A stretch of DNA of 64,000 bases from Eledone cirrhosa (Eukaryota). The position numbers and the translations under genes were made by a program. Below, piece by piece: positions 1-64,000 of the stretch. Under the pieces are notes generated by a model. It saw only the letters and a list, made by a program, of their open reading frames with translations. It did not search any database and was not told where the DNA came from. The stretch's first letter is position 1, and the number at the start of each line of letters is the position of its first letter. Location: positions 1,736,001 through 1,800,000 of the forward strand of contig OZ024743.1 in the NCBI GenBank assembly GCA_964016885.1, given 5' to 3'.

Positions 1-109
1 ACGATCGTTTCTAGGATATATATGTGTTAGAGTTGGTATGCATATTCTATAGATCTATGTACAATATTTATACAAACTATCAGAGGGAATATACATACCT
101 ACACATATA

Positions 110-520
110 TATGCTGTCTTCAGAAATAATGATATTTGTTTATTGAAAAAAACAAAGATTCAATACAATAGGTCTGTTTGGGAACAGGTTTTGAATTGAC
201 CAATAGAGAGATAGTGAGGGTCAGGATAGTAATATAGTAGTAGAATAACCTTAAATTATGGGTAGAGGAAGGTAGATTTCAGTTTTGGATGGAAAAGAAT
301 ATTATGAATGAAGGATTATTTTAGGGAAGAAAATAGGTCGTATGCTGACCTCAGAAATAATTTTATTTGTTCCTTGAATAAAACCAACAAAGATCTAATA
401 TATTCTGTCTGTTTGGTAAGAGGTTTAGAATTAACCAATAGAAAGTTAATAATTGGCCAAATGGTAAAATAGTAGTAATTGAAGCTTATTTTAGGGGTGA
501 AAATAGGTCAGGTGGTCAGT
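110..520. repeat. Diverged ~230-bp tandem duplication
   Basis: atgctg..tcagaaataa..tttgtt..aacaaagat..tctgtttgg..aggttt.gaatt.accaataga occurs at ~110-230 and again at ~341-460. Confidence 0.6.
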
Positions 521-756
521 AAAAGGTATACAAGCAGTTGCTGTTATAAAATAGTAATGTCAATGCAAATATCTAAGGAGACTAAAGTGTTAGTGAAAAA
601 AAATACATCTATGAAAAGAATATAAATTAATTTAATTGATGGGTATATTTATATTGATAAAATTATACTAATACATATAGATATGATAAATAAGAGTTAG
701 ATGCAGTTGAAAAGTGCTGTTAAAGATGAGGGGAAATTAAAAGAATATAAAAATAA

Positions 757-768
757 TATATATATATA

Positions 769-846
<78 letters not shown>

Positions 847-975
847 TACACATACACACACACACATACACATATATATATATATACACATACATATATA
901 TATATACATATACCTGCAAATATACATACATACATACATATATACACACACATACACATTTACATATACATATAA
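757..975. repeat. (TA)n/(CA)n microsatellite, one of dozens across 1-47 kb
   Basis: Direct reading; source of the spurious YIYI/HTHT ORFs. Confidence 0.98.
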
Positions 976-1394
976 TTATTGGGGGGGGGGGGGAATTAAA
1001 TTTATTAGTGAGAAATAATAAATATATTATTATCGTAAAATGATGAATTTTTTAATATAAGGAACTGTTTCTTTGTTTATTCATTATTTTATTAATTTAT
1101 CTTTCCTCAAAAACCAGTATGACTCTAAAAACCGGTTTGTCTGTGTGTTTACATACAGAATAGCTGGATACTCACAGTAAAGTAACCAGTGAAAGACTTG
1201 GTACATCTACATATGTATACGTGTGTGTATTCATATGCATACTAGTATTTCAGTATGCATATGTAGATGTACATTTTTAACTTAATTGTTTAAGCGTCAG
1301 TCATACAAAAGTGAGTTACAAACGAAACGAAATTTAATTTCGTTTCGTTATTTGTTTTTATCGTCTCCGTTGAACCGGTACGTACTCACACTCT

Positions 1395-1442
1395 ATGCAA
1401 ATTAGTCTGCCCACTACTAATTTTCATAGAAAAAGCATATAA
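1395..1442 (+). promoter_or_regulatory. Octamer (ATGCAAAT) plus TATA-like box upstream of the HHR
   Basis: ATGCAAAT at 1395-1402 and catataa at 1436-1442; same spacing in two other HHR elements. Confidence 0.5.
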
Positions 1443-1459
1443 CGATATGTGATTTTACG

Positions 1460-1555
1460 ATTCTCCAGAAAGGCCGGTAGATAGGTAAATATTGCTGATG
1501 AGTTGTAACAACAACGAAACTAGTTCAATATTCCTTGTCTGGCTTTCTGGAGAAT
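1460..1555 (+). ncRNA. Type I hammerhead ribozyme with extended stem I
   Basis: aatattg-CTGATGA(1495)-gttgt aaca acaac-GAAAC-ta-GTT-caatatt; distal arms attctccagaaag/ctttctggagaat are perfectly complementary. Confidence 0.85.
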
Positions 1556-1886
1556 AGAGGAAAGGTGTTTCCTCAAAAACCAGTATGACTCTAAAAACCG
1601 GTTTGTCTGTGTGTTTACATACAGAATAGCTGGATACTCACAGTAAAGTAACCAGTGAAAGACTTGGTACATCTACATATGTATACGTGTGTGTATTCAT
1701 ATGCATACTAGTATTTCAGTATGCATATGTAGATGTACATTTTTAACTTAATTATCTTGACTCTGTTTTCCGTTTATTTTTCACCGAAAATAGTTTTTGA
1801 ATGCATCCTCTCTTTTCATGATATCCGGATTACATTGAGTTCTTCATACGGATTGGACACTACCGTAAACTTTTGGTAGATTTATC

Positions 1887-1963
<77 letters not shown>

Positions 1964-2203
1964 AGATATATATCAAGATATATATATATATATATATATA
2001 TCAAGATTTTAAAATTAAAATTAATCAAAATTAAAAAATTAATTTTAAATTAATTTTGATTTATTTTGAAAAATTGGTTGAATTTTACTTGTTCTGCTTA
2101 TCTTGATATTAAGTTCTGGTATATCAAATTATTACCATCGAACCACCTTGAATCATAGACAACCTATGTATTTCTGGGGTACCTAGTACCTTTAGACATA
2201 TTA

Positions 2204-2302
<99 letters not shown>

Positions 2303-2826
2303 ATACTTGGGGAGGATCATATTGTTGTAATAATATTGCCAGAAATAATAACAGAACACACTCACTGTTTGGTTGGTTTTCGCTTCTGCATCTTTTATAT
2401 CTCCATAGTTAATTTATTTGGCAATCAATGTTTATCATTGACTGACCAACGGTTAAAACTACAGATATAAATAAATATATATATATATATACCCCCGCAT
2501 ATATCAACTTACAAGCATACATGCACACCTGCACGCGCCGGTTATATTTGGCTATATATATATATGCACGTGAGTATCGATAATTTCACAAATGTATGTA
2601 TGTTCTTCTGGTTTTATAATTTCACAAAGTTTTACCAATAGAGAGAGAGTCGGTTTCTAACATAGACACAAGACTCTCTCATTGTAATTTACACAACATC
2701 AACTAGGTAGATATGTATGTATGCATGTGTAGATATGGATGTTATTGTATGTGTGGATGTGGATGTTTTGAGTTGTATGTGTGCATGTGTATATGCTTTG
2801 TATCTGTACATGTGTATATGCAGTTA

Positions 2827-4352
2827 TTAGATGCAACATTTTTGGAATGTTTTACATATTTTTACTGTTTCATTAATGGATTGTACTTGTAATTTCCTAA
2901 TTAGTTGTGTTCTTTCTGTTCCCGTGAAGCCTAGCTTCTCAAGGTTTGTATTGAGGCAGTTACTAACATATCCCAGTGCCCCAATAATCACAGGCATAAA
3001 TCTGAAGGTGTAATCAGAGTGGAGTATCTGCAGAAATATTCTCCTTTTCACTAATCTTTGATATTATATTGGCATCTGCTGGGCTGCTAATTTCCACTAC
3101 TGTACATGTTTTCTTCTCCCTGTCCCATATCATAATATCTGGTGTGTTATGCCTGCATTTTATTGGGGTTTTTACTGGAACATTCCACCAGTACTCTTTC
3201 ATATTATGTACATGGATGTCTTCCACATTGTTGTAGCTTTTAATGTGTTTATTATCGGGGCTATCTATTTTACGAACTGCATTGTACAGTGTTTTGGCCA
3301 CTACATCATGCCTCATAGGTAGATAATACCGCGATGACATCTTCGGACAGCTGCTGATGACATGGGTGATATCCTCGATGTTAGTTCTACAGAGTCTGCA
3401 CTTGTTATCACATCTAGGTGTTTTGCCTGCATCCCTATCTCTTTTGTGAATCAGGTATTTCGTGCTAATCTCCTGTTCCTGGATTGCAAAAGCGTATCCT
3501 TCAAAGTGGGAGCCAATATAGCGGTTGTTGGTCCAAGATAGACCACTTTCCTTATCTATATTACTCTCACTCTGGAGCTTCCTGGCAACATATCCATGCA
3601 TGATTTTTTGCTGATAGGCATGCAGTTTTTCATCCATGGATTCTCTGTGATACTGCTGAGCGACATCACTGGGTGTGAGTTTTTGATTATCACACAGGGA
3701 ATATCTCTCAAGGAGTTCCTTTCCAACTCTCATGATCTTATCTGTTTCATGCAGATAGACTTGCTCGAGAAACGAGGTTCGTAGATGTTGTCGGAGAGAT
3801 ATGATGCGACATTCAAATGTTGTCTGGACTCATGTTAGGCCTCTGCCTCCCTGCTTACGTTTCAAGTAAAGACGGTCTATGTCACTGTTGATGTAGAAGT
3901 TTCCGGTGATGTTCAGTATTTTTCGATTTCCAACATCAACTGCTCGAATTTCGTCTATCGTCCAATTGAGTATTCCAAACGTTGGTGTTAGGACAGGCAC
4001 AGCAAACACATTGTGAGCCACTGTTTTGTTTTGCGCAGAGTTCCGATGACCAGATCTTTCTTAATCGGGTGTAGTATTCCCTGGTTACGCGTTCTTTATT
4101 ATAGGATATGTTCTCATCTATCCCCAGGTATCTGTAGCAGTCCTCATCAGATATCGGTGAAACAGTTAGATCATTGATGACAATGTTGCTAGATTGGGTT
4201 GTTGTTTTTCCCCGCTTTACAGTCATGTATGAGCACTTATCTTGGCCAAACTCCATTCCTATATTCTTTGAGAACGTTGTAACCAGGTCAAGATTTTTCT
4301 TCATCCCATCCATGTTCTTGGCATAGAGTTTCAGATCGTCCACAAAGAAGTT
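2827..4352 (-). mobile_element. 5'-truncated, decayed R4/Dong-like non-LTR retrotransposon (RT C-terminus, CCHC knuckle, restriction-like endonuclease)
   Basis: FFVDDLKLYAK..IGMEFGQDKC..YRYLG; CRLC..EDITHVISSC..RH; PDIMIW..VVEISSPAD; PVIIGALG; frameshifts and stops present. Confidence 0.85.
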
Positions 4353-4954
4353 ATGTATGTATGTATGTATGTATGTATGTATGTATGTATGTATGTATGT
4401 ATGTATGTATGTATGTATGTATGTATGTATGTATGTATGTATGCATGTATGTATGTATGTATGTATGTATGTATGTACAGCCCTGCAACCCTGATGGTAT
4501 CCAATGATGTTGACTTGTTCTTCTTTTTGGTAAATATCATCTTGGTTAAGAGAGTGGGACTGGCTTTGTGCAGTGCCTTTGCTCACTATAAAAGCTTCAC
4601 GGTACAGGCATTGCTTTATATCTGGAGATCTCTCTGCACTTGTCGTCATATGGTACCATGGGCCCAGCACTATGTGTCAATAATTGTCACAAGTGTAGTG
4701 TTTGTACCAGAGTTTTGAAGTCGCTGCCTGGACTAAAAAGTCACACTCGTTCAGCGCATCGGTAGGGGTTCTCCTACATGGATATAAAGTAGTGGCCGTA
4801 CTCGAAAACGAGTTGGCAGCCACCATGTATGTATGTATGTATGTATGTATGTATGTATGTATGTATGTATGTATGTCTATTTGTAAGTTTGAATATATGT
4901 CGGTGTATGTATATATATATATATGTGTGTGTGTGCGTGTGTGTGTGGTATGTA

Positions 4955-4996
<42 letters not shown>

Positions 4997-5394
4997 TACC
5001 TAGATGCAACTTGTCTATTTTGGTATGCTGGTTAGTCTTATCTCTGTGTATTTTGGGATACATAGATTTATAACTAGCTAGACCGTGTAAACAACTTGCA
5101 TGGTGGAAATAACATCAACATATGTAACCTTCAATTCTTACCTTCTATATCAAACAATATCAACAAACAACAACTACTACACACTCTCAAAGCATCCTGT
5201 TTTACTCCGAGATGTAGGAACATTGCTGATGCCCTTTGCACACCGTCCCAGATTAACGAGGTCAATAGAGTTGTTGTTTGTGGTATTGATGCTGTTATTT
5301 AGCTTCAAGTGATCTTTGATCAAGCAATCCAGTAATCAAAGCCAGTGCAGTCGTGACCATCATGTATTTCTTTTATATATTATATATATATATA

Positions 5395-5780
5395 TGACTA
5401 AGGCAACGAATTGACAGACGTTAGAACGACGGATAGAATGTTTTGCGGTATTTGTTCCGGTTTTCTGCGACATCTGATTTCAAATCACACCAAGGTCAAC
5501 TTTGCTTTTCATCCTTTCGAGGTCGATAACAAAATGTATCGGACAAGAGCTGGGGTCAATTTTTCCTTTATATCTTTTACCCACTCTCCCTCCTTTTCCC
5601 TCTCTCCTTCTTTGGAAGAAATCGGCTGTGTTCGGACACGGAGAGCACATGGGTTTCACCAGGATAAAAATACCGTATGTCACGGGACCTCTACTACTTC
5701 ATCAGAAGCCACAGGTAAATGGAGAATATGTAAGGTCACACATTACAGTATCCTTTTCATACGGTATTGTATCGTGTAAT
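5395..5780 (+). mobile_element. tRNA-derived SINE, long-tailed variant
   Basis: Core ctttgcttttcatcctttcgaggtcgataa; its 3' extension (gaagaaatcggctgtgttc) is shared with 49393-49750. Confidence 0.7.
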
Positions 5781-5798
5781 TTGAATTTTTCGAATATA

Positions 5799-6400
5799 CA
5801 GGATGGGCATAAGTTTGGAAGCAAATAAAAATGCTTTCAATAACAAAACTACTAGTTTTATTGACCAGCAACATATCTTTAGAATATAATGTGTAGGGTT
5901 TATTCAAAATGTCCCCCTCGTGCAGTAATAACAGCCGCTAACCTCTGTCGAACACCTTTCACAGAAGCACGCAGCATTTCTTGGGGAATTTCTTTCCAAG
6001 CGCTCAGAAAAGATGCCTTTAAATCATCGACTGTCTTACGGACTTTTGAACAGGCTTTTTCTTCAAGGATAGACCATACTGAAAGGGCCATAGGGTTCAA
6101 ATCAGGCGAACAAGGAGGCCACATTTCTTTTGACCAGACCTCGGAAGATGGTCTCTGCATTAAGCTTGTGTGACATTTGCTGTATGGGAGATGACTCAGG
6201 TCCACAGATAATCATTGCCAAAATGATTAGTTGCAGAAGCAAGCATAAGCTACAGAATACGTAAGTTTGGGAGTTGATTTTTGTCCTTTCTTCCACAAAA
6301 ATGAGAGGAGACTCCAAAATGATGAAACAGTCACCCCAGTCCATAACAGAAGCTGGTTTCTTTATATGGAATACAGATGTTTGGTCAACATTGCTGATGG
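5799..6400 (-). mobile_element. Tc1/mariner transposase C-terminal fragment with candidate TIR
   Basis: WPPCSPDLNPM..VWSILEEK..QRLAAVITARGGHFE (5900-6205); TA|CAGGATGGGCATAAG end at 5797-5813. Confidence 0.85.
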
Positions 6401-6734
6401 GGTTTTTTCCAATGACTCGATCATTTCTTCGGGTGTTTGTCTACTCAACATTGAGAAACTTTTTATCGTACACATCCACACACGCACACGCAACTGTGTA
6501 CATGGCGCATAAAATATTATATGAAGACAACATTCTTGAGGCTTGGACCCAACCCATCCATGTGGCGATATAAGCCTGAAAGTGCATGCACAATATGCAT
6601 AAATGCAATAACTGCGTAGTAGCCATGCACTAATCACAGATAACATTGGTGGCATCTATAATATACTCTGCTCTGTAAGAGCATCGAGTGCTCAAACGGC
6701 ATACCGCTTACGGACGCTTTAAGCATCCCACACC

Positions 6735-6816
<82 letters not shown>

Positions 6817-6821
<5 letters not shown>

Positions 6822-6924
6822 TTTAACCCGGGTTCAATCGGGGGTAACCACAGTAAGTAAGGTACTCATTCGGGAGAAATCATCAGGAAGCCTGATGATT
6901 TCTCCCGAATGAAACAGTTCTAGT

Positions 6925-6926
<2 letters not shown>
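6817..6926. mobile_element. Rearranged fold-back fragment of an HHR-bearing Penelope-type terminal repeat
   Basis: Hairpin cattcgggagaaatcatcagg-aag-cctgatgatttctcccgaatg; both parts match 39355-39492; flanked by (TA)n. Confidence 0.7.
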
Positions 6927-6980
<54 letters not shown>

Positions 6981-6986
<6 letters not shown>

Positions 6987-7341
6987 CAAGAAATAAGAGT
7001 AACATGGTTGTCTGTACAATAAGGGCTTTAGTCACAGTACTGACAATTGTTTCTTTGATCTGGTAGGTCTAGAGTTCGCTAATCGCTAGATGTTGCGTCA
7101 ATCGATCTCCAATACTTTGTTTATAACCAGTTAATTCATCAGAGCGAGCGAATGTGAGGATAATACGCAAGGCATGGCTTTTATAGAGGAGTGGTCTAAT
7201 AACAAAGTATTGGAGATCGATTGACGCAACCTCTAGCGATTATCGAACTCTAGACCTACCAGATCAAAGAAACAATTGTCAGCACTGTGAATACAGCCCT
7301 TATTGTACAGACAACCATGTTACTCTTATCTCTTGAATTAT
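6981..7341. mobile_element. Inverted pair of HHR-bearing terminal repeats (arms 6981-7121 and 7201-7341)
   Basis: ~140-bp near-perfect inverted arms; minus strand reads gct-CTGATGA-82 nt-GAAAC-aatt-GTC-agt. Confidence 0.75.
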
Positions 7342-7576
7342 TATTACTCCAAGTATAACCTACATAGAAATCACCGTGAACTCGCTGTATCACTATGGAA
7401 GCGTCTTGTTGAGTCAAACTAAGCCATACGTTAAAACCATCCACAACACAGAGTACTCTAACTGGACTACCTCTAAGTGGATTGCCTATAACGATAACTT
7501 GTTATCCCGTATATATATGTATATATATATATATACAAAATATAAAACAATCAGATTTTAGTTTAATACATTTAAC

Positions 7577-7623
7577 TGCTGACAATTGTTTCTTCCAGAC
7601 GAATGTCTGGATTCATCGGAGCA
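7577..7623 (-). ncRNA. Hammerhead ribozyme (CCGATGA core variant)
   Basis: tgct-CCGATGA-a tccagac attc gtctgga a-GAAAC-aatt-GTC-agca. Confidence 0.7.
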
Positions 7624-7734
7624 TACACAATGTTTAAACAGGTAATTATAATCCTAGTCTTCAGAACATTGATAAAGATACATAACTATTGACAGTGTCA
7701 GTGACATCATATTGAAAAATATTCTTTAAGGTAA

Positions 7735-8020
7735 TCTAAAGTCTAAAGTCTGTCTTAAGCCAGAAGGCTCATTTGGCCGGTGCTTATCCCGGTTTCATGG
7801 CGTGAAGCGACTGAGAGTACAAGACTCCCCCCTGGACAGGACGCCAGTCCATCGCAGGGTTAATCCTCCAGCTATTGCTGGTACTCATTTTCAGCTGAGT
7901 ATACTGGAGCAACGTAAAATGAAGTGTGTTGCTCAAGAACACAGCACGCAGCCCAGGAATCGAACCGACGACATTATGATCGTAAGTCCAACACTCTTAC
8001 CACTAGGCCACGTGCTTCCC
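7735..8020 (-). mobile_element. Second tRNA-derived SINE family, full length
   Basis: Minus strand shows A box tggcctagtgg, B box ggttcgattcc, body cctgcgatggactggcgtcctgtccagggg and a (gacttta)n tail; partial copy at 42132-42283. Confidence 0.8.
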
Positions 8021-9139
8021 CCTTTAAGGTAATACATGTGCAAAAGATACCAAGCAAAAAGGTGTTAGAGAAGATAGATAAAAGATATCATAGCATTGAA
8101 AAGCAGGTAATGTTAAGGGTACATTAATAAAGGCATGCATGATGTAAGAGTTACATAATAAATAAATCAAGCATATTTCATACAGAATGTTAAAGCATGT
8201 TAAAAGTGTTAAAAATGTTAAAAGTGCTAAAAATGGCATGCATTATGGTAAAGAAATATGTAATGATAAAAAGAATAAATGTTGTGTAATGTATAATGCA
8301 AAAAACGTAAGTAAATAAGATAGGTAATTGTCATTCAAGAACTCTAATATAAAAATTCTTGAATGACAATTACCTATCTTATTTACTAATTTACTTACTC
8401 TATTTTCAAGTTCTTGGTGAATTTTAACATAGATGGGCAATATGTTCTGGATTCTAATTTTGCAAATTTATCTTATTTTACTACTAATTCAGAGTTTATT
8501 AGGATAATGGAGTGACTATTTCGGGTTTTGGATAATCGTTCGTATATTTATAAATTTTCTTGATGGTTAATAGGTTTTGGTATGTCATTGACGACAGCCA
8601 TCGAGTATGATGGTTGTGTGTCTATTGTTTGGTTGTTTTAGAATTAAGTACCGTATAGAAGCCGATCCGAATATAAGCTGACCTTAATTTATGTCCGAGA
8701 AATGGGCAACCATCCAAACCCTATTTGTAATCCGAGGCAGCTAATCAACGCATTGTTTAGATAGCGTATATAACACCACCACACACGCAAACACATTTTA
8801 CCATCGATTTTTTTTGGTCACATATTCCTCTATTTATATTCGATAATATACGGTAATCTGTAGAGTATATGGTGCTAATTTGTCTGTAGACCTGCTAACC
8901 TCTAAAAACCCATACAAAGAGTACCACGAAAAAAGTGCCCCAAAACGGGGAGAAATGAGGCAAAATTTTACATAATGAAAGCTATACCCATTTTCACAAG
9001 AGAAGACATCTCTCACCTACCTCAAAGTGGATGGCAGATCTCCCCGCCCGACGGGGAGAGTTGACAGGTGAGTATCTTGTAGCCTCAACCTATAACGGGA
9101 ACCAGATACTGAAGGCAATTGTAACCTGGTGTATCTGTA

Positions 9140-9276
9140 TGTGTGTGCAAAAGGTAAACAGAAATTACAAAACAAACGACACAGTACATATTACTAGTTT
9201 TACGCTTGATATAGTAGGAAAAGAGTCTCTTGGCTGTATTAACATGGTCTGTTAAAGTTAGCAAAATGTTTACAAT

Positions 9277-9342
<66 letters not shown>

Positions 9343-9470
9343 ATTGTAAACATTTTGCTAACTTTAACAGACCATGTTAATACAGCCAAGAGACTCTTTT
9401 CCTACTATATCAAGCGTAAAACTAGTAATATGTACTGTGTCGTTTGTTTTGTAATTTCTGTTTGCCTTTT

Positions 9471-9478
<8 letters not shown>
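9140..9478. repeat. Near-perfect ~340-bp palindrome centred on (CA)n(TA)n(TG)n
   Basis: 9140-9298 is the reverse complement of 9319-9478; the arm is related to 44351-44440. Confidence 0.9.
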
Positions 9479-9542
<64 letters not shown>

Positions 9543-9639
9543 GTATATACATATATTTGTGTGTGTGTGTGTGAGTGTGTGCTCTTTTTAACAACTTTTC
9601 AACTTTTTAAACTGGTTCATTTTTTGTCACTAGTTCAGC

Positions 9640-12600
9640 GATCCAGAGAGCTGCGCTGGTAGGAGTTCAACTCCAGTAGGGTCACTCAAAGCTGACAAGT
9701 CAAAAGGGAGAAGCCAGACTAAGCTAGTGAAAAAGAAATAACAACCTCTATTTTTTGTGGGTAGTTTTAGTCACATTGGTAGGTATCGGAGAACGGTTAT
9801 TTTCGCTTAGTGTACATCGCAGCTTCTTAAAGGTGTATCTGCTCTAGTTAGCCAAGAACTACAAGACAAGGCAACGACGGATTGGCTACTCATTATTGTA
9901 GTATTTTACTCAGCTATTAGAAAACATGACAGAATCAAGAAATCGCACGTGGATTCAAGCCCCTGAATTCCACCCCAGAAATCGCACCTGGATTCCACCC
10001 CAGTAACCAGTTCTGTTGATCCCAATGCGAATTTTATGATAGTGCTAGCCTAACCCCCCCCCCCCCCCCATCCCGAGTAGAGGTAACGGCGTAACACAGA
10101 AAGAGGCTGCTCAAACAATCAAGTTACGTACTTTTCTCACAGATTAACTGTCGTACACTCAATACATTGTCACCACTCAAGGAGTTGGAGAAACTCCTTT
10201 ATGATTGTAACATATCTGTACTTACTATTCAAGAACAGATATTTACACATAGAAAATGATCCTGATATATTAGCACACAATCTTGGCTCCTACATACGGT
10301 TCACAACCTCTGCTTGGAAAACATCAAAGATTTCAACGATCGGTGATATTGGGATTGTTATAAAAACTGACATACTCAAATTATTGATATCCGTTCAAAA
10401 GATACATGACCGCATAATGACCCCAACATTTAAAAGAAACTATAAAACCACTATTATATCATGTTACTCACCTAACAGTGGGTGCAGTGATGATGAAATA
10501 CTGCAATTTTACGATGAGTCATATGAACATATCTCAACAGTTCCTGCTGGTTTGTGGAGATTTCAATGCTCAATCACCACTCCTTACATCAGACTAGTAA
10601 CAGAAATGAAATCTATTTTCAAAGTGCCCTAATTGCTTTGAGCTTTAGTTTCCAAACACGTCTAAATTGTTTATGAACTTGGAGATCGTCTAATCTTGAT
10701 CTTTATCAAATTGGTTATATTCTCTACGGAAAGAAATGGCGCAACAGCATCCATGGTTGCCAAACCCATTCATCCTCAGACTTGATTGACTTAAATCACT
10801 GTCAGTAAATGCAAACTCAACCATCGTGCACCTCGGATAAATCCATAAAAAACTTTTAGGTGGAATGCTTTGTCTAACCCTAATGTAACTGTAAAAGTCG
10901 AAAACAAAATAATAGAAACATTTTCAAACCATACAAGAATTTCATTAAAATCAGCACTGAGATAGGAAGGCAAAACCTTCCTCCCAAATCAAAATTCTTG
11001 TCTTCAGAACCACACTCAATAACTACAGCTCGCTCCAATGTCTTGCAATCTAAAGTTACGGACATACAAGTAAACCAACAACGCCTACAAAAAGATATTG
11101 CAAGGAAGAAGCTAAAGGAATCAATATTCTCCTCAACTTCTTCGACAATTCTGAGTCTACTGACAACCAAAAGAACGCATGGAAGTTGATAAAGAAATTA
11201 TCAGGCAAAAAGAACTCTAGGGTGAGAAACGTCTCAATGCATGGAAAAATTATTTCGAAACGCTACTGAATAACAACAGCACTATAAACGATCAAACACT
11301 AATACAATACATTTGTTGAAAATTTCTCTAGATGAATTTAAAAGCGCTATTTGTCCGATGAAAATAAAGCACCACGTCTAGATGGGCTTCTGTTAGAATT
11401 CTGGAAACTTAAAAGATTCCAAACTATCTTACTATATTTTGTAACAAGACCTATAACGGAAACCGACCAAAAGGATGGGGTATTTCCGTAATAGCACATA
11501 TTCCCAAGAAAGGTGATCTTAGGAAACCAGGCACTTATCATGGAATAAGTCTGACAGAGGTAGCCGCAAAAATTTATAATTGCCTTATTTTGAAAAGGGT
11601 TCGACCAGAAATCGAAAAAATCCTACGCCCAAACCAAATTGGATTTAGATCATCCAGATCTACATCATCACACATTATGGCCCTCTAATTGAAGAAGTAA
11701 GAAATCATCAAAAAGAAACCATATTGGCCTTTATAGACTTGCGAATAGCTTTTGATAGCATTAACTGTGAACGTATGTTTGAGGTGCTACTTGCCTACAA
11801 TATTCCTCTCAAACTCCTTAATGGAATCAAGATCATATTCGAAAACAATCTCGCTACGCTACTGACAGCAGGAGAAACTGATTTCTTTTAGGTAGTCACA
11901 GGTGAACTTCAAGGCTATCCCGTCACACCGTATTTATTTATCTTACTTGATTATGCATTACGTGTTGCTATTGATTTTGATGGCTTTACCTTCAAAAGCA
12001 CGAGACATCCGTCACAACACCTTATGTGCAGCTTCAATAAGTAATACAGATGATCTCTTACACAACCTATAAGTTTCTACTCAAGCTTTGGGACTCTTAT
12101 TAAATACAATCAAAACCAAATACATGACCATCAACTTAGATCAAGCAACAAACATCAAATCATTAAGCAATACTGTTCTTGAAGCAATATATGATTTCAA
12201 ACACATTGTCGCATACATCAATTCGTCAAATGATATAAACAACAGGATAACACAACCATAGTCTACTGTGAACTCACTAAATAAGCTGTGGAAATCTAAC
12301 ATAGCAATAAAAACAAAACATAGATTATTCAAAGCTACAGTGGAATCAATTTTACTCTATGGATCATGGTCAATGACAATACCTATCACCAAAGGTTTAG
12401 ATGGTTGCTACACCCAAATGCTAAGAAGAATACAAAGACAATTACAAAGAAAATTCTCTACGGCAACCTCTCGTCCATTAGCCATGAGAAGCAGGTCATG
12501 TCATGAGAAGCAACGAACCTGCTACGAAACATTTACTATAGAAACCCACTAATGCAAAACATAAACGAGGAAGACATCTCAAGGCATTAAAAAGAGTCAT

Positions 12601-12700
12601 TGAGAAAAATACAGAATTATTAGGAAAAGAACTGAGGCAGTTAATGTTGGATCGTGTGAGATGGAAAGATTTTATCATGTTAGCAAAAAGAAGTGGGTGA
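9640..12700 (+). mobile_element. Decayed, near-full-length RTE-like LINE (APE endonuclease plus RT)
   Basis: IISCYSP and GDFNA (APE); QIGFRSSRST, FIDL..AFDSI, GELQG, LWKSNIAIKTKHRLFKATVESILLYG; many frameshifts. Confidence 0.85.
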
Positions 12701-12794
12701 ACTAGTAGTATTTATATTTGTAAACACACACAGACACTCACACATTATACTCGACTATTTACTGGCAATTAATTTGTCATAATTATTAAGTGGA

Positions 12795-13180
12795 ACGGTG
12801 GTGGATTGGCAATATCGGTAGAGGGTCGAACACCATGCTTTGGCGCATCGAGTTACGGCCCTTGCCATTCTGAGTTCAAATCCCGCTGAGGTTAACTCTG
12901 CCTTTCATCCTTACTGGGTTGATAAAATAAAGTACCAGTAATGCGCTGGGATAATTGTTGGCCTTGTGCCAAAAGTAGAAACAATTATTATGTGGATTGG
13001 CAGTATCGGTAGAGGGTCGGACGCCATGCTCTGCAGCATAGAATTACGACCCTTTACGGTGTGAGTTCAAATCCCGCCGAGGTTAACTTTGCCTTTCATC
13101 CTTACGGGGTCGATAAAACAAAGTACCAGTAGTGTACTGGGATAATTGCTGGCCTTGTGCCAAAAAGTAGAAACAATTAC
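12795..13180 (+). mobile_element. Two head-to-tail copies of the dominant tRNA-derived SINE
   Basis: gtggattggcagtatcggtagagggtcg..gagttcaaatcccgccgaggttaactttgcctttcatccttacggggtcgataaa..gtaccagt..ggccttgtgccaaaagtagaaacaatta. Confidence 0.9.
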
Positions 13181-13400
13181 CGTATTTTCCGACGTCGAAG
13201 ACGCTACTTTTTTCCTAAAATAAGCCTAAAAAATCTACCACGCGTCCTAAGGCTGAAGATTGTTTATTATTTTTTTTTTCAAATTTTTGGTTGTCAAAAT
13301 TAGGGTAATTTCTTGAGCGTTTTGGTTTGCTCGAATAAAAAAAAAACTGTCCCCCCCAACCTCACACCGTCGAAGACATATAAGACCCTCAACAGGAAAA
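13180..13400 (+). mobile_element. Left end of a Tc2/pogo-like non-autonomous DNA transposon
   Basis: TA|CCGTATTTTCCGACGTCGAAGACGC terminus; related copy at 44915-45226 is split by a SINE. Confidence 0.5.
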
Positions 13401-13689
13401 TGGACATAAATTTTGTGTTTTTGTTTCCCTGTGTTTGTCTTGTTTTTCTTGAGCAATGTATATTTTGTCTTTTTATTACAGTTGTATAAAGTTACAGTAG
13501 AATAACGTTGCAAATATGTTTTTAATATATACATAAATAACATAACAAATATAAAATCATGAACAAAAATGATAAATGAAAGAAAGAAGAAGAATAAAGA
13601 AGAAAAAAGTGTGTGTGTGTGGGGTGGGGGTGGGAGGGGTTGGCAATTCACCACCAAGTGCGACAATCGGCAACACCTCAAATCTTGGC

Positions 13690-15720
13690 GGTTGATTGTA
13701 CACTTTCAGGCAAGCCAACATGCTCGCAGCATTACCATGGGTGATGACGAGGCTAAGGTACTGAAATAACGAGACACCCTCAGGGGCATCACTTGACACC
13801 TCAGTAAGGCGAACTGCCAGCGAAGACAAGAACTTCTCTGTCAGCGGCCCAACTCCACCAAACGTCTCGAATGCCACAGGCTGGAAAAAATAATTGTTTG
13901 ATAAGTCCTGGTATTTCCGAATTTTATTCCGTTCGGCAGCGGAAGCAGTGACCCCCGCATCCACCGCGGCGTCCATGATGTGGGAGGGGGCAAAAGAGTC
14001 ACTGACTGTGACGTCCCAGATGAGACATCTACCCCTCACCCAGGGACAAAGGGTAAGACCGTCTGGTCACTTCCCACCACTCCTGGATAAACCAGCCGGT
14101 TCCAGAACTGTGGGGATATTAACCCGAGCCAGGGCTCGTTTGATGATCAGGTTTAGCTTGGTATGACAAGCAAAACAACTGGCATTCAGGTGGAAGGACA
14201 AACCATGTAAACTTGTGGAGTTGTGGGATCTACCACAGACGTCGGCTTCCACACGAAGTGCAATGAAGATATGTAGTTCGTCCTGGTTGAGAAGGCCACC
14301 AATGTTGGTCACAGGCAGGCATCAATCTAGTCCCCCCTAGAACTTTGCACTAGCAGAAAGTAAGCGGCACCTAGAAAATTGATCGGAAAGATCAAAGAGA
14401 GAGTTGAAAGTTTCCCTCGAGCGCAGATTGTCCCATACTCTCTACTTCCGTCTATCTTCATCAGTAACTGGGACTGACAAACCCAGCTACCTCCACTGTA
14501 GTAAAGCTTCATCCAACTCCCTGGTGGAACTAGTCCAAGCTGGGAAGGAGAGGATGTCACCTACTAAAGGGGAGCAGACGTGGATGGATGAAAGAAAGCA
14601 AGGTAGGGACAATGAAGTACACTTATACAAACCGAGACCTCCAAACCGTTTGGGTAAGGCAGCTTGGTCGCAGGACGCTGCAGAGAGTCGTACATTGACC
14701 AAACCCTCGAGCTCACTGAATATAAGATCGTCGAAGCGTTGGAGAGATGAAGAAAATTTGTAAGAGGTACTACTTCTAAGGAAATACAACTTAGAGACTG
14801 ACAAATAATTCTGGAGAATGAAAAAACCTTGGTCAGGTTCAATGACATCGAGGTTTTTAAAAGTTGCTTGAGGCTAGCCAACTTAGATTGAAAGATGGAC
14901 TCGAAGACTTGGTCAGTAATTGGGGATCCAAGGGAGCACCACGCCGATGGGGCAGGAATCGCGATGGAGGGGAAAGACTCTATGAACAGGTCAACAGTCT
15001 CTTGATGTAAAGCTGGGTGGTAGAGAAACCAGAGCACTCATTTGGAGCTGTTGATGTGAAGGCCCCTACATCCCAACTCCTCGATCATTGTCTTCGCAGT
15101 TGCAAGGATCTTGTCTGGAGGACCCCCCCCCCAGGCAAGCATCATCCAGATACCAGACATTCAGATCCAGGTCAGCTCCCAACTTGGTGACGTCATCAAT
15201 GCCTAGAGCGAAAAGTGCAGGTCTGAGCGGGTTACCCTTTTGGATCCCTGTGGCAGATAGAAGGAGATGGTCACCGAAGGTGAAGTAGAAGGGCTCCCGG
15301 TAGGATTGCCAAGCAAAGTAGTAAAGCTGCGGGGTCCCCTCCTTAACTGAACGGAGGATGACATTCCGACTGATGGAATTAAAAGCTTTCCTAAGATCCA
15401 ACTTGAAAATGACCTTGGGGGTTTGGGAAGGTAAGTTGGAAAATGGTCTGGTGGCGGGAGCGGCAGCCCCACAACCCAACTTTATATCCACCTCTAGCTG
15501 AATAGAGGAACATTCGGTGGACAGGCTGTCTGAAATCGAAGACAAACATACCTTCGCGATGATCCGTCGCAGAGTGCATCCAACTGGTATGGGGTGGAGG
15601 TCACCGTTGGGCTTTGTGAGGCCAAACAGTTTAGCTCCAAAGAACAGGGGGCGGATATAAGAGAGGACATTCTCGGACGAGAACAGGTTGGTGAAATGAG
15701 TGAGGCATATTATGTTCAAT
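13690..15720 (-). mobile_element. Decayed CRE-like non-LTR retrotransposon (RT plus restriction-like endonuclease)
   Basis: KPNGDLHPIPVGCTLRR, KLDLRKAFNSISR, GIQKGNPL, WYLDD; RPDG..WDVTV..AERNKIRKY..FQPVAFETFG. Confidence 0.85.
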
Positions 15721-15731
15721 TATGTTATATA

Positions 15732-15786
<55 letters not shown>

Positions 15787-15803
15787 TACATATATATATA
15801 TAT

Positions 15804-15834
<31 letters not shown>

Positions 15835-15932
15835 TACAAGAGCTGAAAAAATATCTTTTAACATGTTAAAATATCCCCCACACACTGACAGACACATTCC
15901 TACTGACCATCCCTCTACCACGAATTACTCTG

Positions 15933-15971
<39 letters not shown>

Positions 15972-16199
15972 TCTTAATAGGCATTTGAACTGTCAACAGG
16001 TTGCGGTTCGCACACACATCCCTGCTGACCATTATCACAACAACGAACCTCTTTACTACTACTACACACACACACATATTTGTTGTGAAAGACTTATCTC
16101 TCAGTCAGCCGACACAAACCTACATTTGGCGCAAAATCAATTTTTTACATTCACATGACCTCTACCGACCAATCAAAATTGTTTTGACCACAAGAATTT

Positions 16200-16365
16200 T
16201 TGCAACACGAATTGGCGCAAAACTTATTTTAATACTGCTGGAGCCACTTTTTAACATAAAAACAGGTAGAATTCCCAAAACTAATCAGATCAGAGCAAAC
16301 ATCATGGACGCTCTATCTCAAAATTATTTTTGAAAAGCATTAGAAATGCGCAACCGGTAAAACTT
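16200..16365 (+). mobile_element. Diverged relative of the 17-kb terminal-repeat family with a degenerate U3-A8 HHR
   Basis: Aligns by eye with 17603-17797; ttt-TTGAAAA-gcat tagaa atgc-GCAAC-cg-GTA-aaa. Confidence 0.55.
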
Positions 16366-16506
16366 GAAACCAAAACTTAATACTAACCAATACTATTACT
16401 AATTATCACTTATTCCTAATTAAACTATTTTTCACTGTGAACAATTTGTCAGCATTTTCTATTCCGTTTACCAATATATATATATATATATATATATATC
16501 TATCTG

Positions 16507-16628
<122 letters not shown>

Positions 16629-16644
16629 CAATACAATATAATTA

Positions 16645-16714
16645 CCTCATTACCAGAGGTTTCCCGAATGAGGCGAATACGAAATAAACGACTTCATTCG
16701 TTCGTCAGACGAGG
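16645..16714 (-). ncRNA. Type I hammerhead ribozyme
   Basis: cctcgt-CTGACGA-a cgaatgaag..cctcattcg g-GAAACC-tct-GGTA-atgagg; lies just before a (TA)n tract. Confidence 0.8.
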
Positions 16715-16944
16715 CAATATAAAACATGGGCAAATACTTAGAAAAACACATCAAGAAAATCAAAAAAAGATATAGATAAATGAAATAGAAATTGAAATAT
16801 ATAAAAATCTATCAAGAAATATAGTTAGGTGTGTGTATATGTATGTATATACGCTCACAGATGTGCATATATGTATATGCGCACATGTATATGTACAGTG
16901 AGAAAGTGTGCGTAATTCTAAAATTATATATATATATATATATA

Positions 16945-17875
16945 TATAAAGAAAAAAAGATGAAATCAAAAATGCAACTGGAGTCTTATTTAAAAAAAAA
17001 ATATATATATATTTATTTGGTACCTTTACCGGTTTCGCAGTTCTTCTGCTTTTCAAAAGGTGAGTTGAGATGGAGGGTCTGTGGTTTTTCTCACATCTGG
17101 TTGGTCTCTGAATGTTACTTGTTTTATATGGAAAAAGTGGCTCGAAATGCCAGGTTTTTCGAGAAGTAATTTGATTGGTTTGTCAATAATTATAATAAAT
17201 TTCGCGCCAGTTCGCGTTACACACACACACGCACACACACACAAGCACACAAATAAACATACATATCTTTACTTCCTTTATTCAATAGAAAATCTGAATT
17301 CTGACACCCCAGCGAACTAACCATATTCACTGAACCAGAACAATTCTCCCATCCCTTTCTCTTGACCATTATCTTTCACTTATCACAAAATTCTCTAAAA
17401 AGGCTACAGAATGGATTTCCAAATAAGGACACGAAAATTTAATGAAAACTTGTTCACGTGACAGCCATAATTTCATTTATAACCAACCAAAAAAAAGCCT
17501 TCGTGAGCCCCTTTTTTCAAGTAAAAAGAAATTCAAACACTCACATATGAAAAAACAACATGTGACACCCCCCCCCCCCCTCTTATTTGAAGAACTATTG
17601 TAACGCGAACTGGCGCGAAATTTATTATAATTATTGACAAACCAATCAAATTACTTCTCGAAAAACCTGGCATTTCGAGCCACTTTTTCCATATAAAACA
17701 AGTAACATTCAGAGACCAACCAGATGTGAGAAAAACCACAGACCCTCCATCTCAACTCACCTTTTGAAAAGCAGAAGAACTGCGAAACCGGTAAAGGAAC
17801 CAAATAAATATATATATTTAAAAAAAAAAAATAAGACTCCAGTTGCATTTTCGATTTCATCTCTTTTTCTTTATA
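16945..17875. mobile_element. Inverted pair of ~277-bp terminal repeats, each with a U3-A8 HHR
   Basis: 16945-17221 is the reverse complement of 17599-17875; HHR motifs at 17023-17060 (-) and 17760-17797 (+). Confidence 0.8.
17760..17797 (+). ncRNA. Minimal hammerhead ribozyme with U3-A8 core
   Basis: cctt-TTGAAAA-gcag aagaa ctgc-GAAAC-cg-GTA-aagg. Confidence 0.7.
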
Positions 17876-17930
17876 CTTTCACTCGTGTAGGACACCTCGG
17901 TTATTTTTCATTTTGTTAAAAAAACCTCAC

Positions 17931-18024
<94 letters not shown>

Positions 18025-18244
18025 CGTTTCTGAATTTGTTTAGCAAGATTCTTTATCTGAAATCGTGTGTTGAAACCGATATTGTTATACTTTGGGAGGG
18101 TCATGTTGCCAATAAGAAACACACGCACCAGTTGCTTTCACTTCAATTTATTATATATTTATAAATTTATAAATTTACAAATTTACAAACTTATAAATTT
18201 CTGGTTGGTTGGTTGGTTCCACAACCAGATAGTTGTTTATATAT

Positions 18245-18289
18245 AGTCATAGTCCTTTCGTCACACACTCTGTGACCTCTTCAGTGACT
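18245..18289 (-). ncRNA. Minimal HHR in the 3' region of the Penelope-like element
   Basis: agtca-CTGAAGA-g gtcaca gagtg tgtgac-GAAA-ggac-TA-tgact; same strand as, and downstream of, the GIY-YIG ORF. Confidence 0.75.
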
Positions 18290-18614
18290 GGGGATTCCTT
18301 TCTTTGTTTCTGTGCCTTTCCTTTCTTCTATCCTACGCCATTTTGTTTCTGTGTGTGTGTTGTGTGCTCAGTTTGCGCATGCGCCACATCCGGGTGTCTG
18401 TGTGTGTTTGTGTTCATTTATCTATTTGTTTATTTATTTATTTATTTATTGTTGGTTGGTTGTTTGTTCTATGTGTGTGTGTGTTTTCATTTTGTCCTGT
18501 GTGTGTTTTCATTTTGTCCTGTGTGTGTTTTCATTTTGTCCTTAATTGTAAGTTGTTTGTTCTATGTGTGTGTGTGTGTTTTCATTTTGTCCTGTGTGTG
18601 TTTTCATTTTGTCC

Positions 18615-19310
18615 TTAATTGTAAGTTGTGATGTTGCTGTTCCACTCATATTTTCTATTTAATTTTGGTTTTAATTCTTTTATGCTTACTGCCTCTGTAA
18701 TTTGCCTAAACATTGCGTCTTTTCTGTGTGTGGATTCTATTTTTATTTCTATGTTCTCTAATCTACCCCTGTGTTCTATCTTAGCATGTTGGTAGAGCAC
18801 AGATGATTCTTTATTATCTTGGAGGTCTCGCCAGTGTTCATTTATTCGTTCCCCTATACTACGAGCTGTCTCACCTATGTACACTATATTTTTGTTTCTA
18901 CATTGTCCTTCAGTACATCTTATGCTATACACTACATTTCTAGTTTTACAGTTAATATGGGGGCTTATTTTACAGGTTATACATTTTTTATCTATACATG
19001 AGGGTCTTTGGAACGGGTATGTCTTGCTAATAAGTGTTTTTACGGAGGTACCTGGTCTTTCTACTATCTTAATATTGAGATTATGTTTATTTAGGGCCCT
19101 TCTAAATTTGTAGGCTAGTTCGCCTCTAGGGGTTGTATTGATGAACATTACACTCTGGTATTTATTGCTAGCATACCATGAGTTTATTCTATTGGCCTTG
19201 TTCCTAGTTCTTTCTATTCTATTCCAAAATTTGCTCCTATACAAGGGGCAGGTCCCATTTATGTCATTATTTCCCATTTTTTCCCATTTGGTTCTGGCTC
19301 CTTTATACAC
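18615..19310 (-). pseudogene. Penelope-like element 3' part: Zn-finger linker and GIY-YIG endonuclease (5'-truncated, no RT)
   Basis: CITC..NCKTRNVVYSIRC..C..VYIGETARSIGERINEH..H..RQITEAVSI..KPKLN. Confidence 0.88.
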
Positions 19311-19345
19311 TCTGATTCTATCTCTCTGATTGTAGCCAGAGAACT

Positions 19346-20070
<725 letters not shown>

Positions 20071-20159
20071 ATATATACTTTATTATATTTATAATTGTAT
20101 ATACTTTATATACATTATAAAAATCTTTTTTTTAAAAGAATTGTTCTTTCATTTTTTCA

Positions 20160-20352
20160 ATAATTGTTTCTACATTTGGCACAAGGCCAGCAATTACCCA
20201 GTGCATTACTGGTACTTTATTTTATCGACCCCGAAAGGATGAAAGGCAAAGTTAACCTCGGCGGGATTTGAACTCAGAATGGCAAGGACCGTAACTCTAT
20301 GCGTCAAAGCATGGCGTCCGACCCTCTACCGATACTGCCAATCCACCGCCCT
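20160..20352 (-). mobile_element. tRNA-derived SINE, full length
   Basis: Reverse complement of the 12795 family. Confidence 0.9.
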
Positions 20353-20504
20353 TTCATTTTTTCAATAATGCCACTTTGACGAATCAAAGAAAAGAAAAGA
20401 AAAGAGAAACGGATCCTTAATATTTTCAGTGCTATTTCCAATCTCACCTTTTCTCTATAACCACTGTTTTGTATAGAACCTTACTTCCCTTTTCATATAT
20501 ATAT

Positions 20505-21561
<1,057 letters not shown>

Positions 21562-21618
21562 AGTACAGATTAAAGTTTAAGCAAGAATCGGTGCTTTCAC
21601 CTTATATGGGACCTTTTT

Positions 21619-21678
<60 letters not shown>

Positions 21679-22397
21679 CATATATACAATCCTTGCGAGG
21701 CCTCTTCGGATTTTGGTCTTCATATTTATTATTGCTACATAAGTCAGTTGAGGGCTACTATAGAAATCAGGTTTTCAACTGCGCCAACAATTACATGAAC
21801 GCCGTCACACGATGTCGTTGCGAAGTAAACTTTCGAACGTGACATCCACAAACATTGGAATGGAGTTCAACAACAACCAAAGAATGTTAGTGTTGTGACG
21901 TAAGTATATTTGGCTATGATTGTATTTTAGGAGTAATTTACAGCGGAACTTGCCTAACATATACATAATAATAGTCGTGTACTTTTACGTGCAGCAGCAA
22001 ACACACACAGATACACACACACAGGTATACATACACACACTCACACACTCACACACTCACTCATACACACAAAACGTTTTATTTTGCCTCGACATTTTGT
22101 TTCCGCCATTATTGATTTCTGACGTCAATAGCTGAACCATGCATTGCGTCAGAAAAATATGAGATATCATTTCTTGCAGTTTACGTTTGTGCTTTCACTA
22201 TTTTCTTTGGATTGGTGAGCAGGGCGAGGGGGATTGTTTCAGGAAATTATAAACAAAAATAGAACGTCATTATAATATATCTATATGATATAATGTGTGT
22301 GTATGTATATATAAATATATACATACATATTTATACATACATATCTATATATACATCTATATATGCATATATATATATATGCACACACACACACACT

Positions 22398-22447
<50 letters not shown>

Positions 22448-22448
22448 T

Positions 22449-22562
<114 letters not shown>

Positions 22563-22692
22563 GTGTGTGTGTATATATATATATGTGTGTATATATTTAT
22601 ATATAATTAAAGTGTTCCCTCTAAACATACCGTCTATTGCAAGATATATAAAATAATATTCATAAATATATATATATATATATACATATATA

Positions 22693-22752
<60 letters not shown>

Positions 22753-22974
22753 CGCGCGCGCGTGTGTGTGTGTTCAAAGATATGTATGTATGTCATTTAG
22801 AGCCAGACTGGGGTAAAGATGAATAATGATGAAAAGTAGAGCAAGATTAGACTATATATAATATACAATAACGTCAGTTTGATGTGAGGCCAAAAATAAT
22901 CTGCCGGAACTGAGGGTAGAGCTATTTACTTTGGCTTGTACTGATCGATATATTGAGATGGGAGTTATAGTGTT

Positions 22975-23775
22975 GGTAGTGGTGGTGGTGCTGCTGGTTG
23001 GGATTGTGTGTGGTAGTGGTGTGATGGTGGTGATGGTGGCGTGTAGCGTTCGTGCTGTGTAGTGGTGGTGATGGTGGCGTGTAGTGGTCGTGGTGTGTGT
23101 AGTGGTGGTGGTGGTGGTGGTGGTGGTTGGGATGTGTGTGTGGTAGTGGGGTGAGTGGTGGTGATGGTGGCGTGTAGTGGTCGTGGTGTGTGCTGTGTAG
23201 TGGTGGTGGTGGTGGTGGTTGGGATGTGTGTGGGTAGTGGGGTGAGTGGTGGTGATGGTGGCGTGTAGTGGTCGTGGTGTGTGCTGTGTAGTGGTGGTGG
23301 TGGTGTATGATGGTGTTGTGTTTGTTGGTGGTGGTGTATGCTGTGTAGTGGTGGAGGTGGGGTGGTGGTGTGTGCTGTCTAGTGGTGGAGGTGGGGTGGT
23401 GGCGTGTGCCGTGTAGTGGTGGAGGTGGTTTGGTGGTGTGTGCTGTGTAGTGGTGGTGGTGGGAGGTCTGTAGTGTTTGTTGGTGGTGGTGTGTGCTGTT
23501 TTGTGGTGGGGGTGGTGGTGGGTCTGTAGTGTTTGTTGGTGGTGGTGTGTGCTGTTTTGTGGTGGGGTGGGGGTGGGGGTGGGGTGGGGTCTGTAGTGTT
23601 GTTGTTGTTGGTGGTGGTGCAGGTATGTCGTTGAAGTCGTGGTGGTGGTATGAAGTGTCGTTATTGTTGATGAGGTGAGGGTAGTATGTAGAGGCGTTGA
23701 GGTGGTGGTGGTATGTAATGGTGTTGTTGGGGCTGTTGTTTTTGGTGCTGGTGTATGGCGTGGTGCTGGTGGCAT
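22975..23775. repeat. GT-rich low-complexity minisatellite (GGT/GTG)
   Basis: gtgtgctgtgtagtggtggtg units. Confidence 0.9.
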
Positions 23776-23802
23776 ATGGGGAGAGAGTGTTCGGTAAAGA
23801 AT

Positions 23803-23876
<74 letters not shown>

Positions 23877-24269
23877 GAGAGAGAGAAAGAGAGCGAACGA
23901 GATTGATTGAATATGTCGTTCATGTTGGTGTTGTTGTGTATTGTTGTTTGTGTTTGTGTGCCTCTCTCTCTCTCCGTGAGTGTCGGAGAGTGGGATGGAA
24001 TGTGATGTTAAATGAGAGAGAAAATAAAACGAATGATAACCGTTAAGATTGTGTGATAAGGTAGAAAAACAAAATGGAGATTTAATTATTGCAGGAAGAA
24101 GAAATTGAGAATGATACGAGGAGACACAGAAGACACTAAAGAGTTGAAGTCACATTCAAAAGAAAACTAGATATAAAAATATACTTTAATAACAACCATA
24201 AAAATTATATGTTTGGACATAGGAGTTATATTATTGATTTGTAATTTACGCACAAAGCCAACGACTTTA

Positions 24270-24385
24270 AGGGGAAGCCAAAGTTAATTAAATAATCCCC
24301 AGTATTTGACTGGTATATTATTTTATTGAGTTTGGAAACAGGAGGCAAAGTTGACCTCGGCGGGATTTGAATGTAAAGAGCCAGA
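24270..24385 (-). mobile_element. Diverged SINE copy
   Basis: ggcaaagttgacctcggcgggatttgaa. Confidence 0.65.
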
Positions 24386-24469
24386 ACAAGTATCTCACTG
24401 CCAATCCAGCACCCGTTACGAAAATATAATGCAAGACTAAACACACAGACTGCATACTCTGTAACAAAT

Positions 24470-25320
24470 AACCACCACAACCAACAGACAACCACCCCCA
24501 ACTACACCACTACATATCCCCTCCACTACATAGCAGCAGCACCACCACCACCACCACCACATACAACTTCCACCAGATATCACAAACACCATCACTCACC
24601 ACCACCACCACCAAATCCAATAGACCACCACCACAACCAACAGACAACCACCACAACCAACAGACGATCACCACCAACAGACGACTACCACGACCAACAG
24701 ACGACTACCACGACCAGCAGACGATCACCACAGCCAACAGACGATCACCACCAACAGACGACTACCACAACCAACAAACCACCACCACTACCAACAGACA
24801 ACATTCACAACCAACAGACGACCACCACTAACAAACAACCATCACAACCAACAGACGACCATCACTAACAAACAACGATCACAACCAACAAACAACCATC
24901 AGAACCAACAGACGACCATAACCAACAAACAACCACCACAACCAATAGACAACGATCATGACTAACGGACGACCATCACTAACAAACAACCATCACAACC
25001 AACAGGCGACCACTACTAACATACAACCATGACAATCTACAGACGACCACCACAATCAACAGACAACCATCACAACCAACAAACAACTACCACTAACAAC
25101 CAACCAACAAACGACCACTACTAACAAACAACCATCACAACCAACAAGCGACCACTACTAACAAACAACCACCACAACCAACAAACGACCACCACAACCA
25201 ACAAACAGCCATCACAACCAACAGACGACCATCACCAACAAACAACCATCACAACCTACAGACGATTACCACAAACAACAACCATCACTGCCAGAAACAA
25301 CAGATGACCATCAGAAACAA
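24470..25320. repeat. AC-rich minisatellite (~accaccacaaccaacagacg)
   Basis: 16-20 bp degenerate units. Confidence 0.9.
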
Positions 25321-26099
25321 GAATCATCAGATCCAACGAGCAACCACTACTAGATCCTTACCCAAACTATTTTATAATTGCTGAAAAATGCCCGATGTCA
25401 ACGACCAAAAGTTATTAAAGTCCATAGCTGATAACAATTGAGAAACATACACAACATCGAAGTAAACAAGATCATAAACCGCCATTAAAATAATTTTATC
25501 CAGAAGATAAAATACATAAGTCTTGAAATATTGCCCAACCTAGCCGGAGTTTCTGGTTGTTACCAGAAAGACGGCAGACAAACATACAAATACGTGTACG
25601 CACATACAGTCGTCACGTACATAAACAGACACGGCGCATCTTATCCCCCCACTCTCTCTATACACACGTACATACACACTAAACAACCAACTTAATTTTT
25701 TATAAATGAATCCATTTATAGAAAATGGAGAGACGGTAGGCAAACTAGAGTGAAAGCACAAAGGAGAAGCAAACAACATGTGTAATAGCAGCAGCAACAA
25801 CAACAATGACAGGGTAGCAAAATTAATAAGACGAAACAACAACGGCGACGATAATAATGATTTTTAATGATAGTCTATTTCTCTAGAATCCGATCGCCAT
25901 TGAAATGAGTCACTTATAGAAAACATAGATAACAACAACAACAACAACAACAACAACAAATAATAATTAATAATAACAATGTTAATAAAATACTATAATA
26001 AAAGCCGTTCTATCAGTCCGTCCGTCACGCTCTCTGTATATATAGAGGGAAATAATACTCCAACTCTCACTCACTCCCCCTCCCCCTCTCTCTAACTAA

Positions 26100-26310
26100 A
26101 ACATCGGTCGCTCTCCGAGAGGTTTGCAGTCGAGGCCCTAATAGTGGAGACTTCTGGTGTCCTTAGCCCTAGGGCTACCTCCCTACTTATCATCATAGGC
26201 GCTGAGCTGGTGAGCTGCAGGTGTGAGCCTCGTGAGATGAAATGGCTCTTCCAGCGCATCTCCCTTACCATCCTCCGCGGAAACGCCTTCTTAATTCTGT
26301 CCGACGGGGC
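26100..26310 (+). mobile_element. 3' fragment of a CRE-like endonuclease domain
   Basis: VETSGVL..EPREMKWLFQRISLTILRGNA parallels FETFGG..LFQYLSLVITHGNA at 13.7-13.9 kb. Confidence 0.65.
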
Positions 26311-26607
26311 CGTGGGGTGGCCAGCACGTGGGACCCCATTTAATCATAATACAGAGAGATGGGGAGGGCGAGAGAGATGGAGGCGATGACTGTAGGAGTT
26401 CGGCTTCTCTGTGTTCGGACCGGGTGTACGTGTATATGAATGCTTAGTGTCTTATGTTTGACATGTAGTAAGTAGTTAGTGACTAAAACATAACTTGTAA
26501 GCAAATGTGTGTGTGGGTGGTGGTGGTGGTGGTGGTGGTGTGGTTGGAGGGTATTTGTATGTGTGTGTATTTATGTATGTGCTTGTGTGTGTGTGTTTAT
26601 GTGCATT

Positions 26608-27335
26608 ACAACGATCCAACCTCTGAAAACGGGCCCGAAGCCGTCTGCCTTGAGGATAACCGCCCGGTAGCAATGAGAAATCTTTCGATTGATTTAAGTT
26701 GATCAGAGTACCCCTTGTACCAGGTTACTTAGCCATCCTTTCTAATGTATGGAGTGGATCTGTTTGGGATCGTGTATGTCTGCGCCTCCCTACCAGACCA
26801 CCCACGACAAGCTCCAACCTCGTCGCTAACACCTTGGCCAAAATTTTAAACTCTGCATTTGGAAGAGTTATGGTCCCCTTTGTTTGGGTCCTTCCTCAGC
26901 AGTACCACCGCTCCACGGTTCACAGAGCTTGGAATTCTACCGTTCTGCTACCATTTGCAGTAGACGTCTACCAAGAGGTCACCGAACATGTCTAGCATGT
27001 AAATGTAAAGCTCGTAGGGCTGACCATCTAAACCAGGCGATTTGCCGCTCGTGCATCTGGTCATCACCTTCCGTATCTCAGCGGCCGTTATCGGCCTTTT
27101 GCAGCATTCCACCTCTGTGGCCGAGAGCCGTGGTAGGTCAAGGTAGGCACTAAAATCCATCTTGTGATTCAGCTCACCACCGCTCTCGAACAGTTGAGTG
27201 AAGAGCTGCTGAGAAGCCGCACACATCCGTTTGAGATCAAGTAATATGCGCCCTTCGTGGTGGATTGTGACTTTGTTGCTATGCCGCGCCCCTACCACCC
27301 CGGTGCATCGAACAACTTTCGTTCCTGCGCGCTCT
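26608..27335 (-). mobile_element. Tx1/L1-like LINE fragment (RT N-terminal part)
   Basis: SGKSPGLDGQPYELY; PITL.NAEFKILAKVLA.RL. Confidence 0.75.
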
Positions 27336-28257
27336 AGTTTGTTGATAATAATAATAGCGTCTAGTTTCTCAATTTTCTTTTGTCATCCCATGATGCCATT
27401 CGGCCATTAGGAAAGAAATAATGAAGCATTTCTTATCTTCTTTGTCTTTCTACCTTACACCCCCACACACACGCACACGCACACACACACACACACACAT
27501 ACACATATATATATATATATATATGTGTATATATGTATGTATGTTTGTATATTTATATAAAGAGAGAAGACAAAGGGAGTAATTGGGCAAGTGGTTGCAG
27601 TGAGTATGTGAGCGAAGGTTTGCTCATTAGTTGGATGGGTGGTTTTCGATACAGTTAGGACCGACGCTACCGCTAAAGCCAACTAGTCAGCCATATATGG
27701 CGCAGACTTCCGATAAATCATTACTGATCGCTAAAGGATCAGAGTTTTATGCAACTTTGTATAATTAAATTAAATATATAATAATTTCTTGCAATCAATA
27801 AATAACTTGCTGAACATCTTTGCCGAGTTGCAGAGTTGTGGAAATATCCAAAGTGGTAATTTTCGTTGAGACAAGGACATTTTTTAGTTGAATTATTAGT
27901 TGTTTAGTCAGTCTCCCTGTAAAATAAAGAGTCGATCACATCTAGGCTCGACTATAAAGTATTTATCTATTCTACGGTTGACTTCGACTTCATATTGTTG
28001 AGATTTGTATCACCACAATCCTTGATGAAATTTCAATGAGTGCATCATAGACCTTGCTTACACTATAGAAGCATGGGGACTTTTAGACTAGAAAGAAACC
28101 TACTAGTGTACTAATACAGCAACTTGATTCTTCGTTGGAACCACTTCACAAACACCACCAACATCAGCAAAACACCACAAAATTACCATTTCTGTTATAT
28201 AAATCTGTTCAGTTATGTTTATGTAAGAAACCAGCATTCTACTATAAGGTTTAGTAG

Positions 28258-28470
28258 GGCGGTGGATTGGCGCATTAGACCGTCGGATAAATGCTTAGCA
28301 GTATTTGATCTGGCTCTTTAGGTTCTGAGTTCAAATCTCATGCAAGTCAGATTTGCCTTTCATCCTTTCGTTTTTGATAACATTAAGTACCAGTAAAGTA
28401 CTGGGGTCGGTATAAATAACCTTCCCTTCCCAAAAAATTACTGGCCTTGTGCCTGAAGTAGAAATCATTA
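28258..28470 (+). mobile_element. tRNA-derived SINE
   Basis: ggcggtggattggc..gagttcaaatc..tttgccttttcatcctttcg..gtaccagt..ggccttgtgcc. Confidence 0.8.
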
Positions 28471-29330
28471 TAAAGTTTACAGGATATTATTCCAATTTAA
28501 AGCTGTAAATACTGCTACAATATATCCTTTTCATAGCAAACCACCTGAAACTGCCCATGATTTTACGATGGAGTTTGTTCTGTATCTGCTTCTCAAGCTG
28601 GTTATTAAACAGATGGTCTTCTCCTTTGGCATCATGATTTAGACATGAAGTGTCTATGTTTTCAGTTTGGGAAAAACAAAACCACGTATTTATTAATGAG
28701 AATGTTGATATTATTCCCAGACCAATTTTTTATATGTTGTTTATTTTACAACTTTTGGTTTCTTTCTTCTTGAGATAAAATGCAAATACAAAAAAAAAAA
28801 AGGAAAATAAATAAAATAAAATCATAATTACCACCAAAATATTGTTAAAAGAAATTATAAAATAAAAGTTATAAAGGAAAGGTAAATCCAATCGAATCAA
28901 AACGAGAATATAACTGGCTGCTAAATTATAATTCTGATATATATATATATATATAATTCTGATATATATATATATATATATACTCCGACCTACACCCCAC
29001 CCCACACACACCTCTTCCTGAACATGCAACCCCGTTCTTCCCCCAACCCTTGCTTTCACATACACACACACACACACACACGTACACCTACACACACACA
29101 CCACCTTCAGCCCTCCCCGCTCGGACACCCCGTCTCCCTGTCCCCACTCCACCCGCCACCACTCCTACACGCCCACACCCTTCCACCACCTGTTTTACCC
29201 CATTTTAATTTTATTTTGATCATGCTTTTATTTTTAATTTCATTCGCACCGTTTCCTCCCACCCCCTTTTCGCTATATGTCTCTCCACCACTCCCCTACA
29301 CACCCTTTGAACTCTCTTCCCACACACTTT

Positions 29331-29375
29331 TCACCTGAAGAAGGGCTTATGCCCGAAACGTCGTTCCCCACCACC
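29331..29375 (+). ncRNA. Minimal Penelope-type HHR motif with weak stem I
   Basis: CTGAAGA-a gggc ttat gccc-GAAAC-GTC, followed by AATAAA and (TA)n. Confidence 0.6.
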
Positions 29376-29573
29376 ACCCCACTCTCAAGAGCGTGAAATT
29401 AATAAACATTCGTTGTACTGCCTCTCTGTTTTGTTCCTGTTCAAATTTTCCATTATATATATATATATATATATATATTTCAGGTGATTAACATATATAT
29501 ATATATATTAATAATATATATATATTAATAATATATATATTAATAATATATATATATATATGTTAATCACCTG

Positions 29574-29612
<39 letters not shown>

Positions 29613-29774
29613 TTTGTTGGTTCACCACAGCCCCATGGATTTTCTCTATTATATTTCTTTGTTATATTTTAAATTCCTGATGATATCAGCGGATTCACAC
29701 TGAACCCGGTCATTGAAATGATCATAGTATAATAAACCTTTTAAGGAATTACACCAGTCCAGCCTCCTGTTATT

Positions 29775-29804
<30 letters not shown>

Positions 29805-29810
<6 letters not shown>

Positions 29811-30536
29811 ACATCAAGTCCTTATCAAAGCAGATTGTCCAATCATTGAGTTCCAAATAACAACTTGTCAAATGCACTGGACAGGACATATCGTCCGCAT
29901 AAAAGAAAGCAGGAGCCCGAAGCAACTGTTTTACAGTGAGCTCCATCTTGGAAAAAAGCCTCAACTTAAACCGAAAATGAGGTTCAGGAACAGCATCAAA
30001 ATATAGACAACTGGGAGGTGACAGCTCTAAATAGGACTGATTGGAGAAAGCGCATAAAGGGCAGTTGCAAAACCTTTGAGGAATGTCGTCTAGAACATAA
30101 ACAACTGAAGCGTCAGCTCAGGAAGGGCTGTGCTCACAACCTTGATGAAGTCATCAGTATTTAGACCTGTAATTTATGTCAGGTCAGCATGTACTCCTCT
30201 CAAAGGCTGGTTATGTTAATCACCTGAAATCACATGAAAGGATAACCACCTGCAGAACCAGTCAACAAAGACCTGGCGAAACAACGTGCGTAGAACTAGT
30301 TCCGGACTAAAAAAAGCACATGGTGGTACATAAAGATTGTGTCTCACAGGGTGACACCACTGGTTCGGTGGAAAGCACAACTCCCTTCTGTCACCTGTGT
30401 CGTAAACCATGAAGATCTACAACTGGTCTACAAAGTCATCTACGAAGTCACGGACGCAGATGGGATGATAACGAAGAATCAATAAGAGACGGCAATCGTC
30501 TGTGAAGACGCTGCAATCCTCATGTATGTATGTATG
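29805..30536 (+). mobile_element. RTE/BovB-like LINE 3' fragment with C2H2-like remnants and a (TATG)n tail
   Basis: HWTGHIVRIKESRSPKQLFYSEL..KPKMRF; C..C...LQSHLRSH. Confidence 0.7.
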
Positions 30537-31986
30537 TCAAGTCGTTCTTCAGCGCTACTGGTAATATGTAATCCAGTACAACCTGTGCATGGTCCGGTCG
30601 TCGGTGACTAAATCGATAACCCCGCCAAGCTTGCTAAGGGAGGAGGGTGATTTTGGACACCCTGCGGGATGAAAAACAAGACCCATCAACGGCCATCCAA
30701 TAAAGATTTTTTTTTTTGTGGAGCAAGAGACTCCTAGTCTTCATTAAGACATCTCTCTAGGAGAAGGTCACTCTGATATAAAACCTGCGACTTTCCTCAC
30801 TTAAAAAAGCTTCAATCTCTGGCATCGCTTGATATGTGACATTGTTTGCGAGCGGTGCATGGTATGGCTGGCCATAGACAAGTCCCTAACAGGACTAAAA
30901 TCTACGTCCGTCATGCTTAAGTATCAAGCGATGGCATTACTCAAAATCGAGTTACAGCCATCATCATCATGTATCTGTGAATAGTAGTCACTGCAAGGAT
31001 ATAGAGAAACCACGTAATATGAGGGTTACAGCCTGATGACGTTCGTTACACCAGTATCAATAATTAGTATATATTTGGATGCTGTTATGCTGGGACTGTT
31101 TGGGATATAGTTCTGAAGAAACATGGTTAGTTTTACTTTATGTCTAAATGTTTAATGTGGTATGTACCTGGTAGGTCAAGTTGACTTGAGGTATATAGAC
31201 AGTCTTTCATAATTTTCATCGCCTCAGAATAGTAAATAATCTAGATTAGATCAGAGGCTATTAATTTGAAGGACGTAGAATTTCTTTTCAGAAAACTGAT
31301 TCCATTGAAGTTAAGGAATACATTTTCACAATGGGTGAATGCATACTAATTTCCAATTCTCATCATGTTCAACAACTTCAAACACGTTCTTTCAAAGCAA
31401 ACAATTCTCGAATTTCAGTCAGAATATATTAATAATCGTTTGCTCCTAAATATTTTGAATTTCATTGACTTCCATCGAAGTCAATCACACGTAGGCTGGC
31501 TAGTGTTTGCTTCTCCATACATTATTGAAAACCTCGTTAATGCATCTAGCATGAACATTTTAGAATTTTCCAATATGATTGTTATTTGGTGGAGATATAA
31601 TTGATTGATTGAGTAACAAACAAACCTGCTCTGAACAACAGAATGATGAACTCTGAACAGTTTAACATTCATTTTTCTATTATACATAGTTCAAGGAGAC
31701 AACAAACAGAGGTACAAAAGGTCTTATTAGTTTCACACTTTATATGGAAAAGGAGAAAGAAAGGTTGACGTGTCGGGTTTTAGTCCTTCTTCAGGAGTAC
31801 AAAGTTAGAGAGAAAATCACAAAGGAGATACAGAAATAAAGGAGTCCAAGTAAAGAAAAAAAATCGAATATATATATAGTTTCGTTGACAAATATATCAA
31901 TATGCCCAGACACGCAGATATATTGCCCTTGGTATGACAGTGTGGTTTTAGCTCAATGTAGGATAATTAGTATACTACAGAGCCGT

Positions 31987-32331
31987 TATAGTTATAGGAA
32001 TAACCAAAGAGTGCTTAGAAATACATTGTTTTATTAACTAACAGTGTTTCATCCATACACCATGGCAGGAATCATCAGAGCCTATAAACAAGAGTATATC
32101 AATAGTTGCATGCTCCATCGAGCTGCGTCACCAGAACAAGGTTAAAGGACCAGTAGGGGGTCCCGAGGCCAGCGCTATATGGAAAAAGACTTTTTCCATA
32201 TAGCTCGATGGAGCATGCACCTATTGATATACTCTTGTTTATAGGCTCTGATGATTCCTGCCATGGTGTATGGATGAAACACTGTTAGCTAATAAAACAA
32301 TGTATTTCTAAGCACTCTTTGGTTATTCCTA

Positions 32332-32339
<8 letters not shown>
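31987..32339. mobile_element. Inverted pair of HHR-bearing terminal repeats with a nested junction hairpin
   Basis: Arms 31987-32124 and 32202-32339; + arm reads gct-CTGATGA-..-GAAAC-act-GTT-agc (32245-32289). Confidence 0.8.
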
Positions 32340-32369
<30 letters not shown>

Positions 32370-32373
<4 letters not shown>

Positions 32374-32671
32374 CAATATCGGAGAAAGCTTTTTAACGAT
32401 ACTCCGGCCAAATTCCAACTCACTCAACAAACATTAGGAAATAAGTGATTATATTCCCAATTATGCGTTCGGGGTGCTAACTAAAAGTATTGCGTGGAAA
32501 ATTGGTTGTATTATTTCATGAGATATATCGAATATATCTCTTCCCAGGGACGTCTCGTTTTATTATAGGATTCCTACAATTTGGGTGAAATTATACCAAT
32601 TTATGTAGGAGCTTGCATACCATCAATTGATATATATTCAAGTGGGCTCCTATAATTCATCAGTGGGTGCC

Positions 32672-32672
<1 letters not shown>
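32370..32672 (+). repeat. Unclassified dispersed repeat (~300 bp); other copies at 40455-40757 and, partially, 41150-41240
   Basis: ggagaaagctttt..gatactccggccaaat..cagtgggtgccc is shared. Confidence 0.85.
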
Positions 32673-32713
<41 letters not shown>

Positions 32714-32792
32714 AAGTATGACCCCGACGGCAGAGCTCAAGCCGTTTCGACGGCTATTTCTGGACTGCGATATATATATATATATATATGTA

Positions 32793-32904
<112 letters not shown>

Positions 32905-32923
32905 GTATATATATATACGTATT

Positions 32924-34240
<1,317 letters not shown>

Positions 34241-34261
34241 GAACGAGAAAGAGAGAGATAG

Positions 34262-34310
<49 letters not shown>

Positions 34311-34311
34311 T

Positions 34312-34874
34312 GTTTCTTTTTATTTGCCACCAGGGCATCAAAAAGTGGGACAAGTACAATGGGGGGAGTTTACATGAAAAGGCGAGTAAAGAAAATATAT
34401 AACAAATATAAAATTAACAATAAACTTAACAATAAGTCCTCAATAGGGAGGGGGCGTTTGCCCCCCCCCCCCCCCCGAAAAAAGTGTACAACCCCTTCTC
34501 CTCAGGAGCACAGAGAGAGGGTGCTCCCTCGTTCCTTCCTCTTCTCCACCTACAGGCTTATGTAAAGAGAAGGCCCATTCACACGGGCCATTCTCGCCAC
34601 TTTCACCCACCTTTCATAAAAACGACTGGGGTGGAGCACCTCTCTCTCCATCCTGATCCTTCTTCCGAAATGATATCAGAAGAAACGGACCAGTTGTTGG
34701 CCAGAGAGAAAGGTGTCTGACTTCAGTCCTTTCAGACGCGTCCACCATACAACCTCTTTCGCCATGGCTATTACGCACAGAAACACCGCCTCTCCTTCGT
34801 TTTTGAAGAGGGGAGGCGGCTTGATCGTTACAATAGACTCGGTGGTCAACCGGATCGGTCCCACCCTTGAGAGC

Positions 34875-34918
<44 letters not shown>

Positions 34919-36090
34919 TGTTTCTTTATTAGCCACAGGGGCACAAAAGAAGGAGACAAATACAAAGGAGGAAGTTTACATACAATAAAAACGTGTAAAA
35001 TGTTATCACAAATGCAATTAAAAAAGTTAGTCGATTTTCCCCAATAGAGGGAGACAGTTTATATGGGTAACATATACCCCCGAAAAAATGTGCAACCCTC
35101 ATCTCCAGGAGTACGAAGAGTTTGTACTCCTTTCCTCTCCTCCTCCTTTTCCTCAACCTACAGGCTGATATAGAGAGAAGGCCCATTCACTCGGGCCATT
35201 CTCGCCACTTTCACCCACCTTTCATAAAACTTGCTGGGGTACAGCACCTCTCTCTCCATCCTGATTCTTCTTCCAAAGTGGTATTTGAAAAAAAAGAATC
35301 AGTTGTTGGCCGGAGAGAAAGGTGTCTGAACTCAGCCCTTTCAACCTTGTCCACCATACAACCTCTTTCGCCATAGCTATCACACAAAGGAAAACCGCCT
35401 CTCCTTCGTTTTTGAAGGAGGGTGGCGGTTTGATCATGACAATAGACTCGGTGGTCAACCGGATTGGTCCCACCCGCAACAATAGTCGTTCTACATAGCC
35501 CTACAGGTCAGTGACGCCCGGGCAGTGTATGAATGCGTGCGCGACGGTTTCTTCGTCTCGCACGCACCTCGGACAGATCTTTTTTGCAGGGTCCCTGCCC
35601 GGGCGCCCATGTCTGTAGAGCTTGTCTCGAACTGGTAGAGCTCCTCGGTAACACTGCCAGGCCAGGGACTTTTAGAAGTTGTCCATCGGTTCCGGGCGGA
35701 AGGTCCTACCGTACAGACTGGCCAGTTCATCTTCCTCTACGCCTAGAGTTTCACCGAGCGCGTCGTCGCACTTGCTGCGGACCAACCCTCTATAGAATGA
35801 CGAAGTGGAGTCTCCACTGATCGCCGGGTCCGCCTGCCAGAGGGCTGTGAGCGCCTGAGCACATTCGATGTGCCAGTCGCCCATTTTCCTCGGTCTTTGC
35901 TTGACCCAGGACTGCAGCTCGGTCAGCGAGACGAGTCGTGGGAAGGCTCGCCTCACGAACGGGGCCCACACCGGTTGTCCGGTGAGGAATACGTAGATAG
36001 ATATATTTCTTTATTAGCCACAGGGGCACAAAAGAAGGGGACAAATACAAAGGGGGAAGTTTACATACAATAAAAACGTGTAAAATGAAT
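34312..36090 (-). mobile_element. Three stacked 3' fragments of a Tx1-like LINE, each ending in (TATC)n
   Basis: 3' ends gtggc(t/a)aataaagaaa at ~34312, ~34919 and ~36003; repeated RVGPIRLTTESIV..AMAKEVVWWTR coding remnant. Confidence 0.75.
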
Positions 36091-36290
36091 ACGTAGATAG
36101 ATAGATAGATAGATAGAAATAAAGAGAGAGAAAGCAAGAAAGAGAGAGAGAGAGAGTGAGAGAGAGAAAGCGAGCGAGAGAGAGAGAGAGAGAGAGAGGG
36201 AGTGAGAGAGAGAGCGTGAGAGTGAGAGAGAGAGCGAGTGAGAGAGAGCGTGAGAGAGAGAGTGAGAGAGAGAGCATGAGAAAGAGAGAG

Positions 36291-36353
<63 letters not shown>

Positions 36354-36364
36354 TCATATAGATA

Positions 36365-36450
36365 GACTATTGGCAGTATCGGTAGAAGGTCGGACGCCAT
36401 GCTTTGACGCATAGAGTTATGGCCCTTGCCATTCTGAGTTCAGATCCCAC
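36365..36450 (+). mobile_element. SINE head fragment
   Basis: attggcagtatcggtagaaggtcggacgccatgc..gagttcagatccc. Confidence 0.75.
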
Positions 36451-36486
36451 AGGGGCCCACGGTAGCATTGCAAGAGCCCACAGTAG

Positions 36487-37075
36487 CATTTCTCACTCTT
36501 AGTACGGCTGATACTTAAATATAAGTATGTATACGTACATACATATATGTATACAGACGTACAGTAGTATGTATATATATACATACATGCACACATATAT
36601 ATATGTACGTATGGGTTTACAGAACATTTATTATAATGTTCGGTTTGTTTGTAAACAAACCGCCCGAATTAAGCCGTACAGTGTTAGGCAACCATCGCTG
36701 CCCTATTTGTTCAACACTGACAAAAGAACGCTGAACTAGTTTCTAGCTTCTTAGCTGTCATCAGCACCGTATACCTTCCTGTCAATCGATTGAACGTTTG
36801 AAAGTATATACTTTCCGTATGCATATTAACGGCTAAGTAGCCTAATTTGCATATCGAGTGAGTTAGTCGGCCGGGCGTACCGAAAATGGTAAATGGAAAA
36901 AATGAAATTGAAATTTCATTTCTCACTCTTAGTATAAACAAACCGAACATTATAATAAATGTTCGGTAAACCCATACGTACATATATATATATATGTGTA
37001 CATGTATGTAAGTATATACATACTTCTGTACGTCTGTATACATATATATATGTACGTATACATACTTATATTTAT
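36487..37075 (-). mobile_element. Retrozyme-like element B: 430-bp monomer, 18-bp redundancy and fold-back extension
   Basis: catttctcactcttagta at 36487 and 36917; HHR at 36717-36784 (-); 36933-37075 is an inverted copy of ~36517-36655. Confidence 0.65.
36717..36784 (-). ncRNA. Type I hammerhead ribozyme
   Basis: acggtg-CTGATGA-c agct aaga agct a-GAAAC-ta-GTT-cagcgt; distal tgacagg/ttttgtca pairing. Confidence 0.7.
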
Positions 37076-37087
37076 ATATAGATAGAT

Positions 37088-38890
37088 ATCTTTCTTTGTT
37101 TGCCACAGCTCCGTACAAAAATGGGACATTACAAGACGTGACGGCGGGGGTTTTACATAAAATCTTTAACAATGATAAATAACAACAAACTATATAAAAA
37201 TAAAACAATTGAAATCCTCATTAGGGGGGGGGGGGTAACGCTACTGCGGGGTTGTTTTACACCCCGTGGATAGAACAACCCTCAACACCAGGAACACGTT
37301 TTGTAGGTGTTGATGTCTTCCCTCTGTTTATCTTCCTCAACCTACAGGTTTATATACAGAGAAGGCCCATTCACCCGGGCCATTTTCGTCATATTCACCC
37401 ACCTTTCAGCGAATTTACTGGGGTGTAGCACCTCTCTCTCCACTCTCACCTTCCTTCTGAAGTGGTACTTAAAGAAGGGGATGAGTTGTTATCCGGAGAG
37501 AAAGATTCTTGCCCTCAGTCCTTTTAACCTCGTCCACTATATTATCTCTTTCGCCATAGCCACAAGACAGGGGAAGACCGCCTCTCTTTCATTCTTAAAT
37601 GAAGGCGGCGGGGTGATCCTCACGATAGACTCGGCTGACAACTGGATGTGTCCTACACGTGACAGTAGCTGTTCGACATAATTCCACGGGTCGGTCACCC
37701 CTAGGTACTGAACAATTGCGTGCAGAACGGTTTCGATGTCCTGCTCACATCTTGGACAGGTCCTTTTGGCAGGATATCTGCCAGGACGTCCGTGCCTGTA
37801 GATTTTGTCTCGAACTAGTAGAGTTCCTCGGTAGCACTGCCAGGTCAGAGACCTCTGGAAGTTATCCATAGGTCCTGGACGGAAAGTCCTCCCGAACAGA
37901 CTGGTCAGTTCGTCTTCCTCGATGCCTAGAGTTTCCCCGACAACGTCGTCGCACTTATCCTCCACTAATCCCCTATAGAATGTCGAAGTTGAGTCTCCGC
38001 TGATTGCCGTTTCCGCTTAGTAGAGGGCTGTGAGCGCCTGAAGGCACTTGAGGTGCCAGGCGCCCATTTTCGGGCTTCGCCTGACCCAGGACTGCAGCTC
38101 TGTTAGTGAGACGAGTTGTGGAAGAGCTCGTCTCACAAGCGACAGCCACACCGGTTCGCCGGTCAGGAACACCGGGAGATGGCGTAGCCTCAGCGCGTGT
38201 TTGCGCATCATCAGCCACGGCATGCCCAGCCCTCCGTTAGAAGGGTGTTGACAGCAGATGGATCTCTTCACCAATGGAACCTGTTTCTTCCAGAGGAACT
38301 TGAAGAGTAGGCTTTCCATTTTGGTGAGGTATTCGCGGGGACAAGGCACGACTGTCAAGCGGTAGTAGATGACGGACCGCTATGTAAGTGTTCGCCACAT
38401 CCGCTCGACCTTTCAAGGAGAGTTTGCACTCAGCCCACTTGGGTGAGTGCAAACACCTTCGCCGTGACCTCGTTCCAGTTCTTGCCCACCTGGAGGTCTG
38501 GACCAAACCAGACCCCAAGCAATTTCACCGGTCCTTCCGTCCAGAGTCCAACAACACTGTCAGAAGGCATGAGTTTGCCTCTCCATGTGCCGAGTTGCAA
38601 ACCGACAGTCTTGTTTTGGTTTAGTATTGCTCCTGTCAACGTTTCGTATTTCTGTAATAGGTTGCGGATTACCCCGATGTCCGAGGTTTTCGACACCATT
38701 ACGGTTATGTCGTCGTCATATGCCGACGCTGCTTTTCGCAGTCCTGGTTCGATCGGGATGCCCTGCAACAGTTCCAACTTCCGCAGTAATGGCTCGAGAG
38801 TCAGTACATACAGAATGGAGGAGAGAGGGCACCCCTGACGGATGGAACGCATGATTTGGAATGGTTCCGATAGGTAGCCATTCACCAGAT
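37088..38890 (-). mobile_element. Tx1-like LINE, RT-to-3'-end fragment
   Basis: RSIRQGCPLSSILYVL.LEPL, AYDDDITV, VKLLGVWF, LSLKGR, GGLGMP, CPRC..ETVLH; ends at (TATC)n. Confidence 0.85.
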
Positions 38891-38994
38891 AGATATACAC
38901 GCGCGCACACACACACACGTGCACGCACGCAAACACGCACGCAAACACACACACGTGCACGCACGCACACACACAAACACACACAAACACACAC

Positions 38995-39078
<84 letters not shown>

Positions 39079-39303
39079 GTGAGTGTGAAAAACCAAAGGT
39101 CATTATTGAAAGTCTCTGGATTTCGCAAAATACATAATATTCTTTATTGACGAAAGTAAGATATTTTTCCGCAAAAAGTTGTTTCCACTTAAGTATTTTT
39201 GAAAATGTTATTTATTCATTATAAAAATTAAATGAGAGCATTCTATATGTAGGTGGGTCCCCTTCATCTCCAGGCAACCAGTATTTTTAGACCCAGTCCG
39301 CCA

Positions 39304-39354
<51 letters not shown>

Positions 39355-39356
<2 letters not shown>

Positions 39357-39492
39357 CTTCCTGATGATTTCTCACGAATGAAACAGTTCTAGTCCTGTAG
39401 AAGCTCTTCTATATTAAAAGATTTATACTCTGCTATGTATTGAGTACCTTACTTACTGTGGTTACCTCCGATTCAACCCGGAATAACTTATC
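39355..39492 (+). ncRNA. HHR (39355-39405) within a solo terminal repeat between TA tracts
   Basis: agcttc-CTGATGA-t ttc tcac gaa t-GAAACAG-ttctagtc-CTGTA-gaagct. Confidence 0.75.
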
Positions 39493-39746
39493 TATATATA
39501 TATATAATGCCAATCATTGTAAGTTTGAATCTAACTGACATGCAAAAACACACATATAGGAATAACGTAAGCCCAAATCATAGTACATTCAAATATCACA
39601 GAGAGAAAGTGAGAGAGAGAGAGGGGGAGATAAGGGGGAGAAATGAGATGCAACAGAAATGAAACATGGATTACAGCTTAAAATATAGTCTAAATAGATG
39701 AGAAACAAAACGAGGATGTAGTATATGGAACACCCAAATGATTTAG

Positions 39747-40200
39747 AAGTCGACCTTAAGTAGGAGCAATAACATTAAGAAAGACATGAACGCTGCCACA
39801 TAATTTTGTTTTGAAAATTTTGAAAGTAGGTTTATAAGTATGAATTTTCAGTAGATCTTTTGTAGTTATTTCAGTGGACTAGCGGTAGGTATTAGAGACA
39901 GGGGAGATCTTGGTCTTGGGTTCAATCCTGGTCAAGAGTTACATGTAACCTTTTTCAGTTTTTATTTTACAACCAATAGACAAAAACTGAAAAGGTTTAC
40001 ATGGGACCCTACTCCCGACCAGGATCAAACTTCAGACCAGGATCAGCACCGTCTATGATTCCTCCAACTAGGCCACCGAGACATCTACAAAAGTATAATG
40101 AAAATTAATAATTATAAACCTACTTTCAAAATCAAAGTTAAAAAGATGTGGTGTCGTTCATGGCTTTCCTAGAGCTATTAGTAATATTAAGTGTCGACTT
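39747..40200. mobile_element. Old ~450-bp fold-back element with two convergent tRNA-like heads
   Basis: aagtcgac..ttttgaaagtaggtttataa..gtggactagcgg..ggttcaatcctggtc..ttttcagttttt is mirrored in 39985-40200. Confidence 0.6.
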
Positions 40201-40368
40201 GTCAATCTGCTGGCCCTTTAGTAACAACCTTATTATTCCTATGTGTGTTTAACTGTTGAATTAATTTAATTTGATTATTTTTGCAAACAAATAACATATA
40301 TATATATATATGTTATTTGTTTGCAAAAATAACCAAAATAACCAAAATAACCAAAATAACCAAATTTC

Positions 40369-40455
<87 letters not shown>

Positions 40456-41941
40456 CATTATTGGAGAAAGCTTTTAGCGATACTCCGGCCAAATCCCAAC
40501 TCACTCAACAAACATTAGGAAATAAGTGAGTATATTCCTAATTAAGCGTTCGGGATGCTAACTAATTGTATTGTGTGGAAAATTGGCTGTATTATTTCAT
40601 ATGAGATATATCGAATATATCTCTTCCCAGACGGACGTCTCGTTTCATTTTAAGATTCCTACAATTTGGGTGAAATTATACCAAATTATGTAGAAGCTTG
40701 TATAGGATCAACAGATACCTATTCAAGTGGGCTCTTATAATTCTTCAGTGGGTGCCCAATAACACTAATATGATAATCAAATCAACATCAGTATTTAGCG
40801 ATAATCCCCATCAATGCTTGAGGTATCTGCCAGGTTGCTATTCTAGCAGTTCTAAAGAAATTCTCAAACTGATTCAAAAATGAGAAAGAAGATTACCGCC
40901 AAAAAAACAATACATGCGCAGAACAATGAATTCTAAAAGGAATTCAGGCCACGTGCTAGAACTCAATTGGAATTTGAAAAAATATCCATGTGTGTACATC
41001 GTTTGATGACGCACATAGATATTTTCTCGGGCAAAATAACAGATTGAGATACAAGAAACAATCAATATTCATATATAAAAAATTAACAAAGAGAGTCAAA
41101 CCTTATATCGGGAAGTTCATATCTGTTGCACCAAGAGTAAATAAATAAATACATTATCGGAGAAAGCTTTTAGCGATACTCCGACCAAATCCCAACTCAC
41201 TCAACAAACATTAAGAAATAAGTGAGTATATTCCTAATTAAACCTTATATATATAAATATAATATTAAAATACAAATATTAATAAAATAGATGTTCTTTT
41301 GATCAATTACATATTATACATATTTCGGAGGTACAACAGTACATCCTCATCAGACAAAATATAATGATACATGACATACCCTGTGATGTTAAATGGTTAA
41401 GATTTAATCAAGGTAGTGATTAACCCAAGAGAAAATTCAACATTTATACCCTAATAATGAGAAAATGCGAAAACGTAATAAATTCAATAGAGAATGTGTG
41501 AGTAAGAAAAAACGTTGGTTAATGTGACAGCTATAGAGATTTTAAAATGTAGGATATTACAAGTTATGTTTATTTAGGAAAAGATCTATGTCAGACAATA
41601 AGGAAATCCCCGGTTTATTGCCAGCACACCTACAGCAAAGCACACACCTCATAAATCTTAACCCCAAATACATTTTAGTTGTCATTGTTATATCTCCGCC
41701 ACCTTAACACTATATCTAATGTACCCTATAGCAGTTTTCACATGTCAATTTCATACATCTGTATAATATCAGTTCGTCTAACATGCTAGATTCATCATTG
41801 TACTCTATTTCTTACTTATATTGATGTTATTATTTTAGCTATTCACTATCTAGTTATTTTATTTTATTATTGATATTATTGTTCTGGTTTAATACCACTC
41901 CTGTGTAAAGCCATGCCTTGTGTATATTCTTCACTTTCGCG

Positions 41942-42110
41942 TGCTCCGATGAAAACAACTGGTTATAAACAAAGTATTGGAGATCGATTGACGCAAAATG
42001 AGGCGAGTAGCGAACTCTAGACCTACCAGATCGAAGAAACAATTGTCAGCAATGTGAATAAAACCCTTATTGTATAGCGAACCATGTCACTCTTTTTTCT
42101 TGAATTATAT
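41942..42110 (+). mobile_element. Solo terminal repeat with a long-domain-II HHR (41942-42051), ending at (TA)n
   Basis: tgct-CCGATGA-~83 nt-GAAAC-aatt-GTC-agca; homologous to 6981-7341. Confidence 0.7.
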
Positions 42111-42131
42111 ATATATATATATATGTATATA

Positions 42132-42283
42132 TACTCAGCTGAAAATGAGTACCAGCAATTGCTGGAGGTTTAACCCTGCGATGGACTGGCGTCATATCCA
42201 GGGGGGAGTCTTGTGCTTTCAGTCGCTTCGCCGGGATAAGCACCGGCCAAATGAGCCTTCTGGCTTAAGACAGACTTTAGACT
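42132..42283 (+). mobile_element. 5'-truncated copy of the second SINE family
   Basis: Matches the reverse complement of 7735-7905. Confidence 0.8.
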
Positions 42284-42397
42284 TACGGCCTGCCCGCCCA
42301 GCCAGTGGGATGGCGTCATCGTATGGCTAAAACAGCACATGCTGCGACCAGCGGCGCCGTATGGCGCCCGACAGACTGGTCGGTCAAGGTGATCAAG

Positions 42398-42447
<50 letters not shown>

Positions 42448-42499
42448 GTAGTGCATGTATATATATGCAAGTACATGTGTATATATAGAGTTTTATATA

Positions 42500-43094
42500 T
42501 CTGTATATATATAAAATTAAGTATGTGTGTGAGTGTGTGTGTCTGTGTATTACCTATAGGGGCCTACATCTTACGACCGATTTTCATGAAACTTTACAGG
42601 CTCATAGATTAGTCATCGGGGAGTGTTTGCTATATATCAGCGTATCATTTTTTTTCTATTCCGGGGTCATTCTGCAGATAAAATTCGATAGGGGGGGGGG
42701 GCACCTTTTTTTAGGTATCGAAAAATAAGATTTTTGGCTCTAGCTCCCACATTTTTCAACCGATTTCGTTCAAATTCGAAACTTCGGCTCCACCTCACAC
42801 ATAAATCAATTTACTTGGTTCAACTTTTACACTACGATAGAACCTGTCATTGCACATCTTGTAGTAGCTTTATACTTCGCATTTTTTGTTCAGGGACGGC
42901 GTGGCAGCCGTTTAACTCTTCAAAATACGATTTTTTTCCAACTCCCACATATTCCATACGATTTCACTCAACATTCGCCATTTGCTACACCTTACGACCG
43001 ATTTTCAAGAAACTCGCAGTCGCTCAGATCAACACCTTTTCAGCAAAGCAGATATTATTTTACCTACCCAGGCAATGCTGGGTACTGCTGCTAG
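42500..43094 (+). mobile_element. Non-autonomous Helitron
   Basis: A|TC 5' end (tctgtatatatataaaa), 3' hairpin tacccag-gcaatg-ctgggta followed by CTAG|T; no target-site duplication. Confidence 0.75.
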
Positions 43095-43141
43095 TGTCTA
43101 TATAAAATGTTTTCAACAAAAATCCCTAGGGATCTAATTGA

Positions 43142-43221
<80 letters not shown>

Positions 43222-44046
43222 AATAAGATTTCGCTTCAAGCATAGCTTTATACAACATGTATAGAACTTTCGTATTTCTAAAGGCATACGGTTTTAGGAA
43301 GCTGTAGCTATGTAAACACCGGGGGAGGGGGGTGCTAACGCTCTCTAAGCAAGGGGGACACCTGTCTATGCATTTCAGGCTTGACTGGCTTTCGTCAGGA
43401 CGATCCCTCCCCCGCTTGCGACTGCTGGACTTAAAAAGCCGAGAATATATAGTTTTCTCGTCTGTGCAAATGAGGTGATTAATCTCATTTGCATATGAAG
43501 CTCTATAAGTTGGCTCAACTTATAATAGAAAAGAAATAAGATTTCGCTTCAAGCATAGCTTTATACAACATGTATAGAACTTTCGTATTTCTAAAGGCAT
43601 ACGGTTTTAGGAAGCTGTAGCTATGTAAACACCGGGGGAGGGGGGTGCTAACGCTCTCTAAGCAAGGGGGACAACTGTCTATGCATTTCAGGCTTGACTG
43701 GCTTTCGTCAGGACGATCCCTCCCCCGCTTGCGACTGCTGGACTTAAAAAGCCGAGAATATATAGTTTTCTCGTCTGTGCAAATGAGGTGATTAATCTCA
43801 TTTGCATATGAAGCTCCATAAGTTGGCTCAACTTATAATAGAAAAGAAATAAGATTTCGCTTCAAGCATAGCTTTATACCACAGGGCGTTAGCCCCCCCC
43901 CATCCCCGGTGTTTACATAGCTACGGCTTCCTAAAACCGTATTTCTTTAGAAATACGAAATTTTTATACATATTGTATAAAGCTATGCTTGAAGCGAAAT
44001 CTTATTTCTTTTCTATTATAAGTTGAGCAAGCTAATGCAGCTTCAT

Positions 44047-44094
44047 ATGCAAATGAGATTAATCACCTTATTACACAGACGAGAAAACTATATG
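44047..44094 (+). promoter_or_regulatory. Octamer plus TATA upstream of the HHR
   Basis: ATGCAAAT at 44047 and tatatg at 44089 (tatata in the minus copies, 43446-43451). Confidence 0.5.
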
Positions 44095-44112
44095 TTCTCG
44101 GCTGTTTTCAAG

Positions 44113-44205
44113 TCCAGCAGTTGCAAGCGGGGGGGGGGGATCGTCCTGACGAAGGCCCGTCAAGCCTGAAATGCATAGACAGTTGTCCCCCTTGCTTCTG
44201 CTGGA
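44113..44205 (+). ncRNA. Type I HHR with 1-bp stem III, palindromic TGCA loop and long interrupted stem I
   Basis: tccagcag..aagc..ggggga tc gtc-CTGACGA-aggc ccgtcaa gcct-GAAA-tgca-TA-gac agttg tccccc..gctt ctgctgga. Confidence 0.85.
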
Positions 44206-44285
44206 TACCATCAGAGGGCGTTAGCCCCCCGGTGTTTACATAGTTACAGCTTCCTAAAACCGTATGTCTTTAGAAATACGAAATT

Positions 44286-44316
<31 letters not shown>

Positions 44317-44350
44317 GTATGTGTGTATGTATATGTATATATATATATAT

Positions 44351-44480
44351 ATAAAAGGTAAACAGAAATAACAACACAATCGGTACAGTATATGGAAGGT
44401 TTATATTAAGTTAACGCTTGATATAGCTGGAAGAGGGTCTTAAAGTTTTGGACGCTAGTCCTTCATCAGAAGAAAGAATG
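44351..44480 (-). mobile_element. Terminal-repeat fragment with a degenerate HHR; short inverted partner at 45226-45262
   Basis: tctt-CTGATGA-a ggac tagc gtcc-AAAAC-ttt-aaga. Confidence 0.5.
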
Positions 44481-44807
44481 AGAAATAAAATAGATTGAGG
44501 GGACGCGCGGGATGGAATTGGAAAAAATACACACCACCTTCACCACTAATTGATTTGACAGATGTCTTTAACCCATTGATACCGTCAAATGCTTTGCTTA
44601 ATTGTTTTATTTATTAAAAAAAAGTAATTCTTTCTCTCAGACTTCAGGTATTTTTTGAAAGCAAAGCATTGGCCCCTAAAATACTAGAGTGGACCCTGCA
44701 ATGCTACCGTGGGCACCTACAACGTTACTTTGGGTGCCCTGGGGCCCACCTGCCAATGGGCAACTTGGCAACCTGGCCAGTCCGCCACTGTATATATATA
44801 TATATAT

Positions 44808-44852
<45 letters not shown>

Positions 44853-45009
44853 TTCGTTTAACGTCCATTTTCCACGCTAGCATGGGTTATATATATATAT
44901 ATGTGTGTGTGTGTAGTGCTTCTCGGTTTCGAAGACGCTACTTTCCCCCTAAAATATCTCAAAAATCTACCATGCGTCCTGGAGACCGAACGTTATTTAC
45001 TATGTTGTC

Positions 45010-45192
45010 AATTGGCAGTATTGGTAGAGGGTCGGACGCCAAGCTTTGCAGCATACAGTTACCGCCCTTTACGATCTTAATTCAAATCTCGCCGAGGTTA
45101 GCTTTGCCTTTCATCCTTACGGGGTCGATAAAATAAAGTATCAGTAATGCACTGGGTAAATTGCTGGCCTTGTGCCAAATGTAGAAACAATT
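45010..45192 (+). mobile_element. tRNA-derived SINE inserted in a DNA-transposon remnant
   Basis: Dominant SINE consensus; the flanks join up to match 13185-13305. Confidence 0.8.
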
Positions 45193-45269
45193 ATTTTTTT
45201 CAAAATTTTCGTTGTCAAAATTAGGGTACCGATTGTGTTGTTATTTCTGTTTACCTTTTACATACTTAC

Positions 45270-45292
<23 letters not shown>

Positions 45293-45301
<9 letters not shown>

Positions 45302-45588
45302 GAAAACACAGGTAAGCATTAAGAGAAGGATTTTATCCAGGTATTTACGACCGTTTCATTGGTAAGTGCAACCTTATATTGCTATACTGCAAATAGCATC
45401 CACTTAATTACTACCAACTGACAAACCCCAGTTTGTCAGTTGGTAGTAATTTGGACGTGAACAACAATTATAATTAAGTGGCTGCTATTTGCAGTATAGC
45501 AATATAAGGTTGCACTTACCAATGAAACAGTCGTAAATACCTGGATAAAATCCTTCTCTTAATGCTTACCTGTGTTTTCTCTTTTATA
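45293..45588. mobile_element. Inverted terminal-repeat pair with a nested 21-bp junction hairpin
   Basis: Arms 45293-45410 and 45471-45588; GAAACaGTC (HHR 3' half only); hairpin at 45406-45451. Confidence 0.75.
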
Positions 45589-45717
45589 CTTTATACTCCA
45601 AGATTGAACGGAATTCTTACAAAATTGTGGAGTTACTCCTAACCGTACGTTGAAACCGTCCACGAAACTGGCTTTCTTAACCACGAACTAGATCACAATA
45701 AGCAATTTTCTGCTTCC

Positions 45718-45780
<63 letters not shown>

Positions 45781-46990
45781 TATGTATACGTGTGTATGTG
45801 TTGGTGTATGTGTGCATGTATATGTATGTTTATATGTGTATGTGTGTATATGTGTGTTTGTGTGTGGACATGTGTGTGTCTATGTGGATATGTCTGCATA
45901 TGTTCATAAAAAATCTCATTCGAACACTCTATTGTTGAACTGTGGCTAACTGCAACACCTAAGGCGTTCGTGTCCTGATATATTCCATATATCACCATGA
46001 GTCAACACTAGTGTCACCTTAGGATTTCTATAATAATATTATTATTACATGCCCTAATAATTACCATCTTGATTACCCTTATTACATCTTTTTACCCCCA
46101 GTTACATCTTTATAAATATGCATTACTTGGACTGATATGTGTATATATATATATATATATATCCTTATATATACGTCTCTTTTATATATATTTTTGTATA
46201 TATATTTTTGTGTATTTTATATGTTGTACGTATATCACTTGTTGAACATAGCTTGATAGCTTATGCATTTACCAGTCTTATCTTTACCCACACCTTCCTT
46301 TATGGTGTATATTTTACTCCATTTTTTTTTTTGGTGTATTGTTTTATTTATCTTCTGGTGTATATTTTACTTTACTTTATATTATTTTATTTTATTTTAT
46401 TTTATTTTATTTTTTATCTTTTATCTATTTTTTATCTATTTTTTATCTATTTCTTATCTAATTTTTATCTATTTCTTATCTATTTTTTATCTATTTTTTT
46501 ATCTATTTTTTATCTATTTTTTATCTATTTTTTATCTATTTTTTATCTATTTTTTATCTACCTCTTATCTATTTTTTATCTATCTCTATCTCTTAACTTG
46601 TGCCCATCCGTCTATGATATGTTATTTGTATTAGTGTATACTGTATGTGTTGCATACGGGTGCTTGTGTGTAGGTGCATGCGGGTGCTCATGCTTATGCA
46701 TATACTTGTATGTAGCTGTATGTTAACGGTACCCTGCCCAACTGTGAGTGATAACATTTCTTATTTTTTATTTTTCATTTTTATTTTTATTTTTATTTTT
46801 ATTTTTATTTTTATTTTTATTTTTATTTTTATTCTTATTTTTATTCTTATTTTTATGTTTATTTTTATTTTACTCTTTTCTTATTTTACTCCTTTTACTT
46901 TACTCTTTAAACTCCTCCCAACTTATGGTATCCCCACATATATTCTGTTTTGGCTTTGTCAATGCTTGTATACTATGTATTTACTCTTTA

Positions 46991-47036
46991 TGCTCTGAAG
47001 AGTCCCACTTCTAGTGTGGACGAAACACTGTTAGCA
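46991..47036 (+). ncRNA. Hammerhead ribozyme (same family as 32245)
   Basis: tgct-CTGAAGA-gtcc cac ttcta gtg t ggac-GAAAC-act-GTT-agca. Confidence 0.7.
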
Positions 47037-47199
47037 ATTAAAGATATACCTATGTTCTAAGCGCTCTTTGTTGTTAATTGTATGTATGTATATATGTGAG
47101 TGTGTGTGGATATGTGCATGTCTGCATATGTATGTATATATCTATGTGTATGTATGTTTATATATATATACTGTGTATATACATATATGTATGTGCGCT

Positions 47200-47268
<69 letters not shown>

Positions 47269-47564
47269 GTGTTTATGGTCCCCGTCACACCTTGAAGTGA
47301 TCTTTGAAATTCTACCACTTACTTTATTGCTAAAGTAAGCTGTTAACTAACTGTTGACCTAATTTCTAGATGAAGCTGACAACTTTACATCTCTGCTTTA
47401 GATATATTAATTATTTCCTTAATTGAGCTTGCCAATCGAAATAGTTGTTATTGCTTGCTAATAAGACGGTCAAGTTGATTTTACAGACATCACATACTCA
47501 ACGAACTTATTATATAATTTACCCTAATTTAGTGGAAAAACAACCCTGCTGAGTATCAATATTG

Positions 47565-47900
47565 TTTTGGCAGAATCACTAGAGTGTCTGGCAAATTATT
47601 TTGCAGTATTTAATTGGGACTTTCTACGTTTTGAGTTAAAAACCAGCTGAGATCAACTTTGCCTTTCATCTTTTGAGGTCGATAAAATAAAGTATCACTT
47701 AAGTATTGTAGTCGGCTTAATCAACTTTCTCCTGTCCTCATATTACAGGCCTTGTGCCAATGTTATAAACCATTTGTTGTTGGTGTCCACACAGCATGAC
47801 CCAATGGATAAGGTGTTTACATCGTAATCATAAAGCCCTGGGTTCGATCCCACTGAATGATATCTTGGGTAAGTGTTATCTTGGGTAAGTGTTACCATAG
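47565..47900 (+). mobile_element. Diverged SINE followed by a second tRNA-like head
   Basis: aactttgcctttcatc..ggtcgataaaataaagta..ggccttgtgcc; gggttcgatccc at 47840. Confidence 0.6.
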
Positions 47901-48309
47901 TCCGCCGGGACCGCGGGGCGGCCAACGCGTGGGCCCCTATTTGCTCATACTAGTGAGAGTTGGGGATAGTGGGAGAGACGGGGGCAGTGACAGTGGAAGT
48001 TTGACTCCTTTGTGTTCAGACCTGGTGTATATGTATATATATATATTTACCGCTCCACAAACACATTCATCAAGACACCATCTATAAAATACATAAGATA
48101 TAACCCATATCTTATGAGTGTAATTAGATAGGAAAAAACTGTGGAGGGCCATTGGATTGATTGTATTTGTAATTCTTAGAGCCAGCCTTGACACACTATG
48201 CCACTCTGGATTACGTTAAGGGTACACGTATCTAAGGAATGCTCAGTCAGTTTCTCGTTAATTTCATGAACAAGTCATTCCGTTGATCAAACAACTGGAA
48301 CTTCTTAAC

Positions 48310-48545
48310 AATTCGACCATACAATTGCTCCGATACTATAGGTAAGTGGTTAGAATATTTCAGGAAAGAATCGCTGGACAGATTTTATGGGCAAAACCAA
48401 CTGGCATGAGACCCAGGGGTAGACCCAGAGCAAGATGGTTGGATAACATCTATGAACTTGGCTGGTCTCGCTTGTGGATCCAGCCAGATCAGTTGGAGAC
48501 GGTTGCTTCTGACAGTACCCGTTGGAAGGAGTGTTTGAGGACTGT
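48310..48545 (+). mobile_element. RTE-like LINE 3' fragment
   Basis: RIAGQILWAKPTGMRPRGRPRARWLDNI. Confidence 0.65.
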
Positions 48546-48734
48546 GAATTTTTTAAATACCAAATGAAGGGATTTCACCCTGTTTTTGAATTGATATACA
48601 ACATTGATTTATTTGATGTGAAAATGAAAGCTTTTTGTTTTTCTCGATACTGAATTTTATTATTCGCTAACCAAAAATTATTGAAGAAAACAAAGATTTT
48701 TTGTATGCTATGTCACATATTCACTGAAGTGATC

Positions 48735-49012
48735 CGCGAAATCCGCGAACCGGATGGAAAAAACCCACGAACCGGATGAAAATAACTCCGTGAGCCGGAT
48801 GAAAATAACTCCGTGAACCGGATGAAAAGAAGTTTGCGAGCCGAATGAAGAAAATTTCGTGAGCCGGATGAAAATTTCGTGAGCCGGGTAAAAAGAAATC
48901 CGCAAGTTGGATGAAAATAAATCTGCGAACCAGATGAAAAGAAGCCCATGAGCTCGATGAAAAGAAACCCGTTTGCCCGACGAAAGAAGACATGCAGCGG
49001 ATGAAAAGAAAC
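48735..49012. repeat. Degenerate ~22-bp minisatellite (gaaccggatgaaaataactccgt)
   Basis: About 12 diverged units. Confidence 0.85.
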
Positions 49013-49392
49013 TCTATGCCGTAATTTGCTGACCCTTAGTCTAATGCTTTAGCTTACAGTTTTGTAATTGCTACTTATTTTATTTGTGAACAGAAAAAAA
49101 ACAAGAAGTGGCTATCTTTCCCCTCCACTCATACGTGAGGGTCTGAATTTAATCCTGTTATCAGCAATGAAGCAGGTATGTGAATCAAATCAAATTTCCG
49201 TCTACTGATACTTATTCTTGAGAGTTAGTTAAGTTGAAGTCAGAGAATTAGTGGGGTGGGGTGAAGGGGTTGGGGCGGGGTCTCTGTATAGTAAAACAAA
49301 AACACGTTAGTTCATGTCTTGTGACATTTCAAATAGGAGTGTTCTTCGAAGCAAATAGTTCATTTGTTTGTTTAGTGTCTTTATCATAGATA

Positions 49393-49750
49393 TGAGGCGG
49401 TCAATTGACAAACACATTAGAACGTCCGATAGAATACTTTGCAGTATTTGTTTTGGATCCATGCGCCCTCAGTTTAAAAACCTGCCAAGGTCGATTTAGC
49501 CTTTCATCCTTTCGGGGTCGATAAAAAAGTACCAATCCGGTACTGGAGTAGATTGTTCTACATCCCTCTCTCACTTCCCTCGGCTCTCTCATTCCTTTTC
49601 TAGAAGAAATTGGCTGTGTTCAGACATGCAGAGGGGTTGAGGCTCCGCCAGATTAAACAATACCTAAGACACGCTGTATAATCACTACGGCGCCCTTACA
49701 TGTCCACCAATAGTTACGAGTTCATACATCATGGATATGGTGTATCGTCT
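49393..49750 (+). mobile_element. Long-tailed SINE variant
   Basis: Colinear with 5395-5780. Confidence 0.65.
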
Positions 49751-49804
49751 GGGTAAGAATGGTGGCCATATCAAAACAGTCAGCTATGAATCACTAGAGA
49801 AATA

Positions 49805-50372
49805 ATGGTTTCTGATTTAGGCACAAGGCCAGCAATTTTTGTGGAAGGGAAAGTCAACGAAATCGACCCCAGTGCATGACTGGTACTTTATTTTATCGAC
49901 CCCGTAAGGATGAAAGGCAAAGCTAACCTCGACGGGCCGTAACTCTACGCCGCGAAGCAGTGTGTCCGACGCTCTACCGATACTGTCAATCCATCGCCCT
50001 CACTCACTACAGTATTAATAACAACAAAGAACAGCGTATGAATGGTGGACTCCTAACTTCCTAGGTGGACACTCCTACCAAAACAACCAGCTACAACTAT
50101 TTACAGAAATAAGGATTTCTAGTATAGGCATAAGGCCAGTAATTTGGGGGGAGGGGAAAGTTGATTAAATCGACCCCAGTACGTTACTGGTGCTTTATTT
50201 GATCGATCTCGTAAGGATGAAAGGCAAAGTTAACCTCGGTGGGATTTGAACTCAGACTGTAAAGGATGGTAACTCTATGCTGCAAAGCATGGCGTCCGAC
50301 TCTTTCCCGATATTGCCAATCCACCGCCCTCATTTACAAAAACAATAACACCAAAGAACAGCGTATGAATGG
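49805..50372 (-). mobile_element. Two tandem SINE-plus-flank units (49805-50075 and 50110-50372)
   Basis: Both SINE copies are followed on + by caaagaacagcgtatgaatggtggac. Confidence 0.8.
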
Positions 50373-53300
50373 TGGACACCTAACTTCGGTAGTGGACACT
50401 TAGCTTCATTGTGGACACCTAACTTCGGTAGTGGACACTTAGCTTCATTGTGGACACCTAACTTCAGTAGTGGACACTTAGCTTCATTGTGGACACCTAA
50501 CTTCGGTAGTGGACACTTAGCTTCATTGTGGACACCTAACTTCGGTAGTGGACACTTAGCTTCATTGCGGACACCTAACTTCAGTAGTGGACACTTAGCT
50601 TCATTGTGGACACCTAACTTCGGTAGTGAACACTTAGCTTCATTGTGGACACCTAACTTCGGTAGTGGACACTTAGCTTCATTGCGGACACCTAACTTCA
50701 GTAGTGGACACTTAGCTTCATTGTGGACACCTAACTTCGGTAGTGGACACTTAGCTTCATTGTGGACACCTAACTTCGGTAGTGGACACTTAGCTTCATT
50801 GTGGACACCTAACTTCGGTAGTGGACACTTAGCTTCATTGTGGACACCTAACTTCGGTAGTGGACACTTAGCTTCATTGTGGACACCTAACTTCGGTAGT
50901 GGACACTTAGCTTCATTGCGGACACCTAACTTCAGTAGTGGACACTTAGCTTCATTGTGGACACCTAACTTCGGTAGTGGGCACTTAGCTTCATTGTGGA
51001 CACCTAACTTCGGTAGTGGACACTTAGCTTCATTGCGGACACCTAACTTCAGTAGTGGACACTTAGCTTCATTGTGGACACCTAACTTCGGTAGTGGACA
51101 CTTAGCTTCATTGTGGACACCTAACTTCGGTAGTGGACACTTAGCTTCATTGTGGACACCTAACTTCGGTAGTGGACACTTAGCTTCATTGCGGACACCT
51201 AACTTCAGTAGTGGACACTTAGCTTCATTGCGGACACCTAACTTCGGTAGTGGACACTTAGCTTCATTGTGGACACCTAACTTCGGTGGTGGACACTTAG
51301 CTTCATTGTGGACACCTAACTTCGGTAGTGGACACTTAGCTTCATTGCGGACACCTAACTTCAGTAGTGGACACTTAGCTTCATTGTGGACACCTAACTT
51401 CGGTAGTGGACACTTAGCTTCATTGTGGACACCTAACTTCGGTAGTGGACACTTAGCTTCATTGCGGACACCTAACTTCAGTAGTGGACACTTAGCTTCA
51501 TTGTGGACACCTAACTTCGGTAGTGGACACTTAGCTTCATTGTGGACACCTAACTTCGGTAGTGGACACTTAGCTTCATTGTGGACACCTAACTTCGGTA
51601 GTGGACACTTAGCTTCATTGCGGACACCTAACTTCAGTAGTGGACACTTAGCTTCATTGTGGACACCTAACTTCGGTAGTGGACACTTAGCTTCATTACG
51701 GACACCTAACTTCGGTAGTGGACACTTAGCTTCATTACGGACACCTAACTTCGGTAGTGGACACTTAGCTTCATTACGGACACCTAACTTCGGTAGTGGA
51801 CACTTAGCTTCATTACGGACACCTAACTTCGGTAGTGGACACTTAGCTTCATTGTGGACACCTAACTTCAGTAGTGGACACTTAGCTTCATTGTGGACAC
51901 CTAACTTCGGTAGTGGACACTTAGCTTCATTGCGGACACCTAACTTCGGTAGTGGACACTTAGCTTCATTGCGGACACCTAACTTCGGTAGTGGACACTT
52001 AGCTTCATTGCGGACACCTAACGTCAGTAGTGGACACTTAGCTTCATTGCGGACACCTAACGTCAGTAGTGGACACTTAACTTCATTGTGGACACCTAAC
52101 TTCGGTAGTGGACACTTAGCTTCATTGCGGACACCTAACGTCAGTAGTGGACACTTAGCTTCATTGTGGACACCTAACTTCGGTAGTGGACACTTAGCTT
52201 CATTGCGGACACCTAACTTCGGTAGTGGACACTTAGCTTCATTGTGGACACCTAACTTCGGTAGTGGACACTTAGCTTCATTGCGGACACCTAACTTCGG
52301 TAGTGGACACTCAGCTTCATTGCGGACACCTAACGTCAGTAGTGGACACTTAGCTTCATTGTGGACACCTAACTTCGGTAGTGGACACTTAGCTTCATTA
52401 CGGACACCTAACTTCGGTAGTGGACACTTAGCTTCATTGCGGACACCTAACGTCAGTAGTGGACACTTAGCTTCATTGTGGACACCTAACTTCAGTAGTG
52501 GACACTTAGCTTCATTGTGGACACCTAACTTCGGTAGTGGACACTTAGCTTCATTACGGACACCTAACTTCGGTAGTGGACACTTAGCTTCATTGCGGAC
52601 ACCTAACGTCAGTAGTGGACACTTAGCTTCAGTGCGGACACCTAACTTCGGTAGTGGACACTCAGCTTCATTGCGGACACCTAACGTCAGTAGTGGACAC
52701 TTAGCTTCATTGTGGACACCTAACTTCAGTAGTGGACACTTAGCTTCATTACGGACACCTAACTTCAGTAGTGGACACTTAGCTTCATTACGGACACATA
52801 ACTTCGGTAGTGGACACTCAGCTTCATTGCGGACACCTAACTTCGGTAGTGGACATTTAGCTTCGTTGTGGACACCTAACTTCGGTAGTGGACACTTAGC
52901 TTCATTGTGGACACCTAACTTCGGTAGTGGACACTTAGCTTCATTGTGGACACCTAACTTCGGTAGTGGACACTTAGCTTCATTGTGGACACCTATTTTC
53001 GGTAGTGGACACTTAGCTTCATTGTGGACACCTAACTTCGGTAGTGGACACTCAGCTTCATTGTGGACACCTAACTTCGGTAGTGGACACTTAGCTTCAT
53101 TGCCGACACCTAACTTCGGTAGTGGACACTCAGCTTCATTGTGGACACCTAACTTCGGTAGTGGACACTTAGCTTCATTGTGGACTCCTAACTTCGGTAG
53201 TGGACATTTAGCTTCATTTTGGACACCTAACTTCGGTAGTGGACACTTAGCTTCATTGTGGACACCTAACTTCGGTAGTGGACACTTAGCTTCATTACGG

Positions 53301-56300
53301 ACACCTAACTTCAGTAGTGGACACTTAGCTTCATTGTGGACACATAACTTCGGTAGTGGACACTTGGCTTCATTGTGGACACCTAACTTCGGTAGTGGAC
53401 ACTTAGCTTCATTGTGGACTCCTAACTTCGGTAGTGGACACTTAGCTTCATTGTGGACACCTAACTTCGGTAGTGGACACTTAGCTTCATTGCGGACACC
53501 TAACTTCGGTAGTGGACACTTAGCTTCATTGTGGACACCTAACTTCGGTAGTGGACACTTAGCTTCATTGTGGACACCTAACTTCGGTAGTGGACACTTA
53601 GCTTCATTGTGGACACCTAACTTCGGTAGTGGACACTTAGCTTCATTACGGACACCTAACTTCGGTAGTGGACACTCAGCTTCATTGTGTACACCTAACT
53701 TCGGTAGTGGACACTTAGCTTCATTGCGGACACCTAACGTCAGTAGTGGACACTTAGCTTCATTGTGGACACCTAACTTCGGTAGTGGACACTTAGCTTC
53801 ATTGTGGACACCTAACTTCGGTAGTGGACACTTAGCTTCATTACGGACACCTAACGTCAGTAGTGGACACTTAGCTTCATTGTGGACACCTAACGTCGGT
53901 AGTGGACACTTAGCTTCACTGTGGACACCTAACTTCGGAAATGGACACTTAGCTTCATTGCGTCACCTAACTTCGGAAATGGACACTTAGCTTCATTGCG
54001 GACACCTAACTTCGGAAATGGACACTTAGCTTCATTGCGGACACATAACTTCGGTAGTGGACACTCAGCTTCATTGTGGACACCTAACTTCGGAAATGGA
54101 CACTTAGCTTCATTGCGGACACCTAACTTCGGTAGTGGACACTTAGCTTCATTGTGGACACCTAACTTCGGTAGTGGACACTTAGCTTCATTGCGGACAC
54201 CTAACTTCAGTAGTGGACACTTAGCTTCATTGTGGACACCTAACTTCGGTAGTGGACACTTAGCTTCATTGTGGACACCTAACTTCGGTAGTGGACACTT
54301 AGCTTCATTGTGGACACCTAACTTCGGTAGTGGACACTTAGCTTCATTACGGACACCTAACTTCGGTAGTGGACACTTAGCTTCATTGTGGACACCTAAC
54401 TTCAGTAGTGGACACTTAGCTTCATTGTGGACACCTAACTTCGGTAGTGGACACTTAGCTTCATTGCGGACACCTAACTTCGGTAGTGGACACTTAGCTT
54501 CATTGCGGACACCTAACTTCGGTAGTGGACACTTAGCTTCATTGCGGACACCTAACGTCAGTAGTGGACACTTAGCTTCATTGCGGACACCTAACGTCAG
54601 TAGTGGACACTTAACTTCATTGTGGACACCTAACTTCGGTAGTGGACACTTAGCTTCATTGCGGACACCTAACGTCAGTAGTGGACACTTAGCTTCATTG
54701 TGGACACCTAACTTCGGTAGTGGACACTTAGCTTCATTGCGGACACCTAACTTCGGTAGTGGACACTTAGCTTCATTGTGGACACCTAACTTCGGTAGTG
54801 GACACTTAGCTTCATTGCGGACACCTAACTTCGGTAGTGGACACTCAGCTTCATTGCGGACACCTAACGTCAGTAGTGGACACTTAGCTTCATTGTGGAC
54901 ACCTAACTTCGGTAGTGGACACTTAGCTTCATTACGGACACCTAACTTCGGTAGTGGACACTTAGCTTCATTGCGGACACCTAACGTCAGTAGTGGACAC
55001 TTAGCTTCATTGTGGACACCTAACTTCAGTAGTGGACACTTAGCTTCATTGTGGACACCTAACTTCGGTAGTGGACACTTAGCTTCATTACGGACACCTA
55101 ACTTCGGTAGTGGACACTTAGCTTCATTGCGGACACCTAACGTCAGTAGTGGACACTTAGCTTCATTGCGGACACCTAACTTCGGTAGTGGACACTCAGC
55201 TTCATTGCGGACACCTAACGTCAGTAGTGGACACTTAGCTTCATTGTGGACACCTAACTTCAGTAGTGGACACTTAGCTTCATTACGGACACCTAACTTC
55301 AGTAGTGGACACTTAGCTTCATTACGGACACATAACTTCGGTAGTGGACACTCAGCTTCATTGCGGACACCTAACTTCGGTAGTGGACATTTAGCTTCGT
55401 TGTGGACACCTAACTTCGGTAGTGGACACTTAGCTTCATTGTGGACACCTAACTTCGGTAGTGGACACTTAGCTTCATTGTGGACACCTAACTTCGGTAG
55501 TGGACACTTAGCTTCATTGTGGACACCTAATTTCGGTAGTGGACACTTAGCTTCATTGTGGACACCTAACTTCGGTAGTGGACACTCAGCTTCATTGTGG
55601 ACACCTAACTTCGGTAGTGGACACTTAGCTTCATTGCCGACACCTAACTTCGGTAGTGGACACTCAGCTTCATTGTGGACACCTAACTTCGGTAGTGGAC
55701 ACTTAGCTTCATTGTGGACTCCTAACTTCGGTAGTGGACACTTAGCTTCATTGTGGACACCTAACTTCGGTAGTGGACATTTAGCTTCATTGTGGACACC
55801 TAACTTCGGTAGTGGACACTTAGCTTCATTGTGGACACCTAACTTCGGTAGTGGACACTTAGCTTCATTACGGACACCTAACTTCAGTAGTGGACACTTA
55901 GCTTCATTGTGGACACATAACTTCGGTAGTGGACACTTGGCTTCATTGTGGACACCTAACTTCGGTAGTGGACACTTAGCTTCATTGTGGACTCCTAACT
56001 TCGGTAGTGGACACTTAGCTTCATTGTGGACACCTAACTTCGGTAGTGGACACTTAGCTTCATTACGGACACCTAACTTCGGTAGTGGACACTCAGCTTC
56101 ATTGTGTACACCTAACTTCGGTAGTGGACACTTAGCTTCATTGCGGACACCTAACGTCAGTAGTGGACACTTAGCTTCATTGTGGACACCTAACTTCGGT
56201 AGTGGACACTTAGCTTCATTGTGGACACCTAACTTCGGTAGTGGACACTTAGCTTCATTACGGACACCTAACGTCAGTAGTGGACACTTAGCTTCATTGT

Positions 56301-59300
56301 GGACACCTAACGTCGGTAGTGGACACTTAGCTTCATTGTGGACACCTAACTTCGGAAATGGACACTTAGCTTCATTGCGGACACCTAACTTCGGAAATGG
56401 ACACTTAGCTTCATTGCGGACACCTAACTTCGGAAATGGACACTTAGCTTCATTGCGGACACCTAACTTCAGTAGTGGACACTTAGCTTCATTGTGGACA
56501 CCTAACTTCGGTAGTGGACACTTAGCTTCATTGTGGACACCTAACTTCGGTAGTGGACACTTAGCTTCATTGTGGACACCTAACTTCGGTAGTGGACACT
56601 TAGCTTCATTGCGGACACCTAACTTCAGTAGTGGACACTCAGCTTCATTGTGGACACCTAACTTCGGTAGTGGACACTTAGCTTTATTGCCGACACCTAA
56701 CTTCGGTAGTGGACACTCAGCTTCATTGTGGACACCTAACTTCGGTAGTGGACACTTAGCTTCATTGTGGACTCCTAACTTCGGTAGTGGACACTTAGCT
56801 TCATTGTGGACACCTAACTTCGGTAGTGGACATTTAGCTTCATTGTGGACACCTAACTTCGGTAGTGGACACTTAGCTTCATTGTGGACACCTAACTTCG
56901 GTAGTGGACACTTAGCTTCATTACGGACACCTAACTTCAGTAGTGGACACTTAGCTTCATTGTGGACACATAACTTCGGTAGTGGACACTTGGCTTCATT
57001 GTGGACACCTAACTTCGGTAGTGGACACTTAGCTTCATTGTGGACTCCTAACTTCGGTAGTGGACACTTAGCTTCATTGTGGACACCTAACTTCGGTAGT
57101 GGACACTTAGCTTCATTGCGGACACCTAACTTCGGTAGTGGACACTTAGCTTCATTGTGGGCACCTAACTTCGGTAGTGGACACTTAGCTTCATTGTGGA
57201 CACCTAACTTCGGTAGTGGACACTTAGCTTCATTGTGGACACCTAACTTCGGTAGTGGACACTTAGCTTCATTACGGACACCTAACTTCGGTAGTGGACA
57301 CTCAGCTTCATTGTGTGCACCTAACTTCGGTAGTGGACACTTAGCTTCATTGCGGACACCTAACGTCAGTAGTGGACACTTAGCTTCATTGTGGACACCT
57401 AACTTCGGTAGTGGACACTTAGCTTCATTGTGGACACCTAACTTCGGTAGTGGACACTTAGCTTCATTACGGACACCTAACGTCAGTAGTGGACACTTAG
57501 CTTCATTGTGGACACCTAACGTCGGTAGTGGACACTTAGCTTCATTGTGGACACCTAACTTCGGAAATGGACACTTAGCTTCATTGCGGACACCTAACTT
57601 CGGAAATGGACACTTAGCTTCATTGCGGACACCTAACTTCGGAAATGGACACTTAGCTTCATTGCGGACACCTAACTTCAGTAGTGGACACTTAGCTTCA
57701 TTGTGGACACCTAACTTCGGTAGTGGACACTTAGCTTCATTGTGGACACCTAACTTCGGTAGTGGACACTTAGCTTCATTGTGGACACCTAACTTCGGTA
57801 GTGGACACTTAGCTTCATTGCGGACACCTAACTTCAGTAGTGGACACTCAGCTTCATTGTGGACACCTAACTTCGGTAGTGGACACTTAGCTTCATTGCC
57901 GACACCTAACTTCGGTAGTGGACACTCAGCTTCATTGTGGACACCTAACTTCGGTAGTGGACACTTAGCTTCATTGTGGACTCCTAACTTCGGTAGTGGA
58001 CACTTAGCTTCATTGTGGACACCTAACTTCGGTAGTAGACATTTAGCTTCATTGTGGACACCTAACTTCGGTAGTGGACACTTAGCTTCATTGTGGACAC
58101 CTAACTTCGGAAATGGACACTTAGCTTCATTGCGGACACCTAACTTCGGAAATGGACACTTAGCTTCATTGCGGACACCTAACTTCGGAAATGGACACTT
58201 AGCTTCATTGCGGACACCTAACTTCGGTAGTGGACACTCAGCTTCATTGTGGACACCTAACTTCGGAAATGGACACTTAGCTTCATTGCGGACACCTAAC
58301 TTCGGTAGTGGACACTTAGCTTCATTGTGGACACCTAACTTCGGTAGTGGACACTTAGCTTCATTGCGGACACCTAACTTCAGTAGTGGACACTTAGCTT
58401 CATTGTGGACACCTAACTTCGGTAGTGGACACTTAGCTTCATTGTGGACACCTAACTTCGGTAGTGGACACTTAGCTTCATTGTGGACACCTAACTTCGG
58501 TAGTGGACACTTAGCTTCATTGCGGACACCTAACTTCAGTAGTGGACACTTAGCTTCATTGTGGACACCTAACTTCGGTAGTGGACACTTAGCTTCATTG
58601 CGGACACCTAACTTCAGTAGTGGACACTTAGCTTCATTGTGGACACCTAACTTCGGTAGTGGACACTTAGCTTCATTGTGGACACCTAACTTCGGTAGTG
58701 GACACTTAGCTTCATTGTGGACACCTAACTTCGGTAGTGGACACTTAGCTTCATTGTGGACACCTAACTTCGGTAGTGGACACTTAGCTTCATTGTGGAC
58801 ACCTAACTTCGGTAGTGGACACTTAGCTTCATTGCGGACACCTAACTTCAGTAGTGGACACTTAGCTTCATTGTGGACACCTAACTTCGGTAGTGGACAC
58901 TTAGCTTCATTGTGGACACCTAACTTCGGTAGTGGATACTTAGCTTCATTGCGGACACCTAACTTCAGTAGTGGACACTTAGCTTCATTGTGAACACCTA
59001 ACTTCGGTAGTGGACACTTAGCTTCATTGTGGACACCTAACTTCAGTAGTGGACACTTAGCTTCATTGTGGACACCTAACTTCGGTAGTGGACACTTAGC
59101 TTCATTGTGGACACCTAACTTCGGTAGTGGACACTTAGCTTCATTGCGGACACCTAACTTCAGTAGTGGACACTTAGCTTCATTGTGGACACCTAACTTC
59201 GGTAGTGGACACTTAGCTTCATTACGGACACCTAACTTCGGTAGTGGACACTTAGCTTCATTACGGACACCTAACTTCGGTAGTGGACACTTAGCTTCAT

Positions 59301-62300
59301 TACGGACACCTAACTTCGGTAGTGGACACTTAGCTTCATTGTGGACACCTAAGTTCAGTAGTGGACACTTAGCTTCATTGTGGACACCTAACTTCGGTAG
59401 TGAACACTTAGCTTCATTGCGGACACCTAACTTCGGTAGTGGACACTTAGCTTCATTGCGGACACCTAACTTCGATAGTGGACACTTAGCTTCATTGCGG
59501 ACACCTAACGTCAGTAGTGGACACTTAGCTTCATTGCGGACACCTAACTTCGGTAGTGGACACTTAGCTTCATTGCGGACACCTAACGTCAGTAGTGGAC
59601 ACTTAGCTTCATTGTGGACACCTAATCTCGGATAGTGGACACTTAGCTTCATTGCGGACACCTAACTTCGGTAGTGGACACTTAGCTTCATTGTGGACAC
59701 CTAACTTCTGTAGTGGACACTTAGCTTCATTGCGGACACCTAACTTCGGTAGTGGACACTCAGCTTCATTGCGGACACCTAACGTCAGTAGTGGACACTT
59801 AGCTTCATTGTGGACACCTAACTTCGGTAGTGGACACTTAGCTTCATTACGGACACCTAACTTCGGTAGTGGACACTTAGCTTCATTGCAGACACCTAAC
59901 GTCAGTAGTGGACACTTAGCTTCATTGCGGACACCTAACTTCGGTAGTGGACACTCAGCTTCATTGCGAACACCTAACGTCAGTAGTGGACACTTAGCTT
60001 CATTGTGGACACCTAACTTCAGTAGTGGACACTTAGCTTCATTACGGACACCTAACTTCAGTAGTGGACACTTAGCTTCATTACGGACACCTAACTTCGG
60101 TAGTGGACACTCAGCTTCATTGCGGACACCTAACTTCGGTAGTGGACATTTAGCTTCGTTGTGGACACCTAACTTCGGTAGTGGGCACTTAGCTTCATTG
60201 TGGAGACCTAACTTCGGTAGTGGACACTTAGCTTCATTGTGGACACCTAACTTCGGTAGTGGACACTTAGCTTCATTGTGGACACCTATCTTCAGTAGTG
60301 GACACTTAGCTTCATTGTGGACACATAACTTCGGTAGTGGACACTTAGCTTCATTGTGGACACCTAACTTCGGTAGTGGACACTTAGCTTCATTGTGGAC
60401 ACCTAACTTCGGTAGTGGACACTTAGCTTCATTGTGGACACCTAACTTCGGTAGTGGACACTTAGCTTCATTACGGACACCTAACTTCGGTAGTGGACAC
60501 TCAGCTTCATTGTGGACACCTAACTTCGGTAGTGGACACTTAGCTTCATTGCGGACACCTAACGTCAGTAGTGGACACTTAGCTTCATTGTGGACACCTA
60601 ACTTCGGTAGTGGACACTTAGCTTCATTGTGGACACCTAACTTCGGTAGTGGACACTTAGCTTCATTACGGACACCTAACGTCAGTAGTGGACACTTAGC
60701 TTCATTGTGGACACCTAACGTCGGTAGTGGACACTTAGCTTCATTGTGGACACCTAACTTCGGAAATGGACACTTAGCTTCATTGCGGACACCTAACTTC
60801 GGAAATGGACACTTAGCTTCATTGCGGACACCTAACTTCGGAAATGGACACTTAGCTTCATTGCGGACACCTAACTTCGGTAGTGGACACTCAGCTTCAT
60901 TGTGGACACCTAACTTCGGAAATGGACACTTAGGTTCATTGCGGACACCTAACTTCGGTAGTGGACACTTAGCTTCATTGTGGACACCTAGCTTCGGAAA
61001 TGGACACTTAGCTTCATTGCGGACACCTAACTTCAGTAGTGGACACTTAGCTTCATTGTGGACACCTAACTTCGGTAGTGGACACTTAGCTTCATTACGG
61101 ACACCTAACTTCGGTAGTGGACACTTAGCTTCATTACGGACACCTAACTTCGGTAGTGGACACTTAGCTTCATTACGGACACCTAACTTCGGTAGTGGAC
61201 ACTTAGCTTCATTGTGGACACCTAACTTCAGTAGTGGACACTTAGCTTCATTGTGGACACCTAACTTCGGTAGTGGACACTTAGCTTCATTGCGGACACC
61301 TAACTTCGGTAGTGGACACTTAGCTTCATTGCGGACACCTAACTTCGGTAGTGGACACTTAGCTTCATTGCGGACACCTAACGCCAGTAGTGGACACTTA
61401 GCTTCATTGCGGACACCTAACGTCAGTAGTGGACACTTAGCTTCATTGCGGACACCTAACGTCAGTAGTGGACACTTAGCTACATTGTGGACACCTAACT
61501 TCGGTAGTGGACACTTAGCTTCATTGCGGACACCTAACTTCGGTAGTGGACACTTAGCTTCATTGCGGACACCTAACGTCAGTAGTGGACACTTAGCTTC
61601 ATTGTGGACACCTAACTTCGGTAGTGGACACTTAGCTTCATTGCGGACACCTAACTTCGGTAGTGGACACTTAGCTTCATTGTGGACACCTAACTTCGGT
61701 AGTGGACACTTAGCTTCATTGCGGACACCTAACTTCGGTAGTGGACACTCAGCTTCATTGCGGACACCTAACGTCAGTAGTGGACACTCAGCTTCATTGT
61801 GGACACCTAACTTCGGTAGTGGACACTTAGCTTCATTACGGACACCTAACTTCGGTAGTGGACACTTAGCTTCATTGCGGACACCTAACGTCAGTAGTGG
61901 ACACTTAGCTTCATTGCGGACACCTAACTTCGGTAGTGGACACTCAGCTTCATTGCGGACACCTAACGTCAGTAGTGGACACTTAGCTTCATTGTGGACA
62001 CCTAACTTCAGTAGTGGACACTTAGCTTCATTACGGACACCTAACTTCAGTAGTGGACACTTAGCTTCATTACGGACACCTAACTTCGGTAGTGGACACT
62101 CCGCTTCATTGCGGACACCTAACTTCGGTAGTGGACATTTAGCTTCGTTGTGGACACCTAACTTCGGTAGTGGACACTTAGCTTCATTGTGGACACCTAA
62201 CTTCGGTAGTGGACACTTAGCTTCATTGTGGACACCTAACTTCGGTAGTGGACACTTAGCTTCATTGTGGACACCTAATTTCGGTAGTGGACACTTAGTT

Positions 62301-64000
62301 TCATTGTGGACACCTAACTTCGGTAGTGGACACTCAGCTTCATTGTGGACACCTAACTTCGGTAGTGGACACTTAGCTTCATTGCGGACACCTAACTTCG
62401 GTAGTGGACACTCAGCTTCATTGTGGACACCTAACTTCGGTAGTGGACACTTAGCTTCATTACGGACACCTAACTTCAGTAGTGGACACTTAGCTTCATT
62501 GTAGACACATAACTTCGGTAGTGGACACTTAGCTCCATTGTGGACACCTAACTTCGGTAGTGGACACTTAGCTTCATTGTGGACACCTAACTTCGGTAGT
62601 GGACACTTAGCTTCATTGTGGACACCTAACTTCGGTAGTGGACACTCATCTTCATTGTGGACACCTAACTTCGGTAGTGGACACTCATCTTCATTGTGGA
62701 CACCTAACTTCGGTAGTGGACACTTAGCTTCATTGCGGACACCTAACGTCAGTAGTGGACACTTAGCTTCATTGTGGACACCTAACTTCGGTAGTGGACA
62801 CTTAGCTTCATTGTGGACACCTAACTTCGGTAGTGGACACTTAGCTTCATTGTGGACACCTAACGTCGGTAGTGGACACTTAGCTTCATTGTGGACACCT
62901 AACTTCGGAAATGGACACTTAGCTTCATTGCGGACACCTAACTTCGGAAATGGACACTTAGCTTCATTGCGGACACCTAGCTTCGGAAATGGACACTTAG
63001 CTTCATTGCGGACACCTAACTTCGGTAGTGGACACTCAGCTTCATTGTGGACACCTAACTTCGGAAATGGACACTTAGGTTCATTGCGGACACCTAACTT
63101 CGGTAGTGGACACTTAGCTTCATTGCGGACACCTAACTTCGGTAGTGGACACTTAGCTTCATTGCGGACACCTAACTTCGGTAGTGGACACTCAGCTTCA
63201 TTGTGGACACCTAAATTCGGAAATGGACACTTAGCTTCATTGCGGACACCTAACTTCGGTAGTGGACACTTAGCTTCATTGCGGACACCTAACTTCGGTA
63301 GTGGACACTTAGCTTCATTGCGGACACCTAACTTCGGTAGTGGACACTCAGCTTCATTGTGGACACCTAACTTCGGTAGTGGACACTCAGCTTCATTGTG
63401 GACACCTAACTTCGGTAGTGGACACTTAGCTTCATTGTGGACACCTAACTTCGGTAGTGGACACTTAGCTTCATTACGGACACCTAACTTCGGTAGTGGA
63501 CACTTAGCTTCATTGCGGACACCTAACTTCGGTATTGGACACTTAGCTTCATTGTGGACACCTAACTTCGGTAATGGACACTTAGCTTCATTGCGGACAC
63601 CTAACTTCGGTAGTGGACACTTAGCTTCATTGCGGACACCTAACTTCGGTAGTGGACACTTAGCTTCATTGCGGACACCTAACTTCGGTAGTGGACACTT
63701 AGCTTCATTGCGGGCACCTAACTTCGGTAGTGGACACTTAGCTTCATTGCGGACACCTAACTTCGGTAGTGGACACTTAGCTTCATTGCGGACACCTAAC
63801 TTAGGTAGTGGACACTCAGCTCCATTGTGGACACCTAACTTCGGTAGTGGACACTTAGCTTCATTACGGACACCTAACTTCGGTAGTAGACACTTAGCTT
63901 CATTGTGGACACCTAACTTCGGTAGTGGACGCTTAACTTCATTGCGGACACCTAATTTCAGTACTGGACACTTAGCTTCATTACGGACACCTAACTTCGG
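50373..64000. repeat. 39-bp tandem satellite, ~350 copies, running off the window end
   Basis: Unit ggacacctaacttcggtagt-ggacacttagcttcattgt with few recurring SNP variants and single-base indels at ~53963 and ~59630. Confidence 0.99.

Follow-up and report, generated by a model that had tools for sequence, protein, structure and literature searches.

The closest described systems are the retrozymes of animals and plants and the Penelope-like elements (PLEs), summarised here as far as the accessible parts of the sources cited describe them. Non-LTR retrozymes have been interpreted as non-autonomous derivatives of PLEs from co-occurrence and from pLTR trees, mostly in vertebrates, and only one of nine predicted Xenopus retrozymes cleaved in vitro (bioRxiv 10.64898/2026.07.22.740005). 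Circles are abundant for the retrozymes of coral, mussel and axolotl (PMC7229834), and a ligated circle has been proposed in print as the template for new copies (PMC7229834, PMC4209133, PMC7761336). Animal retrozymes seemingly have neither a promoter nor a conserved motif, as the accessible text of PMC7761336 puts it, and an internal snRNA-type promoter is described for newt satellite 2 (PMC2220036). Canonical metazoan hammerheads have a helix I of about 6 bp, a helix II of 4 bp and a helix III of 1–2 bp with a palindromic loop and are active as dimers, and the minimal hammerheads of PLEs have a long helix II with an extra base and a short helix I (PMC4209133). The insertions of PLEs show a partial tandem, an inverted 5' arm and a one-sided tail of 30–40 bp (bioRxiv 10.1101/2021.04.23.441226); in the PLE of Adineta the tail has 31 bp and the target-site duplication (TSD) 8–10 bp (PMC3846280). 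The PLE tail has been traced to two internal reverse-transcription start sites at a stem-loop, the targets are AT-rich, and in vitro the main substrate of the PLE enzyme is uncleaved RNA (PMC11167929).

The DNA analysed here is a stretch of 64,000 nt, hereafter the window, to which all positions refer. It contains an insertion that we consider likely to be a metazoan non-LTR retrozyme, in the form of a copy that is young and dispersed and was made through a PLE RT/GIY-YIG protein. The features are collected in Table 1.

Table 1. Features of the insertion, its surroundings and its relatives in the window.
Feature	Positions	Strand	Basis or remark
Insertion, non-coding hammerhead retroelement, 652 nt (1.4 units)	1102..1753	+	Repeat comparison; empty-site joints in run X1
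Single unit, 466 nt, 35% GC	1102..1567	+	496-nt contig (466 + 30) in run X4
Terminal redundancy, copy 1, 186 nt	1102..1287	+	Repeat comparison
Terminal redundancy, copy 2, identical	1568..1753	+	3' end is the putative reverse-transcription start
TSD TTATCTT, left copy	1097..1103	+	Last 2 nt also fit the element 5' end
TSD TTATCTT, right copy	1752..1758	+	First 2 nt also fit the element 3' end
Host repeat, left half, many variants	1032..1101	.	Contig tables
Host repeat, right half	1754..1867	.	Contig tables
Canonical type I hammerhead	1477..1548	+	Rfam match, fold, covariation
Hammerhead core CTGATGA	1495-1501	+	
Stem I	1488-1494/1526-1532	+	
Stem II	1502-1506/1511-1515	+	Within 1502-1515
GAAA	1516-1519	+	
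Palindromic helix III, ACTAGT	1519-1524	+	
Triplet GTT, predicted cut	1525/1526	+	After 1525
Extended stem I, 13-bp distal helix 1460-1472/1543-1555	1460..1555	+	Fold
Long-range helix 1117-1124/1299-1306	1117..1306	+	Mean pair probability 0.98; two compensatory changes in the 430-nt relative
Long-range pair	1311-1316/1384-1389	+	Mean pair probability 0.94 in circular fold
AT-rich long rod, 20 bp + 8 bp	1201..1272	+	Fold, alignment; also in the 430-nt relative
7-bp hairpin across unit junction 1567/1568	1557..1574	+	Fold; insertion 5' end (1102) at loop
Small hairpin, site A	1281..1294	+	Fold, end mapping; loop holds insertion end (1287 = 1753)
13-bp hairpin with conserved GAAAT..ATTTC, site B (1329-1344)	1321..1349	+	Fold; 3' ends of relatives here
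TATGCAAAT, invariant in all related units	1394..1402	+	5' strand of hairpin 1392-1430; 100 nt before ribozyme core
Hairpin with TGTTTACA, loop TTTA	1140..1159	+	Fold; motif kept in all related units
Relative 2, 430-nt unit + 18 nt (36487-36934), one decayed hammerhead	36487..37074	-	Core 36764
Relative 2, inverted piece, 142 nt, head-to-head	36933-37074		92% identical; extension on one side, 29 nt
Relative 3, tandem of 2.15 units (313 nt each), two hammerheads	43217..43883	-	Cores 43711, 43398
Relative 3, head-to-head inverted partner	43883..44284	+	Hammerhead core 44146; 86% identical; falls 51 nt short of the other arm

The insertion and its target site

The terminal repeats of the insertion agree at all 186 positions (100% identity, period 466), which bears out the perfect direct repeats seen in the initial annotation. 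Such identity is expected less than 5% of the time once pairwise divergence exceeds 1.6%, so the copy is young, as had been proposed from the repeats. Six sequencing runs (three organism codes, three studies) contain at least half of the words of the insertion, with no RNA run among the holders listed; contigs were placed from four of them (X1, X4, X5 and X6), and their summed depth is not a copy number. Both repeats carry a minority G at 1195/1661, where A accounts for 88% (X1), 69% (X5) and the whole (X6) of the summed depth. This fits a single template that was read two times, or else a source that is young and homogeneous. Only this place was used, the variant shares at 1169/1635 and 1184/1650 being unequal between the identical repeats, apparently through contig placement. 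Read as a circle, the unit has a longest stop-free frame of 60 codons and is thus non-coding; within the window, no ORF was found in or beside the insertion or its two relatives.

The insertion is flanked by a TSD of 7 nt, three of them unambiguous, with a chance of 3e-4 for seven letters and 0.03 for three. Contigs of run X1 join both flanks while skipping 655 nt; one joint, 1097 to 1753 (depth 8.3), is known by its end points only and fits the exact empty site, and in three further contigs 1096 is connected with 1752 through three other letters. From the TSD and the empty site, 1102-1753 is a true insertion. Since divergence at 1096 and 1752 is seen in further contigs too, this may be a variable site or one that was hit more than once. 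The right half of the host repeat has no cover in X4 and X6, and the upstream loose end of this repeat resembles the reverse complement of window positions 1-40.

A canonical hammerhead in the unique part

The Rfam model Hammerhead_HH9 matches 1477-1548 over its whole length, scoring 38.6 bits (E 4.3e-8) where 52 would be needed to reach gathering, and no Rfam match at or above gathering score was found anywhere in the 64-kb window. Judged from its sequence, the ribozyme has the canonical form and not the minimal form of PLEs. The initial annotation had called it strong: the hammerhead, its ACTAGT palindrome, the GTT site and the 13-bp distal helix are all present in the unique part, but the adjective is an overstatement because helix III has only 1–2 bp and does not form in the predicted minimum-energy fold. 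The distal helix would hold both cut ends of a monomer together. When two copies of the ribozyme region were co-folded in a rough model, they paired intermolecularly through the palindrome. With a single ribozyme and so short a helix III, the 1102-1753 copy cannot by itself release a monomer or circle in cis, and its source copies would have to be multimers like relative 3.

The hammerhead helices covary over five copies, which represent three subfamilies and not five independent events, with eight of 13 pairs changed on both sides (none of 500 shuffles scored as high, and slid controls gave at most three pairs). Helix III is palindromic in all five, as ACTAGT or ATGCAT.

Evidence for selection on the RNA fold

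The high self-complementarity first noted for this DNA was confirmed by folding the circularised 466-mer, which reaches -150.2 kcal/mol against -92.4 ± 5.8 for 100 dinucleotide shuffles (z -10, none as low). Both long-range pairs named at that time, gtatgact/agtcatac and gtgagt/actcac, are present in the circular fold (Table 1). Seven of 48 other sampled 466-nt windows, in DNA rich in AT microsatellites, fold lower than the unit, so the energy alone is not special and the argument for a selected structure has to come from variation. The 26 distinct variants, among those listed, comprise 14 at unpaired places, eight that keep a pair and four that break one, where these changes, if placed at random, would be expected to give 11.1 breaks (P = 0.0008, for variants that are related by descent). 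We also mapped the 154 pairs of the unit on relative 2, using nothing but the sequence: 69 show no change, gaps fall on 25, and 18 of the 25 with changes on both sides still pair (0.39 expected). One-sided changes break 19 pairs and keep 16, which counts against the retrozyme reading. Taken with the covariation of the ribozyme, the variants and the mapped pairs make the case that the RNA fold is under selection. Matches of Rfam miRNA families to the AT-rich rod were far below their gathering scores and were discarded.

Relatives in the window

Two relatives were found in the same window. Relative 2 is 59% identical to the 466-nt unit in a global alignment (score 327.5, shuffles 163 ± 11), folds with a z of -9.4 and has a mismatched ribozyme that looks decayed; it sits in a region with LINE-like RT remnants (RVT_1 match at 38433-39143). 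Relative 3 and its inverted arm (43217-44284) were found with a profile of the first unit and relative 2 (E 5e-8). This further retrozyme subfamily, lying between TA/CT microsatellites, is distant from the 466-nt unit, with a local alignment score of 45 where the best of 200 shuffles reached 38, and its fold is weak (z -2.7); both points speak against the retrozyme reading. Its tandem units differ at three places in 355 nt, its 3' end lies at a (TA)n tract, and no ORF lies between its two ribozymes, which are 313 nt apart. Identity is 99% within the tandem but 86% to the arm, which suggests that two different RNA templates, or two events, were involved. Both relatives exceed one unit, the order of motifs is conserved and the helices covary. 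An Rfam scan of 31500-48000 at E 0.01 called no hammerhead in either.

Ends of the copies and the Penelope-like footprint

The 3' ends, in RNA sense, were measured from the conserved GAAAT hairpin with 1329 as zero. They lie at -42 in the 1102-1753 copy, at -36 and -29 in the inverted arms, at 0 and +15 in the direct arms, and at +12 and +133 in two loose ends of run X6. Six of these seven fall within 57 nt (P 0.001–0.007, by unit length), and the five in the window are all clustered (P 0.001–0.006), a pattern that was noticed post hoc with the PLE papers known, from few ends with three subfamilies pooled and with the two X6 ends taken among those listed. Each head-to-head pair has one end at each site, which gives the one-sided extensions of 29 nt in relative 2 and 51 nt in relative 3, the latter longer than the published tail of 30–40 bp. 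The 5' ends vary, with 1102 in the 1102-1753 copy and loose ends at 1298, 1308 and 1653. Freely permuted end points, as anticipated for copies of a circle, were therefore not what we found: the 3' ends cluster at two sites in a semi-fixed, PLE-like manner, variation being confined to the 5' ends. The head-to-head arm with a one-sided tail is seen in relatives 2 and 3, and the 1102-1753 copy has only the partial tandem. Most likely, a PLE enzyme copies the retrozyme from defined start sites.

Several remnants of mobile elements are found in the window. An ORF remnant at 18615-19346 (-) is GIY-YIG-like by its atlas clusters (at 0.97, with GIY-YIG on 13–18% of members); Pfam gave no family for it and the PDB a weak match to an intron endonuclease (E 0.054). 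It is surrounded by direct and inverted repeats (16241-19973) with a hammerhead-like motif of long helix II at 16708 (-), and a second GIY-YIG-like remnant, 71% identical to the first, lies at 33586-34215. Two hammerheads that look like the PLE type, with cores at 32248 (+) and 32078 (-), make up an inverted pair at 31987-32339 whose arms are 86% identical, and the core of a related motif that stands singly is at 46995 (46972-47095); the three are probably stubs of the pLTR of a different PLE family. The unit shows no similarity to these three regions (scores 25–28, shuffles 23–27), so that no matching pLTR was found among the three candidates in the window, nor did the window yield a partner PLE with matching ends or an ORF with RT and GIY-YIG joined to the repeat in or beside any of the three elements. 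Weaker hammerhead-like patterns occur at 41353 (-), 39361 (+) and 20807 (+). Broken ORF fragments of non-LTR retrotransposons lie at 3014-4676 (-) and 13557-15719 (-), with zf-RVT and RVT_1 matches below the curated cut-offs, and a satellite with a repeat of about 39 nt and long open frames on both strands covers more than 13 kb (50330-64000).

The family in sequencing runs

Run X1 alone has 2032 contigs placed on 995-1880 (the element with its host flanks), 499 of them less than 95% alike, and at least 28 variant places inside the element among 40 of the 49 variant rows. The many co-existing variants and other junctions in the contigs, together with the relatives in the window, agree with the expectation of a family of many copies, and not of a single-copy sequence. 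Contigs of X4 and X6 cross both 1287/1288 and 1567/1568, and X4 yields a contig of 496 nt without a loose end, which is the unit plus 30 nt that probably represent the overlap of an assembly with k = 31. The family sequence thus closes into a cycle, which removes the readings with fixed LTRs and with a local duplication considered below. The cyclic contig is compatible with a tandem, a partial tandem or a circle; it was rejected as proof of circular RNA, any copy of more than one unit giving such a cycle. In these data we saw no multimer made of the 466-nt unit itself, which counts against the retrozyme reading. Among the loose ends shown, none within the unit is well supported.

A single contig of X5 has a loose end of 83 nt before 1298, of which 30 shown letters can be read as YMNTLEE, a peptide that in our estimation recalls a motif of PLE reverse transcriptases. 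This end may be due to chance or to an insertion into a PLE. Pattern scans gave three metagenome matches and one in a viral collection, none resembling the units; those inspected look like bacterial genes, and all were set aside as chance. No published description of this family or its motifs was found by title and start of abstract, a search that left most subscription papers outside its scope; supplements may list the family.

Conserved motifs

The motif TATGCAAAT occurs five times in the window on both strands, and all five occurrences lie inside these elements, 88–100 nt before a ribozyme core, where 1.3 are expected in the first 50 kb and 0.002–0.007 per unit. The 3' strand of its hairpin varies, so the letters of TATGCAAAT themselves are kept. 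TATGCAAAT has the sequence of the octamer of snRNA-type promoters, and the promoter of newt satellite 2 reportedly includes such an octamer. The motif may be a promoter element, placed about 130 nt before the cut site, or may equally have a role in RNA binding. The second motif, TGTTTACA, follows the ribozyme in all units, which account for seven of its 12 occurrences in the window. The start-site hairpins and the invariant octamer-like motif are candidate cis elements for transcription and mobilisation.

A bolder reading, which we regard as speculative and rather doubtful, is that of an old diversified family (units of 313–466 nt, identity down to below 60%) whose ordered cis kit makes it a self-promoting circular-RNA parasite. 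The kit would comprise a start pair of stem-loops recognised by a PLE protein, an octamer-type promoter, a hammerhead dependent on dimers and the TGTTTACA hairpin, a combination that as a whole is held just as tentatively. If true, the insertions would directly record two-site initiation by a PLE on a circular template without ORF, and the published view that animal retrozymes lack a promoter and a conserved motif would be contradicted.

Origin of the insertion

According to the preferred reading, source copies with at least two ribozymes would be transcribed, and paired (dimeric) hammerheads would excise RNA of unit length, which a host ligase would close into a circle, by analogy with the retrozymes of coral, mussel and axolotl. 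A PLE RT/GIY-YIG protein would then nick AT-rich DNA and start cDNA inside the RNA at site A (1281-1294) or site B (1329-1344). For the 1102-1753 copy, synthesis would have started at site A and extended over 652 nt, crossing the ribozyme site a single time and likewise the point where it had begun, and joining by a microhomology of 2 nt would have left the duplication of 7 nt.

A copy of more than one unit requires a template that is continuous across the ribozyme site, either a ligated circle or an uncleaved multimer. The initial annotation had described a retrozyme-like copy of a circular RNA: retrozyme-like, young and multi-copy it is, but an uncleaved linear multimer gives the same product. 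Within the preferred reading, we give the circle slightly better than an even chance, because circles are abundant in the retrozymes of coral, mussel and axolotl; an uncleaved linear multimer is a possible template that we do not favour, and template jumps on cut monomers are improbable. With its young age and known empty site, the family is suited to a comparison of circular and linear templates.

We think it unlikely that an autonomous PLE is the source, with the unit as its pseudo-LTR or gutted stub and the 1.4-mer as a partial tandem, truncated and copied from linear RNA of the PLE without passing through a circle. The tails and head-to-head arms of PLE type, the TSD length and the PLE remnants nearby would suit such an origin, as would the relation of vertebrate retrozymes to pLTRs (bioRxiv 10.64898/2026.07.22.740005), and the 83-nt loose end before 1298 in X5 is left unexplained. 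However, none of the three elements has an ORF in or beside it, the ribozymes of relative 3 are only one short unit apart, the hammerhead is canonical and unlike the three PLE-type regions of the window, the 496-nt contig is closed with no well-supported internal loose end among those shown, and structure is conserved around the entire unit.

The insertion of a monomer followed by a local duplication of its first 186 nt, or an assembly error with that effect, is very improbable. The repeats are identical, and among the contigs listed none bridges the outer junctions of the 1102-1753 copy or spans the whole stretch. The junction 1567/1568, however, is bridged in variant copies (X4 record 10, X6 record 25) and corresponds to uninterrupted homologous sequence in relative 2; the relatives also exceed one unit, and the TSD flanks the entire 652 nt.

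A miniature LTR element, TRIM-like or a plant-type LTR retrozyme with LTRs of 186 nt and an internal part of 280 nt, is hardly tenable and largely refuted: the identity of the direct repeats, the TSD and, directly before the second repeat, a purine-rich run (1549-1565) recall it, but the repeat ends are TTTCC..TAATT and not TG..CA, no TGG primer site follows the first repeat, the purine run serves as a strand in two helices, the ribozyme is of type I and outside the repeats, four X6 loose ends and the ends of the relatives miss 1102 and 1287, and the check for LTR-like ends with PBS/PPT, named at the outset as the finding that would speak against a retrozyme, gave no LTR/PBS structure in 1102-1753.

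Comparison with known systems

On its testable features the insertion belongs to an element class already known in animals, the metazoan non-LTR retrozymes. Its features are a type I hammerhead (sub-gathering in Rfam), no LTR or PBS, 35% GC, a TSD above 4 bp, a stable fold and multiple copies, and the elements described in the accessible part of PMC7229834 are likewise non-coding, below 50% GC, self-paired, with a canonical type I hammerhead, no LTR, PBS or PPT, a TSD above 4 bp and PLEs in the same genome. The unit of 466 nt exceeds the 150–450 bp given there and lies inside the range of 51–972 bp of a recent preprint (bioRxiv 10.64898/2026.07.22.740005). Unlike the retrozymes of PMC7229834, as far as that source is accessible, the insertion is a dispersed 1.4-mer with one ribozyme. 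Of the two units with hammerhead that the 2026 preprint asks for, the 1102-1753 copy has 1.4 units and one ribozyme, and relative 3 has 2.15 units and two ribozymes in tandem. Motifs are conserved across the subfamilies found here, whereas the available text of PMC7761336 presents animal retrozymes as being without them.

The plant LTR retrozymes and TRIMs share with the insertion a hammerhead, direct repeats, a TSD and a structured circle, here a predicted one, but they carry a type III ribozyme in each LTR, a PBS, a PPT and a TSD of 4 bp, none of which applies to it (PMC5680766). Newt satellite 2 and the axolotl retrozyme HHR_Amex1, from a different host and with a different unit, resemble the insertion in a helix III of 1 bp with a palindromic tetraloop, and they are active as dimers (PMC7229834, PMC2220036).

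With the endonuclease-bearing PLEs, as far as they are described in the sources at hand, these elements share the partial tandem, the head-to-head arm, a tail near 30 nt, an AT-rich target and an internal RT start at a stem-loop, here a putative one; the TSD of 7 nt compares with 8–10 in the PLE of Adineta (PMC3846280). In contrast to PLEs, they have no RT/EN ORF, and helix I has 7 bp and helix II 4–5 bp instead of a long helix II and a short helix I (PMC4209133). The retrozymes of Li, Clavereau and Pollet (bioRxiv 10.64898/2026.07.22.740005) resemble them in their proposed dependence on PLEs, in occurring as monomers, dimers and multimers, and in a range of unit lengths that includes the one found here. 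Unlike in the accessible part of that preprint, the evidence here comes from the anatomy of the insertions, that is, the tail, the head-to-head arms and the clustered starts. The enzyme that mobilises animal retrozymes was earlier proposed from co-occurrence and trees; here, units without ORF and with a canonical hammerhead bear the insertion marks specific to PLEs.

Follow-up and report, generated by a model that had tools for sequence, protein, structure and literature searches.

Structure of the locus

We analysed a 64,000-nucleotide stretch of the Eledone cirrhosa genome (contig OZ024743.1; hereafter the window), in which a hammerhead-bearing repeat with two arms in opposite orientation is flanked by microsatellites (Table 1). 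An earlier note, made from the sequence alone, had described a tandem array with an exact 313-bp period that flips its orientation near 43880 into a variant of about 332 bp. The flip was confirmed, and a 332-nt unit was indeed found on the other strand. The 313-bp period is present and spans the entire left arm (2.1 units), but it is not exact, with two differences between the monomers (43361/43674 and 43504/43817). The left arm is 5'-truncated at unit position ~121 and terminates about 160 nt past the cleavage site, at what we call the long end of the family, and the right arm terminates at the short end, ~111-119 nt past the cleavage site. Within the right arm, the two copies of its repeated part show 4 differences in 71 sites and a 9-nt indel. 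Overlaps and short inserts like that at the junction between the arms are typical across the family.

Table 1. Features of the locus, of related elements in the window and of the joins discussed in the text (window coordinates unless a locus is named)
Feature	Position	Strand	Remark
Young PLE 3' end	18250-19361	-	own minimal hammerhead at 18284-18250
Older broken PLE remnant	33435-34188	-	related to the Neptune-type protein
(TA)35 target microsatellite at the long 3' end	43147..43216	.	family ends mostly enter dinucleotide repeats
Left arm	43217..43879	-	2 x 313 bp + 37 bp, read right to left
Private 15-nt deletion joint	43346..43347	-	second copy 43659/43660; also in a 149-nt contig of a public run
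Hammerhead core 1 (CUGACGA...GAAA-UGCA-UA)	43367..43398	-	predicted cut after 43367
Hammerhead core 2	43680..43711	-	predicted cut after 43680; stem I and stem II mismatches as in core 1
Head-to-head junction	43878..43880	.	both arms 5'-truncated; 2-nt overlap
Right arm	43880..44286	+	~1.2 units; unit 332 nt long, including a C run expanded by 9 nt
Hammerhead core 3	44146..44177	+	predicted cut after 44177; stem II intact, C-A mismatch in stem I
15-nt segment, in nearly all family copies	44198..44212	+	predicted to pair with 44112-44120
(CT)n/(TA)n microsatellite at the short 3' end	44287..44353	.
L106 retrozyme-PLE join	L106:1374-2243		head-to-head, short and long ends, one arm per element, 7-nt fold-back at the joint
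L123 retrozyme-PLE join	L123:1472-1598		same direction
L134 retrozyme-PLE join	L134:1136-2360		same direction

As the note had proposed, there is one hammerhead ribozyme per monomer. Three type I cores were found, on the minus strand in the array and on the plus strand in the inverted arm, and in each of them stem III is one A-U pair closed by TGCA. The cut predicted from core 3 falls at the position that the note had expected, and the perfect stem II (aggc/gcct) attributed to the inverted variant is intact there and only there. Core 1 has an A-C mismatch in stem II, a C-A mismatch in stem I and a changed first internal-loop base. A stem I mismatch thus affects 3/3 window ribozymes, and a stem II mismatch together with a deletion in the outer stem affects 2/3; the family majority is intact. 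Little or no activity is predicted for the window's own ribozymes. Rfam returned no hammerhead match at the locus, either at the gathering score or at E-values up to 10, so the ribozymes are called from the core motif and the stems visible in the sequence; its miRNA matches at the locus reflect the inverted repeat. With plain folding, the hammerhead was missed for both array motifs and recovered only partly for the third.

Both window units fold better than shuffled sequences (circular z about -4), and the family majority unit is highly self-paired (circular fold z -7.6). The 15 nucleotides said to complete the outer stem as an extra of the inverted variant do pair in the predicted fold, but they are the family norm rather than an addition. 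Two internal hairpins of the monomer were also only partly borne out: tataagttg/caacttata is there, but its perfect pairing is owed to a change in one monomer only, and tgcaaatgag/ctcatttgca is present, but its perfect pairing needs a base absent from most family contigs. Of 13 common variants across the family, one disrupts a predicted pair, against 52% of the rare variants (p=0.001). That common variants spare the predicted fold indicates that the source RNA was under structural selection. The unit has no Pol III A and B boxes. The octamer ATGCAAAT lies at unit position 193, ~130 nt before the cut site (44047-44054 on the plus strand, and equivalents). Such an octamer may have an snRNA-type promoter role in newt satellite 2; a literature search did not confirm a link to newt satellite promoters.

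The window holds other repeats as well. Further hammerhead-core motifs in several other repeat families lie at 1495, 6892, 29335, 32248, 39361 and 46995 on the plus strand and at 16708, 32078, 36764 and 41353 on the minus strand; a strict stem test was passed only by 1495 and 46995 among them, and by none in 30 shuffles. The pair 32078/32248 forms another two-armed inversion ending in (TA)n, and 45293-45588, with 118-bp inverted arms that are 98% complementary and adjoin (TA)n, is likely another two-armed element end. A 39-bp satellite of ~350 copies extends from 50372 to 64000; both of its strands have stop-free frames of ~1,210 codons, which probably follow simply from a unit length that is a multiple of three. 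Genome-wide, a loose hammerhead motif has 16,896 matches, those of the present family included.

A dispersed family of decayed ~322-nt hammerhead repeats

The window locus is a single decayed representative of a non-coding hammerhead repeat of ~322 nt that is dispersed in thousands of places. The genome copy survey called for by the note gave 1,517 exact matches of the 19-nt ribozyme motif in the 3.0-Gb genome and 0 for the reversed control, and first-look candidate counts genome-wide were 2,981 and 3,478. The classification as a retrozyme-type element stands, as the repeat is non-coding and multi-copy and has a canonical type I hammerhead with a one-pair, palindromic-loop stem III. We conclude that the feature is real and represents a new family of an already known type of element. 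A metagenome scan with the ribozyme motif gave 0 matches, and we found no published account of the ~322-nt family or of two-armed retrozyme insertions, examples of which supplements may hold.

For the statistics we used 192 motif-selected loci. The first 76 came from the first 100 listed motif matches, all on contig C1, leaving out same-locus duplicates, one already-sampled locus and five of six segmental-duplication copies; the 116 further loci are those left when four duplicates were dropped and a few listed places left out. All samples were chosen by motifs spanning the cut site, so every locus has at least one arm that crosses it.

Family copies are ~4-5% decayed (median 5.2% from the ~322-nt majority unit for similarity-selected copies), and their decay is neutral, with a strand-symmetric mutation spectrum, a CpG excess and no A-to-G bias. 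In the motif-selected set the ribozyme core changes at the background rate (24/545 versus 819/20,128). Against this counts the first, similarity-selected set, in which the core looked conserved (14/782 versus 4.9%, a background that includes common variants). At loci L017, L043 and L044 same-arm repeats are only ~1% apart, so young insertions exist, which counts against our preferred explanation. RNA-editing scars were considered and discarded, as A>G changes (175/14,467) show no excess over T>C (221/15,107) on the sense strand.

Arms mostly hold one to two units, and most are shorter than two; no long arrays were found, and the 46 exact dimers genome-wide include no adjacent ones. Over 200 arms, length decays by a nearly constant ~0.3 per 50 nt, without a step at one unit, and the longest arm measures 763 nt. 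The 5' breakpoints show no clustering at the cut site (7/218 versus 7.4 expected by chance). The absence of clustering, the 763-nt arms and the scarcity of dimers together suggest a template continuous across the cut site. They fit a circular template or an uncleaved multimer from a source missing from the assembly, two forms that these observations do not separate.

Two-armed insertions with two fixed 3' ends

The inversion seen in the window is the usual insertion form of the family: 109/192 loci are simple head-to-head inversions with their 3' ends outward, and two more are compound. The 3' ends of the family fall at two sites, ~115 and ~160 nt past the cut site and therefore ~45 nt apart. 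One long and one short end were found at 65 of the 71 inverted loci with two classifiable ends (p=6e-14); at the other 38 inverted loci at least one end is broken. The window locus follows this rule, with the long end on the left and the short end on the right. In the first sample, 88/101 long or short ends were followed by a dinucleotide repeat, mostly (TA)n.

The pairing of a long with a short end matches the known tail footprint of Penelope-like elements (PLEs). The available portion of PMC8557442 describes a PLE layout of partial tandems, an inverted 5'-truncated copy, a tail at one end and (TA)n targets. In vitro, a PLE protein cuts and extends both strands, initiates at two internal RNA sites whose spacing equals the tail, and uses uncleaved RNA as its main substrate, according to the portion available of PMC11167929. 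The family has several features of a PLE-mobilised non-autonomous element: fixed 3' ends, 5' truncation, an inverted copy, a tail at one end and an AT-rich microsatellite target. No ORF with RT plus GIY-YIG was found inside a family element.

The same architecture could arise if the unit were only the terminal repeat (pLTR) of an unseen autonomous PLE and the copies its truncated ends, with no independent small RNA. Besides the PLE-type layout, this would accommodate the many arms under two units long. However, the arms run on around the 322-nt unit whatever their phase, up to the longest arm observed, without shared upstream coding sequence; the PLE coding matches in family loci come from a lineage whose ribozyme is different; and the predicted fold kept by common variants extends over the whole unit. 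We consider this explanation quite improbable.

A probable single template lineage for both arms

The note had interpreted the locus as a rolling-circle product that switched between two RNA templates, of 313 and 332 nt. We compared opposite arms at sites diagnostic for subfamilies, where they disagree at 55/488 within loci versus 9,376/21,527 (44%) between loci; the window arms disagree at 2/21. Rare alleles were shared at 16/193 in within-locus arm comparisons versus 154/9,167 between loci, and the window arms share them at unit positions 4, 61, 71 and 89. At other sites the window arms differ at 16/264 (6%), compared with 413/5,779 at other inverted loci, and same-arm repeats elsewhere differ at 216/2,482. 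Both window arms are therefore of one subfamily, and the 6% by which they differ is in line with ageing at other loci. In an unrelated 310-nt family, the fresh two-armed arrays at two loci that were checked had 0-1 differences, whether units of one arm or of opposite arms were compared.

The two-template model is largely refuted by these data. It would account for the near identity of the 313-nt units and for arms that differ by ~6% plus indels, and direct joins between the family and a PLE at three other loci suggest that insertions from two RNAs may be possible. Yet the arms share their subfamily and rare alleles and differ no more than at other loci, the right arm's own repeat diverges too much for a fresh copy of one circle, the stems of the 313-nt unit are broken, and a separate 313-nt template would lack any second locus in the genome. 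A recent switch between two templates is hence highly improbable.

At some loci (L035, L036, L055, L119, L147 and L160) opposite arms differ by only 0-3% close to the junction though each arm has aged, hinting at gene conversion between inverted arms. In the window arms the shared rare alleles form a mosaic pattern.

Origin of the 313-nt unit

The 313-nt unit carries a private 15-nt deletion, which removes one strand of a 9-bp stem. The deletion joint has two matches in the whole genome, both at the window locus, no second 313-type locus was found in the genome, and the best other genome matches to the 313-nt unit are 84-88% identical. One 313 unit exists outside the assembly, as a 149-nt contig of public runs X1 and X2 (one sample) equals 43237-43385, in the left monomer, exactly. 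This contig is unbroken across a site that distinguishes the monomers and has a depth of ~20, near that of a private part of the single right arm. Neither contigs nor RAD reads spanned the joint between the two arms, which speaks neither for nor against it.

The second monomer could be a polymorphism or an assembly error. An error, either two alleles joined in tandem or a faulty consensus, would leave a true left arm of ~1.1 units and would explain why the monomers differ at only two sites, both derived in the left monomer, as well as why the contig runs through a distinguishing site at about the depth of a single arm. The sample may, however, come from another individual with an unduplicated allele, and contigs from public runs drop variants and show presence only. 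Moreover, assembly contigs reach hundreds of Mb, and locus L058 holds a similar duplication, two units 1/314 apart between partial copies that are ~10% different, inside an old insertion. We judge an assembly error unlikely but worth keeping in mind, and it would leave the rest of our preferred explanation standing.

The 313 pair might alternatively be the homogenised remnant of arms that began as long arrays and shrank by recombination. The genome does contain young two-armed arrays with 3-10 identical units per arm: 310/311-nt hammerhead arrays with identical units lie at 1.24 Mb and 5.39 Mb of contig C1 (G000:C1; L308-L335). Shrinkage is nonetheless improbable, given the steady fall in arm length without a step at one unit, and the private deletion must predate the 313 pair anyway. 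The 313-bp tandem is likely a local duplication after ageing and not a template switch; the simplest history is a deletion, then decay, then unequal exchange between terminal repeats of ~40 nt. One observation counts against this, as the left arm's short terminal repeat shows 0-1 difference in 38 nt versus ~3 expected for an old copy.

We hold with good confidence that the locus is an old, decayed two-armed insertion, probably written into (TA)n by the endonuclease-reverse transcriptase of a PLE, whose left arm later lost 15 bases and was probably duplicated in place. A PLE protein would have nicked both target strands and started reverse transcription of each arm from its own internal site, the two sites lying ~45 nt apart (the tail). 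The two cDNAs, copied from one template lineage in circular or uncleaved multimeric form, presumably read past the ribozyme cut site, ended at random points and were then end-joined. In the left arm, unequal exchange between the terminal repeats (~40 nt) may later have produced the 313-bp tandem.

A Neptune-type PLE as candidate partner

The window also contains the 3' end of a young PLE. It encodes a C-terminal GIY-YIG-type domain and a CX4CX2C linker, by which it is classed as Neptune-type following the available part of PMC8557442. The element has at least 150 copies that are 98-99% identical, ORFs of up to 1,240 aa and a full-length 4.1-kb unit elsewhere in the genome. Pfam and PDB sequence searches did not recognise its protein, which was identified from visible RT, DKG-like, CX4CX2C and GIY-YIG-type motifs; its only named longer relative is from Octopus vulgaris, and Atlas look-alikes with HTH_animal, GIY-YIG and RVT_1 offer a lead. 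This PLE likewise has two ends, 60 nt apart. The 322-nt unit shows no sequence similarity to its terminal repeats, so the partner is not fixed by homology.

Three of the 192 family loci join the Neptune-type PLE directly and with fitting geometry (Table 1). At L106 (G000:C1:48.95 Mb), the retrozyme arm has the short end and the Neptune-type arm the long end, both in (TA)n. Two other direct or near joins have unfitting geometry, and the remaining neighbours are separated by (TA)n. Fitting joins are about as many as neighbours with (TA)n between them or unfitting geometry, so shared targets and deletion could explain the joins. No further joins were found among 30 PLE loci, and when the L106 hybrid was used as a DNA query, all matches were PLE copies. 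In the top matches, the PLE subfamily at L106 lies ~2% from its majority sequence, which makes it somewhat younger than most copies of the retrozyme. The link between the retrozyme and the Neptune-type PLE is suggestive only.

The likeliest enzyme source would be the Neptune-type PLE lineage of this genome, an attribution for and against which the chances are about balanced. More tentatively, and on balance doubtfully, two-RNA insertions may be possible and the hybrids may name the enzyme donor: a Neptune dimer would carry the retrozyme RNA and its own RNA, one per target strand and without homology, while copying a ribozyme-made circle. L106 would then be direct genomic evidence for a Neptune dimer carrying both RNAs, and if the hybrid insertions are real, the partner becomes directly testable.

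Comparison with known systems

The window locus itself is ordinary transposon debris. It also calls for caution: a pair of near-identical ribozyme units is usually taken to mark an active retrozyme, but such dimers can arise by local duplication of dead copies. The family, judged by its sequences, behaves like a non-autonomous PLE and has the sequence characteristics of metazoan non-LTR retrozymes. With such retrozymes, as described in the accessible text of Cervera and de la Pena 2020 (PMC7229834) and of Li, Clavereau and Pollet 2026 (10.64898/2026.07.22.740005), it shares a ~320-nt non-coding unit with one canonical type I hammerhead (the class spans 150-400 nt), G+C below 45%, high self-pairing and thousands of copies. 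Tandems of at least two units occur in many copies, the window dimer being a local duplication, and none of the window copies has all its ribozyme stems intact. The single-pair helix III with a palindromic tetraloop also appears in the available description of axolotl HHR_Amex1. The family differs from metazoan retrozymes in having mostly one to two units per arm and no long arrays, and in its two-armed inverted form with two fixed ends, which the accessible text does not describe for retrozymes. Unlike many Xenopus retrozymes in the same partial sources, it has no similarity to the pLTR of its candidate partner.

The young 310/311-nt arrays have the same two-armed layout in (TA)n, the one-pair helix III and the palindromic loop. 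They are fresh and consist of many identical units, whereas the 322-nt family is old with short arms, and the two families show no similarity outside the motif.

Endonuclease-positive PLE insertions (Neptune/Naiad), in the available portions of PMC8557442, PMC11167929 and PMC4209133, share with the family 5' truncation, partial tandems, an inverted 5'-truncated copy, a one-end tail, (TA)n targets and a hammerhead near the 3' end. The family differs from them in lacking an ORF and in having a canonical rather than a minimal hammerhead, and its tail of ~45 nt compares with 30-40 nt in the published excerpt and 60 nt in the Neptune-type element of this genome. A PLE origin of retrozymes is argued from co-occurrence and pLTR similarity in the accessible part of 10.64898/2026.07.22.740005, where one of nine dimers tested cleaved. 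The rule of one long and one short end, together with a single template lineage, matches the two-site initiation described in vitro, and the family thereby lends genomic support to the published proposal that PLEs mobilise animal retrozymes.
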